Shown here: positions 1-64,000 of the stretch, one piece after another | How the letters are laid out: each line of letters begins with the position of its first letter | Position numbering within the stretch: position 1 is the first letter of the stretch | NCBI GenBank assembly: GCA_035286125.1 | Contig: JAYKIS010000082.1 | Location: forward strand, 1,253-65,252 | Reading direction: 5' to 3' | Length of the DNA: 64,000 nt | From: Candidatus Sericytochromatia bacterium | GTDB lineage: Bacteria; Cyanobacteriota; Sericytochromatia; S15B-MN24; VGJW01 | Notes under the pieces: generated by a model | Told to the model about the DNA's origin: nothing | Databases searched by the model: none | Seen by the model: only the letters and a program-made list of their open reading frames with translations | Position numbers and translations under genes: made by a program

Positions 1-1104
1 GCCTTTGCCCACAGCACCCAGGTTCGGGCCCACAGCGATGCCGTCGTCGTCCGGGTCGAAGACGATGCGGGGCATGTCGGGCATGGCGAGGGTTTGCCAC
101 GACCCTATGTCACGGGCGAGACCGTGGACGGCATGGTCGCGCAGTTGCAGGCCTGGTGGCCGGGGCTCGCCGGCCGGGAGCTCCCCGATGTCCGGAGCCT
201 GGCCGATCTCGATGTTCTGGACGAATGGCTCCCCAGCGAGCCTGTGGCAGGGGTGGTCGCCCCGCATGCGGCACGGGCGGCCCTCGAACTGGCCCTGCTC
301 GACCTCGCGCTCAGGCGGGCGGGCAGGGGCGTGGGCGACATCCTGCCCCCGGTCCGCGACAAGGTCACCTACAGCGGCGTGGTGACGGCGGGGGACACGG
401 AGCAGGCGGTGCGGCACGCCCGGCAGATGAAGCTGGTCGGGTTGTCGTCCATCAAGGTCAAGGTCGGCCTTGGCGATGACGTGGCCAGGCTGCGCGCCAT
501 CCGCGAGGGCATGGGCGACGCGGTCTCCTTGCGGCTGGACGCGAATGGCGCGTGGGCACCCGATGAGGTCCGGGCCAGGCTCGAGGCTCTGGCCCCGCTG
601 GGCATCGCCTCGGTCGAGCAACCGCTGGCCCGTGGGGACCTGGCCGCGTGGACCCGACTTTGTGCGGACAGCCCTGTTCCCATCATGGTCGACGAGTCGC
701 TCGTGACCTTGGCCGACCTCGAGGCCCTGATCGCCGCACGGGCCTGCAACCTCGTCAACGTGCGGGTGTCCAAGTGTGGCGGACTGCGCGGGGCTTGGCG
801 CCAGGCGACCCGTGCCCTCGAGGCCGGGATGGGCGTGCAGGTCGGCAGCCAGGTGGGGGAGACGGCCATCCTGTCGGCCGCGGGCCGTCACCTGGCTGCG
901 GCCTTGCCCGAGGTCCGCTTCGTCGAGGGTTCCTTCGGGACCCTGTTGCTTCGCGAGGACCTGTCCCGCGAGGCCGTCCGCTTCGGGCACCGGGGCGAGG
1001 CGAACCTGCTGCGGGGGCCGGGCCTGGGCGTCGAGATCCTGCCGCACGTGCGTGATCGCTTTGCCGTGCGGACGGTCGTCTTCGGCGAGGACCTGCCTGC
1101 GTGA
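1..1104 (+). CDS. Enolase-superfamily enzyme (muconate-lactonizing/dipeptide-epimerase-like), 5'-truncated by the window edge
   Basis: Frame is open from base 1 (AFAHSTQVR...GHGEGLPRPYVTGE). Motifs KVKVG (KxK), DANG, EQP, DES (metal ligands) and NVRVSKCGG. Confidence 0.85.
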   Translation, partial: AFAHSTQVRAHSDAVVVRVEDDAGHVGHGEGLPRPYVTGETVDGMVAQLQAWWPGLAGRELPDVRSLADLDVLDEWLPSEPVAGVVAPHAARAALELALLDLALRRAGRGVGDILPPVRDKVTYSGVVTAGDTEQAVRHARQMKLVGLSSIKVKVGLGDDVARLRAIREGMGDAVSLRLDANGAWAPDEVRARLEALAPLGIASVEQPLARGDLAAWTRLCADSPVPIMVDESLVTLADLEALIAARACNLVNVRVSKCGGLRGAWRQATRALEAGMGVQVGSQVGETAILSAAGRHLAAALPEVRFVEGSFGTLLLREDLSREAVRFGHRGEANLLRGPGLGVEILPHVRDRFAVRTVVFGEDLPA

Positions 1105-2795
1105 CGCTGGCCCGGACCTTCCTCGCGCTGCGCGAGTCGGCCCACGCACGCCGCTTCGAGGCCGCGCTCAGGGACCCGGCTGCGGCACAGGCGCAACTGC
1201 TCGAGACGCTCTGTCGCGATCATGCCGGGACGGCCTTCGGCAAGGTCCATGGGTTCGCGGCCATACGGGACGCGGATGCGTGGCGCCGGGCCGTGCCCCT
1301 CGGGGACTTCGAGACGCATCGGCCTTGGGTGGATCGGCTGCTCGCGGGCGAGCAGGGCGTGCTGACCCGGCAGGCCCCCGACAGCTTCTGCATCACCAGC
1401 GGCTCGACCGGCGCCCCCAAGCTCATTCCCGTGTCCCATGAATGGCGCGAGGCCTACGCTGCCCAGACCAGGCTCTGGATTCGCGGGGCGATGCGGGACC
1501 ATCCGGGGCTCTTTGCCGGACGTATACTGACGCTCGTCAGTCCTGCGGTCGAGGGCCTGACCGAGCGGGGCATGCCCTACGGATCCATGTCTGGCATGTC
1601 CGCCCGTCGGGCGCCGTGGCTGGCTCGCCGGCAGTACGCGCTGCCCTACGCCGTAGCACTGATCCGTGACCACGAGGCCCGGTACTTCTTCGTGGCACGG
1701 GTGGCCATGGCACAGTCCGTGACGGCCCTGCTGTCGCCCAATCCCAGCACCCTGCATCGCCTTGCCGGCGTCATCGCGAACCGGGCGGACGACCTGCTTC
1801 GTGCCCTGCACGAGGGTGTCGCCGGTGCCCCACTGCCCGAGGTCCTGCAACTGGAGGGGCCAGTCAACCTGCAGGAGCGCCTGGCCCCGCATCTGGTGGC
1901 CCGGCCCGACCTGGCCCGTCGTCTCACGGCGGCTGCCTCCCGAGAGGGGCGTCTGACCCCGGCCATGCTCTGGCCCGACCTGGCGTTATTGGGCTGCTGG
2001 CTCGGGGGCAGCGCCGGAGTCCAGGCAAGGGGCCTGCGCGAGCTCTACGGGCGCGAGGTGCCGATGCGGGATCTGGGCCTGCTGGCTTCCGAGGGTCGGA
2101 TGAGCCTGCCGCTCGAGGACGATTCCGCGGCGGGTGTCCTGAACGTGCACGCCGTCCACTACGAGTTCCTGCCCGAGGATATCTCGTCCCCCGGGCCCGA
2201 TGCGCCTACCCTGCTGGCCCATCAGCTGCAGGAGGGAGGGCGCTACCGCGTTGTCATCACGCCCGGTCAGGGCCTGTACCGCTACGACATGAACGACATC
2301 GTCGAGGTGCGGGGCTTCGTCGGCCGCACGCCGCGCATCGCCTTCCTGCGCAAGGGGCGTGACATGCTCTCGATGACGGGCGAGAAGCTGCACCTCAACC
2401 AGGTGCAGGAGGCCCTGCTCGAGGCGGTTGCGGCAGAAGGCGTCGCGTTCTGGCAATATCGCCTCGTCGCCAACGTCGACCGCATGGCCTATGACCTGCT
2501 TGTCGAACCCTCTGGCCTGCCCTGGTCGCCCGAGGTGGCCGCGCGCGTCGCGGCCGGTCTGGATGTCGGCCTTTCGGCAAGGAACATCGAATACGCATCG
2601 AAGCGCCACTCCGGACGCCTGGGCCCCCCCCGGCCGGTGCTGATGCGCGCTGGCTGGGCCGAGGCCGTGAGTCGGGCTGCCTTTGCCGCCGGTCGCCGGG
2701 AGGCCCAGTTCAAGTGGAATCCTTTGTCGGACGCCTGGGATGACCTCAGCCGCGCCCACGTCGATCCTGCCGTGGTCCCGGAAGCCGGAGCGTGA
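1101..2795 (+). CDS. GH3 auxin-responsive family adenylate-forming amido synthetase
   Basis: TSGSTGAPKLIP P-loop, ASEG, GLYRYDMNDIVEV and GEKL motifs. GTGA overlap with the upstream stop. Confidence 0.9.
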   Translation: MTLARTFLALRESAHARRFEAALRDPAAAQAQLLETLCRDHAGTAFGKVHGFAAIRDADAWRRAVPLGDFETHRPWVDRLLAGEQGVLTRQAPDSFCITSGSTGAPKLIPVSHEWREAYAAQTRLWIRGAMRDHPGLFAGRILTLVSPAVEGLTERGMPYGSMSGMSARRAPWLARRQYALPYAVALIRDHEARYFFVARVAMAQSVTALLSPNPSTLHRLAGVIANRADDLLRALHEGVAGAPLPEVLQLEGPVNLQERLAPHLVARPDLARRLTAAASREGRLTPAMLWPDLALLGCWLGGSAGVQARGLRELYGREVPMRDLGLLASEGRMSLPLEDDSAAGVLNVHAVHYEFLPEDISSPGPDAPTLLAHQLQEGGRYRVVITPGQGLYRYDMNDIVEVRGFVGRTPRIAFLRKGRDMLSMTGEKLHLNQVQEALLEAVAAEGVAFWQYRLVANVDRMAYDLLVEPSGLPWSPEVAARVAAGLDVGLSARNIEYASKRHSGRLGPPRPVLMRAGWAEAVSRAAFAAGRREAQFKWNPLSDAWDDLSRAHVDPAVVPEAGA

Positions 2796-2799
2796 CCGT

Positions 2800-3000
2800 G
2801 TCGTGCGTGTCTTGGCGCTCGCCGCGTGACTGTGGCGTCGCCCGCCTGTCGAACCCGATGCCCCTGCTTTCGTGGCTGCTGCCCTGATGCTTGTCGGCCT
2901 GCATCTGCGCATCTGGGCCGGTCCTTCACGTGGAACGTTGAGGTCCAATGCGGGCAGACCGGCATCGAGGCCGGGCCGTATCGAGTCATACGAAGGCGTG
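2800..3000 (+). pseudogene. Decayed isoprenylcysteine carboxyl methyltransferase (ICMT/Ste14) family remnant
   Basis: Frame 1 reads ALMLVGLHLRIWA, and frame 3 continues HLGRSFTWNVEVQCGQTGIEAGPYRVIR, which resembles the ICMT core. There is an in-frame TGA at about 2827 and a frameshift at about 2910-2919, and the HPxY motif is lost. Confidence 0.6.
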
Positions 3001-3129
3001 ATATCGGTCATGCCGCCTGCGTGGAACGGATCGGGGCCAGGTGGCCCCGGCTTCGGGGGCGCTGACAGGCTCGGCCCGACACAGGTCCCGCCCCATGCCA
3101 TCGGGCAAGCGAAGATTGGCTGAACCTGC

Positions 3130-3156
3130 TGAAACCGAATGTCTGCTCGACACGTT
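3130..3156 (+). promoter_or_regulatory. ECF-sigma-type promoter (TGAAAC-N17-CGTT), probably autoregulatory
   Basis: TGAAAC at 3130-3135, a 17-nt spacer and CGTT at 3153-3156, lying 44 nt upstream of the Spy/ECF/anti-sigma operon. Confidence 0.6.
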
Positions 3157-3200
3157 TTTCATGTCAGGGAACACTCTACTGCTTGCTGAGAGGAGGCGGC

Positions 3201-3740
3201 ATGGACGTCTGGAAAGTTTGTGCAATCACGGTCCTGGGCTTCGCCATGGCGATGCCGGGCCTGCCCGCGGAGGCGCGACGGGAGGGACGGCTGCCTGCTG
3301 GCACACCTTCAGCGGGGGAGGCCGCTGCCGCAGGAGAACGGCAGGAGGGTGGGGCGCCGGGCCCCGGTCTTTTCCGCCAACTGGGTCTGTCGGAGGAGCA
3401 GCGATCGGCGTTGCGGGCCCTGCGCCAGCGTCATCAGCAGGCCCATCAGGCTCTGCGCCAGCAGTTGCGGGATCAGGAACGGGAGCTGTTCCGGGCGATG
3501 GTGGCGCCGGATGCGCGCCAGGCCGATGTCGAGGCACGACAGCAGGCCGTATCGGAACTGCGGGGACGCCTCGCACGCGCCCGGATTGCCGCGTTTTTCG
3601 AGGCCCGCGCCTTGTTGACTGCGGAACAACTGCAACGCCTCCCCGATGCTGCGGCGGACCGCGGACAGGGGGGGCGTGGACGTCGGCCGGGGGGAAGAAT
3701 GGGACGCGACCGATTGGAGCGTGGGGAGGCAAGGCCCTGA
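3201..3740 (+). CDS. Spy/CpxP family periplasmic chaperone (LTXXQ motifs)
   Basis: AGGAGG SD, signal peptide, LGLSEEQ and LLTAEQ motifs, helical Arg/Gln-rich sequence. Confidence 0.85.
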   Translation: MDVWKVCAITVLGFAMAMPGLPAEARREGRLPAGTPSAGEAAAAGERQEGGAPGPGLFRQLGLSEEQRSALRALRQRHQQAHQALRQQLRDQERELFRAMVAPDARQADVEARQQAVSELRGRLARARIAAFFEARALLTAEQLQRLPDAAADRGQGGRGRRPGGRMGRDRLERGEARP

Positions 3741-4225
3741 CCCGGTCAGCCGACGCTGATCTCCACCGGCTTTGGGACCGGGTGTGCCGGACACTGCGAC
3801 ATCTGTGTGGTGATGCCGACGTCGCACGGGACCTGACGCAGGAGGTCTTCCTGCGTGCGGCTCGGGCCAAGGTCCGGGGCGATGAGCCGTGGGCCCTGGC
3901 GTGGCTGCTGCGGGTGGCCCGCAACCTGCTGGTGGACCGCGCACGCCGGGGTGTGCATGCCGAAGTTCCCCTGAGTTCGGTGCCCGCTACGAGCGTCGCG
4001 GTCGACGACCCGGCCTACGCCCGTATCGACCTCGAGACCGGCTTTGCCCAGCAAGTAGCCGGTTTGCCTGCGGCCTGGCGCGAGGCCTTGATGCTGCGCC
4101 ACACGCATGACCTGCCCGTCGAGGATGTCGCCCGAATCATGGATGTGCCCACAGGGACGGTGAAGACCTGGCTCCACCGGGCCCGTGCGAAGCTGGCCGG
4201 ATGGGGCCAGGAGGAGGACGCCTGA
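3737..4225 (+). CDS. ECF RNA polymerase sigma factor (probable CTG start)
   Basis: Region 2 (ARDLTQEVFLRA, WLLRVARNLLVD) and region 4 (LPAAWREAL...GTVKTWLHRAR). GGAGG precedes CTG 3737, which overlaps the Spy stop. Alternative start is GTG 3782. Confidence 0.85.
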   Translation: MTRSADADLHRLWDRVCRTLRHLCGDADVARDLTQEVFLRAARAKVRGDEPWALAWLLRVARNLLVDRARRGVHAEVPLSSVPATSVAVDDPAYARIDLETGFAQQVAGLPAAWREALMLRHTHDLPVEDVARIMDVPTGTVKTWLHRARAKLAGWGQEEDA

Positions 4226-4635
4226 TGCGCTTCGGTTGCGCCGATGCCCGCCATCTGCTGCTGGACCGCGAGGATGTGCGACCTGCCGCGGCCGATGCTC
4301 GCGCGCTGGAGGTCCACCTTGCGAACTGCACGCCCTGCCGACGGGCTGCAACGTCCTTGGCCACGGCCATGACCGAGTTGCGCGCGTGGACGGCCGAACT
4401 CGAGGCCGTCGCGGATCGTGTCCCTCGTCGGGCATCATCCGACATCAGACAATTTCGGATACCGGCCTGCGGGATCAGCCTCGCTGCTGCTGCCTGTCTG
4501 GCGTTGACGGGACTCGCCAGCGCGCCCGGCGTGGAGCGGCGGGGCTACGCCAATGCGACCGCCCAGGCCGCCGGAGCCCTGAGCTGGCTCGATGCGGCTG
4601 CAGACGAGCCGGTGTGGGAGCTGCCCGAGCCCTGA
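4225..4635 (+). CDS. zf-HC2 (ZAS) anti-sigma factor
   Basis: HLANCTPC (HxxxCxxC) followed by a hydrophobic segment. TGATG coupling to the sigma gene. Confidence 0.8.
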   Translation: MRFGCADARHLLLDREDVRPAAADARALEVHLANCTPCRRAATSLATAMTELRAWTAELEAVADRVPRRASSDIRQFRIPACGISLAAAACLALTGLASAPGVERRGYANATAQAAGALSWLDAAADEPVWELPEP

Positions 4636-4664
4636 CGGGAGGATGCGGTGCGTACGGTCGCCAG

Positions 4665-5570
4665 CTACCGGCTGATCGAGAAGATGATCTTGACGACGTC
4701 CATGAGCCAGTGGCTCATGCGGGACTCGCCGGTGACGGCGTCGACCATCACGGTGGGCTTGCCCGTCACGTCCATGTAGAACCAGTTGGGTCCGACCAGC
4801 AGGGGCTGGATGCAGACGCCCTTGATGGTGGCGTAGGTCCGGTTGCCGTAGCTGTAGCCCATCCGGGTGGCCTGGTTGTAGGCTTCACGGCCGTTGAAGG
4901 GGAACTCGCCGCGGGGTTCGTTCAGGAAGAAGCTGATGACCTTGCCGCCGTACTCGAGCACGATGTCGCGTGACTGCCACACGCTCTTCTTCATGCGGAA
5001 GAAGTTGTAGTCGAGATACAGCAGGCGCTGCTTCGAGGCCGAGTAATAGACGTGACGCGACTGTCCGAAGAACTGCCAGAGCGAACTGCGGCCTGCGAAG
5101 CCCCAGCCCACGTAGAGCATCTTGGCGTCGTAGGCCCAGGCATAGGCTTCGCGGTCGGCCCGAGCTTGCGTCGTCTCGGGTTTGGCCTGGACACTGAAGC
5201 CAGGCAGCAGCGAACCTTCGGTGTCGAGATCGCTGACGGTGGCACCAGCCGGGACCTCATCGAGGTCCAGAAGGGGCTTGTCCGCGCCGAATGCCTGGCG
5301 GGCAGAGGCCGCGAACGCGTCGAAGGCGCTCCGCAACTCCTGCTCCCGCCCCTGGCCGGGGTTGGCGGCGATGGGCCGAAGCACCGGGTCCATCAACGTC
5401 TTCTCGTCGCTCTTGGCCGGCGAGGCCTGAAGGTCCATGGACAGCGCCAGTTCGGGCGCAGCGGCCTTGACGGCCGAGGTCTGGGCCGTGGGTGCCGGCG
5501 CGGCGCTGAGGCCGCAGCCAGCCACGGACAGGGTGAGGGCAAAAGGCATCAAACGGGTGGCCAAGGCCAT
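4665..5570 (-). CDS. Hypothetical lipoprotein with a PepSY-like C-terminal motif
   Basis: MALATRLMPFALTLSVAG-C lipobox, GAGG SD, C-terminal VMVDAVTGE. Confidence 0.7.
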   Translation of the reverse strand: MALATRLMPFALTLSVAGCGLSAAPAPTAQTSAVKAAAPELALSMDLQASPAKSDEKTLMDPVLRPIAANPGQGREQELRSAFDAFAASARQAFGADKPLLDLDEVPAGATVSDLDTEGSLLPGFSVQAKPETTQARADREAYAWAYDAKMLYVGWGFAGRSSLWQFFGQSRHVYYSASKQRLLYLDYNFFRMKKSVWQSRDIVLEYGGKVISFFLNEPRGEFPFNGREAYNQATRMGYSYGNRTYATIKGVCIQPLLVGPNWFYMDVTGKPTVMVDAVTGESRMSHWLMDVVKIIFSISR

Positions 5571-5634
5571 CAGAGGAACCTCACGTAATGGACCGCGCGT
5601 TCTGCAGGTGTCTGTGCGCCGTCCCGATACCGTG

Positions 5635-5663
5635 ATATTACCTGTCTTTAATGAAGATTGCAA
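5635..5663 (-). promoter_or_regulatory. sigma70-type promoter (TTGCAA-N17-TAATAT) for the lipoprotein gene
   Basis: Minus strand: -35 at 5663-5658, -10 at 5640-5635, 17-nt spacer, in an AT-rich intergenic patch. Confidence 0.55.
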
Positions 5664-5706
5664 GAACTTTTAAGGAATCCTTTGCCTTGGATGCGAGGTG
5701 GCGACA

Positions 5707-6465
5707 ATGAGCACCCCCTTGGTCGAGGTGGGCATCGTCGGGCGCGTGGCACGCCTTGGCCTTGACGGCCCTCATCCGCTTCATCTGCTCGATGCCGCCA
5801 TGCTCGCGGCCATTCCTGCTGCCGTGGCCCGCGCGGTGGCCGAACCCTACGTTGACCTGCTCGTTCTGCGGGGCTCGGGCAAGGACGGTGGTGTGGGCCC
5901 TTTTTCGGCAGGCGCCGATCTCGCGGGCATTGCCGCGATGCCTGTTGCCGATGCCGAGACCCATGCCGCGCTCGGGCAGGCTGCGACCCGCGCCGTGGCC
6001 GAGGCTCCCGTGCCCGTGCTGGCCGTCATCGATGGCCCTTGCCTCGGGGGGGGGCTTGAACTGGCCCTCGCATGCGACATCCGGGTCGCGACGGCGCGCG
6101 CGTTCTTCGGCTATCCGGCCGCCCAGCGTGGCCTGATTCCCGCCTTCGGGGGGACCCGCAGGGCCCCTGCCGTCCTGGGGCCGTCCCGGGCTGCCGAACT
6201 GGCCTATACGGCGCGGCGCATCACCGCGGAGGAGGCACTGGCGTGGGGGCTGCTGGCGGCCGTCGATGCGCGCAACGATGCCGATGCCCTCGAGGCTGCG
6301 TGGGTGGCCCGGTTGACCGAGGGTATCCTCCCCGGGGCTGCGAGGCGCCTCAAGGCTGCTTTCATGGGCGCCGGGGACCTGACGGAACAAGCAGTCTTCA
6401 GGGCGTGCCTCGAGGACCCGCGCGCTCGCGAGGCCATGGCCGCCTTCCTGGCCGGGGCACGCTGA
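5707..6465 (+). CDS. Enoyl-CoA hydratase/isomerase (crotonase) family protein
   Basis: FSAGADL and CLGGGLELALACDIR motifs. The second catalytic Glu is missing (FGYPAAQRG). Confidence 0.85.
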   Translation: MSTPLVEVGIVGRVARLGLDGPHPLHLLDAAMLAAIPAAVARAVAEPYVDLLVLRGSGKDGGVGPFSAGADLAGIAAMPVADAETHAALGQAATRAVAEAPVPVLAVIDGPCLGGGLELALACDIRVATARAFFGYPAAQRGLIPAFGGTRRAPAVLGPSRAAELAYTARRITAEEALAWGLLAAVDARNDADALEAAWVARLTEGILPGAARRLKAAFMGAGDLTEQAVFRACLEDPRAREAMAAFLAGAR

Positions 6466-6538
6466 CCGTCTGGTGGCGCGCCGGTCGCGGTCGGGGTGGT
6501 ATCCTAGGGGCCATCACGACGCGAGGAGGCGTCCGATC

Positions 6539-7804
6539 ATGTCGCATACCGGTTCCCGCGGTCGCACGGTCATCGTCAGTGCGGTGCGCACCCCCTTCGG
6601 CAAGCTTTCAGGGGCCTTTGCAGGCCTGAGTGCCGTCGATCTCGGCGCGCGGGTCATCGGCGAGGCCGTCCGGCGTGCCGGCGTCGATGGTGGGCTTGTC
6701 GACAACGTCATCATGGGCCAGGTCCTGCAGGCAGGGGCCGGCCAGATTCCTTCGCGCCAGGCGGCCCTGCGCGCCGGCCTGCCCGACAGCGTCCATTCCC
6801 TGACCATCAACAAGGTCTGTGCCTCGGGCATGCGGGCCATCTCGCTCGCGGACCAGTTCCAGCGGCTGGGCGACGGCGAGGTCTTCGTGGCTGGCGGCAT
6901 GGAGAGCATGACGCAGGCGCCCTACTACCTGACCAAGGCACGGTCTGGCTACCGCATGGGCAACGACACCCTCCTGGACGGCATGATTCATGACGGACTC
7001 TGGTGCGCCTTCCGCAACGTCCACATGGGCGTCCACGGCGACAACGTCTCGCGTGAGTTCGCCATCACCCGCGAGGAGATGGACAGGTGGTCCGCCCGCA
7101 GCCATCAGCGCGCGGCTGCGGCCTACGAGGCAGGCCACTTCGCCGACGAGGTGATGACGGTCGAGATTCCCCAGGGCAAGAAGCCTCCGCTCCTCGTGAG
7201 CCGTGACGAGAGCCTGCGTGCCGATACCACCGAGGAGGGCCTCGCCAAGCTGCGGCCGGTCTTCGGGGCCGAGGGCATGGTCACGGCGGGCAATGCTCCC
7301 GGCATCAACGACGGGGCTTGTGCGCTCGTCCTGATGAGCGAGGAGAAGGCCTCCGAACTGGGCCTGGAGCCCCTGGCGGCCATCGTCGGCCACGGCTGGG
7401 TCGCGACCGAGCCGCCCTACCTGCACACCGTGCCGGCGCTGGCGCTCGAGAAGGCCATGGCGCGGACGGGCGTGGATCTGGATGCACTGGACCGCCTCGA
7501 AATCAACGAGGCCTTCGCGGCCGTCACGCTGACCAGCACCCGCATCCTGGCCGGCCGCAAGGTGCCCGCAGGTGTCGGGGCGTCCGCGGACGTGGATTCT
7601 GGCTATCTGGAAGCGCTGCGCGCCCGCACCAACGTCAACGGCGGCGCGGTGGCCATGGGGCATCCCATCGGGGCGTCGGGGGCCCGCATCGTCGCGACGC
7701 TGGCTTACGAACTGGCCCGGTCGGGCGGTCGGTACGGTGCGGCCGCCATCTGCTCGGGGTCCGCCCAGGGCGACGCCATCATCATCGAGAATCTCCGCCG
7801 CTAG
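6539..7804 (+). CDS. Acetyl-CoA C-acetyltransferase (thiolase)
   Basis: NKVCASG, EINEAF, GHPIGASG and AICSGSAQG motifs. GAGGAGG SD. Confidence 0.95.
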   Translation: MSHTGSRGRTVIVSAVRTPFGKLSGAFAGLSAVDLGARVIGEAVRRAGVDGGLVDNVIMGQVLQAGAGQIPSRQAALRAGLPDSVHSLTINKVCASGMRAISLADQFQRLGDGEVFVAGGMESMTQAPYYLTKARSGYRMGNDTLLDGMIHDGLWCAFRNVHMGVHGDNVSREFAITREEMDRWSARSHQRAAAAYEAGHFADEVMTVEIPQGKKPPLLVSRDESLRADTTEEGLAKLRPVFGAEGMVTAGNAPGINDGACALVLMSEEKASELGLEPLAAIVGHGWVATEPPYLHTVPALALEKAMARTGVDLDALDRLEINEAFAAVTLTSTRILAGRKVPAGVGASADVDSGYLEALRARTNVNGGAVAMGHPIGASGARIVATLAYELARSGGRYGAAAICSGSAQGDAIIIENLRR

Positions 7805-7837
7805 GCGCGCACCCGCAACCTCAGGAACGCAGCAGTC

Positions 7838-8695
7838 ATGTCAGAACGCATCGTCGTCCTCGGCGCCGGCCAGATGGGCTCCGGCATCGCTCAGGTCTTT
7901 GCCCAGGCGGGTTATCCCACCACGGTCCAGGACGTGGCCGAGCCCGCGCTTGTCCGCAGCCGCAAGCTCATCACCAGCCTGCTCGACAAGGCCGTCGACA
8001 AGGGCAAGATGACGCCCGAGGCCCGCGAGGCCACGCTGGCCAACCTGACTTGGGCGACCTCCCTCGATGCCGTCAAGGATGCGGCGTTGGTCGTCGAGGC
8101 CGTCATCGAGAACCTAGAGGCCAAGCAGGCCCTGTGGCAGCAGGTGTCTGCCCTCGCTCCGGCGGATGCCGTGCTGGCCAGCAACACGAGCAGCCTGCCC
8201 ATCACGCAGTTGGGCGCGTCGGTCGCCCATCCCGAGCGCTTCATCGGGATGCACTTCATGAACCCCGTGCCGGTGATGCAGCTGGTCGAGGTCATCAAGG
8301 GCTTCCTGACAACGGATGATGTCCACCACAAGGTTCTCGCCTGGGCGCGTGCCGTGGGCAAGACCCCCGTCACCGTCGAGGATGCCCCAGGCTTCATCGC
8401 CAATCGCATCCTGATGCCGATGATCAACGAGGCGGTGTTCTGCCTGGCCGAGGGCATCAGCACGCGCGAGGACATAGACACCGTGATGAAGTTGGGGATG
8501 AATCACCCCATGGGGCCGCTGACGCTGGCGGACTTCATCGGTCTGGATACGTGCCTGGCCATCATGGAGGTCCTGCACCGGGACCTTGGCGACGACAAGT
8601 ATCGACCCGCGCCGCTGCTGCGCAAGATGGTGCAGGCCGGCCTGTACGGCCGCAAGAGCGGCCGGGGCTTCTACGACTATCGGGAGGCGAAGTGA
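7838..8695 (+). CDS. hbd: 3-hydroxybutyryl-CoA dehydrogenase
   Basis: [26 protein letters not shown] and GRKSGRGFY motifs. Confidence 0.93.
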
Positions 8696-9867
8696 TGGAT
8701 GTCCATCTGACCGAGGCCCAGCAGCAGGTCCAGGAGGCCGTCAAGGCGTTCTGTGCGCGGCATGTCGACCCCTTCGTGTCCCAGTGGGACAAGGACGAGC
8801 ACTTCCCGCTCGATGTGTTCCGCAAGATGGGCGAGGAGGGGTACCTGGGCATCCCCATTCCCGAAGCCTACGGCGGCGCCGGGGAGAGCTTCGACGTCTA
8901 CATCGCCGCCCTCGAGCAGTTGTCCCGTCACGATGCAGGCTTTGCCTGCGCTTACGCCGTGCACCTTTCGGCGCACGCCCTCAGCATCCTCGAGTTCGGG
9001 TCCGAGGCCCAGAAGCAGCAGTACCTGCCAGGCCTCGCGAATGGCAGCATCCTCGGGGCCTTCGCCCTTACGGAGCCCCACTGCGGATCGGATGCCTCGG
9101 CGCTGCGCTGCAAGGCCGAGAAGGATGGCGACCACTACGTCCTGACCGGCACCAAGCAATGGATCACCAATGCGAAGAGTGCGGGACTGTTCCTGTTGTT
9201 CGCGCGCACCGATGCCGCCTCGACAGGCGCCAAGGGCATCACGGCCTTCCTGATCGAGGCCGGGACCCCGGGCCTCAAGATCGATCGCAAGACGCACAAG
9301 ATGGGCATGCGGTCGTCCGAGACCTACGATCTGGTCCTGGACGGGTGCCGCGTGCACGAGTCGCAGGTTCTGGGTGTCGTGGGCGAGGGCTTCAAGATTG
9401 CCATGAAGACCCTGGACGGCGGCCGCATCGGCATCGCCGCGCAGGCCCTCGGCATTGCGCAAGCCTGCCTCGACGAGGCGCGTACCTTTGCCAACCAGCG
9501 CGAGGCCTTTGGCCAGCCCATCGCTCGATTCCAGGCGATTCAGTGGAAGATTGCCGATATGGCGAAGAACATCTGGGCCTCGCGTGCGCTGACTTACCAG
9601 GCGGCCTCCTTGAAGGCGGCCGGCAAGCCCGTGGCAGACGCCGGCGCCAAGGCCAAGCTCTACGCTAGCCGCACGGCGCGTGAGGCGGCCAACGAGTCGC
9701 TGCAGATCCACGGGGGGTACGGATACACCGACGAGTTCCCCGTCGAACGGCACTACCGCGACGCCAAGGTCACCGAGATCTACGAGGGGACCAGCGAAAT
9801 CCAGAAGATCGTCATCTCGCGCGGGCTCGTCGGCACGCCCAAGGCCAAGGTTCCCGCGCGGGTCTGA
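8695..9867 (+). CDS. Acyl-CoA dehydrogenase (short/branched chain)
   Basis: FALTEPHCGSD, GTKQWITN, QIHGGYGY and IYEGTSEIQ motifs. TGATG coupling. Confidence 0.93.
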   Translation: MDVHLTEAQQQVQEAVKAFCARHVDPFVSQWDKDEHFPLDVFRKMGEEGYLGIPIPEAYGGAGESFDVYIAALEQLSRHDAGFACAYAVHLSAHALSILEFGSEAQKQQYLPGLANGSILGAFALTEPHCGSDASALRCKAEKDGDHYVLTGTKQWITNAKSAGLFLLFARTDAASTGAKGITAFLIEAGTPGLKIDRKTHKMGMRSSETYDLVLDGCRVHESQVLGVVGEGFKIAMKTLDGGRIGIAAQALGIAQACLDEARTFANQREAFGQPIARFQAIQWKIADMAKNIWASRALTYQAASLKAAGKPVADAGAKAKLYASRTAREAANESLQIHGGYGYTDEFPVERHYRDAKVTEIYEGTSEIQKIVISRGLVGTPKAKVPARV

Positions 9868-9897
9868 TGTTCTGGCCGGGCCGAGGCCCTTGCGGCG

Positions 9898-12800
9898 TCA
9901 ACCCGTGAGCAGCCTCGCCCGGTCGCGCAAACGCTCGAGGTCCATCGCCGCCATCGCGCGAGCGGAATCCATCAGGATCCGCTGCCGTGTCTGGATCACC
10001 GCCTCGCTTGCCACGTCCGCGTCAACGAGGTCGGATTGGGATCTTTGGGCCATGGTCCCCTGGATGCCCAAGGCCGCTGTCTGGTGCCCGACGCGATTCA
10101 TATAGGCGCCAAGGCGGTTCAGGCGTCGGGTCAAGGCCTCGATGGCCCCGTCACAGACGCCGATGGCCTCGGAAGCTTCTGTGGCGTCCATCAGGCAGAT
10201 GGCCCCGAGTCCGAGTGTCTCGACGGTGACTGCCTCCAGTTGCCACGTCTGGGTGTCGACGGCACGGGCCCCGCCCAGCAGGTCCACCCGCAGCGCACCG
10301 GTGGTGCTGGGATCCAGTCGGTCGTACGTGATGCGAACGTTGTTGCCGTCCCCGGACAGGGCGTGGGCGCCCACCAACTCGATCTTGTATTCGCTGTAGA
10401 GCTGGACCCCTTTGTAAATGGTGCCGGGTACCGGAGGATGCAGGTACCAGCCGTCCCCGGCCAGGCTGCTGCTTCGTGGCACGGCAATGCTGTTGGCTGT
10501 CACGGTGATCGTGTCCTCGTCTACCAGCAGGCCGGTCGGAGAGACAGGAAAGCCCGTTTCGCAGCCGTCCGGGCTGCCTTGGGGGATCGTCAGCAGGAAG
10601 GTGTTGTCACCGGCGACGGCGTAGCTGATGCGGAACGTGGTGGAGCCGACGGATGCGTCCTTCTTCGGGTCAAGGACCTCCAGACGCGTATGGCCCGCGA
10701 GGGTTCGGAATCCGGTGCCGGAACCGCTCGTGTCTTCGGAGAGCGCTACCCCGTCCATGGTGACCTCGACCGAACTGCGGTTGCCATAGTCGAGCGCCTG
10801 AGCCGGGATGGTCAGGCTGGTGGGTGTCCAGTCGTCATTGGCCGTATCGTCGACCCACGCACGGATACTTGTGCCCGCGCCGGACATGGCGTTGGGCAGG
10901 ATAGATGGTGAGCTGATGTCGATGCGGCGTGTGTCCAAGGTGTCGAGGCTCCACCCGCTCGTCCGGGTGATGCCGTTCGTGATGACCTTGACTGCATCCG
11001 GGTCGGCTGCCCCAGCTCCGTTTGCGAGTCCTGCTCCGTCCGGCGAGGCGAGGCCCCAGTAGTCCGGTCGAACCCCCAGTTGCACCTCCAGTATGCCGTC
11101 GGTGTCCTGCGCCATCCCTGTGTCCGCGTAGTAGCGAACCCCCAGGGATTGCGAGAGTGTGCCCTGGGAGGTGCCAAGGAAGGTCAGTGTCCGGCCCGCA
11201 GCGTCGTAGATCAGGTCATTCAGGCCGCCGGCCGCGGCCGACACGGGGCGGACGGCGTTGCCGTTTCTCAGGCCGGCGATGGCTTGGGAGGCTGTCGCAT
11301 CATCCAGGCCGTAGGTCTCGGGAGTCTCGGCGAAGACCAGATCCACGGCTCCGTCGCCATCATCGTTCCGAGGGGTCATGTTGCCGCCGGCCGCCACGTT
11401 GTAGTCCGTGCGGTAGTCGACGCGGATACCTTGGGAGCCACTCGGGCGGGCGTTGCCGTGGATGCGGATGCTGTTGTTGTCGAAGAAGCTCCAGCCGTTG
11501 GTGCCAGTCGGGTCATAGGCGACCGTCTGGCCACCGGTGCTGACGATGACGGAGGCGTTGGTGGTGCTGCGCGCCGTGCTGTCCGAGATACCGCCGGGTA
11601 CGGAGCCCAGTTGGTACTGGACCGGTGCATAGGCCAGGTCCACTTGGACATAGGGCACGCCTGTGCCGGCATCCGTACCATTTCCCCCGGACGCTCCCGA
11701 GAAGGACAGCGTGTCATTGCTGTCCAACAGGCCGCTGCCGTGGAAAGTGATGGTCTTTGCCACGTAGTCGATGCTGTAGCCGTTCGTACCCGTGGCGTCA
11801 TACGGTATGTTCCGGGCGACACCTGTCCGGGTCGACGTGACGCCGACACTGACTGAGGGGCTGCCGTCCGCCAACTGGTACAGGTTGAAGCCCGACAGGC
11901 TGTAGGTCTGGGGGATGCCAGCGGTGTCGCCATCGGCATTGATTCGATTACCCGGACCAACGGACGGTGGAGAACCGGTAGAAAAGCTGTGCACCTGGAT
12001 GGTGGCGGCGGAGGTGGTGGTGTCCTGTACCAGCGCGATCCTGTCGCCCGTGGGCGAGAAGGTGAATTGTGCGTTGCCCGACGAGAAGGCCAGGACACGC
12101 GTCCATGCATCCGTGCCCTTTCGCGCGTAGAGGCCTCCATAAGTTCCGGTGGTGCCGTTGCTTCGATTGGACAACTGCCAGAGTTCCCCGCCAATCGTGA
12201 CGGTTGTCCGGGAGACGGCATCGAAGCTCGCACCGCCCGGCGGAGCCTGACCTGTCGAGCCTGCCGGATCGTAATACACCGTCTGGGTGCTGCCGTTGTC
12301 CAGGATGCGGGTGGCTCGGATCGTGTTGCCGTCGGAGGACCATCGCGGTGTGATGTGCTTGATGTCGACGGGGTCCGAGACCGTGAAGGTCTCGGGGCGA
12401 TAGGCCTCGGTATCGGCGACCCCGAGGCCGGTCGTGAATGGCGCGATTGTCCTGGAGTAGGCTTGTCCCCTCGGGCCGTAGTTGTCGGCGGTCGGGATAC
12501 CGGATGTCTCTCCCGAGTCGTCTCCGAGCAGGACCTTGCGGGTGTTGTATTCGGTGCTGGTGGCCGTCCCCTGGATGGCCTGCAGGGCCTGGCGCACCTG
12601 TTCCATCATCATCGACCGCTGATCGTCGGTCCAGATACCCTGCGCTGCGCTGACAGCGAGTGTGCGCAGGCGATGAACCTGCTCAAGGACCTGCCGGGTT
12701 CCCCCTTCCGCTGTCGCGGCCAGGTTCCAGGCATCCTGCAGGTTCTGAATGGCCCGATGGGTCCCGCGGATATGGGACTCGAAACGTGCGTTCCGGGCCA

Positions 12801-12924
12801 TGGCGCCCGTATGCGCGGCGGCGCGCAGATCACCCGGCTTCTCGCCGACACGCCGGAGGCTCTCGGCCCACGCCGCCTCCATGCGGCCGTAGACCGAGCG
12901 CAGCCCGCTCGAGCGGATCTCCAT
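9898..12924 (-). CDS. Giant flagellin-like protein (1008 aa) with a ~790-aa beta-rich central insert
   Basis: Flagellin_N-like (NLQDA..TAEG..HRLRTLAV..TEYNTRKVL) and Flagellin_C-like (LGAYMNR..DADVASE..RQRIL) termini. Confidence 0.88.
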   Translation of the reverse strand: MEIRSSGLRSVYGRMEAAWAESLRRVGEKPGDLRAAAHTGAMARNARFESHIRGTHRAIQNLQDAWNLAATAEGGTRQVLEQVHRLRTLAVSAAQGIWTDDQRSMMMEQVRQALQAIQGTATSTEYNTRKVLLGDDSGETSGIPTADNYGPRGQAYSRTIAPFTTGLGVADTEAYRPETFTVSDPVDIKHITPRWSSDGNTIRATRILDNGSTQTVYYDPAGSTGQAPPGGASFDAVSRTTVTIGGELWQLSNRSNGTTGTYGGLYARKGTDAWTRVLAFSSGNAQFTFSPTGDRIALVQDTTTSAATIQVHSFSTGSPPSVGPGNRINADGDTAGIPQTYSLSGFNLYQLADGSPSVSVGVTSTRTGVARNIPYDATGTNGYSIDYVAKTITFHGSGLLDSNDTLSFSGASGGNGTDAGTGVPYVQVDLAYAPVQYQLGSVPGGISDSTARSTTNASVIVSTGGQTVAYDPTGTNGWSFFDNNSIRIHGNARPSGSQGIRVDYRTDYNVAAGGNMTPRNDDGDGAVDLVFAETPETYGLDDATASQAIAGLRNGNAVRPVSAAAGGLNDLIYDAAGRTLTFLGTSQGTLSQSLGVRYYADTGMAQDTDGILEVQLGVRPDYWGLASPDGAGLANGAGAADPDAVKVITNGITRTSGWSLDTLDTRRIDISSPSILPNAMSGAGTSIRAWVDDTANDDWTPTSLTIPAQALDYGNRSSVEVTMDGVALSEDTSGSGTGFRTLAGHTRLEVLDPKKDASVGSTTFRISYAVAGDNTFLLTIPQGSPDGCETGFPVSPTGLLVDEDTITVTANSIAVPRSSSLAGDGWYLHPPVPGTIYKGVQLYSEYKIELVGAHALSGDGNNVRITYDRLDPSTTGALRVDLLGGARAVDTQTWQLEAVTVETLGLGAICLMDATEASEAIGVCDGAIEALTRRLNRLGAYMNRVGHQTAALGIQGTMAQRSQSDLVDADVASEAVIQTRQRILMDSARAMAAMDLERLRDRARLLTG

Positions 12925-12938
12925 CCTTGTTGATCCTG
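12922..12938 (-). promoter_or_regulatory. Putative CsrA binding sites in the flagellin leader
   Basis: The leader reads CAGGAUCAACAAGGAUG. ACAAGGAUG overlaps the start codon and matches the CsrA core ACARGGAUG. Confidence 0.5.
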
Positions 12939-12951
12939 AATTCCCACCTCA

Positions 12952-12978
12952 TTATCGACGATGTTGATATGGGGTTTA
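12952..12978 (-). promoter_or_regulatory. sigma28 (FliA/SigD) promoter TAAA-N15-GTCGATAA
   Basis: Minus strand: TAAA at 12978-12975, exactly 15 nt, then GTCGATAA at 12959-12952 (7/8 match to GCCGATAA). Lies 27 nt upstream of the flagellin ATG. Confidence 0.85.
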
Positions 12979-13123
12979 GGTATTACGTCCAGATGTTGAT
13001 CTCGAGGCCCGCTGGAGGTCAGTCGTGCTTGGGCCGAACCCCGGTCGATGGCGGCCGGAATGATGGCAAGGGCCCTGCCTTCGTGGTAGGACCATGGGAT
13101 ACCGTCATCACCCGGAGCTACCC

Positions 13124-14770
13124 TTGACCACGTCCTCCCCGACCCTCGCCGCCGAGGTCGCCCGTCGCAAGACCTTTGCGATTATTTCTCACCCGGACGC
13201 CGGCAAGACGACACTTACGGAAAAGCTGCTCCTGTACGGGGGCGTCATCCAGTTGGCCGGGGCCGTCAAGGCCAAGCGGGGCCGCGCTTCGGCCGTCAGC
13301 GACTGGATGGAGATGGAGCGGGAGCGCGGCATTTCCATCACGACGTCGGTCCTGCAGTTCCCCTATCGGGGGCTGCAGATGAACCTGCTCGACACGCCTG
13401 GCCACGCCGACTTCTCCGAGGACACCTACCGTACGCTCCATGCGGCTGACGGCGCGGTCATGCTGCTCGACGCCGCCAAGGGCGTCGAGGCCCAGACCAA
13501 GAAGCTTTTCCATGTCTGCCGGCAGCGTCGGATGCCGACCTTCACATTCGTCAACAAGATGGACCGGCCCGGCCGTGATCCGTTCGATCTCATCGGAGAG
13601 GTCGAGAGCCTTCTCGGTATCGGTGTTTTCCCCGTTACTTGGCCGGTCTTTCGGCACGGCATCTTCCGGGGCGTCGTCCATCGCCTGAACCGTCAGGTTC
13701 ATCTCTTCTCGGAGACCCATGCCGGATCGAGTGCGGCCGTCGGGTCCGAGGTGCCACCCGTGGCCCTGGCCGGCTTCGATGACCCGCTGCTGACCCGGGA
13801 GCTGGGCGAGGAAGGTCACCAGAGGCTGCTCGAAGAGCTCGAGATCCTGGACATGGCGGGCGACGGTTTCGACCTTGCGCGCTTCGCCGTCGGGGATGTG
13901 TCGCCGATGTTCTTCGGCAGCGCGATCAACAACTTCGGGCTCGAGGCGTTCCTCGAGAGTTTCTGCGAACTCATGCCTCCTCCCGCACCTCGCGTTTCGA
14001 GCTCGGGACCCATCGCGGCCGATGACGAACATTTCAGTGCCTTTGTGTTCAAGATTCAGGCCAACATGGACAAGACGCACCGCAATCGCGTGGCATTCAT
14101 CCGCATCTGCTCCGGGCGGTTCGAGCGCGGCATGAAGACCGTGCATGTCCGCACGGGACGCGAGATGCGGCTTTCCAACCCGACGCAGTTCATGGCCCAG
14201 GAACGCAGCCTGGTCGAGGAAGCCTTCGCAGGCGACGTCCTCGGCATCCACGACCCCGGCGTCTTCGAGATTGGCGATACCCTGACGGACGGGATGCTGC
14301 TGACATTCGACGAGATCCCGAGCTTTGCCCCCGAGCTGTTCAGCCGTCTGGAAATGGTCGATCCGCTCAAGCGCAAGCAGCTTTCGAAGGGCATCGAGCA
14401 GTTGGCCCAGGAAGGGACCATCCAGCTCTACCGTCCCCCGTCCGGGCGAGGCGGCGACATCGTCCTCGGGGCGGTGGGCCAACTGCAGTTGGAGGTCGTC
14501 AGGTACCGCCTCAAGAGCGAGTACGACGTCGAGGTTCGCCTGTTGCCCGTGAACTGCTCGTTTGCGCGCTGGGTTGTCCGCAAGGATGGTGGCGACGTGG
14601 ACCCTGACCGACTTGCGCAGGCCCGAATCGCGACCGTGGTGGTCGATGTCCGCGACAGGCCAGTCTTCCTGTTCCAGGGGGAATGGCAACTCAATATGGC
14701 CATGCGTGACCTGCCGGACTACGAGTACCGGGAGACGGCGCGGGGCGTCGTGGTCCGTTCGCGGGGCTGA
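13124..14770 (+). CDS. prfC: Peptide chain release factor 3
   Basis: RRKTFAIISHPDAGKTTLTEKLL, DTPGHADFSEDTYR, NKMD and FVFKIQANMD motifs. TTG start after GGAG. Confidence 0.96.
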   Translation: MTTSSPTLAAEVARRKTFAIISHPDAGKTTLTEKLLLYGGVIQLAGAVKAKRGRASAVSDWMEMERERGISITTSVLQFPYRGLQMNLLDTPGHADFSEDTYRTLHAADGAVMLLDAAKGVEAQTKKLFHVCRQRRMPTFTFVNKMDRPGRDPFDLIGEVESLLGIGVFPVTWPVFRHGIFRGVVHRLNRQVHLFSETHAGSSAAVGSEVPPVALAGFDDPLLTRELGEEGHQRLLEELEILDMAGDGFDLARFAVGDVSPMFFGSAINNFGLEAFLESFCELMPPPAPRVSSSGPIAADDEHFSAFVFKIQANMDKTHRNRVAFIRICSGRFERGMKTVHVRTGREMRLSNPTQFMAQERSLVEEAFAGDVLGIHDPGVFEIGDTLTDGMLLTFDEIPSFAPELFSRLEMVDPLKRKQLSKGIEQLAQEGTIQLYRPPSGRGGDIVLGAVGQLQLEVVRYRLKSEYDVEVRLLPVNCSFARWVVRKDGGDVDPDRLAQARIATVVVDVRDRPVFLFQGEWQLNMAMRDLPDYEYRETARGVVVRSRG

Positions 14771-14782
14771 CGCCGCGCACGG

Positions 14783-15256
14783 TCAGTCAGCCGGGTGTGC
14801 ACCCGGATGCATGGTCCTCGCGCGAAATGAGCCGATAGGCCACGGGGTGCCCGAGTCTGCGTCGCAGGGCACGACGTGGAGCACGTCGTCCGTCACCCAG
14901 TAGATCGCGTGCTGGAGGTAGCGCCTGCCCATCTCCCGGCCCTCTTCGAGCGACATCGGGACCAGCCACGAGGGCTCCGCATGGCTGCCGTCGGGGGCGC
15001 GCCCGACAATCGGGCGATGTTCCAGCCCTCGTATCCGGAGCTCGCGGTCCATCCTGGCCATGGCGCGCCTGTTCCGCGCCCCTGACCAATGCTGTCCGGT
15101 CGTGGCCCACGCCGTCACGATGACGAAGGATGCAGGCCACGGGGGCAAGGCTCCAGGCCCGTCGAAGACCGTGGCCCCGTAGGCTTCCGGGAAGGGTGCA
15201 GGTGTCCCGGAAGGGGCCGATGCCGGATTACCGCCGGAGCTGGACGGGTTCCGCAA
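14783..15256 (-). CDS. DUF3293 domain protein (start uncertain)
   Basis: FVIVTAW..N....EPSW....GRRYLQHAIYW pattern. TTG 15256 chosen as start. Confidence 0.65.
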   Translation of the reverse strand: MRNPSSSGGNPASAPSGTPAPFPEAYGATVFDGPGALPPWPASFVIVTAWATTGQHWSGARNRRAMARMDRELRIRGLEHRPIVGRAPDGSHAEPSWLVPMSLEEGREMGRRYLQHAIYWVTDDVLHVVPCDADSGTPWPIGSFRARTMHPGAHPAD

Positions 15257-16013
15257 GGTCCAGCACCGTTCCTGCCGTGACGCGGAAAGGCTCCGCCAGT
15301 TTGCCCTGCCCGAGCAGGCGGTGGCTGGCGACCACGCGGAATCGGCCTGCGGGCAGGTTGTCAATACGGAAGGCTCCCGAGGCGTCCGTCGCCGTCAGGT
15401 ATTCGGAGCCGGGAATCCAGACGGTGACGCCGGACGTGGCCTCGCCAGACGCCGTCAGGATGTTGCCCGCAACGCTGGCGGTAGCACCCAGCGTCAGCGA
15501 GGTCGTGGCGACCTGTCCTGCGGTGGCCAGGGGGATCTCGAGTTTCCACGCCTTGGTACCTTCGTCCCGGACAGCCTCGACGTTGTAGGACCCGGTGGCC
15601 GGCATCGAGAACGCGAAACGGCCGTTAGCATCCGTCAACGTGCGCCACGCCGTCTGCAGCATCTGGGTGCGGCGGGCGACCTGGGCTCCGGACCAGCTCT
15701 CCCCGAAGGTCGCCGCCAGAGCCGACGTGTTGTTCAGGGCGGAGGTGTTGTTGAGCGCCGAGGTATTGTTCAATGCCGACGTATTGTTCAGCGGCGACGA
15801 GCCATCGAGCATGACCGTCACGGGCAAGCTGGCGGCCGGGCGACCGTCCGGCCCCATCAGGCTGCCCTCGAGCTTCACCGGGGCGGTCGCCACTACGGCG
15901 CCGGTAGCCACGGCACCCGAAGGAGTCTGGGCCGGACACCCGCCAAGGCAGGCAAGCAGGACAACCAAGGTACCAGTACGCCACGGGGTGCGGAGGTTGA
16001 AAGCGTGGCTCAT
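15228..16013 (-). CDS. Lipoprotein with carboxypeptidase-regulatory-like (beta-sandwich) domains and LNNTSA repeats
   Basis: LLACLGG-C lipobox. TDANGRFAF and TDASGAFRIDNLPAG motifs. Confidence 0.78.
   Translation of the reverse strand: MSHAFNLRTPWRTGTLVVLLACLGGCPAQTPSGAVATGAVVATAPVKLEGSLMGPDGRPAASLPVTVMLDGSSPLNNTSALNNTSALNNTSALNNTSALAATFGESWSGAQVARRTQMLQTAWRTLTDANGRFAFSMPATGSYNVEAVRDEGTKAWKLEIPLATAGQVATTSLTLGATASVAGNILTASGEATSGVTVWIPGSEYLTATDASGAFRIDNLPAGRFRVVASHRLLGQGKLAEPFRVTAGTVLDLAEPVQLRR
15717..15791 (-). repeat. Four 18-bp coding tandem repeats (LNNTSA)4
   Basis: Identical peptide units encoded with different synonymous codons (ctg/ttg/ctc, aat/aac, acg/acc, tcg/tcc). Confidence 0.9.
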
Positions 16014-16105
16014 GGGCCCATCCTATCAGTTCAACCGGGACAAGGTCTGGCTGGGGCCTCGTCCAGCGCGCGACCGGGTCCGGCACGCTCGGAGGGCTGC
16101 CCCGT

Positions 16106-16777
16106 TCAGTCGCCGCCCGCAGCCCCATCCACGATCAAGGGTTGTCCTTGAGGTATCGCGAGCAAGGCCACGTTGAGCACCGGGTCCTGGGCCCAGGCAC
16201 CATTCCTGAATTGGCTGCGGACCATCACTCCCATGTCGAGGCGCGTCGATTCGCCCAGCCGGCGCGCCACGCCGGCCTGGCTGCGGATCTGGGCAAGGCC
16301 CAGGTCGTTGGCGGCAAATCCGGCAGGATTCGCATCGAAAAGGCCCTCGATCCAGGCGAAGGGCATCCAGGCCGCGCCGTCGGGTGCCCACATCATCCGG
16401 AAGAGGTTTCGGTAGCGCAGGCTTTGCTGGCCTGCTGCGACGCGGAAGCGCCATTCGACCCGATGCCGGTCCAGCCAGACGATGTCTCCCCACCTGCCCA
16501 GCTGGTTGGGCTCCACCTCGATGCGGTATTCCTGATCCCACGACGCAGGGCTTGCCTGGGTCGCGATCGCGGCAACCTGCGTCGCCACCAGCCACTCCGG
16601 CGAAACCGTCCACAGGGCGCCCGTGCGCAGGAACTGCCCCCCCAGCCCTCCGTAGCGGCTGCCCAGGCGCAGGTCGGTCGACAGGCGCCACTGCAGGGGC
16701 TTGTCCGTGAGCGGGGCAGCCTGCATCACAGGCAGGCGTACTTCCTGCCAGAACCAAGCCTCAGGTTCAGCGAACAT
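16106..16777 (-). CDS. DUF2490-like outer-membrane beta-barrel protein
   Basis: Alternating beta-strand pattern, EYRIE..DRHRVEWRF..RYRNLFR motifs. ATG 16777 after GAAAGG. No clear signal peptide. Confidence 0.6.
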   Translation of the reverse strand: MFAEPEAWFWQEVRLPVMQAAPLTDKPLQWRLSTDLRLGSRYGGLGGQFLRTGALWTVSPEWLVATQVAAIATQASPASWDQEYRIEVEPNQLGRWGDIVWLDRHRVEWRFRVAAGQQSLRYRNLFRMMWAPDGAAWMPFAWIEGLFDANPAGFAANDLGLAQIRSQAGVARRLGESTRLDMGVMVRSQFRNGAWAQDPVLNVALLAIPQGQPLIVDGAAGGD

Positions 16778-16851
16778 GACTTGCCTTTCGCGCACGCCTT
16801 CGTGCGCCCCTGCGCGGAGCGTGGGGTACCATGACAACAGGACCGCACGCC

Positions 16852-17898
16852 ATGATCCAGCCCCTAGCCTCGGCCGTCGACCCCTTCAGCGCCATCGAGC
16901 AGTTGAAGCGCAGCCGGAATGCCATCGTCCTCGCGCATTACTATCAGGATGCCGACATCCAGGATGTCGCCGACTACCTGGGGGACAGTCTGGGCCTATC
17001 CCAGCAGGCTGCTGCGACAGACGCGGATGTCATCGTCTTCTGCGGCGTCCACTTCATGGCCGAGACGGCGAAGATTCTCAATCCGGGCAAGACCGTCCTG
17101 ATGCCGGATCTCGATGCCGGTTGCAGCCTGTCGGACTCCTGCCCTGCGGATCGCTTCGCCGCGTGGCGTCTGGAACATCCCGGGCTTCCCGCCGTCAGCT
17201 ACATCAACTGCTCGGCGCAGGTCAAGGCGTTGTCCGATGTCATCTGCACCTCGTCGAATGCCATCGAGATCGTGTCCCGACTGCCCGGGGACGGTCCCGT
17301 CCTTTTCGCGCCTGACCGGCATCTTGCGGCCCATGTCGCGAAGCACACCGGACGCGAGCTGATTCCTTGGCCCGGGGCCTGCCACGTCCACGAGGTCTTC
17401 TCGGAGCGGAAGCTGGTCGAGCTGAAGGGCCGTTACCCCGAGGCCGTCGTGCTGGCGCACCCCGAGTGCGAAGAGGCGGTCCTGGCGCATGCGGATGTCA
17501 TCGGGTCCACCAGTCGTCTCCTCGAGACGGCGGTGCAGCATCCGGCCTCGACCTTCATCGTCGTCACCGAGGCGGGCATCCTGCACCAGATGCAGAAGCG
17601 TGCCCCGGGCAAGACCTTCGTGCCCGCTCCGCCAAACAACCAGTGCGCCTGCAACGAGTGCCCGTTCATGCGCGTTCAGACGCTGGACAAGGTGCATGCG
17701 GCCCTCGATCGGCTCGAACCGGTCGTCGAGGTCCCGGAAGGGCTCGCTGCACAGGCGCTGCTGGCCATCCGGCGCATGCTCGACCCGACCTTGCCCGTAA
17801 CGGCTCTGGCACCCGACGAGATCCGTCGGCGCATCGAGGCACCGGTGCCGGCCACGATCCTGACGGATCGACGTCCCCGGGACCCGGGGGCCTGCTGA
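16852..17898 (+). CDS. nadA: Quinolinate synthase A
   Basis: [31 protein letters not shown] and CACNECPFM motifs. Confidence 0.96.
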
Positions 17899-17900
17899 GC

Positions 17901-19523
17901 GTGGGTCCTTCCCCTGGCCCGGGACTGCCCACTCTCGTTGATGTCCTTGTCATCGGTTCGGGCATCGCGGGGTGCTCGGCTGCTCTCGCGGCCGCAGACG
18001 CCGGGGCCGAGGTCCTCGTCCTGACCAAGGAGGCCACGGCCGAGGAATCCAACACCTGGTACGCCCAGGGCGGCATCATCTTTCGGGGCCTCGAGGACTC
18101 GCCCGAGCGCCTGATGGCCGACATCGTCGCGGCCGGGGCTGGCCTGGTGCTCGAGCCCGCAGCACGTCTTCTGGCGGAAGAGGGACCGCGCCTCGTGCAG
18201 CAGGTCCTGATCGATCGAATCGGCGTGCCGTTCGATCGTGAGGGCCGGGACTACCACCGCGTCCAGGAGGCCGCCCACAGCGCTCCGCGTATCCTGCACC
18301 GCAAGGACCATACCGGGCGCGCCATCGAGGAGCCGATGACCCGCGTGATGGCGGAACACCCGCGCATTCGGGTCCTGACGCGTCACACCGCGGTCGAACT
18401 TATCACGACCGACCATCACGCCCTGGTGCCCGAGTTCCTCCACGGCGAGCCACGTTGCCTCGGGGCTTACGTGCTTTCGGAGGCCACGGGGCAGGTCGAG
18501 CCTGTCCGTGCCCGCGAGGTCATTCTCGCGACGGGCGGCCTGGGGCGGCTCTACCTCCATACGACCAACCCCGCCGGCGCTCGCGGTGATGGGCTCGCCA
18601 TGGCCGACCGGGCGGGTGCACGCCTGGTCAATCTCCCCTATGTCCAGTTCCATCCGACGGCGCTCTATCACGCCAGCGGCCGATTCCTGCTGTCCGAGGC
18701 GCTCCGTGGCGAGGGCGCCTACCTGCTCGGTCCCGACATGCAGCCCTTCATGACCCGGTTCCATCCAGACGGGACGCTTGCACCCCGAGATGTCGTCGCG
18801 AGGGGCATCCATCAGGTGATGCTCGAGACAGGCTCTCCGCACGTCTGGCTCGATATCTCGCATCGGGGCGAGACGTGGGTCCGCGACCACTTTCCCGACC
18901 TATGCGCCATCAGCGCGCGTGCTGGCCTCGATCTTGCCCGGGGACCGGTGCCGGTCGTCCCCGCCGCGCATTACAGTTGTGGCGGCGTCGCGGTCGACGC
19001 GGACGGGGCCTCCTCGCTTCGTGGCCTGCGCGCCGTGGGCGAAGTCAGCTGCACGGGCGTCCACGGTGCCAATCGTCTGGCGTCCACCAGCCTGCTCGAG
19101 GGTCTGGTCTGGGGCACCCGGGCTGGACGTGCGGCGGCGGCCTCCGGTCCGTCAGGCGTCGGTGACGAGCCGGCCGTCGCCCCTTGGCGCCACGAGCATG
19201 AGCCTGTCGACCCTGCGCTGGTTGCTCAGGACTGGAATACCATCCAGCACACCATGTGGAACTACGTGGGTCTGGTTCGCAACGAACGGCGCCTTGTCCG
19301 TGCAGGTCGCATCCTCGCTGCGCTGGACGAGGAAGTATCGGCCTTCTATGCGCGAGGGGCCATGAGCGATGCGCTCGTGGGCCTGCGCAACGGCGTCCGG
19401 GCTGCCCGCCTGGTGGCCCGGGCCGCGCTCAAGGCGCGCTGGAGCCTGGGGTGTCACTATCGTGAAGATGCTCCCGGTACGCCGCTGCAGGGAAGTCTTC
19501 AGGCGCTGCGTCCGATTGGCTGA
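17901..19523 (+). CDS. nadB: L-aspartate oxidase
   Basis: IGSGIAG, AQGGI, QFHPT and GVHGANRLASTSLLE motifs. Follows nadA. Confidence 0.94.
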   Translation: MGPSPGPGLPTLVDVLVIGSGIAGCSAALAAADAGAEVLVLTKEATAEESNTWYAQGGIIFRGLEDSPERLMADIVAAGAGLVLEPAARLLAEEGPRLVQQVLIDRIGVPFDREGRDYHRVQEAAHSAPRILHRKDHTGRAIEEPMTRVMAEHPRIRVLTRHTAVELITTDHHALVPEFLHGEPRCLGAYVLSEATGQVEPVRAREVILATGGLGRLYLHTTNPAGARGDGLAMADRAGARLVNLPYVQFHPTALYHASGRFLLSEALRGEGAYLLGPDMQPFMTRFHPDGTLAPRDVVARGIHQVMLETGSPHVWLDISHRGETWVRDHFPDLCAISARAGLDLARGPVPVVPAAHYSCGGVAVDADGASSLRGLRAVGEVSCTGVHGANRLASTSLLEGLVWGTRAGRAAAASGPSGVGDEPAVAPWRHEHEPVDPALVAQDWNTIQHTMWNYVGLVRNERRLVRAGRILAALDEEVSAFYARGAMSDALVGLRNGVRAARLVARAALKARWSLGCHYREDAPGTPLQGSLQALRPIG

Positions 19524-20811
19524 CGGGCACGCCCAGCGCCACCAGCTCGCCCGGTGGGCCGTGGACCGTCACTTGCAAGCCACCGTCGGGGCCGTCCTCC
19601 ACCTTGACGACACGGACACGACGGTAAATCTCGGACAGCCGGGCCCTGTCCCCTGCCGGCAGATGAACGACGCCTTCGCGTGGCGGCCCGGCCACCTGGG
19701 CCTCGACCACGGCACGCAGGTCCTTCAGGCCCTCGCCTGAGGCAGCGGAAACGGGGACGCAACCGGGTTCGTCCTCCCGAGCCTGCTCCAGGCGTGACTG
19801 GGCCTCGGGGCGGTCGACCTTGTTGAAGACCACAATCTCGGGCCTATCCCCGGCTCCGATCTCCGTCAGGACGGACCGGGTCTCGGCCATGTGCTCGGCC
19901 CAGGCAGGGTGCGAGAGATCGACGATGTGCAGCAGCAGGTCGGCCTCGGCGGCTTCGGCCAACGTCGATCGGAAGCTGGCGACCAGTTGGTGGGGCAGCT
20001 TGCGGATGAAGCCGACGGTATCCGTCAGCAGGGCATCCCGGCCCGTGGCGAGTGACCACCGGCGGGTCGTGGCGTCCAGCGTGGCGAACAGCTTGTCCTC
20101 GGCGAGGACACCCGCACGGGTCAGGGCGTTGAGCAACGAGGACTTGCCCGCATTCGTGTAACCCACGAGGGCCACGCGGAAGAAACCGTCATGTCCCCTG
20201 AGGCGGGTCTCGGCCTGCCTGCCGATGCGACCGAGCTCGCGCTTCAGGGCGGCGATGCGTGCCTTGACGATACGGCGGTCGATCTCGAGCTGGCTCTCGC
20301 CCTCGCCGCCCCGGGTGCGGGTGCCACCCTTCTGTCGGGTGAAGTGGGTCCAAAGGCCCGTCAGGCGCGGCAGCATGTACTCGTGCTGGGCCAGTTCGAC
20401 CTGGGTGCGGGCCTCACGGGTCCTTGCACGCATGGCGAAGATATCCAGGATCAGGCCCGTGCGGTCCATCACCTTGACCTTGGCCTGTTTTTCCAGGTTG
20501 CGCTGCTGGCCGGGCGTCAGCTCGTCATCGAAGAGCAGCCAGTCGGCCTTCTGCTCCTCGGCCAACACCATCACTTCCTCGACCTTGCCGCTACCCAGGA
20601 AGGTTGCAGGGTCTGGTCTCGCCCGACTCTGGATGACGCGGCCGACGACGTCCATGCCGTCGGTCGTGGCCAGTTGGGCCATCTCGTCGAGGTGCTCCTC
20701 GACCTCGGGCCGCTCCTGGCCGCGCGTCTGGACGCCAATCAGGATGGCCCGCGGCCGGACCTCGACGGTTTCGAAGAACTCCTTGCGCGTGTCCCGCTGC
20801 TTGCGTCCCAT
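19429..20811 (-). CDS. hflX: Ribosome-splitting GTPase HflX
   Basis: GYTNAGKS, LFATLD, DTVGFIRKLP and NKVD motifs. Confidence 0.95.
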   Translation of the reverse strand: MGRKQRDTRKEFFETVEVRPRAILIGVQTRGQERPEVEEHLDEMAQLATTDGMDVVGRVIQSRARPDPATFLGSGKVEEVMVLAEEQKADWLLFDDELTPGQQRNLEKQAKVKVMDRTGLILDIFAMRARTREARTQVELAQHEYMLPRLTGLWTHFTRQKGGTRTRGGEGESQLEIDRRIVKARIAALKRELGRIGRQAETRLRGHDGFFRVALVGYTNAGKSSLLNALTRAGVLAEDKLFATLDATTRRWSLATGRDALLTDTVGFIRKLPHQLVASFRSTLAEAAEADLLLHIVDLSHPAWAEHMAETRSVLTEIGAGDRPEIVVFNKVDRPEAQSRLEQAREDEPGCVPVSAASGEGLKDLRAVVEAQVAGPPREGVVHLPAGDRARLSEIYRRVRVVKVEDGPDGGLQVTVHGPPGELVALGVPVSQSDAAPEDFPAAAYREHLHDSDTPGSSAP

Positions 20812-20813
20812 CG

Positions 20814-21590
20814 TCAGCCTCCTGCCGGCCGGGGCGCGGACGCCCAGGCGAGGGCCGAGCCCTCGGGCCCCAGGTCGATCTCCATATCCTGCACGACGGC
20901 TTCCATCTGCCTCTGCCACGTCTCGGCCATCTGGCCGATCGGGTCCTGCTCCTCGGCGAACGATGCAAACGTCAGCGCGGGCAGGAAGCGAATCCGGAGC
21001 GGGCCCGGGGTGACTTCAAGGAGGCGGTCCTGAGGAAACCGCGCGTAGGAACCGGCTATGGCGGCAGGAATGACCGGCAGGCCGGTTTCCCGCGCAAAAT
21101 GGAAAACGCCTCGCTTGGCCACGCCCATGACGCCGGTCTTCGTCCGCGTGCCTTCCGGAAAGAGTGCGAGGTACTGGTCGCCTTCCACCTGGGCCAGCCC
21201 TGCCCGGATCTGGCGCACCGCCTGGTCCCGATCCTTGCGGTTGATGGGAATGTTGCCGTACCAGGTCTGCAACTTGCCGAAGATGGGGATCGACAGCAGC
21301 TCCTGCTTGAAGACGAACCGTGGCAGCTTGTCCGGCAGGGCCGCCACGAGGGCCGGGATGTCGAGGTTGCCCTGGTGATTCGGCGCCAGCAGGAACGGAC
21401 CGGGCGGAACGTGTTCGAGTCCTTCGACCTCGAGGCGCACGCCGGCAGCACGCAGCAGGCCCGGGAAGACCCGTTGCGGCTGGGTCCGCAGGTAGGCGAC
21501 CTTGTCCCGACGCACAAGGGCCGCCAGCCAGACGCGGGGGAAAGCGAGCAGGGCCGATCCGGCCAGCGTCAGGCCGTGGCGCAGGCCCAT
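20814..21590 (-). CDS. plsC: 1-acyl-sn-glycerol-3-phosphate acyltransferase
   Basis: NHQGNLD (NHxxxxD) and FPEGTR motifs. TGATG-coupled to purA. Confidence 0.85.
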   Translation of the reverse strand: MGLRHGLTLAGSALLAFPRVWLAALVRRDKVAYLRTQPQRVFPGLLRAAGVRLEVEGLEHVPPGPFLLAPNHQGNLDIPALVAALPDKLPRFVFKQELLSIPIFGKLQTWYGNIPINRKDRDQAVRQIRAGLAQVEGDQYLALFPEGTRTKTGVMGVAKRGVFHFARETGLPVIPAAIAGSYARFPQDRLLEVTPGPLRIRFLPALTFASFAEEQDPIGQMAETWQRQMEAVVQDMEIDLGPEGSALAWASAPRPAGG

Positions 21591-22894
21591 CAGGCAAGTA
21601 CCTCGGCACCCGTGAAGGGATCGCTGCCCATGAGCGTCTGCTCGCGGCCGCCACCCACGCCAACCAGGGTCACCGGTACACCTGCCGCTTTCGCGACATG
21701 GTCGAGATAGGCCCGCGCCGCTGCCGGCAGGTCGGCGACCGTCCGTGCGTCCGATGTGCGCGTCTGCCAGCCGGGCAGCCACGTGACGACGGGGCGCATG
21801 GTGCCCAGGTCAGAAGGGTCTGCAGGAAAGCCCCCCGGCTGGCCATCGGGGCCGACATAGGCCGTCACGACGCCCATTTCGGCAAAGCCATCCAGCACGT
21901 CCAGCTTCGTGAGCGCGAGGCAGTCAAGGCCATTGATGCGCACGGCATGACGCAGGGCCACCAGGTCGAGCCAACCGCAGCGGCGTGGCCGTCCCGTCGT
22001 GGTGCCGAACTCGGCACCGGCTTGGCGCAGGCGCTCACCCGTCTCGTCGTTCAGCTCCGAGGGAAAGGGACCGGAGCCGACACGGGTGGCGTAGGCCTTG
22101 GTGATGCCCATGACCCTGCCGATGGCGCCGGGACCCACCCCTGCGCCCAGGCAGGCACCGGCCGCGACCGCGTGGGAACTGGTCACGAAGGGCCACGTCC
22201 CGAGGTCCAGATCGAGCAGGGCACCCTGGGCGCCCTCGAAAAGCACGTTGCGGCCTTCGGAGAGGGCCCCATGCGTCTCTTCCGTGACGTCGGCCAGATA
22301 GGGACGGAAGCGCGCGGCCAGAACCTCCATGCGCTCGGCCATCGCGACGGCGTCGACGGGTGCCGCGTCGTACAGACGGGTCAGGCGATGGCTGGCCTCG
22401 TCAGCGGCTTGAAGCACCCGCTCACGCAAGGTGTCCGGGTCGCGCAGGTCGCCGGCCCGCAGGCCGACGCGCGCCGCCTTGTCGGCATAGGCCGGGCCGA
22501 TGCCGCGTCCGGTCGTGCCGATGGCCGACTTGCCCCGGCGCTGCTCCTGCAGGCCGTCCAGAAGCTTGTGCCATGGCATCACGAGATGGGCCAGGGGCGA
22601 GAGACCCAGGCGTGCAGGACCCACCCCCAACGGCGCCAGGGCATCCAGCTCCTTGGCCAGGGCCTCGAGATCGACGACGCAACCATGGCCGATCAGGTTG
22701 CGGACGCTGGGATGCAGGATGCCGCTCGGGATCAGGTGCAGCTTGTGCACCTGACCGTCGACCACAAGCGTATGACCGGCGTTGGCACCGCCGGCGAACC
22801 GGACGACCAGCTCCGCACGGCCTGCGAGCAGGTCCGTGATCTTGCCCTTGCCTTCATCGCCCCACTGGGCGCCGACAACCACGAGTCCCGGCAT
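21590..22894 (-). CDS. purA: Adenylosuccinate synthetase
   Basis: GAQWGDEGKGK, GGANAGHT and GTTTGRPRRCGW motifs. Confidence 0.97.
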   Translation of the reverse strand: MPGLVVVGAQWGDEGKGKITDLLAGRAELVVRFAGGANAGHTLVVDGQVHKLHLIPSGILHPSVRNLIGHGCVVDLEALAKELDALAPLGVGPARLGLSPLAHLVMPWHKLLDGLQEQRRGKSAIGTTGRGIGPAYADKAARVGLRAGDLRDPDTLRERVLQAADEASHRLTRLYDAAPVDAVAMAERMEVLAARFRPYLADVTEETHGALSEGRNVLFEGAQGALLDLDLGTWPFVTSSHAVAAGACLGAGVGPGAIGRVMGITKAYATRVGSGPFPSELNDETGERLRQAGAEFGTTTGRPRRCGWLDLVALRHAVRINGLDCLALTKLDVLDGFAEMGVVTAYVGPDGQPGGFPADPSDLGTMRPVVTWLPGWQTRTSDARTVADLPAAARAYLDHVAKAAGVPVTLVGVGGGREQTLMGSDPFTGAEVLA

Positions 22895-22896
22895 CT

Positions 22897-24291
22897 CTAG
22901 TAACCGCCGCCCGGAATTTCCAGATTGTCGAACAAGGTGAACTCCTTGTGGAAGTAGAGCATCGTCGAGGCCGTGGGCCCGTGGCGATTCTTGGCGATGA
23001 TGATCTCGGCCTGGTTCTTGAGTTCCGAGGTTTCGGGGTTGTAGTAGTCGTCGCGATGGATGAACATCACGAGGTCCGCATCCTGTTCGATGGACCCCGA
23101 CTCGCGCAGATGGCTCAGCATGGGCTTCTTGTCCTTGGACTGCTCGGACGCGCGCGAGAGCTGGGACAGCGCCATGACGGGACATTCGAGCTCGCGTGCC
23201 AGCTCCTTGAGGGCGCGCGAGATGTAACTGACCTCGGTGGCGCGGTTGTCCGAGGACCGCATGCCACCACCCTTCATGAGCTGCAGGTAGTCGATGACGA
23301 TGAGTCCCAACTGGTCGAGGTTGTTGCGGGCCATGACCCGACGACACTTGCTCTTGACCTCGAGGACCGAGATGGACGGCGTGTCGTCGATGTAGAGCGG
23401 CAGTTCGATCAGGCGGTTGACGGCCTCGACGAGGTGGGCCCACTCGTGGTCGGCCACGATGCCCTTCTTGATGTTCTGGCTGTTGAGTCGGGCTTCGCCG
23501 CAGAGCATGCGCTGGCTGAGCTCGTCTGCCGACATCTCGAGGCTGAACACGATGACGGGCTTGCCCTCGATGTTCTGGGTGGGGTCGCCACCGGCAGCCT
23601 GCCGCGCGACCGACAGCGCGAAGCTGGTCTTGCCCATGCCCGGACGCGCTCCCAGGATGATCAGATTGCCGGGCTGGAAGCCCGTCGTGACCTGGTTGAG
23701 ATCGTAGAAGCCCGTGTGGGTGCCGGTGATGACGCCGCTATGTTCGAAGCGCCGCTCGATGGCGTCATAGGCGCGGAGCAGGGACGGCTCGATATGTTCG
23801 CTGTCCTTGCCGCCCCGGTGCTGGGCCACGGAGAAGACCTTCTGCTCGGCCTGCTCGAGAACGGCCGCGATGTCGTCCTCCTCGTCGAACCCGAGGGCGG
23901 AGACTTCGCCCCCGGCCCGGATCAGTTGGCGCCTGAGGGCCTTTTCGGCCACGATGCCCGCGTAATACTCGGCATTGGCCGTCGTTGCGACAGCATTGAC
24001 GAGATCGGTCATGAAGAAGCGCCCGCCGACCATCTCGAGCTGCCCACGCGTCTCCAGCAGGTTGCTGACGGCCAGCACATCGGCCGGCTGGTTGCGCTCG
24101 ACGAGATGCCGGATGGCGTCGAAGACGCGCTGGTGGGCGTCCCTGTAGAACAGGTCCTGGCCGTTCAGGATCTCGAGGACGGACGTGACGGCATTGGGCG
24201 ACAGCAGCATCGCGCCAAGGACGGCCTGCTCGGCCTCGAGGTTGTGGGGCGGAACCCTGGGCTCGCCATAGCCCTGCCGCGGCTCAGGCAC
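22897..24291 (-). CDS. dnaB: Replicative DNA helicase
   Basis: [29 protein letters not shown] and [12 protein letters not shown] motifs. No intein. Confidence 0.97.
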
Positions 24292-24733
24292 CGGCCACCA
24301 CGTGGACCCGCACAGCGGCGCTCACCTCGGGATGCAGGCGGGCGACCAGGCGGAAATGGCCGAGGGCCTTGATGGGCTCCTCGAGTTCGAGCTTGCGCTT
24401 GTCGACCTCGATGCCCGTCTGGGCCTTGAGGGCGGTCGCGATTTCCTTGGAGGTGATGGCACCATACAACCGGTGCTCGCTGCCTGCCTTGGCCTCGAGG
24501 CGCACCTCGACACCCTCGAGGCGCTTGGCGACTTCTTCGGCGGCGGCCTTGACGCGGGCGGCCCGCACGGCCTCGGTCTTCCTGAGATCGGCCTGGTGCT
24601 TCAGCGCTCCGTCGGTCGCCTCTACGGCAAGCTTCCGGGGGAACAGGAAATTCCGGGCGTAGCCGTCGTTGGCCTCGACGGTCTCGCCGGCCTTGCCAAC
24701 GCCCTTGACGTCCTTGATGAGGATGACTTTCAC
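24284..24733 (-). CDS. rplI: 50S ribosomal protein L9
   Basis: [17 protein letters not shown]...GYARNFLFP. Confidence 0.97.
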
Positions 24734-24809
24734 CGCACGCTCCTTAAAGCAGGGCCACCGTCCGCGCGGGTGCGCAGGGGGCCATATGTCCGGGTCGATG
24801 GCAGGGGAC

Positions 24810-25304
24810 TCAGTCCCGGAAGTTCAGGTACTGGAGGTCAAGCGGGAAGTCCGCACCCCGCAGGGCCTTGATGACGGCCTGCAGGTCGTCCCGGGACTTG
24901 CCTAGCACCCGCACCTGGTCATCCTGGATCTGGGTCTGGACCTTGAGCTTGGTGCCCTTGATCAGGTCGACGATCTTGCGGGCATGCTCGCGGTCGATGC
25001 CCTGGCGGATGCCGAACTGCTGGCGCACCTTGCCGCCCAGCGAGGATTCGACCTTGCCGGCGTCGAGGCACTTCAGGGAGACCTGGCGCTTCGTCAGCTT
25101 GTCGTGCAGCACGTCGAGGATATTGCGCAGCTTCATTTCGTCGGGGGCGTTGAGCGTGATGCCGTCCTTGCCCAGGTCGATGGAACTGCCGGTGCCCTTG
25201 AGGTCGAAGCGTTGCTCGATCTCCTTGGCCACCATGTTGACGGCATTCTGCACCTCGTTCATGTCCGCCTTGGACACGATGTCGAAGCTGGCTTCCTTGG
25301 CCAC
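24810..25304 (-). CDS. yajQ: YajQ family nucleotide-binding protein
   Basis: [25 protein letters not shown] and QYLNFR motifs. Confidence 0.95.
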
Positions 25305-25414
25305 GGGGCAATCCTTTCTCCCGCGGGCCTGCCTGCTTGGGGCGCCCGCACGGATGGTTCATTGTACCATCGGAGCGGGGGCCGCCGAGGGCCCGCCGTG
25401 ACGGAGGAACGGAC

Positions 25415-25900
25415 CTGCATTGGCTGGTGGCGGCGGTCGGACGGATACGCGACGAGGGCCTGGCGAAGGCTGCCGCCGTGCACGCGGGACGCCTCGCGGG
25501 GCCCCGGGGCCTGCAGATTGTCGAGGTCGCCGATGTCCAGGCCAAGGGGGGGCGCATCCTCGAGGCTCTGGCTCGCGAGGCCGACGCCCTGCGGCGCGCG
25601 ACCCGGGGCACGTATCGGTTCGCCCTGTCCGAGCGTGGGCACGCGTGGGACACGCGCACGCTCGCCGAGCGGCTGGGGCGATTGCGTGACGAGGGTGTCC
25701 GTGTCTCGTTCCTGGTGGGTGGGGCCGAGGGCCTGGACCCGGCCCTCGAGCGAGAAGCCGAGGAGCGTCTTTCGCTGTCGCGCCTGACCATGCCCCATGA
25801 ACTGGCACGCGTGGTCCTGCTCGAGCAGCTCTTTCGCGTCGACAGCCTGTGGCGGGGGTCGCCGTACCATCGCGACGGCATCCCGGAGGATCGGCCATGA
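25415..25900 (+). CDS. rlmH: 23S rRNA pseudouridine1915 N3-methyltransferase (probable CTG start)
   Basis: FLVGGAEG, LSLSRLTMPHELARVVLLEQLFR and PYH motifs. GGAGGA lies 6 nt before CTG 25415. Confidence 0.9.
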   Translation: MHWLVAAVGRIRDEGLAKAAAVHAGRLAGPRGLQIVEVADVQAKGGRILEALAREADALRRATRGTYRFALSERGHAWDTRTLAERLGRLRDEGVRVSFLVGGAEGLDPALEREAEERLSLSRLTMPHELARVVLLEQLFRVDSLWRGSPYHRDGIPEDRP

Positions 25901-26334
25901 AGCGTGCCGTGCGCATCGTCGTGCTGAGCCGGGTCGAGGAACCCGACGGCGAGGTGCGCGAGACCATGCAGCAACACGAGGGTGCCTGGTACGGGGACCT
26001 GGATCGCGGTTCGTTGCGCTGGACGGACGATGGCGTCTCCTCGACCCTGCGCTGGGCACCCGATGAATGGCGGCTCGTTCGCCACGGCGAGCGCCTGGTA
26101 GCGACCCAGGTCTTTCGTCCGGGGCCCCCGCAGCCCTTCGACTTCCGTTCCGGGGCCGGGGTGCTGCCTTTCGAGACGATGTGTCACCGGCTCGAAGTCC
26201 GAAGCCGGGACGAGGGGCTCGAGTTGGACCTTGACTATGCGCTCTGGGGCGGGGGGCAGCACGTCGGCGACTTTTGCCTGCGCATGACGGCCACGCTGGT
26301 GCCGACCCCGGGCACCGCTACAATGGATGTCTGA
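25897..26334 (+). CDS. DUF1934 (YwiB-like) beta-barrel protein
   Basis: Size and beta-strand pattern (LVRHG..QVF..G, LDYAL). Sits directly upstream of argS, as in Firmicutes. Confidence 0.65.
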   Translation: MKRAVRIVVLSRVEEPDGEVRETMQQHEGAWYGDLDRGSLRWTDDGVSSTLRWAPDEWRLVRHGERLVATQVFRPGPPQPFDFRSGAGVLPFETMCHRLEVRSRDEGLELDLDYALWGGGQHVGDFCLRMTATLVPTPGTATMDV

Positions 26335-27995
26335 TGATTCGCGAACTGCTTGCCGACCGCCTTGCCCACGCCCTCGAAGCCGCTGTGGCTGCCGGGGACC
26401 TGCCCCCGACGGAAGCCGGCGCCATCCACGTCGAACGGGCCCGGCACGAGGCCCATGGGGATTTTGCGAGCAACGTCGCCATGGTCCTTGCGAAGTCGGC
26501 GCGGCGTCGTCCGCTCGACATCGCGCAGGCGCTGTCGGCCCGACTCGAGACCCGGGATGACGTGGCCGAAATTACGGTAGCGGCGCCCGGCTTCCTGAAT
26601 ATCAGGGTCTCGGATGTCTTCCTGCGGCGCAGCCTCCAGGCCATCCTCAAGGAGGGCCCCGGACACGGACGCAGCCAGGTCGGTGCCGGCGAGACCGTCC
26701 TGATCGAGTACGTGTCTGCCAATCCGACGGGGCCCCTGCACGTGGGGCACGGGCGGTGGGCGGTCCTGGGCTCGGCCCTTGCCGCCACGATGACGTGGGC
26801 CGGCTACGCCGTGTCGCAGGAGTTCTACATCAATGACGCCGGAAACCAGTTGCAGAATCTGGGCCGCTCCCTGATGTACCGAATGGAAGGGCGCGCCCTG
26901 CCGGAGGACGCCTCCGAGTTCTATGGCGGTGACTACGTGGAGCAGGCTGCGGCTGCAGCCCGAGAGCAGCTGGGTGACCTCTCCGCGCTGGACGAGGATG
27001 CCCGGATCCGCAGGCTGGCCGATTTCGGCCGGGACTGGTTCCTTGCGGCGCAGGATGCCACGCTCGGGCGGCTGGGGACACGGTTCGACCGCTGGGTGTC
27101 CGAGCGCACGCTCCACGAGGCGGGCGCCGTCGAGCGCATGCTGGGAGAGATGGAAACCAGCGGTGCCGTCGTGCGCCGCGACGGTGCCCTGTGGCTGACC
27201 TCGTCCGCCCATGGCGATACCGAGGATCGGGTCGTGGTCCGTGCGGATGGCCGGCCGACCTACCTTGCCGCCGACATGGCCTACCACGCCGACAAGTTCG
27301 CGCGCGGTCACGAGCGTCTGCTCAATATCTGGGGTGCGGACCACCACGGCTACGTCGCACGGATGCGTGCCGCCGTGGCCTGCATGGGCCGCAATCCCGA
27401 CCAGCTCGAAGTGGTCCTGGGCCAACTGGTGAAGCTCTTCCGGGAGGGCCAGGAGGTCCGCATGAGCAAGCGGACGGGGGACATGGTCACGCTCGACGAG
27501 GTCCTCGACGAAGTGGGCCGGGATGCGACGCGTTGGTTCCTGGTGGCACGCAGCGCCGACAGCACCATCGACTTCGATCTGGACCTGGCTCGCCAGGAAT
27601 CCTCCGACAATCCCGTCTACTACGTGCAATACGCCCACGCTCGGATCTGCTCGATCATGCGGGCAGCCGCCGAAGCTGGCCATCTGCCCGAGTCCTGGGA
27701 TGCCGTCGACCTGCAGTCCTTCGATGCCCCGGAGGAACGTGCCCTGGCTCTCTGGCTGGCCGGGTTCACCGATGAGGTGGCCGGCGCCGCCCTCGCGCGG
27801 GAGCCCCACCGCCTGACCCGTTATGCGACCGACCTCGCCCAGCGCTACCACGCCTTCTACACGCAGTGCCGCGTCATCGATGCGGCGCACCCGGAGCGGA
27901 CCGTCACCCGTCTGGCGTTGTGTGCGGCAACGAGGCAGGTGCTGGCCATCCTGCTCGAGTCCCTGCTCGGCATTGCCGCGCCGGAGGCCATGTGA
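26334..27995 (+). CDS. argS: Arginine--tRNA ligase
   Basis: EYVSANPTGPLHVGH, WGADHHGY, MSKRTG and YVQYAHARI motifs. Confidence 0.97.
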   Translation: MIRELLADRLAHALEAAVAAGDLPPTEAGAIHVERARHEAHGDFASNVAMVLAKSARRRPLDIAQALSARLETRDDVAEITVAAPGFLNIRVSDVFLRRSLQAILKEGPGHGRSQVGAGETVLIEYVSANPTGPLHVGHGRWAVLGSALAATMTWAGYAVSQEFYINDAGNQLQNLGRSLMYRMEGRALPEDASEFYGGDYVEQAAAAAREQLGDLSALDEDARIRRLADFGRDWFLAAQDATLGRLGTRFDRWVSERTLHEAGAVERMLGEMETSGAVVRRDGALWLTSSAHGDTEDRVVVRADGRPTYLAADMAYHADKFARGHERLLNIWGADHHGYVARMRAAVACMGRNPDQLEVVLGQLVKLFREGQEVRMSKRTGDMVTLDEVLDEVGRDATRWFLVARSADSTIDFDLDLARQESSDNPVYYVQYAHARICSIMRAAAEAGHLPESWDAVDLQSFDAPEERALALWLAGFTDEVAGAALAREPHRLTRYATDLAQRYHAFYTQCRVIDAAHPERTVTRLALCAATRQVLAILLESLLGIAAPEAM

Positions 27996-29320
27996 CGGGC
28001 GCTTCGGCGCCACTTCCCGATACGCCGCTGCTGACCGCCGTTCTCGAGGCGGCACGATCGCCGGGTCTCCGGCTGCAGACCCCCGTGCATCAGGGGCACC
28101 CGGCGTGGCGCGAGCGCTGGCCCGACTGGGCCTCGGCCGATGTAACGGAAAATGAGGCGACCGACGACCTTGGCTGGCCCGAGGGGCCCCTGCAGGAGGC
28201 GCGTCTGGCTTTGGCCCGGCACTTCGGTGCCCGAGCCAGCTGGTTCAGTGTCGGGGGGGCCACCTTGGCCCAGCAGGCCGCCTTCTGGGCCCTGGCCATC
28301 ACGCTGGCACGGCGTGGCAGGCCCCCCGCCGTGCTCGTGGACCAGAATGCCCACGTTTCGGTCCTGAGGGCCATGGCACTTGCCGGCCTGGAACCTGTCT
28401 GGTTCGGGGGGGCTTGGGATGCGGACTGGGGTGTCAGGCATCCACCCACACCTGAGGACCTGAAGCGGTTGCTGGATGCGCACCCGGACACAGGGGCGGT
28501 GCACCTGACGGCACCCACCTACTTCGGTGAGGATGCCGACCTTGCGGGTGTGCGCGCCATGCTCGGGGATGTCCTGATGGTCGTGGATGAGGCCCATGGT
28601 GCGCATCGTCCGTCGGCCCTCGCGGCCGGTGCCGACCTGGTGGTCCATTCCGCGCACAAGGGCCTGGGGGGGCCGACGCAGGGCGGCTATCTGCACCTCG
28701 GAGGCGTGGTCATCGACGAGGCGACGGTGGACCGTGCCATGCGCTTGCTCCAGACCACCAGCCCGAGTTGGCCCTTGCTGGCGGCACTGGACGCCACGCG
28801 TTCGGCGGCAAGCCGTCAGGACGCGAGCCGGATGGCAACGGATGACTGGCTCGCAGGACTTCGGCTTCGGCCGACCCCGGACCCCGTCCGGCGTCTGGTA
28901 GCCTTTCCGGATGGCGCGGCTGCCTATGCGGCCCTGCGTACGGCCGGGCATTGGCCCGAGGCTGCATTGCCGCGGGGTGTCCTGCTGCTGGTCGGTGGTG
29001 TTGGAGAGGTTCGGGACGACCTGCTTGAAGTGGCAAGATGCCTGCACCTAGAGGCCGCGCGTCAGCGCGGACTGCCCCGCTTGCCCGTGCCCGAGCCGCC
29101 GGTGCTCGGCAAGGCGTTGCTGGGGCTGCGGGAGGCATCCCTTGCGCCGGCCGTGACCGTGAACGTGCGCGACGCCGTCGGGCGTGTCGCGGTCGAGCCG
29201 GTCTGTCCCTATCCGCCCGGGGTCGCCGTGGTGGTACCGGGACACCTTGTCTCGGAGGACCAGTTGGCATTCCTCGAGTTGCATGGGGCCCTTCCGGAAC
29301 GCCTGCAGGTGCTGCCTTGA
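27992..29320 (+). CDS. Orn/Lys/Arg decarboxylase family PLP enzyme (YaaO-like)
   Basis: VDEAHGAH, HSAHK, QTTSPSWPLLAALD and PYPPG motifs. Confidence 0.85.
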   Translation: MTGASAPLPDTPLLTAVLEAARSPGLRLQTPVHQGHPAWRERWPDWASADVTENEATDDLGWPEGPLQEARLALARHFGARASWFSVGGATLAQQAAFWALAITLARRGRPPAVLVDQNAHVSVLRAMALAGLEPVWFGGAWDADWGVRHPPTPEDLKRLLDAHPDTGAVHLTAPTYFGEDADLAGVRAMLGDVLMVVDEAHGAHRPSALAAGADLVVHSAHKGLGGPTQGGYLHLGGVVIDEATVDRAMRLLQTTSPSWPLLAALDATRSAASRQDASRMATDDWLAGLRLRPTPDPVRRLVAFPDGAAAYAALRTAGHWPEAALPRGVLLLVGGVGEVRDDLLEVARCLHLEAARQRGLPRLPVPEPPVLGKALLGLREASLAPAVTVNVRDAVGRVAVEPVCPYPPGVAVVVPGHLVSEDQLAFLELHGALPERLQVLP

Positions 29321-30252
29321 ATTGGCGGGCGTGGTGCGCGATGGCCCTCCAGGTCCTGATCGCCGGCGCGACCTTTCATGTCGCGCGGCACGGTCTGCAG
29401 GTCTTCGAACCCCTGCACTTCATCCATTGGCGGGTGCAGGGCGTGGCCTTGCTCTTTGCCGTGATGCTGCTGATTCTCGGGCGGCCCTTGCTGCCTCCCC
29501 GGGAGGCCCGTTGGCCATTGCTGCGGCTGGGCATGCTGGGGGGACCCTGCAACCAGGTGTTGTTCTTCGTGGGTTTGGCACGGACGACACCCACCCACGC
29601 GGCGCTCATCTACGCCCTGACACCGGCCACGATCCTGTTGTGGTCTTGGCTGGCCCGCGAGGACCGCCCTCGGCCGGGTGAGGTAATTGCGCTGGGGTTG
29701 GCATTCTCAGGAGTGTTGATCCTGTTGGCGCCCGGATTGTCAGGTGCCGGGCAGGAGGCCAGCCTGACGGGGGACTTGCTCGTCGTCGGGGGCATGCTTT
29801 GCTGGGCGGCATATTCTCGCGGGATGCAGCGCTGGACCGGAACGCTCGGCGCGGTGCCCGCCACCGCCTGGGCGTGGTTGCTGGCAGCGGCAGCTACCGT
29901 CTGCCTCTGGCCTTGGCTGGGGACTGGACTTGCCGTCGGGGCACCCGGATTGAGCCATTGGATCAGCTTCGGCTACGTGCTCGTCCTGACCAGTTTCGTC
30001 GCCTACATGCTCTACGGCTTTGGGCTCGAGCGTCTGGGACCGGCGCGGACAGCCATCTTCCTGAACGGACAACCCGTCGTCGCGATGGTGATCGGCCTCG
30101 CGCTCGGTCACCGCGATGTGGGGCTTCGGGCCCTGATCGCGACGGCCCTGGTGGTCGGGGGCGTGGTGCTGATGCAGCGTCAGCGGGGGCGCAGCTTGCC
30201 CACGGCAGCCCGCGCCGCTTCGGCGACGCCGGGATCGTCGTCGTTGGCATAG
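29317..30252 (+). CDS. DMT/EamA family transporter
   Basis: About 10 hydrophobic segments in two EamA repeats. Start is TTG 29317 or ATG 29341. Confidence 0.85.
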   Translation: MNWRAWCAMALQVLIAGATFHVARHGLQVFEPLHFIHWRVQGVALLFAVMLLILGRPLLPPREARWPLLRLGMLGGPCNQVLFFVGLARTTPTHAALIYALTPATILLWSWLAREDRPRPGEVIALGLAFSGVLILLAPGLSGAGQEASLTGDLLVVGGMLCWAAYSRGMQRWTGTLGAVPATAWAWLLAAAATVCLWPWLGTGLAVGAPGLSHWISFGYVLVLTSFVAYMLYGFGLERLGPARTAIFLNGQPVVAMVIGLALGHRDVGLRALIATALVVGGVVLMQRQRGRSLPTAARAASATPGSSSLA

Positions 30253-31772
30253 GGCGATATCTTCGGGAGGCAACCGGCGTCGCCGACCTCGGCCAAGGAC
30301 ATCAGCGCCGCTCGCCGGACCGGTGGCTTGGCATCATCAAGCAGGGCCAGCAGGCCATCCCGGCCTGCGTTGACCCGCAAGACGCCAATGAGCTCCGCGG
30401 CGATGCGACGCATGAGCCAGTCTTCATCCCGAAGCAGGCCCACCAGGGGCATCTGCAGCTCGGGCCCCAATTTGGTCAGAATGACACCGACGGCGTGGGT
30501 CGTAGCGCCTTTGCGGTCACGCAGGGCAAGGTAGATGCGCCCGGGCAGGTCCTCGACCTCGGCTCCGGCTGCCCAGGCCTTGAGCACCTGGGGCCGACGC
30601 GCCGGCTTTTCCCAGAATGCGACCTCCAGGTCCAACTGCTCGCGATCGGTTTCGTCGAGTGTCTCGACCCGCTTGTCCGCACGGCGCGCGCCATCGTCGA
30701 CGCCCACCATACCCAGCAGGCGGCCGGCAAGACCGACCTTCCCTTCCAGGGCATCCAGCGTCTTGGCCGCAGCACCACGTACTGGGTCGGCCTCGGACAG
30801 CAGCCACGGACGAACCCACGGCAGGGTCTCCGGATTGGCCATGATTTGCCAGGCATTGAGGACCGCGGTGCGCATGGCCGTGTCACCTTCTCTAAGGAAA
30901 GGCAGCAGGGCAGGCGCGATGGCAGCCTTCTCCTTGACGGCCAGCGCTGCGAGGCGTTCAGCCGGCGGGGGAGCCGGCTTGCCTGCCTTGGGACGATCCC
31001 CCAGGTACAGCTGGCGCAGGGCATGGAGATGGTCCTGATCGTCTGGCGCGAGGCCCACGAGAGCGCGGAGGGCCCCGACACGCACACTGCGGTACAGGCC
31101 ATGGACGAGCAAGTGGCGCAGGCGCGGGACGTGACGCGCCGCTTCGTCGAGCGGCACGGTGGTCAACATGTCCAGGCCCTTCTGGATTTCCAGAGGATCG
31201 ATGCTGGCCAGGAGTGGCGCGGGATCCGTCGTCGTCGGGCCTTCCTGGTCGGCGGCCCGGTCAGACACCAGGCCGAGGTCGCCCTCGATGTGACCGCGCA
31301 GTTCCGATTCCTCGAAGGGAATCGCGAGGGCCTGCTGCAGGAATTTCCGGGCGACGCCGAACTTGCCGGCCTGGTAGGCGTTGCGTGCCTGCAGGTGAAG
31401 GGTCGTGGCCTGCAGACCGCGCAACAGATCGTTCTCGCCGAAGTCCTTTTCGAGGTTCTTCAACTGGTCCCAGGCGCCCTTCATGTTGCCTTCGGCCAAT
31501 GCGGCAAGCACGCTTGGCAGCAGGCCAAGCAGGGCACGGTCACGCTCGTAAGCCAGCTCCTCGTCGTAGGCGACGCGGCGCTGGGCGTCCTTCAAGGTCT
31601 CATATGCCTCGTTGATGATCTTGAGCTTCGAGGCCGCCACTTCGGGATCGAGCGTGGTGATGTCGGGATGGTAGTACCGCGCCTGCTCGCGATAGGCGGC
31701 GCGGATCTGTTCGTCCGAGGCCCCCATTCGGATCTGGAGGATGTCGTAGTACGAATAGGGGAGCTGGCTCAT
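30180..31772 (-). CDS. J-domain (DnaJ-type) protein with TPR-like and HEAT repeats
   Basis: YYDILQI..IRAAYR..YHPD..INEAYETLKD J-domain. C-terminal HEAT/PBS-lyase repeats (LLRDEDWLMRRIAAELIG, LLDDAKPPVRRAA). Confidence 0.85.
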   Translation of the reverse strand: MSQLPYSYYDILQIRMGASDEQIRAAYREQARYYHPDITTLDPEVAASKLKIINEAYETLKDAQRRVAYDEELAYERDRALLGLLPSVLAALAEGNMKGAWDQLKNLEKDFGENDLLRGLQATTLHLQARNAYQAGKFGVARKFLQQALAIPFEESELRGHIEGDLGLVSDRAADQEGPTTTDPAPLLASIDPLEIQKGLDMLTTVPLDEAARHVPRLRHLLVHGLYRSVRVGALRALVGLAPDDQDHLHALRQLYLGDRPKAGKPAPPPAERLAALAVKEKAAIAPALLPFLREGDTAMRTAVLNAWQIMANPETLPWVRPWLLSEADPVRGAAAKTLDALEGKVGLAGRLLGMVGVDDGARRADKRVETLDETDREQLDLEVAFWEKPARRPQVLKAWAAGAEVEDLPGRIYLALRDRKGATTHAVGVILTKLGPELQMPLVGLLRDEDWLMRRIAAELIGVLRVNAGRDGLLALLDDAKPPVRRAALMSLAEVGDAGCLPKISPYANDDDPGVAEAARAAVGKLRPR

Positions 31773-32572
31773 GCGTCGCCCTCGACGGGCGCGCCGGCCG
31801 TCAACTGGGCGAACAGCGACTGCTTGCCCTCAGTCAACTGTGCGGCGGCCTGCAACTCTTCCTGGAAGGCGCGCAGCAGGCCTTCCTCGACCTCGAGCAT
31901 GCAACAGCCAATCAGCAGATCCGTCAGGTCCTCGGTCTGATCGAGGAAGAGGTGCTTGCCCAGCGTTGACTTGGCCATCTGGGAGAAGGCCTTGCGCGTG
32001 TCCTTCTTGCGGCCGCACTGCACGGCATAGACGCGTATGGACTTGTGTGCAAGGGCCTTGGTCTCGACCTCCCAGTCCCGCCGCATCGTGCAGACGCTCT
32101 TGGCATCGCTGATCCCGTGGGGAGGGGCATCGCCGATGAGGACGACGGCCCGTGCGGCATTGAAGCGCCAATCAAGGCGGTTGGCCTCCCACAGGGCATC
32201 TTCGACGGCCTCGGGTTCGTCCCCGCCGTGGGTTCCCTCGACGGTCTGAACCCACTGGGCAATGCGGTCCCATTGGTCGGTAAGGGGGTGGACCTTGGTG
32301 AGGTAGGTACGGCCGGCATCGTGATGATCACCGAAGGCGATGACGCCGAGGCGCACGCCCTCGAGCCTGTCGGCCAGCAACTCGGTCAGGCGGCTGAGTT
32401 CGGCACGGACCCGCTCCAGATTGCGATACATCGAGTCCGTCGTGTCGAAGACGAACACGACGTCGAGGGGCTTGATGTCCATGGGGATCTCGAGGCCCGC
32501 GCCGGCACAGGCGCGGACGAGATACCGGTTCATGTAGCCGCCGGGCAGCGAAAAGGAGTCGAGGAAGCTCAT
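31769..32572 (-). CDS. von Willebrand factor A domain protein
   Basis: LDVVFVFDTTDSM (MIDAS variant), GGDEPEAV and LIGDAPPHG motifs. ATGA-coupled to the J-domain gene. Start uncertain. Confidence 0.85.
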   Translation of the reverse strand: MSFLDSFSLPGGYMNRYLVRACAGAGLEIPMDIKPLDVVFVFDTTDSMYRNLERVRAELSRLTELLADRLEGVRLGVIAFGDHHDAGRTYLTKVHPLTDQWDRIAQWVQTVEGTHGGDEPEAVEDALWEANRLDWRFNAARAVVLIGDAPPHGISDAKSVCTMRRDWEVETKALAHKSIRVYAVQCGRKKDTRKAFSQMAKSTLGKHLFLDQTEDLTDLLIGCCMLEVEEGLLRAFQEELQAAAQLTEGKQSLFAQLTAGAPVEGDA

Positions 32573-32700
32573 CCCCGTATCCTGTACCACGTCGTCCGGC
32601 TGTTCAAAGGTGCCCGTCCGATGCGGCGCGGGGCGGGCAAAATCCCCCGGATCGGGCTAGAATGGCCCCACGAAGCACACGAAGGAGTGGATGCTGCACC

Positions 32701-35700
32701 ATGGAAGCCACGCGTGAATCCCTTTCCCGACGGGTCGGCGCGTCCCTGAAGGGCGATCTCGAGGCCAGGCTCGCAGGCCTTACGGACTGGTTCTACCAGT
32801 CGATGCCGGACTTCTATTTCGAGTTCACCCCGGAACTCGAGCAGGCCCGTCACCTGCAGACCATCCTGATGGGCCAGGTCTTCGAGAATCGCCAATCGGC
32901 GATGGTGCGCAGTGCCGACGGTGCGCGCCTCGTATGCCTCGGGCCCGCCGACGATCCCGATACCCTGCTCAACATCCTGCGCCAGGTCGGCAAGGCCCTG
33001 ATTGCCTCGGCAGAGGTCTACAGCAGCCGTGACGGCCGGCTCATGCTGGCCGTCTTCCAACTGACGCCGGATGTCGCGGTCCAGTTGGCCTCGCCCGACG
33101 TCGCCCCCAAGCTCGAGGCTGCCGGCGCGGCCCTGGCCGGCGTCATTCCCCAGCCCGACCTCGACCGCTACTTCGCTCATCTCGCCCACGACTACGTGTT
33201 GCGTTCGTCCGTGGACCGCATCGTGCGCCACGCGACCATCTTCCATCAGACGCACGCCCTCGAGGGGACGCATGTCGGCCTCAACCGCGAGGCCTACGCT
33301 GACGTGGATCGCCTCGACATCGCCGTCAGTCACGTCCGTGCCGTTCCCTACATGCATCAGCTGGTCCGCTTGCTGCGCCGCTTCGGCATCGGGGTGGCCC
33401 GCGGCTTCCTGAACATTCTCGACGACGGGGCCCACGAGAAGCTCGCGATGATGACGCTCTACATCGTCGAGGGGGAGGGCGGCGGCAAGCCAGCCCTCGA
33501 TGACACCCGCTGGCTGTCCATCCAGAAAGCGATCCACACCCTGAAGTGGGTCGAGGAAGACGACCTGTCCGTCATGAACGACGAGAACGGTCTGACGCTC
33601 AACGAGACCAATTTCCTGCGGGCGGCGACGGAATACGCCCACATATTCCTGTCCAAGGTCAATCTCTATTACTACACCGTCCCCAAGATCAAGTGGACGA
33701 TGTTGTCGCATCGTCCGATGGCGCTCGAACTGATCAAGGCCTTCAAGGCCCGCTTCGACCCGCGCCTGGTAGACGGGCGTTCGACCCGCATCGAGGAGGC
33801 CGATGCCCAGTTGGCCGCTTCCATCGACAAGGTTCCCGATGAGGTCGAGAAGCGCATCTGGCAGGAACTGGCCCGTTTCGTGGCCCACATCCTGAAGACC
33901 AACTACTTCATCCTCGAGAAGACGGGCCTTGCCTTCCGCATGGATCCGCAGGTTCTGGACCCGCAGCACTACCCCGAGCGTCCCTTCGGGTTCTTCTTCT
34001 TTTACGGCAAGGACTATCGTGGCTTCCATGTCCGCTGGAAGGACATGGCGCGTGGGGGCATGAGGCTCGTCATCCCGCGTTCCCCCGAGGCTTACGACCG
34101 CGAGAACGACCGCCTGTTCGACGAGGTCAAGAGCTTGTCATGGGCGCAGCAACTCAAGAACAAGGACATTCCCGAGGGGGGCGCCAAGGGCGTGCTGCTG
34201 CTCAAGCCCGGGAGCGTGCCCGAGATCGCCGTGCGTGGCGCGGTCGACTCGCTGCTTGACTTGCTTGTCACGGATGCCGAGGGCAACTTGCCCTCCGAGG
34301 TCGTCGATCGCTACGGCCAACGCGAGTACCTCTACCTGGGACCCGACGAGAACATCACCAACGAGATGATCACGTGGATTGTCGACCAGGCGAGGACCAA
34401 AGGCTATCGCTATCCGGATGCCTTCATGTCCTCAAAGCCCGGCACCGGCATCAACCACAAGGAGTTCGGCGTCACCAGCGAAGGCGTCCACGTCTACCTC
34501 GAGCACGGTCTGCGCTATATGGGCATCGACCCTGCCAAGGACACCTTCTCGGTCAAGATCACGGGCGGACCGGATGGTGACGTTGCCGGCAACATCATCA
34601 AGATCCTGGCGCGTGACCACGGGACGCGTGCCCGCATTGTCGCCGTTGCCGACGGCTACGGTTGTGCCGTCGACCCGCGGGGACTCGATCAGGCCGAGTT
34701 GGGCCGATTGGTCCGCGAGGGCCTGTCCATCGTGCACTTCGATGCCGGCCGACTCTCGGATGACCCGGGCGCATTCCTGCGCAGGGCCGACGACGAGGAA
34801 GGCATCGCGCTGCGCAATGACCTCCATAACCGGGTCGATGCCGATGTCTTCATTCCGGCCGGCGGCCGTCCCGAGACCATCAAGGGCAGCAACTTGACGC
34901 GTTTCCTGAAGGCCGACGGCACGCCCAGCGCCCGGCTCATCGTCGAAGGCGCCAACATCTTCCTGACCGAGGATGCGCGCCTTGGTCTCGAGCAGAAGGG
35001 TGTCGTCATCATCAAGGACTCCTCGGCCAACAAGGCGGGCGTCATCTGCTCGTCCTTCGAGATCCTGGCGGCATTGGCCATCGGGGCCGAACGCTTCACC
35101 GACATCCGTGGGGACTACATCCCCGAGGTCATCGGCATGTTGCGCAAGAAGGCCGCTCAGGAAGCCAATCTGCTGTTCCGCGAGTGGGACGCCTGCGGGC
35201 GGACCCGTCCGCTTTCCAAGCTTTCCTACGAAATCAGCCGGGTCATCAACCAGTTGGCCGGTGTTCTCGAGGAGGGCCTGTCGGAGCTGGGCGATCCCTT
35301 GCCGGAGCAGTATCGCAAGATGGTGCTGGACTACTGTCCGCCATCCCTCGGCCGTCAGTTTCCTGCCGATGTGCTCCAGAACGTGCCGCAGCGCCACCAG
35401 CGTGCCTTGTTGGCCAAGCACCTGGCCAGTACAGTCGTCTACCGCGAGGGCCTGGGCTGGATGGACGAGATGGCTTCGGAGCCCGGCCAGGTGTTCCGGG
35501 TGGTCCAGACGTACCTCGAGCAGACGGGCGTGGCCGAGCGCTTCATCGCTGAAGTCATGGCCTCGGACCTGCCGGGTCGCGAGGACATTGTCCAGATCCT
35601 TGATTCGGCAGGCCGTCGGGAACTGACCCGCCTCGCGCTCCGGCGAGGGCGGACCGAGGAGCGTCACGTCACCGAGGAGCCCTCACCGGCTGGGATTCGC

Positions 35701-35703
35701 TAA
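32701..35703 (+). CDS. Large NAD-specific glutamate dehydrogenase (~110 kDa type)
   Basis: ARGGMRL, KNKDIPEGGAKG, GPDEN, GGPDGDVAGN, EGANIF and KDSSANKAGVICSS motifs. Confidence 0.9.
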   Translation: MEATRESLSRRVGASLKGDLEARLAGLTDWFYQSMPDFYFEFTPELEQARHLQTILMGQVFENRQSAMVRSADGARLVCLGPADDPDTLLNILRQVGKALIASAEVYSSRDGRLMLAVFQLTPDVAVQLASPDVAPKLEAAGAALAGVIPQPDLDRYFAHLAHDYVLRSSVDRIVRHATIFHQTHALEGTHVGLNREAYADVDRLDIAVSHVRAVPYMHQLVRLLRRFGIGVARGFLNILDDGAHEKLAMMTLYIVEGEGGGKPALDDTRWLSIQKAIHTLKWVEEDDLSVMNDENGLTLNETNFLRAATEYAHIFLSKVNLYYYTVPKIKWTMLSHRPMALELIKAFKARFDPRLVDGRSTRIEEADAQLAASIDKVPDEVEKRIWQELARFVAHILKTNYFILEKTGLAFRMDPQVLDPQHYPERPFGFFFFYGKDYRGFHVRWKDMARGGMRLVIPRSPEAYDRENDRLFDEVKSLSWAQQLKNKDIPEGGAKGVLLLKPGSVPEIAVRGAVDSLLDLLVTDAEGNLPSEVVDRYGQREYLYLGPDENITNEMITWIVDQARTKGYRYPDAFMSSKPGTGINHKEFGVTSEGVHVYLEHGLRYMGIDPAKDTFSVKITGGPDGDVAGNIIKILARDHGTRARIVAVADGYGCAVDPRGLDQAELGRLVREGLSIVHFDAGRLSDDPGAFLRRADDEEGIALRNDLHNRVDADVFIPAGGRPETIKGSNLTRFLKADGTPSARLIVEGANIFLTEDARLGLEQKGVVIIKDSSANKAGVICSSFEILAALAIGAERFTDIRGDYIPEVIGMLRKKAAQEANLLFREWDACGRTRPLSKLSYEISRVINQLAGVLEEGLSELGDPLPEQYRKMVLDYCPPSLGRQFPADVLQNVPQRHQRALLAKHLASTVVYREGLGWMDEMASEPGQVFRVVQTYLEQTGVAERFIAEVMASDLPGREDIVQILDSAGRRELTRLALRRGRTEERHVTEEPSPAGIR

Positions 35704-35718
35704 GCGTCAAGCGTCGAC

Positions 35719-35755
35719 GGCCGGGGGCACGACAACCGTGCCCCCGGCCTTTTTC
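35719..35755 (+). terminator. Intrinsic terminator of the GDH gene
   Basis: 13-bp stem GGCCGGGGGCACG/CGTGCCCCCGGCC, 5-nt loop, followed by TTTTT. Confidence 0.85.
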
Positions 35756-35760
35756 TGATG

Positions 35761-35795
35761 CAAGAAGCCCCCGGCCAGGCAATCTGGCCGGGGGC
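35761..35795 (-). terminator. Intrinsic terminator of the convergent secreted-protein gene
   Basis: 12-bp stem GCCCCCGGCCAG/CTGGCCGGGGGC followed by TTCTT on the minus strand. Confidence 0.7.
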
Positions 35796-35810
35796 ACGTG
35801 CTGTCCTGGG

Positions 35811-37349
35811 CTACTTCGCCGCGTAGGCGGTGATGGCCTTGCCCGAGACGAGCTCGGCCTGCCAAGCGTAGCTCAGCTTGCCCTTCTCGGTGGTGACGGT
35901 CGTCGTTCCGAAGAGCCGCTTGCCGTCAAGCGCCGAGCGGACTTCGGTGGTGACCTTGGTACCGTCCGGCGAGGGCGCGGTCCACGTCATCCGATCGCCC
36001 TGACGGTCGCCCGCCACAGGCACCACGTTGAGCATGCCCTTGGCGGCCTTTTCAACGCCAATCGTCGGAATGGTCGCACCCATGACCTTGCCGCCGTCTG
36101 CCCGCAGCTTCAGGAAACCACCGACCGGTGCCGGGGCGCTGGGCTCCGCCATCCAGACGTACGTGGCATCCTCGGGTGCCGGTGCACCCAGGGCCCACCA
36201 GTCCCAGGTGCTGACCTTTGAGCGCTTGCCGTCGCTACCCTTGCGAACGGCGCCGCCGGGCACGCTGTAGTTGCCGGTACCGTCCTTGACTGCACGGACG
36301 TCAAGCCGCTCGAAGCCGGCAGCCGCGAGTGCCTGGACTTCGCCGGGCTCGGAGATACCGTTGCTGTTGGCATCGACCCAGACGCCCAGCTTGGCGAACT
36401 CGTCCGGGGTCAGTGCCCCGTCCTTGTTCTTGTCCAGCGTGGCGAGAGGCTGGTAGCCGTGCTTCCAGGTCTTGCCCCAGGTCACGTTGCCGAAGAGTTG
36501 CCGGCCCGAGGTGATCCGGCCCTTGCCGTTCTCGTCCCAGACCAGCAGGCCCGACTTGGGCCCGACCCATTCCCACTCGTGCGTGCCCTTGCCGTCGATG
36601 TCGAACGGGCGAACGGCCGCGGATGCAAGCTTGCGTCCCGCAATCTTGCCCCAGTGCCCCCCTGCCAGCAGATCGGGCTTGCCGGTGCCGGACAGGTCAA
36701 GGATGATCGGGCTGGACCAGACCGAAGAGCCCGCGAACTGCACGTTCAGGGACTTGGCGCCACCGCCGACGTAATTGACGGTCGTGGCGATGGGCGAACT
36801 CTTCGCCCCCCGATCGACCATGGCCTCCATGACGCCGCGGGCATCATAGCTGCTGCCGACAGCGTAGTGACCAACCAGACGCCCGGTGTCGGCATCGATG
36901 AGCGCGATGGCGCTCGACTGGTCTGCATTGTAGACGTGCTGGTTCAGGTAGTTGTACAGCGACCGGATGTCCGTACCGGCCACGACATTGCGGACAGTGT
37001 CCTGGTTGAAGTTGGCCCGAGTCTCGACGTTATCCGCCCGATCCCGGAGATTCTCTTCACCCGCGCCCCAGTTCAGACCACTGCCACCCTGCAGCTCCTG
37101 GTTGAGCCACGGCCCCTGGTAGGCCCTGTAGTAGGCAACGACGTTCAGGAACCGAATCTTGTTGTACAGGTAGCGGTCGTACGAGACATTGAAGCCCTCG
37201 ACGCCGTTGACCGTCGCCGGAGATCCCGAGGGATTGCCGACTTCCACCCTGTCCGCCGCGAGGACGGGAGTGGCGACCGTTGCGAGACCGATGGTGAAGC
37301 TGCCAGCCAATGTGAGCGCGCGACCCTTGGACCATGGAGTCATGGCCAT
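35811..37349 (-). CDS. Secreted protein with a FrpC-type self-processing-module-like Ca-binding domain
   Basis: AGGAGG SD and signal peptide (..PVLA). SPIILDL..FDIDG..GLLVWDENG..QLFG..KHGY..LDKNKDG..VWVDANSNGIS motifs. Confidence 0.75.
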   Translation of the reverse strand: MAMTPWSKGRALTLAGSFTIGLATVATPVLAADRVEVGNPSGSPATVNGVEGFNVSYDRYLYNKIRFLNVVAYYRAYQGPWLNQELQGGSGLNWGAGEENLRDRADNVETRANFNQDTVRNVVAGTDIRSLYNYLNQHVYNADQSSAIALIDADTGRLVGHYAVGSSYDARGVMEAMVDRGAKSSPIATTVNYVGGGAKSLNVQFAGSSVWSSPIILDLSGTGKPDLLAGGHWGKIAGRKLASAAVRPFDIDGKGTHEWEWVGPKSGLLVWDENGKGRITSGRQLFGNVTWGKTWKHGYQPLATLDKNKDGALTPDEFAKLGVWVDANSNGISEPGEVQALAAAGFERLDVRAVKDGTGNYSVPGGAVRKGSDGKRSKVSTWDWWALGAPAPEDATYVWMAEPSAPAPVGGFLKLRADGGKVMGATIPTIGVEKAAKGMLNVVPVAGDRQGDRMTWTAPSPDGTKVTTEVRSALDGKRLFGTTTVTTEKGKLSYAWQAELVSGKAITAYAAK

Positions 37350-37486
37350 ACCTCCTGTCGATGGGAACCCTGTTGAGTCGTGTAGAGGGAACATGGTGCC
37401 CGTACCCATGGGTGCCGTCGCCTTAAACACGGCAAGGCGCCCGGGACGTGCGGGCCGTGCTACGATCGGCGACCGGAGGACGACGC

Positions 37487-38050
37487 GTGCCCGAATTCAT
37501 CGCATGGCCCCTGTTGGCTGCCGCAACCGCAGCCACGCCATCCGTGGCCCCCATGGCCTCACCTTCCGAATGGGCGGGTGCCGAGCCCTGGGAGGCTGAC
37601 CTGCCCGAGGAAGATGCTCCCCACATCCTGCCCGTGACGGGAGCGCGCCTGTTCGCAGGTCTCGGTAATCCCGAGTTCGCCCACCTTGGCCTGGCCTACC
37701 GCTCGGGCAACATGGAGGGAGCCGTGTCGCTGGGCAGCCTGGGTACCGCCAACAGGGTCGACCTGCGCGCTCGCGGCTACCTGCTGCCGCACGTGGGCGC
37801 CATCTTCGCCGAGGCAGGCTATGGTTTCCTGCAACTGGCGAAGCTGTCGGATCAGACGCCGGCCGAGACGTTCCAGCAGCCGTATTTTGGCGTGGGCTGG
37901 CAATTCTTCGAGCGCCCCAGTCCCTGGGTCTTCGATCTCAGCCTTGGTCTCTCTCCCGGCGGTCCGGAAACCCTGGCGGCGGCACCCGGCATCATCAATG
38001 GCAGCCGGCTGCTGCCGCGCTTTGCGTTGGAGGTTGGGTATGCGTTCTAG
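37487..38050 (+). CDS. Small outer-membrane beta-barrel protein
   Basis: GGAGGA SD, signal-like N-terminus, amphipathic strands and a C-terminal beta-signal LEVGYAF. Confidence 0.65.
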   Translation: MPEFIAWPLLAAATAATPSVAPMASPSEWAGAEPWEADLPEEDAPHILPVTGARLFAGLGNPEFAHLGLAYRSGNMEGAVSLGSLGTANRVDLRARGYLLPHVGAIFAEAGYGFLQLAKLSDQTPAETFQQPYFGVGWQFFERPSPWVFDLSLGLSPGGPETLAAAPGIINGSRLLPRFALEVGYAF

Positions 38051-39125
38051 CCATCGTTGGCGCGCGTCGCTGCTTGTCGGGGCCATCGCCCTGTCGGGTT
38101 GCGGCTTCTACTCCGTGGCCTCGGTCGGTGGTGACCTGGGCTCGGGTATCGCGTCTCCCGCCGAGAATGGCGCCAAGCTCGTCTCGTCGGCCTTTGCCGG
38201 TCGGACCCTGACCGAGCAGGAGAAGGACACGCCCGTCGTGGTGGCCGTGCACGGCTTCTCCGCGACGACTTTCGAGACCATGTACAGCACGGGGACCACG
38301 CCGCAGGAGGCAAGCGCCTCGTACAACATGGAGCGTCGTGGACTGCTCGTCTCCCGGGTCCTCATGGGCGGTCACAACGTCACGCCGGCTGCCTTCGGGG
38401 CGAGCCGCTGGAGCGACTGGCAAAAGCCGGTTCTCGATGAGGTCGAGGCCCTGCAGAAGCTGGGGTTCCGCAAGATCGACATCTTGACGGTCTCGACCGG
38501 TGGTCCCATCGTCATGCAGGCCTTGTTGTCGGGCGCCTTCAAGAGCAGGGGCGTCACTCCGCGCCGCATCACGATGGTGGCACCCATCCTCGAATTCAAG
38601 GACAAGGCCATCAACCTGCTTGGCGTGCTCGAGACGCTCGGGGCGTCGAACAGCCCCTCGCCGACCAGCGGTGTCTCGCGCGGACATTGGTATGCCGATC
38701 GTCCCATCGGTGCCGTCAAGCAGCTGCTTGACCTGACGGAGGTGGTCAAGGGCCAGTTGCGTCGCATAGCCGCCGGCGACTTGCCGGGATTACCTGCCGA
38801 AACGCGCCTGCTGATTGTCCAGTCGGACGGCGATGGCACGGTCGACGCCGTCAGTGCCGAGATCTGGCTGCGCGGCCTGCGTGGCAAGCTGACGGACACC
38901 ACACAGGGGTCGGGTCTCATCAGTCTGCTCAAGGTCGTCTCGTCGCGTCACGTGCCGGTCGGTCCTCCGAATCTTGCGGGCGAGAAGGACGGTACACGCT
39001 CGATCGACGGTATCGCCTACCCGACCTTCCCGGACGCCAAGGATGCTGAAGTCTGGCAGGATGCGGAAGTCCGCCTGCGTGTCCGTCTGCTGGAACAGAT
39101 CGGCGACTTCCACACCGCCCTGTGA
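38040..39125 (+). CDS. Lipoprotein alpha/beta-hydrolase (carboxylesterase-like)
   Basis: LSG-C lipobox, VHGF oxyanion motif, TVSTGG nucleophile elbow, QSDGDGTVD (Asp) and SRHV (His). Confidence 0.75.
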   Translation: MRSSHRWRASLLVGAIALSGCGFYSVASVGGDLGSGIASPAENGAKLVSSAFAGRTLTEQEKDTPVVVAVHGFSATTFETMYSTGTTPQEASASYNMERRGLLVSRVLMGGHNVTPAAFGASRWSDWQKPVLDEVEALQKLGFRKIDILTVSTGGPIVMQALLSGAFKSRGVTPRRITMVAPILEFKDKAINLLGVLETLGASNSPSPTSGVSRGHWYADRPIGAVKQLLDLTEVVKGQLRRIAAGDLPGLPAETRLLIVQSDGDGTVDAVSAEIWLRGLRGKLTDTTQGSGLISLLKVVSSRHVPVGPPNLAGEKDGTRSIDGIAYPTFPDAKDAEVWQDAEVRLRVRLLEQIGDFHTAL

Positions 39126-39733
39126 CCACGGACGTCGCGCCGCCCTTCGTGGGTCTGGGCCTGCTTGGGCCGACACGGCCCACCTGGGTAGGTCGTGCCT
39201 CGGCTGACTTGCCGGCATTGCTCGCCGACCACGCCTCTTGCGAGCGCAAGGCTGCGGCAACGGCGATGGCCTTCGTTGCGCGCCATCCGGACGATGTCCG
39301 GTTGGTGGAGAGCATGGTGCAGCTGGCACAGGAGGAGTTGGCTCACTTCGAGCGCATCTTCCACCTGATGCGCCGCCGTGGTTGGCCGCTGTCGCGGGAT
39401 CGTGCGGATGCCTACGTTCGTTCGCTGCTCGACCATGTCCGTCACGCCCCTGCCCTGCAGACGGTCGATCGCCTTCTGGTGCTCGGGTTGGTCGAGGCCC
39501 GTTCGTGCGAGCGGTTCCGCCTGCTGGCGGCGGAGCTCGAAGGCAGGGATGACGAGCTTTCGGTTCTTTACCGGGAGCTTTCGCTTTCAGAAGAAGGTCA
39601 TGCCCACCTGTTTCCGGCACTTGCGTCGCGCTATGCTGCAGATGACGAAGTGAAGGCGCGTCTTGCCGAACTCAGGACCATCGAGGCCGCCATCGTGGCG
39701 GCCCTGGGCGACGAACCCGCCATGCACGGGTAG
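39122..39733 (+). CDS. miaE: tRNA-(ms2io6A37) hydroxylase
   Basis: DHASCERKAA, EELAHF, EARSCERF and SEEGH di-iron motifs. Confidence 0.9.
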   Translation: MTTDVAPPFVGLGLLGPTRPTWVGRASADLPALLADHASCERKAAATAMAFVARHPDDVRLVESMVQLAQEELAHFERIFHLMRRRGWPLSRDRADAYVRSLLDHVRHAPALQTVDRLLVLGLVEARSCERFRLLAAELEGRDDELSVLYRELSLSEEGHAHLFPALASRYAADDEVKARLAELRTIEAAIVAALGDEPAMHG

Positions 39734-39744
39734 GGAGGGACCGC

Positions 39745-40770
39745 ATGGGCCTCGGCTTGCTGGCGGGTTGGGTCCTCGTGTCCTACCACAACCACAGTTT
39801 CCACAGCCCGGACTCCCGGCTGACGGCCCGGGACTTCGTGCGGTTTGCCCGGGGAACCGGGGTGGATGCCGTCATCGTCACGGACCATGACAACGTGCGT
39901 GCGGCCTTGGACCCTGCTTTCCGGGCAGCAGCCCGCCCTGACGGAGGCTCCTTTGCGAGGGCGTCCAACCGTCCGGAACCCTTCCTGATGTTCGGCGAGG
40001 AGTGGGGGACGTTCCGTGCCGGCCGGGTCCGTTGGGGCCACGTCGGTCTCATCGGCCTCGATGATGGCGTCTCGCCTGCCGGTGAGGCCCCCCTTGCCGA
40101 GGTCCTGGCCGGGGCCCGTGCCCGCGGGGCGCTGGCCATCGTCAATCATCCCTTCAACTGGGCGCTCTCGTGGCGGGGGGGCGAACCCCCGGCGGGCGTC
40201 GCGGGTGTCGAGGTGTGGAACCAGGGCTGGTTCATGCCGGTGATGGAAAATCCCAAGGCCCTTGCCTGGTGGGATGCCGCCCTGCGCAAGGGGCGTCGTC
40301 TGCTGGCGCTCGGGGGAGCCGATACCCACGGGCTCGAGGGCAGCAGCTACTTCTACAACGAGACTCGCGTCGACAGGCCCGTCAACATGGTGTGGGCGGA
40401 GCGTCCGGATGCGGCAGCGGTCCTTGCGGCCCTGAGGGCTGGCCGCGTCATGGTCGCGCGCGACAGCCGTGCCCCGGGGATGGTTCTCGAGGTGGACGGT
40501 GCAGGGCCCGGGGAGGTCCTTGCGGCGGGTACGCCGGGCCGGGTCCGGGTCAGCCTCGCGGGCGCCCGAGGCTGCGACCTGACCTTGCATACGGCACAAG
40601 GCCTTTTGCATCGGGTACACATCGCATCGGCTCGGCAGGAGATTCGATGCCGCCTGCCCTTGCTGGCTGCGGGTGACTTCGTCCGGGCCGAACTGCGGCG
40701 GCCGGGTTGGGGTGGGGACGAGATGGAGGTGCTTGCGAACCCTGTCTATGTCTCCCCCGGTCCGCTCTAG
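39745..40770 (+). CDS. PHP-domain (CehA/McbA-like) metallohydrolase
   Basis: HNHSFHSPD, VTDHD, GEE, NHP, EVWN and GADTH motifs. Confidence 0.8.
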   Translation: MGLGLLAGWVLVSYHNHSFHSPDSRLTARDFVRFARGTGVDAVIVTDHDNVRAALDPAFRAAARPDGGSFARASNRPEPFLMFGEEWGTFRAGRVRWGHVGLIGLDDGVSPAGEAPLAEVLAGARARGALAIVNHPFNWALSWRGGEPPAGVAGVEVWNQGWFMPVMENPKALAWWDAALRKGRRLLALGGADTHGLEGSSYFYNETRVDRPVNMVWAERPDAAAVLAALRAGRVMVARDSRAPGMVLEVDGAGPGEVLAAGTPGRVRVSLAGARGCDLTLHTAQGLLHRVHIASARQEIRCRLPLLAAGDFVRAELRRPGWGGDEMEVLANPVYVSPGPL

Positions 40771-40820
40771 GCCTGTGCCCCGCGTCTGGTATCCTTGAGA
40801 CTTTCCAGACGAGGACAACG

Positions 40821-42164
40821 ATGTTCCGCAAGGTTCTGATTGCCAACCGTGGCGAGATCGCCGTCCGCTTGATGCGGGCCTGCGCCGACTTGGGCATCCG
40901 GCCCGTCACCATTCATTCCGAGGCGGATGCGGCTGCGCCGCACGCGACAGGCGCCGAGTCCTACCTCGTCGGCCCGCCTCCGGTTGCCCAGAGCTATCTC
41001 AACCAGGACGCCATCCTCGAGGCGGCGCGCCAGAGCGGTGCCGAAGCGGTCCATCCGGGCTACGGCCTGCTTTCGGAGAACGCAGACTTCGCCCGCCGGG
41101 TCCAGGAAGCCGGCCTCGTCTGGATCGGGCCCTCTCCCGAAGCCATCGCGCGCATGGGCGACAAGGTCGAGGCCCGCGCGTTTGCCGAGGCGGCCGGCGT
41201 CCCGGTCGTGCCGGGCACGGGCGCTCCCGTTCCTGACCTCGATTCGGCCTTGCAGGCCTCCGAAGCCATCGGCTATCCCGTCATGCTCAAGGCCGCCAAG
41301 GGGGGCGGTGGCATCGGCATGCAACTGGTGCACGACCCCGCCGAGCTCGAGAAGGCCTACAAGCTTTGCACGGCCCGAGCCAAGGCCTACTTTGGCGACG
41401 GATCCGTCTATGTCGAGAAGGCGCTTGAGCGCCCTCGTCACATCGAGATCCAGATCCTTGCCGATGCCCATGGTCGCGCCGTGCACCTTGGCGAGCGCGA
41501 GTGCTCGGTCCAGCGTCGGCACCAGAAGGTGGTCGAGGAGGCGGGCTCCCCCGCTGTCGACGAGTCGTTGAGGCAGCGGATGGGCGAGGTCTCGCTGCAA
41601 CTGGTCCGGGCGCTGGGTTACGTCAATGCGGGGACGCTCGAATACCTGCTGGACGCGTCGGGCGCGTTCCATTTCCTCGAGATGAACACCCGGCTGCAGG
41701 TGGAGCACCCCGTCACCGAGGCGGTGACGGACGTCGACCTTGCCGTATGGCAAATCCGCATTGCCGCGGGCGAACCGTTGGACCCCGCCATCGGAGCCAC
41801 GCCCTTCCGGGGCCATGCCATCGAGTGTCGCCTTTATGCCGAGGACCCGGTCTCGGGCTTTCCTTCCCCCGGGACCCTGGAGGCCGTCACGTGGCCCGAG
41901 GGTGTCCGAGTCGACACGTTCGTGGGTGCAGGGACCGTGGTCAGTCCCCATTACGACCCCATGCTGGCCAAGATCGTCGTCCACGGCGACGACCGTACGG
42001 AGGCCTTGGCAAGGATGGCAGCAGCGCTCAATGCCACGGTGGTGACGGGCGTCAAGACCAACCTGCCTGTCCTGCGCCGTATCATGGAGAATGCCGAGTT
42101 CCGCTCGGGCACCTTTGATACAGGCTTGCTCGGGCGAATGGCGGCGGTCACTGCGACAGTCTAG
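40821..42164 (+). CDS. Biotin carboxylase subunit (probably of methylcrotonyl-CoA carboxylase)
   Basis: KVLIANRGEIA, GGGGIGM, ECSVQRRHQK and EMNTRLQVEHPVTE motifs. Confidence 0.93.
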   Translation: MFRKVLIANRGEIAVRLMRACADLGIRPVTIHSEADAAAPHATGAESYLVGPPPVAQSYLNQDAILEAARQSGAEAVHPGYGLLSENADFARRVQEAGLVWIGPSPEAIARMGDKVEARAFAEAAGVPVVPGTGAPVPDLDSALQASEAIGYPVMLKAAKGGGGIGMQLVHDPAELEKAYKLCTARAKAYFGDGSVYVEKALERPRHIEIQILADAHGRAVHLGERECSVQRRHQKVVEEAGSPAVDESLRQRMGEVSLQLVRALGYVNAGTLEYLLDASGAFHFLEMNTRLQVEHPVTEAVTDVDLAVWQIRIAAGEPLDPAIGATPFRGHAIECRLYAEDPVSGFPSPGTLEAVTWPEGVRVDTFVGAGTVVSPHYDPMLAKIVVHGDDRTEALARMAAALNATVVTGVKTNLPVLRRIMENAEFRSGTFDTGLLGRMAAVTATV

Positions 42165-42229
42165 GTGACGGGCGGGAGGTGACTCCCGCAACCAGGCCCG
42201 GAGGCGGGGCTCAAGGAAAGGCGGAGACT

Positions 42230-42442
42230 ATGGCGGATGTGAAGGCCCAGATGGCGGGTACCGTGCTCGAGGTGCTCGTGGCCGAGGGACAGGCGGTCGA
42301 GGCAGGCCAGGATCTGGTCTGTCTCGAGTCCATGAAGATGCAGATGTTCCTGCAGGCGGAGCAGGGCGGAACGGTGTCGGCCGTCAAGGTCGGCGCGGGC
42401 GACTTCGTCAACGAGGGTGACACCCTGATCGTCCTCGCCTGA
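42230..42442 (+). CDS. Biotin carboxyl carrier protein
   Basis: LESMKM biotinylation motif, 70 aa. Confidence 0.9.
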   Translation: MADVKAQMAGTVLEVLVAEGQAVEAGQDLVCLESMKMQMFLQAEQGGTVSAVKVGAGDFVNEGDTLIVLA

Positions 42443-42452
42443 GACGCGTGAC

Positions 42453-43394
42453 GTGACAGCCCTGCCCGACCGCATCCGCATCGTCGAGGTCGGTCCCCGT
42501 GACGGCCTCCAGAATGAGGCGGCGCACGTCCCGACCGACCGCAAGGTTCGTCTCGTCGAGTCGCTGGGTGACGTCGGGTTGCCTGCCATCGAGATGACGG
42601 CTTTCGTTCATCCGCGCTGGATTCCGCAGATGGCTGACGCCTCGGAGGTGGCGACGACGGTCCGGCGCAGGCCGGGCGTGCGGTACAGCGCCCTCGTGCC
42701 GAACCTGAAGGGCTATGTGGCAGCAGCCGCTGCCGATGTGCCGGTGATTGCCGTGTTCATGTCGGCGACCGAGACCCATTCTCGCCGGAACCTGAACAAG
42801 GGCATCGACGAGGCCATTGACGCACTTGCCGAGGTCACGCAGGCCGCGCAGGCCGATGGTCGCGAGGTCAGAGCCTATCTTTCGGTGGTGTTCGGATGTC
42901 CCTACGAGGGTGAGGTAGCACCGACCGCGACGATCGCCATCGCGAAGCGCCTGGCCGCGATGGGGATCGGGGAATTGTCGCTCGGTGACACCACCGGCAT
43001 GGCCAATCCTGCCCAGGTACGCCGCCTGGTGTCCGCATTGCGCGAGGAGGTGCCGGGGCTGTCCCTTGCCGGGCACTTCCACGACACCAGGGGCACGGCC
43101 TTGGCCAACACCTACGCGGCGATGCTCGAGGGCATCGAGGTCTTCGATGCCTCGGTGGGTGGCCTGGGCGGCTGTCCCTATGCACCGGGAGCCTCGGGCA
43201 ACCTGTCGACCAACGACCTCGTGGCCATGCTCGAGGGGATGGGCATCGCCACCGGGGTGGATCGCGACGGCCTTCTCGATGTGACGCGCTGGATCTGCCA
43301 GGACGTTCTGGGCGTCAGCATCCCCAGTCGTGAGGCGACGGCCGAACTTGCGCGCAGGGCGAAGGCGGCGCGTCTCGAGGCCGAGCGTGCGTGA
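42453..43394 (+). CDS. Hydroxymethylglutaryl-CoA lyase
   Basis: EVGPRDGLQNE, HFHDTRG and GLGGCPYAPGASGN motifs. Confidence 0.95.
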   Translation: MTALPDRIRIVEVGPRDGLQNEAAHVPTDRKVRLVESLGDVGLPAIEMTAFVHPRWIPQMADASEVATTVRRRPGVRYSALVPNLKGYVAAAAADVPVIAVFMSATETHSRRNLNKGIDEAIDALAEVTQAAQADGREVRAYLSVVFGCPYEGEVAPTATIAIAKRLAAMGIGELSLGDTTGMANPAQVRRLVSALREEVPGLSLAGHFHDTRGTALANTYAAMLEGIEVFDASVGGLGGCPYAPGASGNLSTNDLVAMLEGMGIATGVDRDGLLDVTRWICQDVLGVSIPSREATAELARRAKAARLEAERA

Positions 43395-43428
43395 CGCCGG
43401 TTTCAGGACGAATCGGAGGGATGGGGAG

Positions 43429-44208
43429 ATGGACGTGATGCATCGGCTGGAGCGCGAGGACCATGTCGCGACCCTGACCCTGGACCGTCCGGAGGCGGCC
43501 AACGCGCTATGCTTCCCGATGCTGCTGCATCTTCGCGCAGAACTCGAGGCCCTGCGCCACGATCGGGACCTGCGTGTGCTTGTCGTGACAGGGGCCGGCT
43601 CCAAGGCATTCTGCGCCGGGGCGGACCTCAAGGAGAGGGCGGGCATGAGCCCGGATCAGGTGCGTCGCTTCCTCGTCGAGATTCGCGGCTTGATGGATGA
43701 TGTGGCGGCGATGCCCTGCCCGGTCGTGGCTGCCCTGAACGGCTTGGCCCTGGGCGGGGGTACCGAACTCGCGCTCGCTGCCGATATCCGTATCGCGGCG
43801 GACCATGCGCTGATGGGCCTTACGGAGACGGGCCTCGGGATCATCCCGGGAGCGGGCGGCACCCAGCGCCTGCCCCGTCTCATCGGCCTGCCTCGGGCCA
43901 AGGAAATGATCTTCACCGCCCGTCGGGTCGCCATGGACGAGGCCCTGGCGATCGGCCTTGTCCAGCAGGTCGTGCCCGCGGCGGAACTGGCGGCTGCCGT
44001 CGCGGCCATGGTGGCCCGGATTGCCGCCAATGCGCCGAGGGCCGTCGAGATGGCGAAGTGGGCGATGGACCGGGGAGCCGACACGGACATGAGGACGGGT
44101 CTGGAGCTCGAGGAGAGGGCCTACGCCACCATCATCCCGACGCGGGACCGCCTGGAGGGCCTCGCGGCCTTCCGCGAGAAGCGGCCGCCCGTCTACACGG
44201 GAGAATAG
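43429..44208 (+). CDS. Enoyl-CoA hydratase (methylglutaconyl-CoA hydratase-like)
   Basis: FCAGADLKER, GGGTELAL and GLTETGLGIIPGAGGTQRL motifs. Leucine-catabolism context. Confidence 0.9.
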   Translation: MDVMHRLEREDHVATLTLDRPEAANALCFPMLLHLRAELEALRHDRDLRVLVVTGAGSKAFCAGADLKERAGMSPDQVRRFLVEIRGLMDDVAAMPCPVVAALNGLALGGGTELALAADIRIAADHALMGLTETGLGIIPGAGGTQRLPRLIGLPRAKEMIFTARRVAMDEALAIGLVQQVVPAAELAAAVAAMVARIAANAPRAVEMAKWAMDRGADTDMRTGLELEERAYATIIPTRDRLEGLAAFREKRPPVYTGE

Positions 44209-44262
44209 CGCCCGCGTCCGGACCTTGTTGGGTCCCGGCCAGGATGCGGGTACGGAATTGCC

Positions 44263-44592
44263 ATGCAGCCGCATCCTTCGCAGGCCTTCGAGCACCTGGC
44301 GCTTCGCTGCGCGTCCTCACGGCAGGTAGCCGTGGTGGTCGATGCCATCTATGACGTCAACGAACACGTCTACGGGGGAGAGTCGGTCCTTTGGGCCCAG
44401 GTCGATGCCGCCGGGGAAGGCGCTGGGCTCGGGGACGGCACGATTCTGCTGATCGGGGCCTCAGCGCCGGACGCCCTGGTCCACCTGGTGGCCGCGATGG
44501 CTCGCCTGCACGGGGCGTTGCCCCCATCTCGCGTTCCGTGGCGCGAACGCCTGCGTGGCTGGCTCACGGGCCTGCTCGCGCGAACCCGATGA
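44263..44592 (+). CDS. Hypothetical protein (109 aa)
   Basis: ORF fills the gap inside the leucine cluster with GC-type codon usage. No recognisable motif. Confidence 0.5.
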   Translation: MQPHPSQAFEHLALRCASSRQVAVVVDAIYDVNEHVYGGESVLWAQVDAAGEGAGLGDGTILLIGASAPDALVHLVAAMARLHGALPPSRVPWRERLRGWLTGLLARTR

Positions 44593-44612
44593 GCGCGTCT
44601 GTCATGCCCGGC

Positions 44613-44641
44613 TTGCCCCGCCTCCCGAGGCTGCCTATCAT
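44613..44641 (+). promoter_or_regulatory. Internal sigma70-type promoter (TTGCCC-N17-TATCAT)
   Basis: -35 at 44613-44618 and -10 at 44636-44641, upstream of the carboxyltransferase SD GAGGAG. Confidence 0.5.
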
Positions 44642-44665
44642 GGAGCCTTCGAGGAGATGCGTACG

Positions 44666-46216
44666 ATGACGATGACCCCTGCGGCCCCGGCTGCCGCGCC
44701 CCTGAGCCTCAATGATCGACTGGCCCGCATTGCGGCGGGCGGGGCGCCCAAGTACCACGAGGCGGCGGCCCGCACCGGCAAGTTGTTTGTCCGCGAGCGC
44801 CTGCGCCTGCTCCTGGACGAGGGCAGCTTCCTCGAGGAAGGAGCCTTCGCCAACTGCGAGGCGCCGGACCTGCCGGCCGATGGCGTCGTCACCGGCGTGG
44901 GCCGCATCCACGGCCGTACCGTGTGCGTCATGGCCAACGACTCTACCGTCAAGGCAGGCTCGTGGGGCTCCCGGACGGTCGAGAAGATCCTGCGCATCCA
45001 GGAAACGGCCATCCGGTTGCGTGTTCCGATGCTCTACCTCGTCGATTCGGCGGGCGCACGCATCACCGATCAGGTCGAAATGTTCCCCGGCAGGCGTGGT
45101 GCCGGCCGCATCTTCCATAACCAGGTGCGGATGAGCGGATTCGTGCCCCAGGCCTGCCTGCTCTTCGGCCCCTCCGCCGCAGGTGGCGCCTATATCCCTG
45201 CGTTCTGCGACGTCGTGGTCATGGTCGAGGGCAATGCCTCGGCCTACCTCGGTTCGCCGCGCATGGCGGAGATGGTCATCGGCGAGAAGGTCAGCCTCGA
45301 GGAGATGGGCGGCGCCCGGATGCACTGCAGCGTCTCTGGCGTGGGTGACGTGTTGGTCAAGACCGAACCCGAGGCCATCGATTGGCTGCGGCGCTACCTG
45401 GCGTTCTTCCCCCAGAACTTCGACGGGGTCCCCGGCAACATCCCCGCTGTGCCGCCCAAGGCAGGCAAGGAAATCGCAGACATCATCCCCAAGAACCAGA
45501 ACCAGCCTTTCGACATGCAGCAGGTCATCGAGCGCTTGGTCGACGAGGGTTCCTGGCTCGAAATCAAGAAGCTCTTCGCGGGCGAACTGCTGACGGGCCT
45601 CGCCCGGATAGGTGGGCAGCCCGTGGGTATCCTCGCTAACCAGTCCCGCGTCAAGGGCGGCGTGCTCTTCACGGATTCGTCCGACAAGGGCGCTCGATTC
45701 ATCACCCTGTGCGATGCCTTCAACATCCCGCTGCTTTTTCTGGCCGATGTGCCGGGCTTCATGATCGGTTCTGCTGTCGAGCGGTCGGGCATCATTCGCC
45801 ATGGCGCCAAGTTCATCTCGGCGATGGCGTCGGCCCAGGTGCCCAAGATCAGCGTGATCGTCCGAAAGGCCTATGGTGCCGGTCTGTACGCGATGGCCGG
45901 CCCGGCTTTCGAGCCGGATATCTGTCTCGCCCTTCCCACGGCCAAGATCGCTGTCATGGGACCCGAGGCGGCTGTCAACGCCGTCTATGCGAACAAGATC
46001 GCCGAACTGCCCGAAGACCAACGCGAAGCCTACGTGGCGGAAAAGCGGGCAGAGTACGAGCGTGACATCGATCTCTACCGGCTTGCCTCCGAGATGGTCA
46101 TCGATGGCGTCGTGCCGCCGGAGAGCCTGCGGGATGAGCTTTGTGCGCGCCTCGCTGCCTGTCGTAGCCGTGTCACCGACGATCTGCCGAAGCGTCGCCC
46201 CGTCACGCCCGTCTGA
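44666..46216 (+). CDS. Acyl-CoA carboxylase carboxyltransferase (beta) subunit (YngE/LiuB-like)
   Basis: PADGVVTG, DSTVKAGSWG, DSAGARI, DVPGFMIG and RKAYGAG motifs. Confidence 0.93.
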   Translation: MTMTPAAPAAAPLSLNDRLARIAAGGAPKYHEAAARTGKLFVRERLRLLLDEGSFLEEGAFANCEAPDLPADGVVTGVGRIHGRTVCVMANDSTVKAGSWGSRTVEKILRIQETAIRLRVPMLYLVDSAGARITDQVEMFPGRRGAGRIFHNQVRMSGFVPQACLLFGPSAAGGAYIPAFCDVVVMVEGNASAYLGSPRMAEMVIGEKVSLEEMGGARMHCSVSGVGDVLVKTEPEAIDWLRRYLAFFPQNFDGVPGNIPAVPPKAGKEIADIIPKNQNQPFDMQQVIERLVDEGSWLEIKKLFAGELLTGLARIGGQPVGILANQSRVKGGVLFTDSSDKGARFITLCDAFNIPLLFLADVPGFMIGSAVERSGIIRHGAKFISAMASAQVPKISVIVRKAYGAGLYAMAGPAFEPDICLALPTAKIAVMGPEAAVNAVYANKIAELPEDQREAYVAEKRAEYERDIDLYRLASEMVIDGVVPPESLRDELCARLAACRSRVTDDLPKRRPVTPV

Positions 46217-46250
46217 CCGCGATCTGCCATGACCCCGAGGAGGCCTGCCC

Positions 46251-46922
46251 GTGACCGGACCTGAAGTCGACCCGCCTCAGGATGTCGTCCTCGTGCCCGA
46301 ACCGGGGTCGGTCCGCAAGCCCCTCGGTCCCTTGGCCTTTGATATCGACGCCAACGAGGCACTTGCAACCATCCTCGCCGAGCTGGCGGAGGACAAGGAT
46401 GATCGGCGCAAGGCCATCCGCTGGGCGTGTCACCAGGAGATGGAAATCGCCCTGCCGGGCGCTCAGGAATACCACCGGGCGATGATCTTCGACATGTCTG
46501 CGGGCGGCATGCGGGTGAAGCCTCTTGAATCCCTGTCGAAGAAGAGCCTGCCTGTCGGCATCAGCGTTCATATTCGCCTCGCGACGGAGTCCGGCTCGTT
46601 CAGGGGGCGAGCCAGAGTTGTTCGGCTCTCGGAGAATGGCCAGCTTGGTATCGAATTGCAGTCCGTCTCGACAGCCATGAAGGAGATTCTGGCGCAGGAG
46701 GTGGCGCGGATCCAGGCCCGTGCCGCGGGCAATATGCCGCTTGCCCGCAAGCGCAAGGTCGTCAGGTCCGAACTGGTCGAACAGATCGTGCAACGTGCCG
46801 CACCCGCTCCCACCCAGAACCAGAAGGTCAACGACGACCTGCGGCGTGGCGGATCGCTGCTCGACTCCCTCGTCGAAGGGCGCCAGCGCCCCAGGGATGT
46901 CCACTCGCGCTGGGTGCGCTGA
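46251..46922 (+). CDS. PilZ domain protein
   Basis: RKAIR (RxxxR) and DMSAGG (DxSxxG) c-di-GMP-binding motifs. Confidence 0.8.
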   Translation: MTGPEVDPPQDVVLVPEPGSVRKPLGPLAFDIDANEALATILAELAEDKDDRRKAIRWACHQEMEIALPGAQEYHRAMIFDMSAGGMRVKPLESLSKKSLPVGISVHIRLATESGSFRGRARVVRLSENGQLGIELQSVSTAMKEILAQEVARIQARAAGNMPLARKRKVVRSELVEQIVQRAAPAPTQNQKVNDDLRRGGSLLDSLVEGRQRPRDVHSRWVR

Positions 46923-46965
46923 GGCGCCACGGGGGCCGGCGGCCCTGCGTGGTACGATGACCGTC

Positions 46966-47502
46966 GTGTCCGGCGTCCGTGGAGCCCTGTGTGGCGTGGC
47001 GCTCCTGGTGGGAGCCTGCGCGGCATCGGGTCCTGACGTGGTGGACTCCGGGGCCTTGCCCGGGATGACCGGTCTCGTGCTTCGGGACATGCCGGGTGGA
47101 CGGGTCCAGTGGGAACTGCGGGCAGATTCCGTGCGTGAAGGTGCTGCCACCACGCGTCTCGAGGGTGTCCGCATGTTGTGGCAGGTCCCGGGTCGTCCGG
47201 GCGTGCAGGCCGAGGCCCCCAGCGGGGTCTGGGATGCTGCCCAGGGACGCATGGATCTCCTGGGTCCCATCCGGGTCGCGTTGCCAGGCCAGGACGTCGC
47301 GGTCAGCGGGCATGGCCTCGTTTGGCGCCGGTCCACCCGGGTCATCACGATGGCCGGTGGCCTCGAGGTCCAGCGTGGACGCAGCATCCTGCGCGCTGAG
47401 GCGATGGAGGCGGACGAGGGCCTGCGTCGGCTGCGCCTTCGGGGTACCGTCCGCCTGTCCGTTCCCGTGGCCCTCCTTTCAGGCAAGCCGGGGGGGGCAT
47501 GA
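46966..47502 (+). CDS. lptC: LptC-like LPS export protein
   Basis: First gene of the lptA-lptB-lptF/G run, beta-jellyroll pattern (WELRA, LVW). Start is GTG 46966 (leaderless) or ATG 46957. LVGA-C lipobox-like. Confidence 0.6.
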   Translation: MSGVRGALCGVALLVGACAASGPDVVDSGALPGMTGLVLRDMPGGRVQWELRADSVREGAATTRLEGVRMLWQVPGRPGVQAEAPSGVWDAAQGRMDLLGPIRVALPGQDVAVSGHGLVWRRSTRVITMAGGLEVQRGRSILRAEAMEADEGLRRLRLRGTVRLSVPVALLSGKPGGA

Positions 47503-47951
47503 CGATGCTTCCCGTAATTGGATGGGTGGTGCTTTGCCTCCTGGCCTCCGGGGCAGATGCGGCCTTGGCCGCCGCTGGCAAGGCAGTCGGGACCAGGACC
47601 ACCGCGCCCAAGGCCGCCGGGACCCCGGCCCCCATGGACTTGCTCGAGATGGAGGCGGAGCGGACCGAGTATGACGACAAGGCGCGCGTCTACGTGCTGG
47701 CGGGCAAGGTCCGCATCCGGATGCGGGACATCCAGGTGACCTGCCGCGAGGCCATCCTCGAAATGGATGCACGGGGCGAGGGCCTCGAGGTGATGCGCCT
47801 TAAGGGGCAGGTCCGGGCCGTCCGTGGCCGTCAGGTCTTTCGTGGAGAGCGCATTACGTGGTTGGCCGCTGCTCGGCGTTTCGTCGCCGAGGGTGATGTC
47901 GAGGCGCGTGTTCCGTGGCCGTCCACGGCAACTGCGGAGGCACGGCCGTGA
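47499..47951 (+). CDS. lptA: LptA/OstA family protein
   Basis: Signal peptide. [27 protein letters not shown] OstA pattern. Confidence 0.7.
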
Positions 47952-48660
47952 TCCAGACCGAGAAACTGGTCAAGGTCTACCGGGGACGCCGCGTCGTCAA
48001 CCAGGTCAGCATCAACGTCAGGCGGGGCGAGATCGTGGGCCTCCTCGGCCCCAATGGCGCCGGCAAGACGACAACCTTCTACATGGTGGTCGGCCTGGTC
48101 CGTCCCCATGAGGGCACGGTACAGCTGGATGACGAGGCGATTGCTCACCTGCCGATGCACCTGCGGGCTCGCAAGGGCATCGGGTACCTCGCCCAGGAGC
48201 CTTCCGTCTTCCGGAAGCTGACGGTCGAGCAGAATCTCCTGGCCGTATGGGAGCTGCTGGGTATGCCCAAGGATGTCCAGCGTCGCCGCCTCGAGGAGTT
48301 GCTGGACGAGTTCAGCATCCAGAAGATTCGCAAGTCCAAGGGGATGCAACTGTCAGGCGGCGAGCGACGCCGCGTCGAGATCGCCCGGGCGCTGGCCACC
48401 GATCCGTCCTTCATTCTGCTGGATGAGCCGTTCTCGGGTATCGACCCGTTGGCCATCGCCGACATCCAGAAGATGCTGCGGCACTTGCGGTCCCGCAACC
48501 TGGGCCTGCTGATTACGGACCACAACGTCCGCGACACGCTCAAGATCGTCGATCGGGCCTACATCATCGACTCCGGGACCATCCTCTTCGAGGGTACTCC
48601 GGACGAGATCGTGGCCTCGGAAGTCGCCCGCAAGCACTATCTGGGCGAAGAGTTCGGCCT

Positions 48661-48664
<4 letters not shown>
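47948..48664 (+). CDS. lptB: LPS export ABC transporter ATPase
   Basis: [40 protein letters not shown] and ITDHNVR motifs. Confidence 0.96.
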
Positions 48665-51130
<2,466 letters not shown>

Positions 51131-51145
51131 TCGTCATTTCGACGC

Positions 51146-51185
51146 AACGAGGGCCTGTCCGGGTAATCCGGGCAGGCCCTTTGTT
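51146..51185. terminator. Probable bidirectional terminator between ahcY and the selenoprotein gene
   Basis: Stem AGGGCCTGTCCGG/CCGGGCAGGCCCT (one G-U pair), loop GTAAT, followed by TTGTT on the plus strand. Confidence 0.7.
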
Positions 51186-51197
51186 CCTGAAGGATGC

Positions 51198-51422
51198 TCA
51201 GGCGAGGCTGCGCAGCTGGTCGAGGACCTCGGGGCCCTCGGGGAACGCACCCGTCTGGTTCTTGGAGTAGACCAGCACGGAGTCGGCGTGCACATCGAAG
51301 ATGCCCCGGGTGCCTGGCACCAAGGTCGCCTGGATCGAGAACTCCTGCTTGATGAGGGCCGCCAACCTGGTGGCCTCCGGCAGGTAATCTCACATCGTGC
51401 AGTAGGTGATGCGTATGTCCAT
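51198..51422 (-). CDS. SelW/SelT/SelH (Rdx) family selenoprotein, 74 aa, UGA read as Sec at codon 11
   Basis: MDIRITYCTM-U(TGA 51392-51390)-DYLPEATRLAALIKQEFSIQATLVPGTRGIFDVHADSVLVYSKNQTGAFPEGPEVLDQLRSLA*. Shows the ITYCxxU, GxFDV, SK and FP Rdx motifs. Confidence 0.88.
51351..51389 (-). promoter_or_regulatory. Putative bacterial SECIS hairpin directly 3' of the Sec UGA
   Basis: UGA-GAUUACCUGCCG-GAGGCCACCA-GGU-UGGCGGCCCUC. The G-starting apical loop lies about 22 nt after the UGA. Folded by eye only. Confidence 0.6.
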
Positions 51423-51474
51423 GCCGGGCACCATACGGGAATCCGCGAACCGCCGCAAGGTGTTACAGTGGACC

Positions 51475-52971
51475 ATGCCCAACAGTGCCCCCGAGCGCCC
51501 CGAGTTCCGTTCCTTCCATCTTCGTCGCGAGTTGCTCGAGGGCCTGGCCGAGATGGGGTACTCCACGGCCACGCCTGTTCAGGCACTCGCCATCCCTGCC
51601 GTCCAGGAAGGCGGCGATCTGCTGGTGCAGGCCAAGACCGGTTCGGGCAAGACGCTGGCCTTCGGGTTGCCTCTGCTGAATCGCGTCGACCTCCATCGCC
51701 CCGACTGCCAGGTGCTTGTGGTCGTGCCCACGCGTGAGCTCGCCCTTCAGGTCGCGACCGAGCTCGAGCGCGCCGGTGCGGCCCTGGGCATCGTCATCGG
51801 TGCCGTCTTCGGCGGCATTCCCATCAAGGAGCATGTCACCACGGCGCAATGGGCCACGGTCCTCGTCGGCACGCCCGGTCGCCTGCGCGACCTGCTCGAG
51901 CGCGGCATGCTTCGGCTGGACCACGTGCGTTCCGTGGTGCTTGACGAGGCCGACGAGATGCTCGACATGGGCTTCAAGGTCGACCTCGAGTTCATCCTCG
52001 ATGCCGCGCGCCAGCGCCAGCAGACGCTGTTCTTCTCGGCGACCTTCCCGCCTGAAATCCTCAAGATTGCCAAGCGCACCCTCAAGGATCCGCGCCGCCT
52101 GCAGGCCCAGCCCGAGGAACAGACGCCGACGACGATCGAGCATCGCGTGGTGCGTGTCAGCCAGGAGAAGAAGTTCGAGGGTCTGGCGCGCCTGCTCAAG
52201 GGCGAGCACATCACCCAGGGCATCATCTTCTGCAACACCAAGACCGAGACCCCTTGGCTGACGCGGCGCTTGCGCGCCCAGGGCTTCTCCGCAGATTGCC
52301 TCCACGGCGACATGAGTCAGCAGGATCGGCTCAAGGTCATGGACCGCTACAAGACGCAGGGCTTCACCTTGCTCGTCGCCACCGAAGTTGCCGCCCGTGG
52401 CCTCGACATCGCAGGCATCAGCCATGTCGTCAACTACTCGGTCCCCAATAACCCCGAAGTCTACTTCCATCGTTGCGGACGCACGGGGCGCGCCGGACGA
52501 AGCGGCGTGGCCATCACGATGGTCACGCCGCCGGAAGAGCGGCAGTTCACCCGGATCGAGGAGGCGCTCGCCGCGCGCAGGCCCAAGGGGACCAAGTCTG
52601 CCGAGGCTCCTCGTCCGACCGCTGCTGCCGAGGAGCCTGCTGCGCGCACAGAAGCGACAAGGGCCGCCGAGCCCGCCGGGAGCGCCGCGCGGTCGGCCCC
52701 GCGCGCAGCGGAGCCCGTGGCGGCCGTCCCGGCCCAGCGAACCCGTGAGCCGCGTCCGCAGCTCCCGCAGAACAACGGCCGTGGCCGCACCCGGCAAAAG
52801 GGCCTCAAGATGGCTTCCGAAGACCTCATCGCCTATGCCGGTTCATCAGCCGACACGCATCACGCGTTGGCGCGCCACCTGCTTCACGCCGGTGACCCCG
52901 TGACCCTTGTCTCGGCCTTGCTGGCCGTGCATCCCCTCGTGCGCGAGGCGGCCCGCAGCCAGCAATCCTGA
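51475..52971 (+). CDS. DEAD-box ATP-dependent RNA helicase
   Basis: Q motif, AKTGSGKT, PTRELA, DEAD, SAT, ARGLDI and HRCGRTGRAG motifs. Confidence 0.95.
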   Translation: MPNSAPERPEFRSFHLRRELLEGLAEMGYSTATPVQALAIPAVQEGGDLLVQAKTGSGKTLAFGLPLLNRVDLHRPDCQVLVVVPTRELALQVATELERAGAALGIVIGAVFGGIPIKEHVTTAQWATVLVGTPGRLRDLLERGMLRLDHVRSVVLDEADEMLDMGFKVDLEFILDAARQRQQTLFFSATFPPEILKIAKRTLKDPRRLQAQPEEQTPTTIEHRVVRVSQEKKFEGLARLLKGEHITQGIIFCNTKTETPWLTRRLRAQGFSADCLHGDMSQQDRLKVMDRYKTQGFTLLVATEVAARGLDIAGISHVVNYSVPNNPEVYFHRCGRTGRAGRSGVAITMVTPPEERQFTRIEEALAARRPKGTKSAEAPRPTAAAEEPAARTEATRAAEPAGSAARSAPRAAEPVAAVPAQRTREPRPQLPQNNGRGRTRQKGLKMASEDLIAYAGSSADTHHALARHLLHAGDPVTLVSALLAVHPLVREAARSQQS

Positions 52972-53056
52972 GGAATTGTTCCGGATTCTTTAAGTGTCTG
53001 TTTGGTTCGGCCGGTGGCCGACCGGGCGGGGCCACAATGAATCAGGAGGTCCCCCC

Positions 53057-54544
53057 ATGTCCGACAGGATGGCCGTTGGCCGCCAGACCGGGACCCGTCC
53101 GCTCAACGGTCCGGGTACGCGCCCCATGGGGCAGACGAGTCCCCTGCGTGAGACGGGCCGTTTCGTCCGCGATGTGTTCGTCGGCGGTGGCGAAGCTGTG
53201 GTCGATATGGCCAAGGGGCTGTGGCAGGTCGTCTCCCACCCGATTCAGACGGCCAAGGGAATCGGCTCGCTTGCGGCGATGGTCATCCGTAATCCCGGGG
53301 AGGGACTGAAGACCATCGGGGCGGCGCTCGTCGAGCCGTACACGCAGGCCATCAAGGAAGGTCGGCCGGGCAAGGCCTTGGGCCGTGGCCTTGTCGAGAT
53401 TGGCTCGCTGTTCCTTGGTCCTGCCGAGGTGGTCCAGGGTGCCAAGTCCGCAGCCAACTTCGGACGCGGGGCCATGGGAGCGGTCAAGGCAGGGGCGACC
53501 GTCGGTGAGGCGGCCAAGGCCGGCTACCTGGCCGCAAAGTGGTCTGGCGAGGCCAGCCAGCTTGCGGCCAAGGCCCAGCAACTGGCGAAGCTCGGCCATG
53601 TGGCCGAGGCGACCCAGCTGACGCGCATGGCGGGAGCCTTCGGTCGTGGTGCCCATGCGGCCAAGGTCGGCCAGCTCTCGCGCTTCGGGCATTATGCCGC
53701 CATCCTGGAGCGCCCCTTCGCGATTCGTGTCGCGGGCCAGATGATGTCCAGCGCGGACCTCCTGATGCGTAGCCAGGGCATGCTGTCCTCAGGCCGCATT
53801 CTGGGCCAGGCGGGTCGTGCCGCCGCGCTGGGCACGGAGGCGGCCGAACAGGCGTCGCGCATCCAGGCTGTTGCCAAGGCATTGCAAGCGGGCCAGGTTC
53901 TGGATTCCGGCGTGGTTCGGGCCATGCTCGAGGGCCAGAAGTCCCTGTCGATGCTCGAAGGCGCAGGACGTCTCGCCGCTGGAGGCATGGTAGCCGGCAA
54001 CCTTGCCAGCGATGCCGCCCAGGTCGCGGCCAAGGCACCCGTCTGGGAGCGCTTTGCCCAGACTGCAGCGCGATTTGCCGTTTCGAATCCCATCGTGCTC
54101 TTTCCCATCTCGCCGGTCGCTGGTGTCGCCCTCGATGCCCTCGGTCGCATCGGTCCCGTGCGGGACTTCCTGGAGTCGCCGCTCGACCCTGAGGAACTGG
54201 CACGCAAGCATGGCATCGCCCCGGACACCGAGAATGTCCGTCTATTCATGGCCGAGGTAGGCAGCTACGGGACCAGGGCCATAGGTCCCGATGTGGGCAC
54301 TCCCGACAGGGTTCGTGATCTGCAGTTGGTTCTGCGCGGCATTGGCTACGCCACGGAACCGACGGGACAGTGGGACGAGTCGACGTCGCGGGCGGTCATC
54401 GACTTCAAGCGCCGGCAGGGCATGCATCAGGATTACCGCCTGCAGGACGGTCAGCCTGCCGTCAACGAATACGTGACGGAGGACGTCATCGAGCGGATGG
54501 TCGACGTGGCCGAGGGGACCCAGCAGGCCCGCGCGGGACGTTGA
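53057..54544 (+). CDS. Hypothetical Ala/Gly-rich helical protein with a C-terminal peptidoglycan-binding-like domain
   Basis: AGGAGG SD. C-terminal VRDLQLVLRGIGY..TGQWDESTSRAVIDFKRRQG resembles PG_binding_1. No Sec signal. Confidence 0.7.
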   Translation: MSDRMAVGRQTGTRPLNGPGTRPMGQTSPLRETGRFVRDVFVGGGEAVVDMAKGLWQVVSHPIQTAKGIGSLAAMVIRNPGEGLKTIGAALVEPYTQAIKEGRPGKALGRGLVEIGSLFLGPAEVVQGAKSAANFGRGAMGAVKAGATVGEAAKAGYLAAKWSGEASQLAAKAQQLAKLGHVAEATQLTRMAGAFGRGAHAAKVGQLSRFGHYAAILERPFAIRVAGQMMSSADLLMRSQGMLSSGRILGQAGRAAALGTEAAEQASRIQAVAKALQAGQVLDSGVVRAMLEGQKSLSMLEGAGRLAAGGMVAGNLASDAAQVAAKAPVWERFAQTAARFAVSNPIVLFPISPVAGVALDALGRIGPVRDFLESPLDPEELARKHGIAPDTENVRLFMAEVGSYGTRAIGPDVGTPDRVRDLQLVLRGIGYATEPTGQWDESTSRAVIDFKRRQGMHQDYRLQDGQPAVNEYVTEDVIERMVDVAEGTQQARAGR

Positions 54545-54545
54545 T

Positions 54546-54992
54546 TCAGCCGGCGAAGGCCATTCGGGCGCTGCCCAGACCCTGGGACTGCGTGCCGGAT
54601 CCGCCTACGGCCTGCACGGTCCACTGCTCGCCAACACGCACGACCTGCAGGTAGGAGCACGCCGTACACCCCGAGTAGGAGTTGGCCTCGCCCGCGTCAT
54701 AGCGGCCGTTGGCGTTCGTGTCGCGGAACGCGAAGACCGTCAGGTTGCTGACTCCCGTGGGGATGGCGTAGCGGAAAGCGCCGTCCGCCGCCACCTGGAC
54801 GACTTCGGCCTTTGGCATGTCCTCGGGGAAGGGCACGTCCCTCAAGATGCCGACCATGAGGCCCTCGAGGGCTGCGCCCGTGATCGTGCCCGAGAGCACC
54901 TGGGTCCCGAGGCCGGGCAAGTTGCCCGCTGCGTCACAGCCTGCCGCCAACGTGGCCAACACGATCCGCGACGCCCACCGAAGCCTGCGCAT
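54546..54992 (-). CDS. Hypothetical lipoprotein with a DxNxNG Ca-loop and CxxC
   Basis: LAAG-C lipobox, FAFRDTNANGRYDAGE and CTAC. Confidence 0.7.
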   Translation of the reverse strand: MRRLRWASRIVLATLAAGCDAAGNLPGLGTQVLSGTITGAALEGLMVGILRDVPFPEDMPKAEVVQVAADGAFRYAIPTGVSNLTVFAFRDTNANGRYDAGEANSYSGCTACSYLQVVRVGEQWTVQAVGGSGTQSQGLGSARMAFAG

Positions 54993-54998
54993 GGCGCC

Positions 54999-55008
54999 AT
55001 GCTAGCAT
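54999..55008. promoter_or_regulatory. Palindromic bidirectional extended -10 (ATGCTAGCAT)
   Basis: Reads TG-C-TAGCAT on both strands, each followed after 6 nt by the ATG of a divergent gene (55015 + and 54992 -). Confidence 0.7.
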
Positions 55009-55014
55009 GAGGCC

Positions 55015-55500
55015 ATGCGCGCCCTGACGGAACCGCCGACCGAGGGTCGGGTCCATTTCCGGATCGGCCGCAAGGATCGCCTGTCGCTGTACCGGGACCG
55101 GGGCGAGTCGTGGGATCGGGTCTGCTTGAAGGCCTTGGCTTGGCTCCTGCATCATCGCGACCCTCGCCTGCCCCAGTTGGACCCGCCGCTCGAGCCCCGC
55201 CTCAGGGCCGACCTGGCCGCACTGGATGCCACGGGCGTCCCGACCCTGTGGGTCAAGGTTGCCCCCATCGAGGATGCCGCCATCCTGCATGCATGTCGGC
55301 ATCTGCCCAGGACGCGTATTCAACTGATCGTGGCCGAAGCCGATCCGGAGGCCTTCATGGCCCGCATCCGCAAGCACGTGCATTATCGCTATGCGCACGA
55401 CCATCTTGAGGTCGTGAATTTCCGCGTACCCCTGGCCGACTGGGTCGACCCCGAGGACTTGCACATTCCCGATGACGCGATGACGACCTGGACCCTCTGA
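55015..55500 (+). CDS. YaeQ-like protein
   Basis: GES..RVCLKALAW, RADLAALDATG.PTLWV pattern. Confidence 0.55.
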   Translation: MRALTEPPTEGRVHFRIGRKDRLSLYRDRGESWDRVCLKALAWLLHHRDPRLPQLDPPLEPRLRADLAALDATGVPTLWVKVAPIEDAAILHACRHLPRTRIQLIVAEADPEAFMARIRKHVHYRYAHDHLEVVNFRVPLADWVDPEDLHIPDDAMTTWTL

Positions 55501-55527
55501 TTCGAGGGGAGCGTCACCGCGGCCTGA

Positions 55528-58500
55528 TCAGGTCAGTTGGAAGTGCCATGTCAGGTTGTGGTTGCTGTCGACCTCGACCAGGTGATTGGCGCCGGCGTGA
55601 TGCACCATCGTCCTGCCCGAGTCGAGGCGCCAGGCCAAGACCGGGGTCAGCATCTGCATCTGGAATCTTCCCTTGCGGCCGTAGCAGGCAGGCGCACCGC
55701 CATACTGCCAGACGAGCTTGCCTGCGGGGTCCAGTTCGAGCACCCGGTGGTTCTGGGTGTCGGCGATCAAGGTGTGCCCGTTGGCAAGCCGTGTGGCGTG
55801 CTCCGGATGGAACAACTGGCCATGGGCGTTGCCCGCGTTCCCCGGTTGCCCGAAGGCCCACACCGTCCGTCCCTGAGCGTCGAACTCATAGATGGCGTGC
55901 CCCCCCCAGTCCGTGACGAGCACGTTCCCATTGGGCAGCCGCGTCGCGTGACTGGGTGCCGCAAGATTATCCTTGCGCCACACCACGTCCTGGCTGACCG
56001 TGACCTCGAGAACGCGTCTGTTGCCCATGTCCGCCACGAGGAAGGTCCCGTGGCTCGTACGCTCGACGCTGGCCGGTTCGTCGAGCTGCTTGGGCGCGGC
56101 ACCCCGCTCCCCCATCTTGCCGAACTGCCAGACGATGGCATTGTCCCTGATCTCGATGATCCGATGATGACCCGTGTCGGCGACAAGGGTGCCGCCCTGG
56201 GGGGTCCGCCACGCGTATCGGGCCTGGGCCAGCCGCTGCCTTTCGCCACCGGACAGCCCGGTGTATTGCCAACTCACCTGCAGCTTGCGGTTGACCTCGA
56301 GCAATCTGTGGCGCGAGCGATCCGCAAAGAGAAAGGTCTCGGGCAAGTTGGGGGGCAGGGCGCTGGCCTGGGTTTCGGGGGCGGGAGCCTCACCGGCCTG
56401 GACCTCGGGTACGGAGCCTTCCGGCTGCCCGACTTCGCCGGGGGCGGATGGAGCACCCAGGTTCACTTCCCTTGCCGGACGGCCCTCGGCATCGACACAC
56501 ACGGCACCGCCTCGGCCCGCAATCCACGTCCGGCCCTGACCGTCTCGCTCTGCCGCATAGGGGTCGCGGGCCGCCGCACCGCCCCGCGCAGGCGCGATCC
56601 GGTGCGCCCAGCGAATCTGTCTTCCGCCGTCCAGCTCGATGACGCGCTGGTTGCCGGTGTCGCAGACGAGGAGGCCGCCATCGGGCAACAGGGCGATCCC
56701 CTGAGGATCGCTGAGTTGCCCGGCACCGGTGCCCTGGCCGCCACCAAGTCGGCTCGAGGCATTGCCATACTGCCACAGCACCTCGCCAGCCGCATCGACC
56801 CCGAGGATGCGATGGTTGCCCGTGTCGAGGATGACCGTCAGGCCGTCTGCCCGACGCAAGGCTGCCCCGGGCTTGAAGAGCAGGCCACGCGCCACCCCTG
56901 CCTTGCCTGTCTCGCCATAGCTCCAGACCACGGTGCCGGCGGGAGTCACCTCGAGGACCCGATGCTGGCCGGTGTCCACGATCAGCGTGTGGCCGCTGGC
57001 GAGCCGTGAGGCATGCCGGGGCTGCTTCAGGCGCTCGGCATCTCCGCCTCCGAAGCCCCATACTTCCGTCTGATTCCTGCGGTCGAACTCGATGACCCGG
57101 CCCAGATCAAGGTCCACGAGCAGCACGTTGCCACCCGGTACCCGACGTACCATTGCGGGCATCGGCATCCGCTGGGACCACGTCTCGCTGCCATCCGGGG
57201 CGAGTCCGACGGCCCGGCGGCGCGGAGGATCGGCCAGCAGCACCTCGGAATCGTCCTGACCCACCCAGGCGTCGACGGAGTGGACCTCGCTGGCTTCGTC
57301 GACGCCCTCCGGGTCCCGGTCATCCGGCTGGCTTCCGGCCCACGTCGCAAGGGGGGGCGTCGGAACGTCTGCTTGCGGTTCTGGCGCATCCGGTTCGGCA
57401 GCCCTGGCAGGCGCCGGGTCAGGAACGGGAGCGGCAGGTTGCCCTGACCGCAGGGCGGCTGCCTGCTCGAGCAGTTGAGGATAGCGACCCGTCAGAAAGC
57501 GCGCGAGTTGTTCTTCCCCGATGGCGACAGCCACGGGCTCTGCGCCGCCTGCCAACTGTGCGGCCAGTTGCAGGCCCGTCGGGTCCCGCGGATCGAGCAT
57601 GGCCACCACAAGTCGGCCGTCCTCGCGGAACAGCGGCACCATGCCCAGCGATCGCACCATCCGCTCGGGGAGCTGGGCCACGACCAGCGGGTCGACCCGG
57701 CTGTCTTCCAGGGGGCCGGCGTGGGGGGCATTGTCCTTCAGGCGGGCCAGCTCGGCACGGGTGACGACGCCCATCCCGATAAGCACGTCCGTCAGGCTGG
57801 GCGTCACGGGCAGCCACTCGCGCACGGGCGGGTGCGCGAGGGTCAGCGGCATCATGTCGAGCGGTGCGTCTTTCTCCAGCTTGCGCCGCTGCAAATCAAT
57901 CGTCAGCAATCGATGGCGACCAGCCTGTGTGCCTTCCTGCACCACGACGCTCAGGCGGTGCCCGTCCGGCGAGATGCGGAATGGCTCGACAGGGGCGGTT
58001 GAAGCGCGGTGGCCGGGCAGATTGAGCAGGTGCCGGACGCGCAGGTCTGCGGTCGAGACCGTCAGCAGGCCCAGTTCGTCCCCCGTGCGATAGAACAGCA
58101 CGTAGAGCAACTGGCCGTCGGGACTCAGGCCGAGGGGGCCGAGCGGCCCTGTAGGGAAGTTCTGGAAGCGTGGCTTGCCCGTCGTCAGGTCGATGACGCC
58201 CAGGCGGGGCGTCTGGCCATCCGTGACCCACCCCTGGCGACCGAGCGCGGCAAGCCCGAGGGCCTTTCGGCCACCGGCCGGACGAATCTGGACAGCGGCC
58301 GCCTGGGTGCCGGAGGCTGCCGCGATGACGTGGACGATGCCCGTGCCGCGGTTTCCGGCGAGGATGAACTCTCCCCCGGGTGACGTGGCCAGATCGATGG
58401 GGCCGACGGGTTCGGGCTGGGGCGACTGGATCGGACTGGGCAGGGTCAGGACCGAAGGTGAGGTCGCACGCTGGGGCACTCCGGCGAGGGCAAGGAAGCC

Positions 58501-58860
58501 ACCCTGTGGCGTGGCGAACAGGCCCGGCCGGACGTTGGCAGGCGCCTGGACGACATCTTCGATGGTGAGGCCATCGAGGGAGAGCACGAGCACACGACCG
58601 TCGGTCCACCGCGGCCAGCCACCCGTATCCACGGGTTCGCCCGCCTTGACCGAGGCCATCACCGTGCCGCGCCTGGGGTCCTTGAAGGGCACTACCTGCG
58701 CGGCATCGTCCGGGACGACGGCCGGCGGCATGGGAATGGGTTTGGCGACGGTTTCCTGCTGGACGCGCCGTTGGGCCTCTGCCAGCTGGGAGGGCGTGAC
58801 AAGGCGGGATCGGACGAGCAGGTCGCCAATCAGGGCGTCGTCGGGGACAGGATTCGACAC
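55528..58860 (-). CDS. Multidomain protein: split PilB/GspE N-terminal (MshEN-like) domain, YVTN-like propeller and NHL-repeat propellers
   Basis: LIGDLLVRSRLVTPSQL (aa ~9-25), SLTDVLIGMGVVTRAEL (aa ~355), LPERMVRSLGMVPL..LVVAMLDP, and many LxxP..LIADTGNHRV NHL repeats. Confidence 0.8.
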   Translation of the reverse strand: MSNPVPDDALIGDLLVRSRLVTPSQLAEAQRRVQQETVAKPIPMPPAVVPDDAAQVVPFKDPRRGTVMASVKAGEPVDTGGWPRWTDGRVLVLSLDGLTIEDVVQAPANVRPGLFATPQGGFLALAGVPQRATSPSVLTLPSPIQSPQPEPVGPIDLATSPGGEFILAGNRGTGIVHVIAAASGTQAAAVQIRPAGGRKALGLAALGRQGWVTDGQTPRLGVIDLTTGKPRFQNFPTGPLGPLGLSPDGQLLYVLFYRTGDELGLLTVSTADLRVRHLLNLPGHRASTAPVEPFRISPDGHRLSVVVQEGTQAGRHRLLTIDLQRRKLEKDAPLDMMPLTLAHPPVREWLPVTPSLTDVLIGMGVVTRAELARLKDNAPHAGPLEDSRVDPLVVAQLPERMVRSLGMVPLFREDGRLVVAMLDPRDPTGLQLAAQLAGGAEPVAVAIGEEQLARFLTGRYPQLLEQAAALRSGQPAAPVPDPAPARAAEPDAPEPQADVPTPPLATWAGSQPDDRDPEGVDEASEVHSVDAWVGQDDSEVLLADPPRRRAVGLAPDGSETWSQRMPMPAMVRRVPGGNVLLVDLDLGRVIEFDRRNQTEVWGFGGGDAERLKQPRHASRLASGHTLIVDTGQHRVLEVTPAGTVVWSYGETGKAGVARGLLFKPGAALRRADGLTVILDTGNHRILGVDAAGEVLWQYGNASSRLGGGQGTGAGQLSDPQGIALLPDGGLLVCDTGNQRVIELDGGRQIRWAHRIAPARGGAAARDPYAAERDGQGRTWIAGRGGAVCVDAEGRPAREVNLGAPSAPGEVGQPEGSVPEVQAGEAPAPETQASALPPNLPETFLFADRSRHRLLEVNRKLQVSWQYTGLSGGERQRLAQARYAWRTPQGGTLVADTGHHRIIEIRDNAIVWQFGKMGERGAAPKQLDEPASVERTSHGTFLVADMGNRRVLEVTVSQDVVWRKDNLAAPSHATRLPNGNVLVTDWGGHAIYEFDAQGRTVWAFGQPGNAGNAHGQLFHPEHATRLANGHTLIADTQNHRVLELDPAGKLVWQYGGAPACYGRKGRFQMQMLTPVLAWRLDSGRTMVHHAGANHLVEVDSNHNLTWHFQLT

Positions 58861-58898
58861 GACCGGGGCACCGCGGGACGAGTAGGACCGGGCTGCTT

Positions 58899-58927
58899 TT
58901 GACGAAAGGCCCGCGCCTGCCTATCAT
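58899..58927 (+). promoter_or_regulatory. sigma70-type promoter TTGACG-N17-TATCAT
   Basis: Near-consensus hexamers with a 17-nt spacer, upstream of the 97-aa Cys-rich gene. Followed by an inverted repeat at 58950-58970. Confidence 0.65.
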
Positions 58928-58992
58928 ACCTCCCTGTCCTCGCGCCGGACCTGACGTGCGTCACGTCGGGGCGCCCAATCCGGAGGTTTCCG

Positions 58993-59286
58993 ATGGCCGG
59001 TTCACCCCAGCCCCAGCAGCCCGGTGCGCCCCAGCCCGGAGGCCTCCCCGGCCAGACCTCGCCGACGGGGTCGCTGCAGCAACGCCCGCGCAAGCTTTGT
59101 CCGGTGATGAGCACGGCGGCCCAGCAGGCCGGTTGCGTCGAGCACAACTGTGGCCTCTGGTCCCAGGCCTACAAGGCGTGCGGGCTGGCGTGCGGGCCGG
59201 ATGCCATGGCGGCGGGCTTCGAGAAGCTCGAATCGACCTTCGATTACATGACCAAGATCATGGCGGACATCAAGGCCAAGATCTAG
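58993..59286 (+). CDS. Small Cys-rich protein (possible Zn-binding)
   Basis: GGAGG SD and its own promoter. CPVM-x-C-x4-C-x2-W-x6-C-x3-C followed by an amphipathic helix. Confidence 0.65.
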   Translation: MAGSPQPQQPGAPQPGGLPGQTSPTGSLQQRPRKLCPVMSTAAQQAGCVEHNCGLWSQAYKACGLACGPDAMAAGFEKLESTFDYMTKIMADIKAKI

Positions 59287-60161
59287 GCCGTCCCGGCGCC
59301 TTCCCTGGCAAAAGGGTTGGCGACGCGTTCGCGGCCCACGGTGGTTGCCGGCCCGTGCCCCGGCAGCAGCAGGGTCTCCTCGGGTTCTTCGAGCAACCGC
59401 GCGAGTGAGGACCGGTGCACCGGATGGTCGGCCGGTCCCCCGAAGGTCCGGCCCAGCGAACGGGCGAACATCGTGTCGCCGGGGAAAAGCCGCTTGCCCA
59501 GCCGCCAGGTGCACCCCCCGGGCGTGTGGCCAGGGGTCGGCAGCCAGTCGATATCGGGGTCCCTGAGTGCGTCCGGATGGAGAAGCGGGCACGCGATTCC
59601 GCTGGCACGAGCCAGTTCATGGTCGTCCGGATGCAGGAACACGGGGGCTCCCGTCTCCCCGGAAAGCCAGCCTGCACCGCCCACATGGTCCCGATGCCCG
59701 TGGGTCACGAGGATGCCCCGCAACGTGACAAGCTCCCTTCGCAGCCATGCCCGTGGTACTTCGGGCCGGAAGCCCGGGTCGACAATCCAGGCCGACCTGC
59801 TTGGCGTCTGGCAGATGATCCATGTGTTCGAGGCGTACCCCCCGGGTGTTTCCGAGAGCGTATAGCGCAGCGTCTGCCAGCCGTCGTCCGGTTCTGTCAG
59901 GGCTTCGGGTCGCGATGAGCCGAGAGCGAGGCCCGCGAGTGCCTCGCCGCGCAGATCCAGACAGCGTCCGAGGGCGACGGCCGTGTCGGGAGGCAGGGGT
60001 GCGTCGAGCGCCTCCCAGGCGGCGAGCCGAGACTCGGGCACACCCAACTGCCCGGCCACGTGCGCCCGGCTCAGGCCGAGCCCTGCGCGGGCCTTGGCGA
60101 TGACGTCGCCGGCTTCGTCCTCGAAGGGCAGGATGTCCGCGAGCGTGCTGGGTTCCGGCAT
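59283..60161 (-). CDS. MBL-fold metallo-hydrolase (glyoxalase II-like) with an N-terminal XRE-type HTH
   Basis: [43 protein letters not shown] and PGHGP motifs. Confidence 0.85.
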
Positions 60162-60207
60162 GTTAACCTTGACCTATCCTGAGTCCCATCTTCGTGGAGG
60201 TTCTCCC

Positions 60208-61278
60208 ATGGCCACCGCCATTGCCCACAAGCTCGAGGAGCTGCTCGGCGCCGACGCCGACAGCCTGCTCAACTACACCTGCAAGGGCATCGACAAGTCG
60301 CTGCTTCACCTGCCGGGTCCTGATTTCGTGGAGCGGGTCTTCACCCCCTCGGATCGGCCGATTCCCGTGATGAACAACCTGCAGCGCCTCTTCTCCACGG
60401 GCCGGCTCGCCGGCACGGGCTACCTGTCGATCCTGCCCGTAGACCAGGGCATCGAGCACAGCGCCGGGGCTTCTTTCGCGAAGAACCCCATCTACTTCGA
60501 CTCCGAGAACATCGTTCGTCTCGCGATCGAGGGCGGCTGCAACGCCGTCGCCTCGACCTACGGCGTGCTGGCCTCGGTAGCCCGCAAGTACGCGCACCGC
60601 ATCCCCTTCATCGTCAAGATCAACCACAACGAATTCCTCTCGTACCCCAACACCTATGACCAGGTCATGTTCGGGTCCATCGACGAGGCAGCAGCCATGG
60701 GTGCTGCAGCAGTCGGGGCGACCATCTACTTCGGTTCCGAGGAGTCGCGCCGGCAGATCGTCGAGGTCGCCGAGGCCTTCGAGCGGGCGCATCAACTGGG
60801 CCTGGCGACCATCCTCTGGTGCTACACCCGCAACAATGGCTTCAAGAAGGACGGAACGGACTTCCATACGGCGATGGATCTGACGGGTCAGGCCAATCAT
60901 CTGGGCGTGACCATCAAGGCCGACATCGTCAAGCAGAAGCTGCCCGAGGTCTTCAAGTCCGGCTACGAGACCATCAACTTCGGCAAGATCGACAAGCGCG
61001 TCTTCACCGAGCTCTCGGCGGATCATCCCATCGAGATGACCCGTTACCAGGTGGCCAACGGCTACATGGGCCGTGCGGGCCTGATCAACAGCGGTGGCGC
61101 CAGCTCGGGCGCCACGGACCTTGCGGAGGCGGTCAAGACGGCCGTCATCAACAAGCGGGCGGGCGGCATGGGCCTGATCTCGGGTCGCAAGGCGTTCCAG
61201 CGTCCCATGGCCGAGGGCGCGGCCCTGCTTCATGCCATCCAGGACGTCTACCTGGACCCGGCCGTCACCATCGCCTGA
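60208..61278 (+). CDS. fbaB: Class I fructose-bisphosphate aldolase
   Basis: [23 protein letters not shown] and [10 protein letters not shown] motifs. GGAGG SD. Confidence 0.95.
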
Positions 61279-61289
61279 TTCCGTTTCGT

Positions 61290-61332
61290 CGAACGGTCCG
61301 GTCACTCCCCCGGGAGGCGGCCGGACCGTTCG
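61290..61332. terminator. Long hairpin between convergent fbaB and PDE genes
   Basis: CGAACGGTCCGGTC...GGCCGGACCGTTCG stem with an inner CTCCC/GGGAG stem. Confidence 0.6.
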
Positions 61333-61342
61333 GCTTTGGGCT

Positions 61343-63502
61343 TCAGGCCCGCAGCAGCGATGAGGTCAGCCGCAGGTAGACCCCGGGGTTCTGCTGCAGG
61401 AAGCGGCGGAGGTCCGGCGCGGACATCCGATAGGCCGTCACGGGGCCGCGTGCCACGAGATGCCGCGATGCGGGCTTCTGGTCGAGGATGCGGTCGATTT
61501 CCCCTGCAAGTTCCCCGCCACTCCAGGTCAGGTCCGGAAGGTCATCGGCCTCGCCGACCACGATGCCCTCGTCAATCAGGTAACAGACCCGCGCCCGTTG
61601 CCCGGCCTGTGTCAGCTCTGTCCCGTCAGGAAGCACCACCGCCTCGAGCATGCCCTGGAACTGGGTGCGCTGGGTGGGCGTCAGTTGCCGGAAGACAGGT
61701 GAATAGGCCAACCTGTCCCACGCGGGCAGCTGTCGGATGCGGGCCAGACGTCGCAGCGTCTCGAGCAGCTCAGTGCCGCGCAGCAGGTAAAGCAGGTCAT
61801 GGGCGGCCATCGTCAGGACCTCGAGGTCCGATCGGGCGACGACGTCCGCCGTGCGTGGCGTACCCAGGACGATGGCCGCCTCGCCGAAGTAGTCATGCTG
61901 CCCGTAGACGGCGACCTCGCGGCCCTCGCCATCGAGCACGGCAGCCTTGCCCTCGACGATGATGAAGAACTCGCCACCGGGGTCGCCGCGCCGGATCAGG
62001 ATGTCCCCGGCCTTGCAGCGACGGGCCTGCGTCATCGAGAACGCCTCGGCTGCCTTGGCCCACGGCAGGCTGCTGAAGAGGCCTACACGGCTCAGGACAT
62101 CAAGCGTCGTCTGGGCGGCGCTGTGCCGTGGTCGCTCGTCGACCAGCGCCACCGTCTGGTCGAGGCCCGCGGGTGCGATGCGCATGCCGGTACCTTCCGG
62201 CAGGTTCCGCGCGCTCAGGTGAATCAGCATGACGCGGCGACGCACGTCCTCGGGCAGTTGCAGGAGCTCCTCGAGGCGCGTATGCAGGGGCGGAATGCCG
62301 GCTTCGTGCAGGACCAGGTCGTGATGCCACGGGAAGTCCATCAACTGGTCGAGACGCGCCTGGTCGATGACGCCCAGGCGATGCAGGGCACGAAACGTCG
62401 CCGGATCGTAGAGCGTGTCCGAGCTGTAGACCAGCGAGCGCCCTCCATAGAACACTTCGAAGCCCACGCACGGGACGGAATGCAGGGAGTATCTGAAGTG
62501 GAACTCGGCCCCCTCGATGCGGACCGGCTCGCCGATGCCGACGGGCGTGAAATCGAAGAGCGAGGTGAAGCGGGTTCGGGACAGACCCGCCAGCGGTGCA
62601 TTCTTGGCCACGAAGCTCCGCATGATCGTCGGCGTCGTGAAGACCCGGATACGGCCCTCGGCGAGCACCTTCTGCAGGGTGCCGCCGTCATGATCGGCGT
62701 GGCAGTGCGTGAGGACGATGGCGTCGATGAGCTTCGGGTTGATCTCCTGGTCGCGCAGCCAATCCATGCTGCCGACGGGAGGGTCCACGAGAATGCCGCG
62801 ATGATTGGCCCAGATGATGAAGCCGCTGGTCATCGTCTCGGGATCGAAGCCGTGGCCGGTGCCGATGAACGTCAGGCCGAAGGCGGGCGGATGGAACGGT
62901 GCGATGCGGTCATGGCGCTCGCTGGCCTGCTCGGGCAAGGGCACCTGCTCCGGGAATCGGGCCAACTCCGCGTCACCGTCCAGGACCACGAAACCCGCAC
63001 CGACGGAACGGCTCACGGTCACGCTACCGACCTTGGCGATGCCCTTGCGGTCGAAGGTGACGAAAGACAGCATGTCTCCGAGGTCCATTTCGACACCCCG
63101 GAATGGACAGGTCCTGAAGTAACGGAATTCCGCGGCCAGGTCGGGCACCGGGCCCCGCAGGATCTCGCGCGAGACATCGGGCTTGACCGGGCCGAACACC
63201 GCCTCGCGCATCATCGCCGTCAGGTCCCTCTTCTGGCGCTCTTCGCAGATGACGGTGGTGCGCTGACGCTTGACGAAGTAGTTGTAGTAGACGGGAAACT
63301 CGAGGTCGGCAAGGCTGATCCCCAGCTCGGCCGAGAACAGGTGCCCGGGCAGCAGGTAGATGGCGGGAACCCCTTCCGGCTTCCCGATGGTGTCCTTGAT
63401 GGTCTCCGGCACCGCACCGTATTGGATGGGCCCCGCCGGAGTCCGTACGAGCAGGCCACCGCGTGACAGCGGCACGGGGCCTGGCGCGACCTCGGGACTC
63501 AT
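61343..63502 (-). CDS. MBL-fold cyclic-nucleotide phosphodiesterase with two C-terminal cNMP-binding domains (PdeD/PdeE-like)
   Basis: PETIKD, EFPVYYNYF, GTGHGFDP, THCHADHDGG and HEAGIPPLHT motifs. cNMP cassette FGEAAIV..PRTADV. Confidence 0.85.
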   Translation of the reverse strand: MSPEVAPGPVPLSRGGLLVRTPAGPIQYGAVPETIKDTIGKPEGVPAIYLLPGHLFSAELGISLADLEFPVYYNYFVKRQRTTVICEERQKRDLTAMMREAVFGPVKPDVSREILRGPVPDLAAEFRYFRTCPFRGVEMDLGDMLSFVTFDRKGIAKVGSVTVSRSVGAGFVVLDGDAELARFPEQVPLPEQASERHDRIAPFHPPAFGLTFIGTGHGFDPETMTSGFIIWANHRGILVDPPVGSMDWLRDQEINPKLIDAIVLTHCHADHDGGTLQKVLAEGRIRVFTTPTIMRSFVAKNAPLAGLSRTRFTSLFDFTPVGIGEPVRIEGAEFHFRYSLHSVPCVGFEVFYGGRSLVYSSDTLYDPATFRALHRLGVIDQARLDQLMDFPWHHDLVLHEAGIPPLHTRLEELLQLPEDVRRRVMLIHLSARNLPEGTGMRIAPAGLDQTVALVDERPRHSAAQTTLDVLSRVGLFSSLPWAKAAEAFSMTQARRCKAGDILIRRGDPGGEFFIIVEGKAAVLDGEGREVAVYGQHDYFGEAAIVLGTPRTADVVARSDLEVLTMAAHDLLYLLRGTELLETLRRLARIRQLPAWDRLAYSPVFRQLTPTQRTQFQGMLEAVVLPDGTELTQAGQRARVCYLIDEGIVVGEADDLPDLTWSGGELAGEIDRILDQKPASRHLVARGPVTAYRMSAPDLRRFLQQNPGVYLRLTSSLLRA

Positions 63503-63549
63503 GCCGGCACCATGCCCGCTGCCGCTGATTCCTCACCGTCGGATCGCCC

Positions 63550-64000
63550 TCATGATGCCTCGGTTTCCGTACCGATCAGCGAGACGCACCGGTAGCCGAC
63601 GCCCCGCACGGTCCGGATGGCCACGGGCGAGGGCCCCAGGCGCTCCAGCTTGTCCCGCAGCCGGCAGATGTGGACGTCGACGACCCGGTCATCCCCGAAG
63701 AAGTCATCGCCCCAGACCCGGAACAGGATGGTGTCGCGGGTAATCGCCTTGCCCAGATTGGCCATCAGCAACACGAGGAGCTTGTACTCCTTGAACGGCA
63801 GGTCCAGCGACCTGTCGCCGAGTGTCACGGTGTGCTCGTCGTCGTCGATGCGCAGGTCGCCCACCTCGAGGATGTGGCGGGCCTCGGTCATGCTCTGGCG
63901 CACGCGCTCGACGCGCCGCAGGTTGGCCTTCACGCGGGCAGCCAGCTCGACCATGCTGAAGGGCTTGGTCATGTATTCGTCGGCACCCACCGCGAGACCC
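63550..64000 (-). CDS. OmpR/PhoB family response regulator (5' end outside the window)
   Basis: GADEYMTKPF, winged helix VDVHICRLRDKL and IRTVRGVGY. Confidence 0.93.
   Translation of the reverse strand, partial: GLAVGADEYMTKPFSMVELAARVKANLRRVERVRQSMTEARHILEVGDLRIDDDEHTVTLGDRSLDLPFKEYKLLVLLMANLGKAITRDTILFRVWGDDFFGDDRVVDVHICRLRDKLERLGPSPVAIRTVRGVGYRCVSLIGTETEAS

Follow-up and report, generated by a model that had tools for sequence, protein, structure and literature searches.

A giant additional flagellin of Sericytochromatia with a large surface region built of repeats and a core motif that has been rewritten

In a 64,000-nucleotide stretch of a Candidatus Sericytochromatia genome (the window), we identified a gene whose product is a real, conserved and additional flagellin that combines a large repeat-built surface region with a rewritten core motif. 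The explanation we favor, at a probability only slightly above one half, is that this protein is a specialised filament subunit under sigma-28 control that is exported by the flagellum and displays an acidic repeat array. The open reading frame translates into a protein of 1008 aa (ORF list and translation) and, being longer than 1000 aa with flagellin ends, falls within the definition of giant flagellins given by Thomson et al. 2018. Its features are collected in Table 1.

Table 1. Features of the giant flagellin gene and its upstream region (positions in the window)
Feature	Residues	Positions	Strand	Basis
Giant flagellin gene, 1008 codons + stop		9898..12924	-	ORF list, translation, Pfam at both ends
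Sigma-28 (FliA)-type promoter, TAAA-N15-GTCGATAA		12952..12978	-	motif search of genome
Short leader, AGGA Shine-Dalgarno and second GGA beside ATG		12925..12951	-	alignment of genus-g1 genes
N-terminal D0/D1 helices	1-135	12520..12924	-	Pfam Flagellin_N, AF2 helices
Rewritten ND0-ND1 junction, VGEKPGDLRAAAHTGAMARN	26-45	12790..12849	-	alignments with short flagellins and genus-g13 giants
Linker and propeller-blade-like beta module	136-335	11920..12519	-	sub-cut-off PD40, model
Six tandem beta-rich repeats, R1-R6	336-876	10297..11919	-	hhalign self-alignment, 30-repeat alignment
R1	336-421	11662-11919	-	
R2	422-524	11353-11661	-	
R3	525-609	11098-11352	-	
R4	610-698	10831-11097	-	
R5	699-774	10603-10830	-	
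R6	775-876	10297-10602	-	
Return strands and C-terminal D1/D0 helices	877-1008	9901..10296	-	Flagellin_C, AF2

The flagellin core and its rewritten junction

Both ends exceed the Pfam cut-offs: Flagellin_N scores 41.5 bits (cut-off 26.6) over residues 36-134, corresponding to profile positions 38-136 of 139, and Flagellin_C scores 32.7 bits (cut-off 23) over residues 922-993. By these bounds ~787 residues separate the two, which bears out the original prediction of flagellin ends flanking an insert; the Cys, Trp and His residues it had pointed out were counted as 3, 13 and 12, respectively. The flagellin models of NCBIfam also match both ends, the best of them with 53.3 bits against a curated cut-off of 347, a level none of them reaches; since these models are lineage-specific and full-length, a giant, divergent member would be expected to fall short of them. 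In the AF2 model of the whole protein (pLDDT 73; a prediction, not a solved structure), helices span residues 6-26, 31-94 and 100-123 on the N-terminal side and 914-1007 on the C-terminal side, with residues 1-33 at pLDDT <50. The D0/D1 core of this model aligns with solved flagellins at Z 17.3-21.9 over ~230 residues (50 of 50 chains among the matches listed), and a normal flagellin D0/D1 core, formed jointly by both ends, is predicted to be intact.

The insert occurs in seven of 47 Sericytochromatia genomes, which belong to two genera, here termed g1 (that of the giant described here) and g13. Alignment shows that GEKPGDLRAAAHTGAM stands at the ND0-ND1 junction where SGxRINxAxDDAAG is expected, so the replacement of this motif had been read correctly. 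Instead of the usual LSSGLRINxAxDDAAG, all genus-g1 members carry VGEKPGDLRAAAHTGAM, whereas the junction motif is intact in the genus-g13 giants with the same insert as well as in all five short flagellin paralogues of the genome. Within genus g1 the rewritten junction is conserved, with a dN/dS of 0.03-0.06 for residues 24-46. Further along the core, both arginines of the C-terminal SRIRDxD stretch are gone (SDLVDADVA). The segment HRLRTLAV, which had been listed as a further deviation from QRxRELA, is present but represents only a mild change compared to the QRLRTLAV or QRLRELAV of relatives with a canonical core.

In a phylogenetic tree of the core, the giants of g1 and g13 group as a single clade (support 1.0) inside the flagellin clade and far from FlgL, and the stem branch of genus g1 measures 1.20 substitutions per site as compared to 0.10-0.57 for the other giant branches. 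In the genus-g13 giants the same insert sits on an N domain of canonical type (Flagellin_N E 1e-28 to 1e-35), which indicates that the ancestor was an ordinary, assembly-type flagellin. With the junction motif and the C-terminal arginines lost and a long stem branch, polymerisation of the genus-g1 protein together with ordinary flagellins is not assured; a rewritten junction that selection has since held fixed suggests an altered packing or position in the filament.

The Pfam scores are low next to those of the short paralogues (about 155 bits for Flagellin_N and 96 for Flagellin_C), as they might be in a decaying or non-functional flagellin remnant. The selection analysis effectively refutes this reading: the frame of 1008 codons is intact and of equal length in three species-level genomes, the orthologues are 89% and 79% identical with no indels among the three, and the dN/dS of the whole gene lies at 0.08-0.15 (0.03-0.27 across all regions, 0.14-0.19 for ND0, 0.05-0.18 for CD0 and 0.09-0.27 for the C-terminal part, residues 877-1008). 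The promoter is conserved as well, and three metagenome runs, each taken from a different outside study, cover the gene, mostly at 95-99% identity. The original description of "degenerate polymerisation ends" goes too far, as D0/D1 is predicted intact and strong purifying selection acts on either end; what sets the core apart is its rewritten ND0-ND1 junction, together with a stem lineage that evolved fast, rather than decay.

The junction motif is unlike the flagellin type and only one flgL was found for two basal-body sets, both of which would suit a flagellin-derived junction or adaptor protein taking an FlgL-like (HAP3) role for the second flagellar set. We consider this very improbable, as the FlgL models TIGR02550 and PRK06663 score 30.4 bits (versus 127.2) and 32.6 bits (versus 337) and match the N-terminal end only, while flagellin models match both ends and score up to 53 bits, above the FlgL models. 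The placement of the giant within the flagellins of the core tree and the flagellin-type DDAAG motif of the genus-g13 relatives point in the same direction.

A propeller-like module and six repeats in the outer region

The insert of ~770 aa matches no Pfam family and was found only in flagellins. Its first part, the module at residues 136-335, carries TPRWSSDG and FTFSPTGDRIALV, in which motifs of the TolB/propeller type had been seen. PD40 gives a single match below cut-off (residues 192-202; Pfam, 15.6 bits versus 20.9, E 0.017). When residues 140-520 were modelled separately (pLDDT 71), about three blades are predicted, and protein residues 187-329 (model 48-190) align with solved beta-propeller blades at Z 7-9.5, a range considered common, the best match having Z 9.5 over 107 residues and TolB reaching Z 7.9 over 79 residues. 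Foldseek with this model gave weak propeller matches with TM ~0.15-0.2, only two of them at E <=1e-3. In these structure searches, the matches of the whole model fell on the core and those of the 140-520 model on the propeller-like part.

The module is followed by six tandem repeats of 76-103 aa, in keeping with the original count of about five to six related beta-rich units. No repeats appear in a BLASTP self-comparison; they are seen only by profile self-alignment, where hhalign returns off-diagonal matches at 99.9% (E 3.8e-37 and 4.5e-37), 99.2%, 99.1%, 92% and 89%. A seventh, degenerate copy may lie at about residues 262-335. The repeat profile retrieves only Sericytochromatia-type flagellins of the same family. 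By eye, 15 or more copies of the repeat can be counted in an unplaced flagellin of >1837 aa. Together, module and repeats make up an outer region of ~80 kDa that is acidic (pI 4.45) and would be all-beta.

Against PDB sequences, the repeat profile found nothing below E 0.1; the best match, the pilus subunit EbpB at E 0.12, was not taken as a fold assignment. An ESM Atlas look-up with residues 330-700 gave no usable match, and a likeness to phage fibres or virion proteins, with TM <=0.13 for whole-model matches in BFVD, was set aside as generic to strings of beta domains. Calcium binding was likewise dropped, the giant having only one motif of the N/DxDxDG type (NDDGDG, residue 520). P0017 carries several NADQDG motifs, as against this single NDDGDG.

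The suggestion of an adhesin- or lectin-like array found no support: no adhesin or lectin family was matched by sequence, either in Pfam or with the repeat profile against PDB sequences, and propeller lectins match the 140-520 model structurally no better than WD40 or TolB proteins do. None of the tests made lent support to a lectin, adhesin or predation reading.

Genome context, late flagellar control and role

None of the 55 other ORFs of the 64-kb window that were scanned against Pfam belongs to a flagellar family, as had been noted, and in both genera the giant gene lies far from the remaining flagellar genes. "Orphan" is hence an apt term for the locus but not for the genome, which encodes five short canonical flagellins and full flagellar gene sets. 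Four of the short flagellins lie in tandem on the same contig as gene set 1, while the fifth stands alone on contig C86, making the giant one of six flagellins. Given the several ordinary flagellins beside it, the giant very probably does not serve as the major one. Of the proposed alternatives, a minor flagellin or a cargo of the flagellar type III system, the first is supported to this extent, and the promoter described below is compatible with either. The flagellar machinery of the genome comprises FlhA (x2), FliPQR, FlhB, FliF, rod genes and MotAB, and further FlgK/L/N, FliD/S/T, FlaG, FliW and CsrA, with a flgK-flgL-fliW-csrA cluster on contig C40 in which flgL encodes 302 aa. Basal-body and export genes form two sets, with FlhA paralogues of 41% identity and a second FliF, FlgC, FliP, FliR, FliN, FlhB and MotAB.

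The sigma-28 consensus used here to score promoter elements is that of E. coli FliA and B. subtilis SigD. The element upstream of the giant gene, which ends 27 nt 5' of the ATG, agrees with it in 11 of 12 positions, a score reached by none of 3000 random 203-nt windows, and it is the sole match to TAAA-N14-16-G[CT]CGATAA on both strands of the 2.82-Mb genome. At the same position, elements are found in the related genomes G026 (10/12), G025 (copy 1, 10/12) and G024 (8/12), and TAAA-N16-GTCGATAA (11/12) precedes both genus-g13 giant genes examined. Weaker forms of this motif class occur upstream of two short flagellins and of flaG. No sigma-70-type sites were found in positions 9700-13200 and no Rfam family matched in 8000-16000. 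Judged from its sequence, the promoter would tie the giant to the late flagellar regulon. The leader ...(A/C)AGGATCAACA(A/T)GGATG is kept in four of the five genus-g1 genes aligned; its GGA motifs might serve as CsrA sites, csrA and fliW both being present in the genome. Three stretches of the gene are matched by contigs from a single freshwater metatranscriptome run, at most a faint hint of expression, since such cover does not show transcription and uncovered parts carry no meaning.

These features fit a specialised filament subunit. The gene would be transcribed from the sigma-28-type late flagellar promoter and the protein would leave the cell unfolded via the flagellar type III apparatus, with the single FliS as its most likely chaperone. 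Outside the cell it is predicted to fold into the normal D0/D1 helical core and would be incorporated into the filament together with the five short flagellins or in a zone apart from them. Each subunit would then show its ~80 kDa acidic, all-beta exterior, a three-blade propeller-like module followed by six repeats of ~85 aa, giving a thicker, re-surfaced filament that might serve, for example, surface contact, movement in viscous media or protection. The giant family would have arisen in one order of Sericytochromatia, and in genus g1 the D0-D1 junction would have been rewritten before selection froze it.

The two export and basal-body gene sets, together with the fact that the giant has the strongest sigma-28 site of the genome, raise the question of whether the giant alone could make up a thick filament of its own, made by one gene set or under particular conditions; the giants of Bermanella do form homopolymeric thick filaments (PMC6248924). 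For the Sericytochromatia giant we regard this as unlikely: tblastn finds one FlgK, FlgL, FlgN, FliD and FliS each in the 87%-complete genome, gene set 1 shares its contig with four tandem canonical flagellins and a fifth is encoded on C86, and no link connects the giant gene with either gene set.

A stronger competitor, though still the less probable reading, is a non-polymerising, FlaC-like cargo that has kept the export signal, chaperone site and sigma-28 control and is released or held at the surface as an acidic beta-repeat protein. The rewritten junction, the loss of the CD1 arginines and the long core stem branch would agree with it, as would the locus apart from other flagellar genes and the presence of the Sphingomonas "cell-surface flagellins" (3k8w, 3k8v, 2zbi) among the structural matches to the core. 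Conversely, the D0 helices and D1 are under strong purifying selection and the full fold is predicted, which goes beyond the apparent needs of export and chaperone binding, although this argument is weak because FlaC also retains D0/D1. The genus-g13 relatives, with the same insert on a wholly canonical core, likewise speak against it. A bolder and less probable reading for the freshwater genus g1 is that an assembly-type giant flagellin has been converted: still sigma-28-driven and flagellum-exported, it would be either a released or surface-held repeat protein or the subunit of a special filament zone, and a disulfide, for which Cys788 and Cys910 are candidates, may lock its last repeat to the core. 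If this is true, the converted giant would mark a natural halfway stage from a structural flagellin to an effector secreted by the flagellum.

Relation to known flagellins

Giant flagellins and varied flagellin outer domains are already known, so neither the size of the protein nor the presence of an insert is new. Among the papers listed by a literature search, none deals with Sericytochromatia flagella by title or abstract; PMC6340189 mentions flagella for Gastranaerophilales only, and the main text of the Tanganyikabacteria paper PMC8245535 does not contain "flagell".

Flagellins of more than 1000 aa have been described in Bermanella marisrubri and Oleibacter marinus (Thomson et al. 2018, PMC6248924), and those of Bermanella do build filaments. 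They share with the Sericytochromatia giant the D0/D1 ends around a huge insert that has grown by internal duplication and whose sequence is confined to flagellins. They differ in that the inserts are unrelated, the Sericytochromatia giant being without their DE/DX architecture, and in that the Sericytochromatia giant is one of six flagellins, not the only one, and has a rewritten core junction. When the whole giant model is searched with Foldseek, the top match (E 2.3e-14) is the filament-building flagellin of Geovibrio thiophilus, a 792-aa chain in PDB 9au6 whose outer domains D2-D5 represent cluster #41 (Fields et al. 2024, PMC11532411). The exterior of this flagellin, too, consists of several beta-rich domains with negative charge, and its genome likewise encodes several flagellins; rigid-body alignment, however, covers the core only (189 residues, Z 18.4), and the number and kind of domains differ. 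Outer-domain cluster #55 of the AlphaFold survey in the same study, characterized by WD40 repeats, resembles the giant in displaying a propeller-type module on a flagellin, but in the latter the prediction yields no more than about three blades (Z 7-9.5) and six other repeats follow.

FlgL (HAP3) and the giant both belong to the Flagellin_N/Flagellin_C superfamily, and the junction motif of each departs from the flagellin type; the giant nevertheless groups with flagellins, FlgL models remain far below their cut-offs, and a normal flgL adjoins flgK in the genome. Campylobacter FlaC is small and is not known to have outer domains, in contrast to the ~770-aa outer region of the Sericytochromatia giant. 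FlaC is described as a secreted, non-structural flagellin homologue (PMC4863622, PMC5466977), and like the giant it is an extra flagellin paralogue at its own locus with flagellin-like ends; FlaC is exported by the flagellum.

Compared with the main text of Fields et al. 2024, what is new is an outer-domain family that has no catalogued relative, with an architecture built on one repeat. Also new are its occurrence in a non-photosynthetic lineage sister to cyanobacteria, the Sericytochromatia, and a natural pair of genera that possess the same giant flagellin, one with a canonical and the other with a rewritten but constrained core. This pair offers a ready comparison for the role of the near-universal SGLRIN..DDAAG junction in filament assembly, and for how a structural flagellin might become an exported non-structural protein.

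A flagellin core around a repeat-bearing insert

In the original prediction, flagellin N- and C-terminal domains flank a long insert, and the Pfam search on which this assignment hinged matched Flagellin_N and Flagellin_C above their gathering scores on the 1008-residue product (see table). The top NCBIfam models are likewise flagellin models matching both ends with up to 53 bits, while FlgL models match the N-terminal end only (about 30 bits); the flagellin and FlgL models all fall far short of their curated cut-offs. In the AlphaFold2 model of the whole protein (12-sequence alignment; mean pLDDT 73, pTM 0.42), residues 6-123 and 914-1007 are predicted to form long helices, and the part between them is all beta. 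In a rigid-body structure comparison, all 50 of the 50 matches listed are flagellin chains, at Z 17.3-21.9; the alignments take in about 230 residues within model residues about 33-1008. By its sequence domains and predicted fold the protein is therefore a flagellin.

BLASTP of the insert against itself revealed no repeats. Aligning a profile of residues 140-900 to itself produced off-diagonal matches with probabilities of 99.9% (E 3.8e-37 and 4.5e-37), 99.2%, 99.1%, 92% and 89%, and settles the five to six beta-rich repeats noticed initially at six, which align to counterparts in four relatives (30 repeats in total). The unit reads roughly x-V-x-L-x-x-x-P-x-x-Y-x-L and S-V-x-V-x-x-x-G-x-x-V, followed by Y-D-P-T-G-T-N-G-W/F/Y, T-I/L-x-L/F-x-G and I/V-x-V-x-Y-x-T-D. 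The weaker 92% self-match suggests a degenerate extra copy at residues about 253-332, bearing FTFSPTGDRIALV. A search of solved sequences with the repeat profile gave no match below E 0.1, and the same profile, run against 5.8 billion proteins with longer ones admitted, found only 8, all fragments or members of the same flagellin family. The insert is acidic (pI 4.45; 79 Asp+Glu, 46 Lys+Arg).

As to the TolB/propeller-like motifs noticed initially in the insert, Pfam PD40 scores 15.6 bits at residues 192-202, below its threshold of 20.9. Residues 140-520 were also modelled separately (pLDDT 71), and in a comparison of this model with 48,161 solved chains its residues 48-190 (187-329 of the protein) align to beta-propellers, among them WD40 proteins, TolB, propeller lectins and GH43 enzymes, over 73-134 residues, with a best Z of 9.5 and nine chains at Z of at least 8, a commonly reached range. 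The match amounts to about three blades, and we call this predicted region propeller-blade-like and nothing beyond that.

Cys788 (window 10561-10563, minus strand) lies at the beginning of repeat 6, and Cys910 (10195-10197, minus strand) just precedes the C-terminal helix of the flagellin core domain D1. Both are kept in eight sequences spanning both sites, three from the clade of the source genus and the related proteins P0010, P0011 (both fragments), P0012, P0014 and P0020, and P0013 has neither. This joint presence or absence fits an extracellular disulfide, which would be unusual for a flagellin. The metagenomic P0017, a flagellin of 1837 aa cut at the N terminus with Flagellin_C close to its end and an odd Arg-rich tail, gave 10 stretches matching the insert and by eye holds at least 15 copies of the repeat, each with YHTDY...NADQDG; compared with the members from Sericytochromatia it seems to contain more Asn, Lys and Tyr, and it may stem from another lineage.

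Features of the giant flagellin, its gene and flagellar loci in the genome and class
Feature	Location	Strand	Detail
Giant flagellin gene	window 9898-12924	-	one uninterrupted frame, 1008 codons; whole-gene dN/dS 0.08-0.15
Sigma-28-type element	upstream of giant gene, ends 27 nt before ATG		TAAA-N15-GTCGATAA (sequence pattern)
Flagellin_N	residues 36-134		Pfam 41.5 bits, gathering score 26.6
Flagellin_C	residues 922-993		Pfam 32.7 bits, gathering score 23
ND0 (N-terminal part)	residues 1-35		dN/dS 0.14-0.19
Rewritten junction	residues 24-46		dN/dS 0.03-0.06
Repeats	residues 336-876		dN/dS 0.06-0.11
Repeats 1-6	residues 336-421, 422-524, 525-609, 610-698, 699-774, 775-876		profile self-alignment
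CD0 (C-terminal part)	residues 960-1008		dN/dS 0.05-0.18
Four tandem short flagellins	contig C15		near one flagellar cluster
Fifth short flagellin	contig C86
flgK-flgL-fliW-csrA and flgN	contig C40
flaG-fliD-fliS-fliT	contig C7
Basal-body/export gene set, one	C15:32-60 kb
Basal-body/export gene set, other	C53:18-29 kb, C41:21-24 kb, C75:12-13 and 59-60 kb, C95:32-33 kb
Large Flagellin_N frames of family f7, examples	G039:C16:87124-87522, G042:C31, G041:C6, G036:C22

Distribution of the insert and rewriting of the core

Full-length orthologues without indels, 89% and 79% identical, occur in MAGs titled Candidatus Tanganyikabacteria and Candidatus Sericytochromatia, the former with the same neighbours as here, prfC and acyl-CoA dehydrogenase. 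The insert by itself, used as the query of an exhaustive search, returned 13 proteins at E <=1e-3. Twelve were scanned with Pfam, the thirteenth (P0002) already having both flagellin domains in the precomputed listing: nine carry flagellin domains, two are short fragments without a domain, and one is an unrelated CarboxypepD_reg protein (E 3.4e-4). Seven of 47 genomes of the class carry the insert: all four of the source genus (g1) and all three of a second genus (g13) of a different family in the same order. The remaining 25 genera gave no match to it; Flagellin_N is present in 41 of the 47. Giant-bearing genomes have 4 to 8 additional Flagellin_N matches each, FlgL counted. One g1 genome, G025, carries two giant copies, the second (C63:1295-3777) split over two adjacent frames, 2731-3444 and 1295-2731, which could reflect a frameshift, a pseudogene or an assembly error. 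A further family of this class, f7, has other very large Flagellin_N frames (842 to 1803 aa) with no match to the insert. Metagenome contigs from three runs, one from each of three further studies (freshwater, lake water), span between 24 and 30 of the 30 bins into which the giant gene and its upstream spacer were divided, mostly at 95-99% identity, and three pieces of the gene occur in one freshwater metatranscriptome run, which is no proof of transcription.

The g13 flagellins that bear the insert are canonical (Flagellin_N E 1e-28 to 1e-35), and their junction reads LS(S/T)GLRIxxAxDDAAG. The alignment bears out the reported replacement of the usual SGxRINxAxDD motif, as g1 reads VGE(K/T)PGDLRA(A/S)AHTGAM at this position, a stretch that we take, from the Salmonella filament structure, to be the 'spoke' that links the D0 tube to the D1 tube; at the C-terminal end g1 has SDLVDAD in place of SRIRDxD. 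In a core tree built on 251 columns, the giants form a single clade separate from the short flagellins (support 1.0), in which g1 is nested; the stem leading to g1 measures 1.20 substitutions per site, versus 0.10-0.57 for other giant branches. Nei-Gojobori dN/dS among three g1 orthologues is low in ND0, CD0 and the junction, and the purifying selection on the whole gene excludes decay. The comparison indicates a burst of change in the g1 core followed by conservation. In the main rival to a filament subunit, the g1 protein would have lost the ability to polymerise and be released, as Campylobacter FlaC is reported to be; we consider this possible but the less probable course.

Flagellar genes, promoter and proposed role

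As first noted, the window lacks a further flagellar gene, none of the 55 other ORFs scanned matching a flagellar family; the genome-wide paralogue count that the original prediction called for gave five short flagellins besides the giant. Tblastn found a single FlgK, FlgL, FlgN, FliD, FliS and FlgI in the genome, and second copies of FlhA (41% identity), FliF, FlgC, FliP, FliR, FliN, FlhB and MotAB lie on other contigs. The two sets of basal-body and export genes may constitute a dual flagellar system in Sericytochromatia. A second sigma factor adjoins FlgI/FlgA.

The element upstream of the giant gene agrees at 11 of 12 positions with the sigma-28 consensus, taken from E. coli FliA and B. 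subtilis SigD. Among 3000 random 203-nt windows the score reached 11 in none, 10 in four and 9 in 88. Counting both strands, the 2.82-Mb genome has a single match to the pattern TAAA-N14-16-G[CT]CGATAA, at this site, against about 0.2 sites estimated to arise by chance from base composition. At the aligned position in g1, G026 and G025 copy 1 score 10/12 and G024 8/12, with no clear site upstream of G025 copy 2; the element reads TAAA-N16-GTCGATAA (11/12) upstream of each of the two g13 genes examined. Versions scoring 9/12 precede two short flagellins and flaG: TAAA-N15-TCCGACAT at one flagellin, TCAA-N16-GxCGAxGA at the other and at flaG. No sigma-70-type site was found in window 9700-13200. 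We infer that local sigma factors use the sigma-28-type site.

The leader (window 12925-12951) has two conserved GGA motifs, in the Shine-Dalgarno and at the ATG, and fliW and csrA lie directly 3' of flgK-flgL (C40:4664-5231); control of the giant gene by a FliW-CsrA partner switch is possible.

With a probability of roughly one half, the giant flagellin is a sigma-28-controlled, flagellum-exported, specialised filament subunit. The promoter would drive its expression, FliS-dependent export would pass through the flagellar machinery, whose genes are present, and the polymerised subunit would display an acidic array of the propeller-like module and six repeats, with a possible surface function. 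Lesser rivals are a separate, thick homopolymeric filament and a junction role for the protein.

Elsewhere in the window, 15231-16013 (minus strand), 2.3 kb from the giant gene, encodes a 261-aa CarboxypepD_reg protein with a putative N-terminal lipobox (...LLACLGGC). A 258-aa homologue (L033:10347-11120, plus strand; 39% identity over 135 aa) is the divergently oriented neighbour of the giant gene in g13; this linkage may be chance, because such paralogues are common in these genomes. Window 3041-4225 (plus strand) encodes a 394-aa protein with sigma-70 regions 2 and 4 confined to its C-terminal third and no Pfam match in its ~240-aa N-terminal extension, and 55531-58860 (minus strand) a 1110-aa protein with an MshEN domain, NHL and PQQ/BamB-type beta-propeller repeats.

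Comparison with known flagellins

Worth pursuing is the canonical core of g13 versus the rewritten core of g1. The best Foldseek match of the whole model is the Geovibrio flagellin 9au6 (E 2.3e-14), but in rigid-body comparison the superposition is limited to the core of 9au6. Giant flagellins are described by Thomson et al. 2018 (PMC6248924), and outer-domain diversity, with a WD40 cluster and the four-domain flagellin of Geovibrio among the examples, by Fields et al. 2024 (PMC11532411). Giant flagellins as such are thus already known; what is new is the family of the insert and the lineage that hosts it.

Follow-up and report, generated by a model that had tools for sequence, protein, structure and literature searches.

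A SelW-like (Rdx) gene of a Sericytochromatia bacterium with a conserved in-frame UGA codon that is very probably read as selenocysteine

In a stretch of 64,000 nt of DNA from a Candidatus Sericytochromatia bacterium (the window), the table-11 ORF list places two short ORFs in one frame of the minus strand: a 60-aa ORF at 51572..51390 that ends in ...MDIRITYCTM*, and a 55-aa ORF at 51365..51198 that starts with MAALIKQ.... Does the TGA that closes the first ORF end a gene, or is it an internal codon of a single gene that runs on into the second, and which amino acid would it then specify? On the evidence presented below we consider it very likely that the locus is a SelW/Rdx gene with a CxxU motif, in which UGA is recoded as selenocysteine (Sec) and a SECIS hairpin lies just 3' of it.

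Reading frame, family and predicted fold

Translation from the ATG at 51422 through the TGA at 51392..51390 yielded a product of 74 aa, MDIRITYCTM-U-DYLPEATRLAALIKQ...RSLA. In its full form it reads MDIRITYCTM-U-DYLPEATRLAALIKQEFSIQATLVPGTRGIFDVHADSVLVYSKNQTGAFPEGPEVLDQLRSLA and is closed by a second TGA at 51200..51198. This CDS of 74 codons plus stop (51198..51422, minus strand) is assigned to a SelW-like/Rdx selenoprotein by its translation, by the Pfam Rdx family, by solved structures and by a structural model. The in-frame UGA, codon 11 (51390..51392, minus strand), is the proposed Sec codon and occupies the second position of the motif C8-T-M-U11; Cys8, encoded by TGC (51399..51401, minus strand), would be the resolving partner in this CxxU motif. 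The initial annotation had claimed that a complete 74-aa Rdx protein with normal codon usage is obtained by reading through the TGA. Both parts were borne out: the coordinates and the motifs GIFDV, VYSK and FP were exact, and GC3 was 0.85 in the part preceding the TGA and 0.94 in the part following it, values typical for the genes of the window (67% G+C).

With Cys substituted for Sec, the product matched PF10262 (Pfam Rdx) with an E-value of 5.6e-18 and 65.4 bits (cut-off 22.6). Residues 3-71 aligned with profile positions 2-73 of 74, so that the TGA falls inside the match. The NCBIfam model TIGR02174 CXXU_selWTH was also matched above its cut-off (48.2 bits; cut-off 34.2). The top-scoring NCBIfam model was NF041051 SelTWH_Campy (77.9 bits, E 5.2e-22); as its score is lower than the curated cut-off (88 bits), we do not assign the protein to that equivalog.

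Six solved bacterial Rdx proteins matched the product by sequence, with E-values from 6e-09 to 2e-05 (2fa8_A: 6.2e-09), and Sec11 aligned to the second Cys of their CxxC motif (CTQC in 2fa8 and 2oka). An AlphaFold2 model built from 63 sequences had a mean pLDDT of 97.1 and a pTM of 0.86. The modelled order is a beta strand (residues 3-8), a helix (14-28), three strands, a short helix and a final helix (64-73), with the CxxU motif directly after the first strand and the first helix starting at residue 14. When the model was compared with the PDB, the top matches were all Rdx structures (TM 0.89-0.94, rmsd 1.0-1.6 A; TM 0.92 for 2fa8). The product is thus predicted to adopt a minimal thioredoxin-like fold, beta1-(CxxU)-alpha1-beta2-beta3-beta4-alpha2.

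The Cys-form Rdx structures, namely Atu0228 (2fa8), the PA3341-like Q9HYQ7 (2oka), 2obk, 2ojl, 2p0g and 3dex, share the fold and the position of the motif with the modelled protein, but they carry CxxC instead of CxxU and are longer (~80-108 residues, with extra termini). The Rdx family and the thioredoxin-like fold are also shared with mammalian selenoprotein W (2npb) and MIEN1 (2ljk), although this match is weak (E 0.25 by sequence, TM 0.64). In mammalian SelW, the CxxU motif lies at the beta1/alpha1 junction, as in the protein described here. Eukaryotic SelW uses a SECIS element in the 3'-UTR together with SBP2/eEFSec, and not an in-frame hairpin.

Conservation of the UGA codon

We scanned a species-representative genome collection with a four-sequence alignment as query, which returned seven loci (L001-L007). 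Two of these, L006 and L007, are matches to the search pattern only (residues 19-66 at 40% identity; 12 residues), lack the CxxC/U N-terminus and were excluded from all counts. Of the five true homologous loci, one lies in a Candidatus Tanganyikabacteria MAG (81% aa identity) and two lie in Candidatus Sericytochromatia MAGs (79% and 74%). The remaining two, at 55% and 45%, belong to a Pseudomonadota MAG and a Pseudohongiella MAG, respectively. All five (L001-L005), located in other assemblies and in two phyla, carry TGA at the corresponding codon (contexts YCTM*, YCTL* and YCTA*), and in all five the frame is open and conserved on both sides of it. TGC or TGT at codon 11 in close relatives had been named beforehand as evidence that would speak against Sec; the opposite was seen, with TGA in 5/5 loci.

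More distant homologues were collected by an exhaustive HMMER search of 1.84 billion representative proteins, which gave 314 matches at E-values up to 0.001, the closest representative having 49% identity. For the alignment, 146 of the 150 matches listed (314 in total) were used and four proteins longer than 160 aa were left out. Among these 146 representatives of the matches listed, C occupies the residue-11 column in 78, W in 39 and S in two; E, Y and A occur once each, and 24 that are short at the N-terminus have no residue there. The Cys8 column is C in 119/151 aligned sequences and absent through truncation in 28 more. The alignment of Rdx homologues at position 11, proposed as a check in the initial annotation, thus gave Cys in 78/146 distant representatives and TGA in 5/5 homologous loci. 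Trp is implausible at a catalytic redox position, and we therefore read the 39 W entries as probable TGA codons that were printed under a genetic code in which TGA stands for Trp.

Three representatives (P0025, P0031 and P0132) have W at both positions of the motif (Y-W-x-x-W) instead of CxxC or CxxU. If W stands for TGA in these entries, they would be UxxU forms with two selenocysteines.

A TGA in place of a Cys codon might also have arisen by nonsense mutation, or by an error of sequencing or assembly, so that the gene would be dead or would in reality encode a CxxC Rdx protein. Such an explanation would agree with Cys being the commonest residue of the residue-11 column (78/146 distant representatives among the matches listed) and with the gene content of the window, in which no Sec machinery was seen: it contains no tRNA, and no SelA, SelB or SelD domain was found among its 36 ORFs. 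Likewise, no tRNA-Sec was found in the flanks of L001-L005 and no sel gene among the 28 ORFs flanking L004 and L005; the flanks of L001-L003 are collinear with the window, whose 36 ORFs lack sel genes. An error or a mutation would have to recur, however, at the same codon in 5/5 loci from independent MAG assemblies and two phyla, and purifying selection is apparent on both flanks of the TGA. Within the 10 codons before it, the four Sericytochromatia sequences (the window and L001-L003) have six identical codons, three with synonymous and one with non-synonymous differences. We regard an error or a dead gene as extremely unlikely. Conservation of the codon leads us to infer instead that this lineage decodes Sec.

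We also scanned the window for further genes interrupted by TGA, requiring coding-like GC3 on both sides; the scan is blind to Sec codons with fewer than 40 codons downstream. No second such gene was evident. Three candidates were returned, one of which was the Rdx gene itself. The second is antisense to the gene at 55528-58860, and the third, a stretch of 16+47 codons, was judged spurious.

A further alternative is that only the short downstream ORF (55-61 aa) gives a functional product, the first 10 codons being a separate leader peptide or untranslated. It agrees with what is found in databases. In a word-based search of 5.8 billion proteins, the only close proteins were four, namely the window's own and three with 93, 82 and 72% identity, each of them 55-61 aa long and lacking the N-terminal part up to and including the TGA. 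One of these truncated database proteins (P0005) shares 98% identity with the part of the L002 gene that follows its TGA, which shows that entries of this kind are mis-called genes with an internal TGA. Against a short product, alignment to the Rdx profile and to the solved structures begins at residue 2-3 and continues across the TGA, and the upstream peptide is in frame and conserved in 5/5 loci. Moreover, residues 3-8 form strand beta1 of the model, followed by the CxxU turn, so that strand 1 and the redox motif would both be missing from a protein that begins after the TGA. The starts available downstream are TTG or CTG codons within the region of the hairpin described below. Taken together, these findings make a short functional product very unlikely. 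The initial annotation had expected that standard pipelines would miss or mis-call the gene, and the four database proteins support this: in public sets the gene of this organism and of its relatives is annotated as a fragment of 55-61 aa, where a 74-aa selenoprotein should stand.

The hairpin downstream of the UGA

In bacterial SECIS elements of the E. coli fdhF type, a hairpin within the coding sequence follows the UGA at a short distance and exposes G and U in a small apical loop. Downstream of codon 11 we found a hairpin of similar placement and with a similar loop, without sequence similarity to that type. The upper stem-loop of this proposed SECIS, GGCCaCCA / GGU / UGGcGGCC (51357..51375, minus strand; loop GGU at 51367..51365), corresponds to positions 48-66 of the gene. 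A lower stem of CUGC/GCAG and GA/UC, seen by folding and with RNAalifold, widens the SECIS-like structure to positions 40-78 (51345..51383, minus strand). Folding placed the start of the GGU loop 22 nt past the UGA, which agrees with the claim of a hairpin with a G-starting loop about 22 nt downstream. The available parts of PMC1088965 give a qualitative description of the element, a stem-loop with a small G-containing apical loop just after the UGA, and the locus has such a downstream stem-loop with a G in its small apical loop. At gathering score, Rfam gave zero matches in the window.

The folding energy was compared with two kinds of control. Among dinucleotide shuffles of a 71-nt segment, 4/200 were as good as the native sequence (z -2.42). 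With shorter segments the values were z -0.90 (37/200) for 48 nt and z -1.29 (24/200) for 25 nt, so that at 25-48 nt the hairpin is unremarkable in comparison with dinucleotide shuffles. In the synonymous control, the codons of residues 12-27 were re-drawn from the codon usage of the window (n=2000). The native 51-nt region folds at -20.0 kcal/mol compared with a mean of -13.2 kcal/mol for the recoded sequences (22/2000 as good), and the 26-nt hairpin at -12.0 compared with -7.4 kcal/mol (9/2000 as stable). The loop codons AGG and TTG are rare in the window, where they make up 7.2% of Arg and 9.3% of Leu codons, respectively.

We then considered pairing in six sequences, those of the window and of L001-L005, all of which have a hairpin in the corresponding position whose small loop contains G. 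For the eight pairs of the upper stem, 85.4% of cells are paired, compared with 20.8-64.6% when the 3' partners are slid by one to three columns. The A.C mismatch in the stem of the Sericytochromatia sequences is replaced by G-C in L004 and L005 (Pseudomonadota), and two stem pairs are changed on both sides, both double changes coming from L005 alone. Covariation is thus thin, and the observed score was reached by 14/500 shuffles. RNAalifold recovered the same hairpin with a covariation term of +0.75, which is not favourable. By eye, every apical loop of the six sequences contains the dinucleotide GU. All four Sericytochromatia sequences retain the lower stem, which is mostly broken in L004 and L005. 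The stem is written in conserved Glu-Ala ... Ala-Ala codons, and protein constraint therefore accounts for part of this conservation. Third-position differences among the four Sericytochromatia genes are fewer in codons 1-24 than in codons 25-72 in 6/6 pairs, which would fit an added constraint at the RNA level.

We propose the following course of events. The ribosome would translate MDIRITYCTM and reach the UGA at codon 11. The hairpin that starts 14 nt past the UGA (51375..51357, GGU loop) would act as a bacterial SECIS and recruit SelB-GTP-Sec-tRNA(Sec), so that Sec would be inserted. Sixty-three more codons would then be translated up to the ordinary UGA stop. In the product, Cys8 and Sec11 at the beta1/alpha1 junction would form a reversible selenenylsulfide, and the protein would presumably be a thiol-dependent oxidoreductase. 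Insertion of Sec, binding of SelB and the redox role are steps that we infer from the features of the gene.

Could the UGA be read through without Sec, by near-cognate Trp or Cys, by insertion of Cys via the Sec pathway, or by a lineage-specific reading of UGA? Simple read-through can also be promoted by a hairpin that follows a stop codon, and W stands at residue 11 in 39/146 representatives among the matches listed, as codes 4/25 print TGA. Within the window, however, TGA closes 23/32 confident ORFs, including the Rdx gene itself (TAG closes seven and TAA two). In the window UGA thus serves as the usual stop codon and is not reassigned, so that any read-through has to be local. The position concerned is the catalytic C/U of a redox motif, and UGA and hairpin also occur together in the Pseudomonadota homologues. 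Their combination is, moreover, the arrangement described for bacterial SelW-like selenoproteins in the accessible portion of PMC1088965. Read-through without Sec thus appears unlikely, and we hold with considerable confidence to the whole reading, a 74-residue SelW-like (Rdx) selenoprotein with UGA decoded as Sec.

Flanking signals, neighbourhood and host lineage

Upstream of the Rdx gene lies a promoter-like pair, TTGCGG (51458..51453) and TATGGT (51435..51430), separated by 17 nt and followed by the ATG after 7 nt (51430..51458, minus strand). The two hexamers match the sigma-70 consensus at 3/6 and 4/6 positions, and no promoter was called at the Rdx gene by a consensus promoter scan. In the window and L001-L003 (4/4), neither the TTGC and TAnnGT blocks nor the two spacings vary, whereas the bases of the spacer do. 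This conservation speaks for a real promoter from which transcription would begin at the AUG or beside it, and it makes leaderless expression of the mRNA plausible. The claim that the gene has its own promoter and is leaderless is weaker than the core reading: the hexamers and spacings are exact and conserved in three relatives, but the consensus is poor and the scan called none. The gene would be transcribed from a weak promoter, which may give a leaderless mRNA. If so, the hairpin at which SelB recoding takes place would lie just 48-66 nt from the 5' end.

The DEAD-box helicase gene on the opposite strand is listed at 51406..52971 (plus strand). Its real start is probably ATG 51475, which is invariant in L001-L003; the listed start, GTG 51406, would overlap the start of the Rdx gene. 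A -10-like sequence TACAGT (TAAAGT in L002 and L003) ends 5 nt before ATG 51475 in 4/4 sequences, and this divergent gene may also be leaderless. The promoters of the two genes share an intergenic region of 52 nt.

On the other side, a G+C-rich hairpin (51150..51180) lies between the convergent genes for the Rdx protein and S-adenosylhomocysteine hydrolase and is likely to be a two-way terminator. It folds at -25.1 kcal/mol (z -4.19; 0/200 shuffles as good), in line with the earlier proposal of a shared terminator. A hairpin is present at the same place in L001-L003, judged by eye, and in L003 its sequence is wholly different. The hairpin lacks a T-run on the Rdx side and was therefore not called by the terminator scan. 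This points to terminators in this lineage that depart from the E. coli-type pattern on which the scan relies. When Rfam was searched at E-values up to 10 over 51100..51500, the only matches were two Pseudomonas sRNA models on the terminator hairpin; both were sub-threshold and taken as chance.

The neighbours of the Rdx gene are LptB, LptF/G, AdoHcy hydrolase and the DEAD-box helicase. This synteny is confined to Sericytochromatia and absent in L004 and L005, so that we see no functional link of the Rdx gene to its neighbours; a link to AdoHcy hydrolase or the helicase was considered and rejected on the same ground. The window is collinear with L001 (89.4% nucleotide identity over 20.2 kb), L002 (79.8%) and L003 (72-78%). 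In the NCBI taxonomy, Tanganyikabacteria belong to the class Candidatus Sericytochromatia within the Cyanobacteriota/Melainabacteria group. Collinearity of the window with the Candidatus Tanganyikabacteria MAG identifies the host as a non-photosynthetic relative of cyanobacteria.

SelW-like CXXU proteins are a known and abundant family among bacterial selenoproteins (PMC1088965, PMC1794560, as far as the available text of both papers goes). In the Sargasso Sea data they ranked first in abundance among selenoprotein families, with 48 sequences, and the family recurs in genome surveys (available text of PMC1794560). Compared with the bacterial SelW-like selenoproteins in those portions of the two papers, the protein described here belongs to the same Pfam/TIGRFAM family and is similarly small. 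Its CxxU motif, too, lies about 10 residues into the chain, and 3' of the UGA there is again a hairpin whose small loop contains G. Unlike them, it occurs in Sericytochromatia/Tanganyikabacteria, and its mRNA may be leaderless. The gene matches the known description in every tested respect and is ordinary apart from its lineage; it thus belongs to a known selenoprotein family, and the lineage is its only, modest, novelty.

Sericytochromatia/Tanganyikabacteria are a non-photosynthetic sister class of the oxygenic cyanobacteria, in a phylum recorded as devoid of Sec in earlier surveys. In the accessible sections of a review, Cyanobacteria are named among the few lineages apparently without Sec use (PMC9312934). 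The only related study that we found, in the part available, mentions one Sec-bearing protein from a Melainabacteria proteome as well as proteins annotated as SelB-like in cyanobacterial proteomes (PMC9529120). A text search of the available portions of PMC13188914, PMC13326102 and PMC4561486 found nothing on cyanobacteria. Our literature search found no report joining Sericytochromatia with selenocysteine or a selenoprotein; supplements and BSepDB, which lay outside the search, may list such genomes. If the UGA is decoded as proposed, at least four Sericytochromatia species would keep the Sec-decoding trait, which is of some interest because the available text of the review lists Cyanobacteria as seemingly without Sec (PMC9312934).

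That Sec decoding was retained in Sericytochromatia/Tanganyikabacteria and, in addition, that the single selenoprotein visible there is translated from a leaderless mRNA is a combination to which we give slightly less than an even chance. Retention, if true, would provide a marker for the timing of Sec loss along the cyanobacterial line. The gain from this locus is a correction of annotation and a small phylogenetic data point; it adds nothing on the mechanism of Sec decoding or on the function of Rdx proteins.

Other features of the window were noted in passing. Between confident ORFs there are several gaps of 1-3 kb, such as 37430-40707, that contain no ORF passing the GC3 filter. A 719-aa ORF at 61343-63502 (minus strand) combines metallo-beta-lactamase-fold and cyclic-nucleotide-binding domains and has a sub-threshold match to the anti-Pycsar protein Apyc1 (26.8 bits; cut-off 50); it may encode a cyclic-nucleotide-regulated or cyclic-nucleotide-degrading enzyme. 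At 9898-12924 (minus strand), a 1008-aa ORF carries Flagellin_N at residues 36-134 and Flagellin_C at residues 922-993, with about 790 unassigned residues in between, and looks like a giant flagellin.
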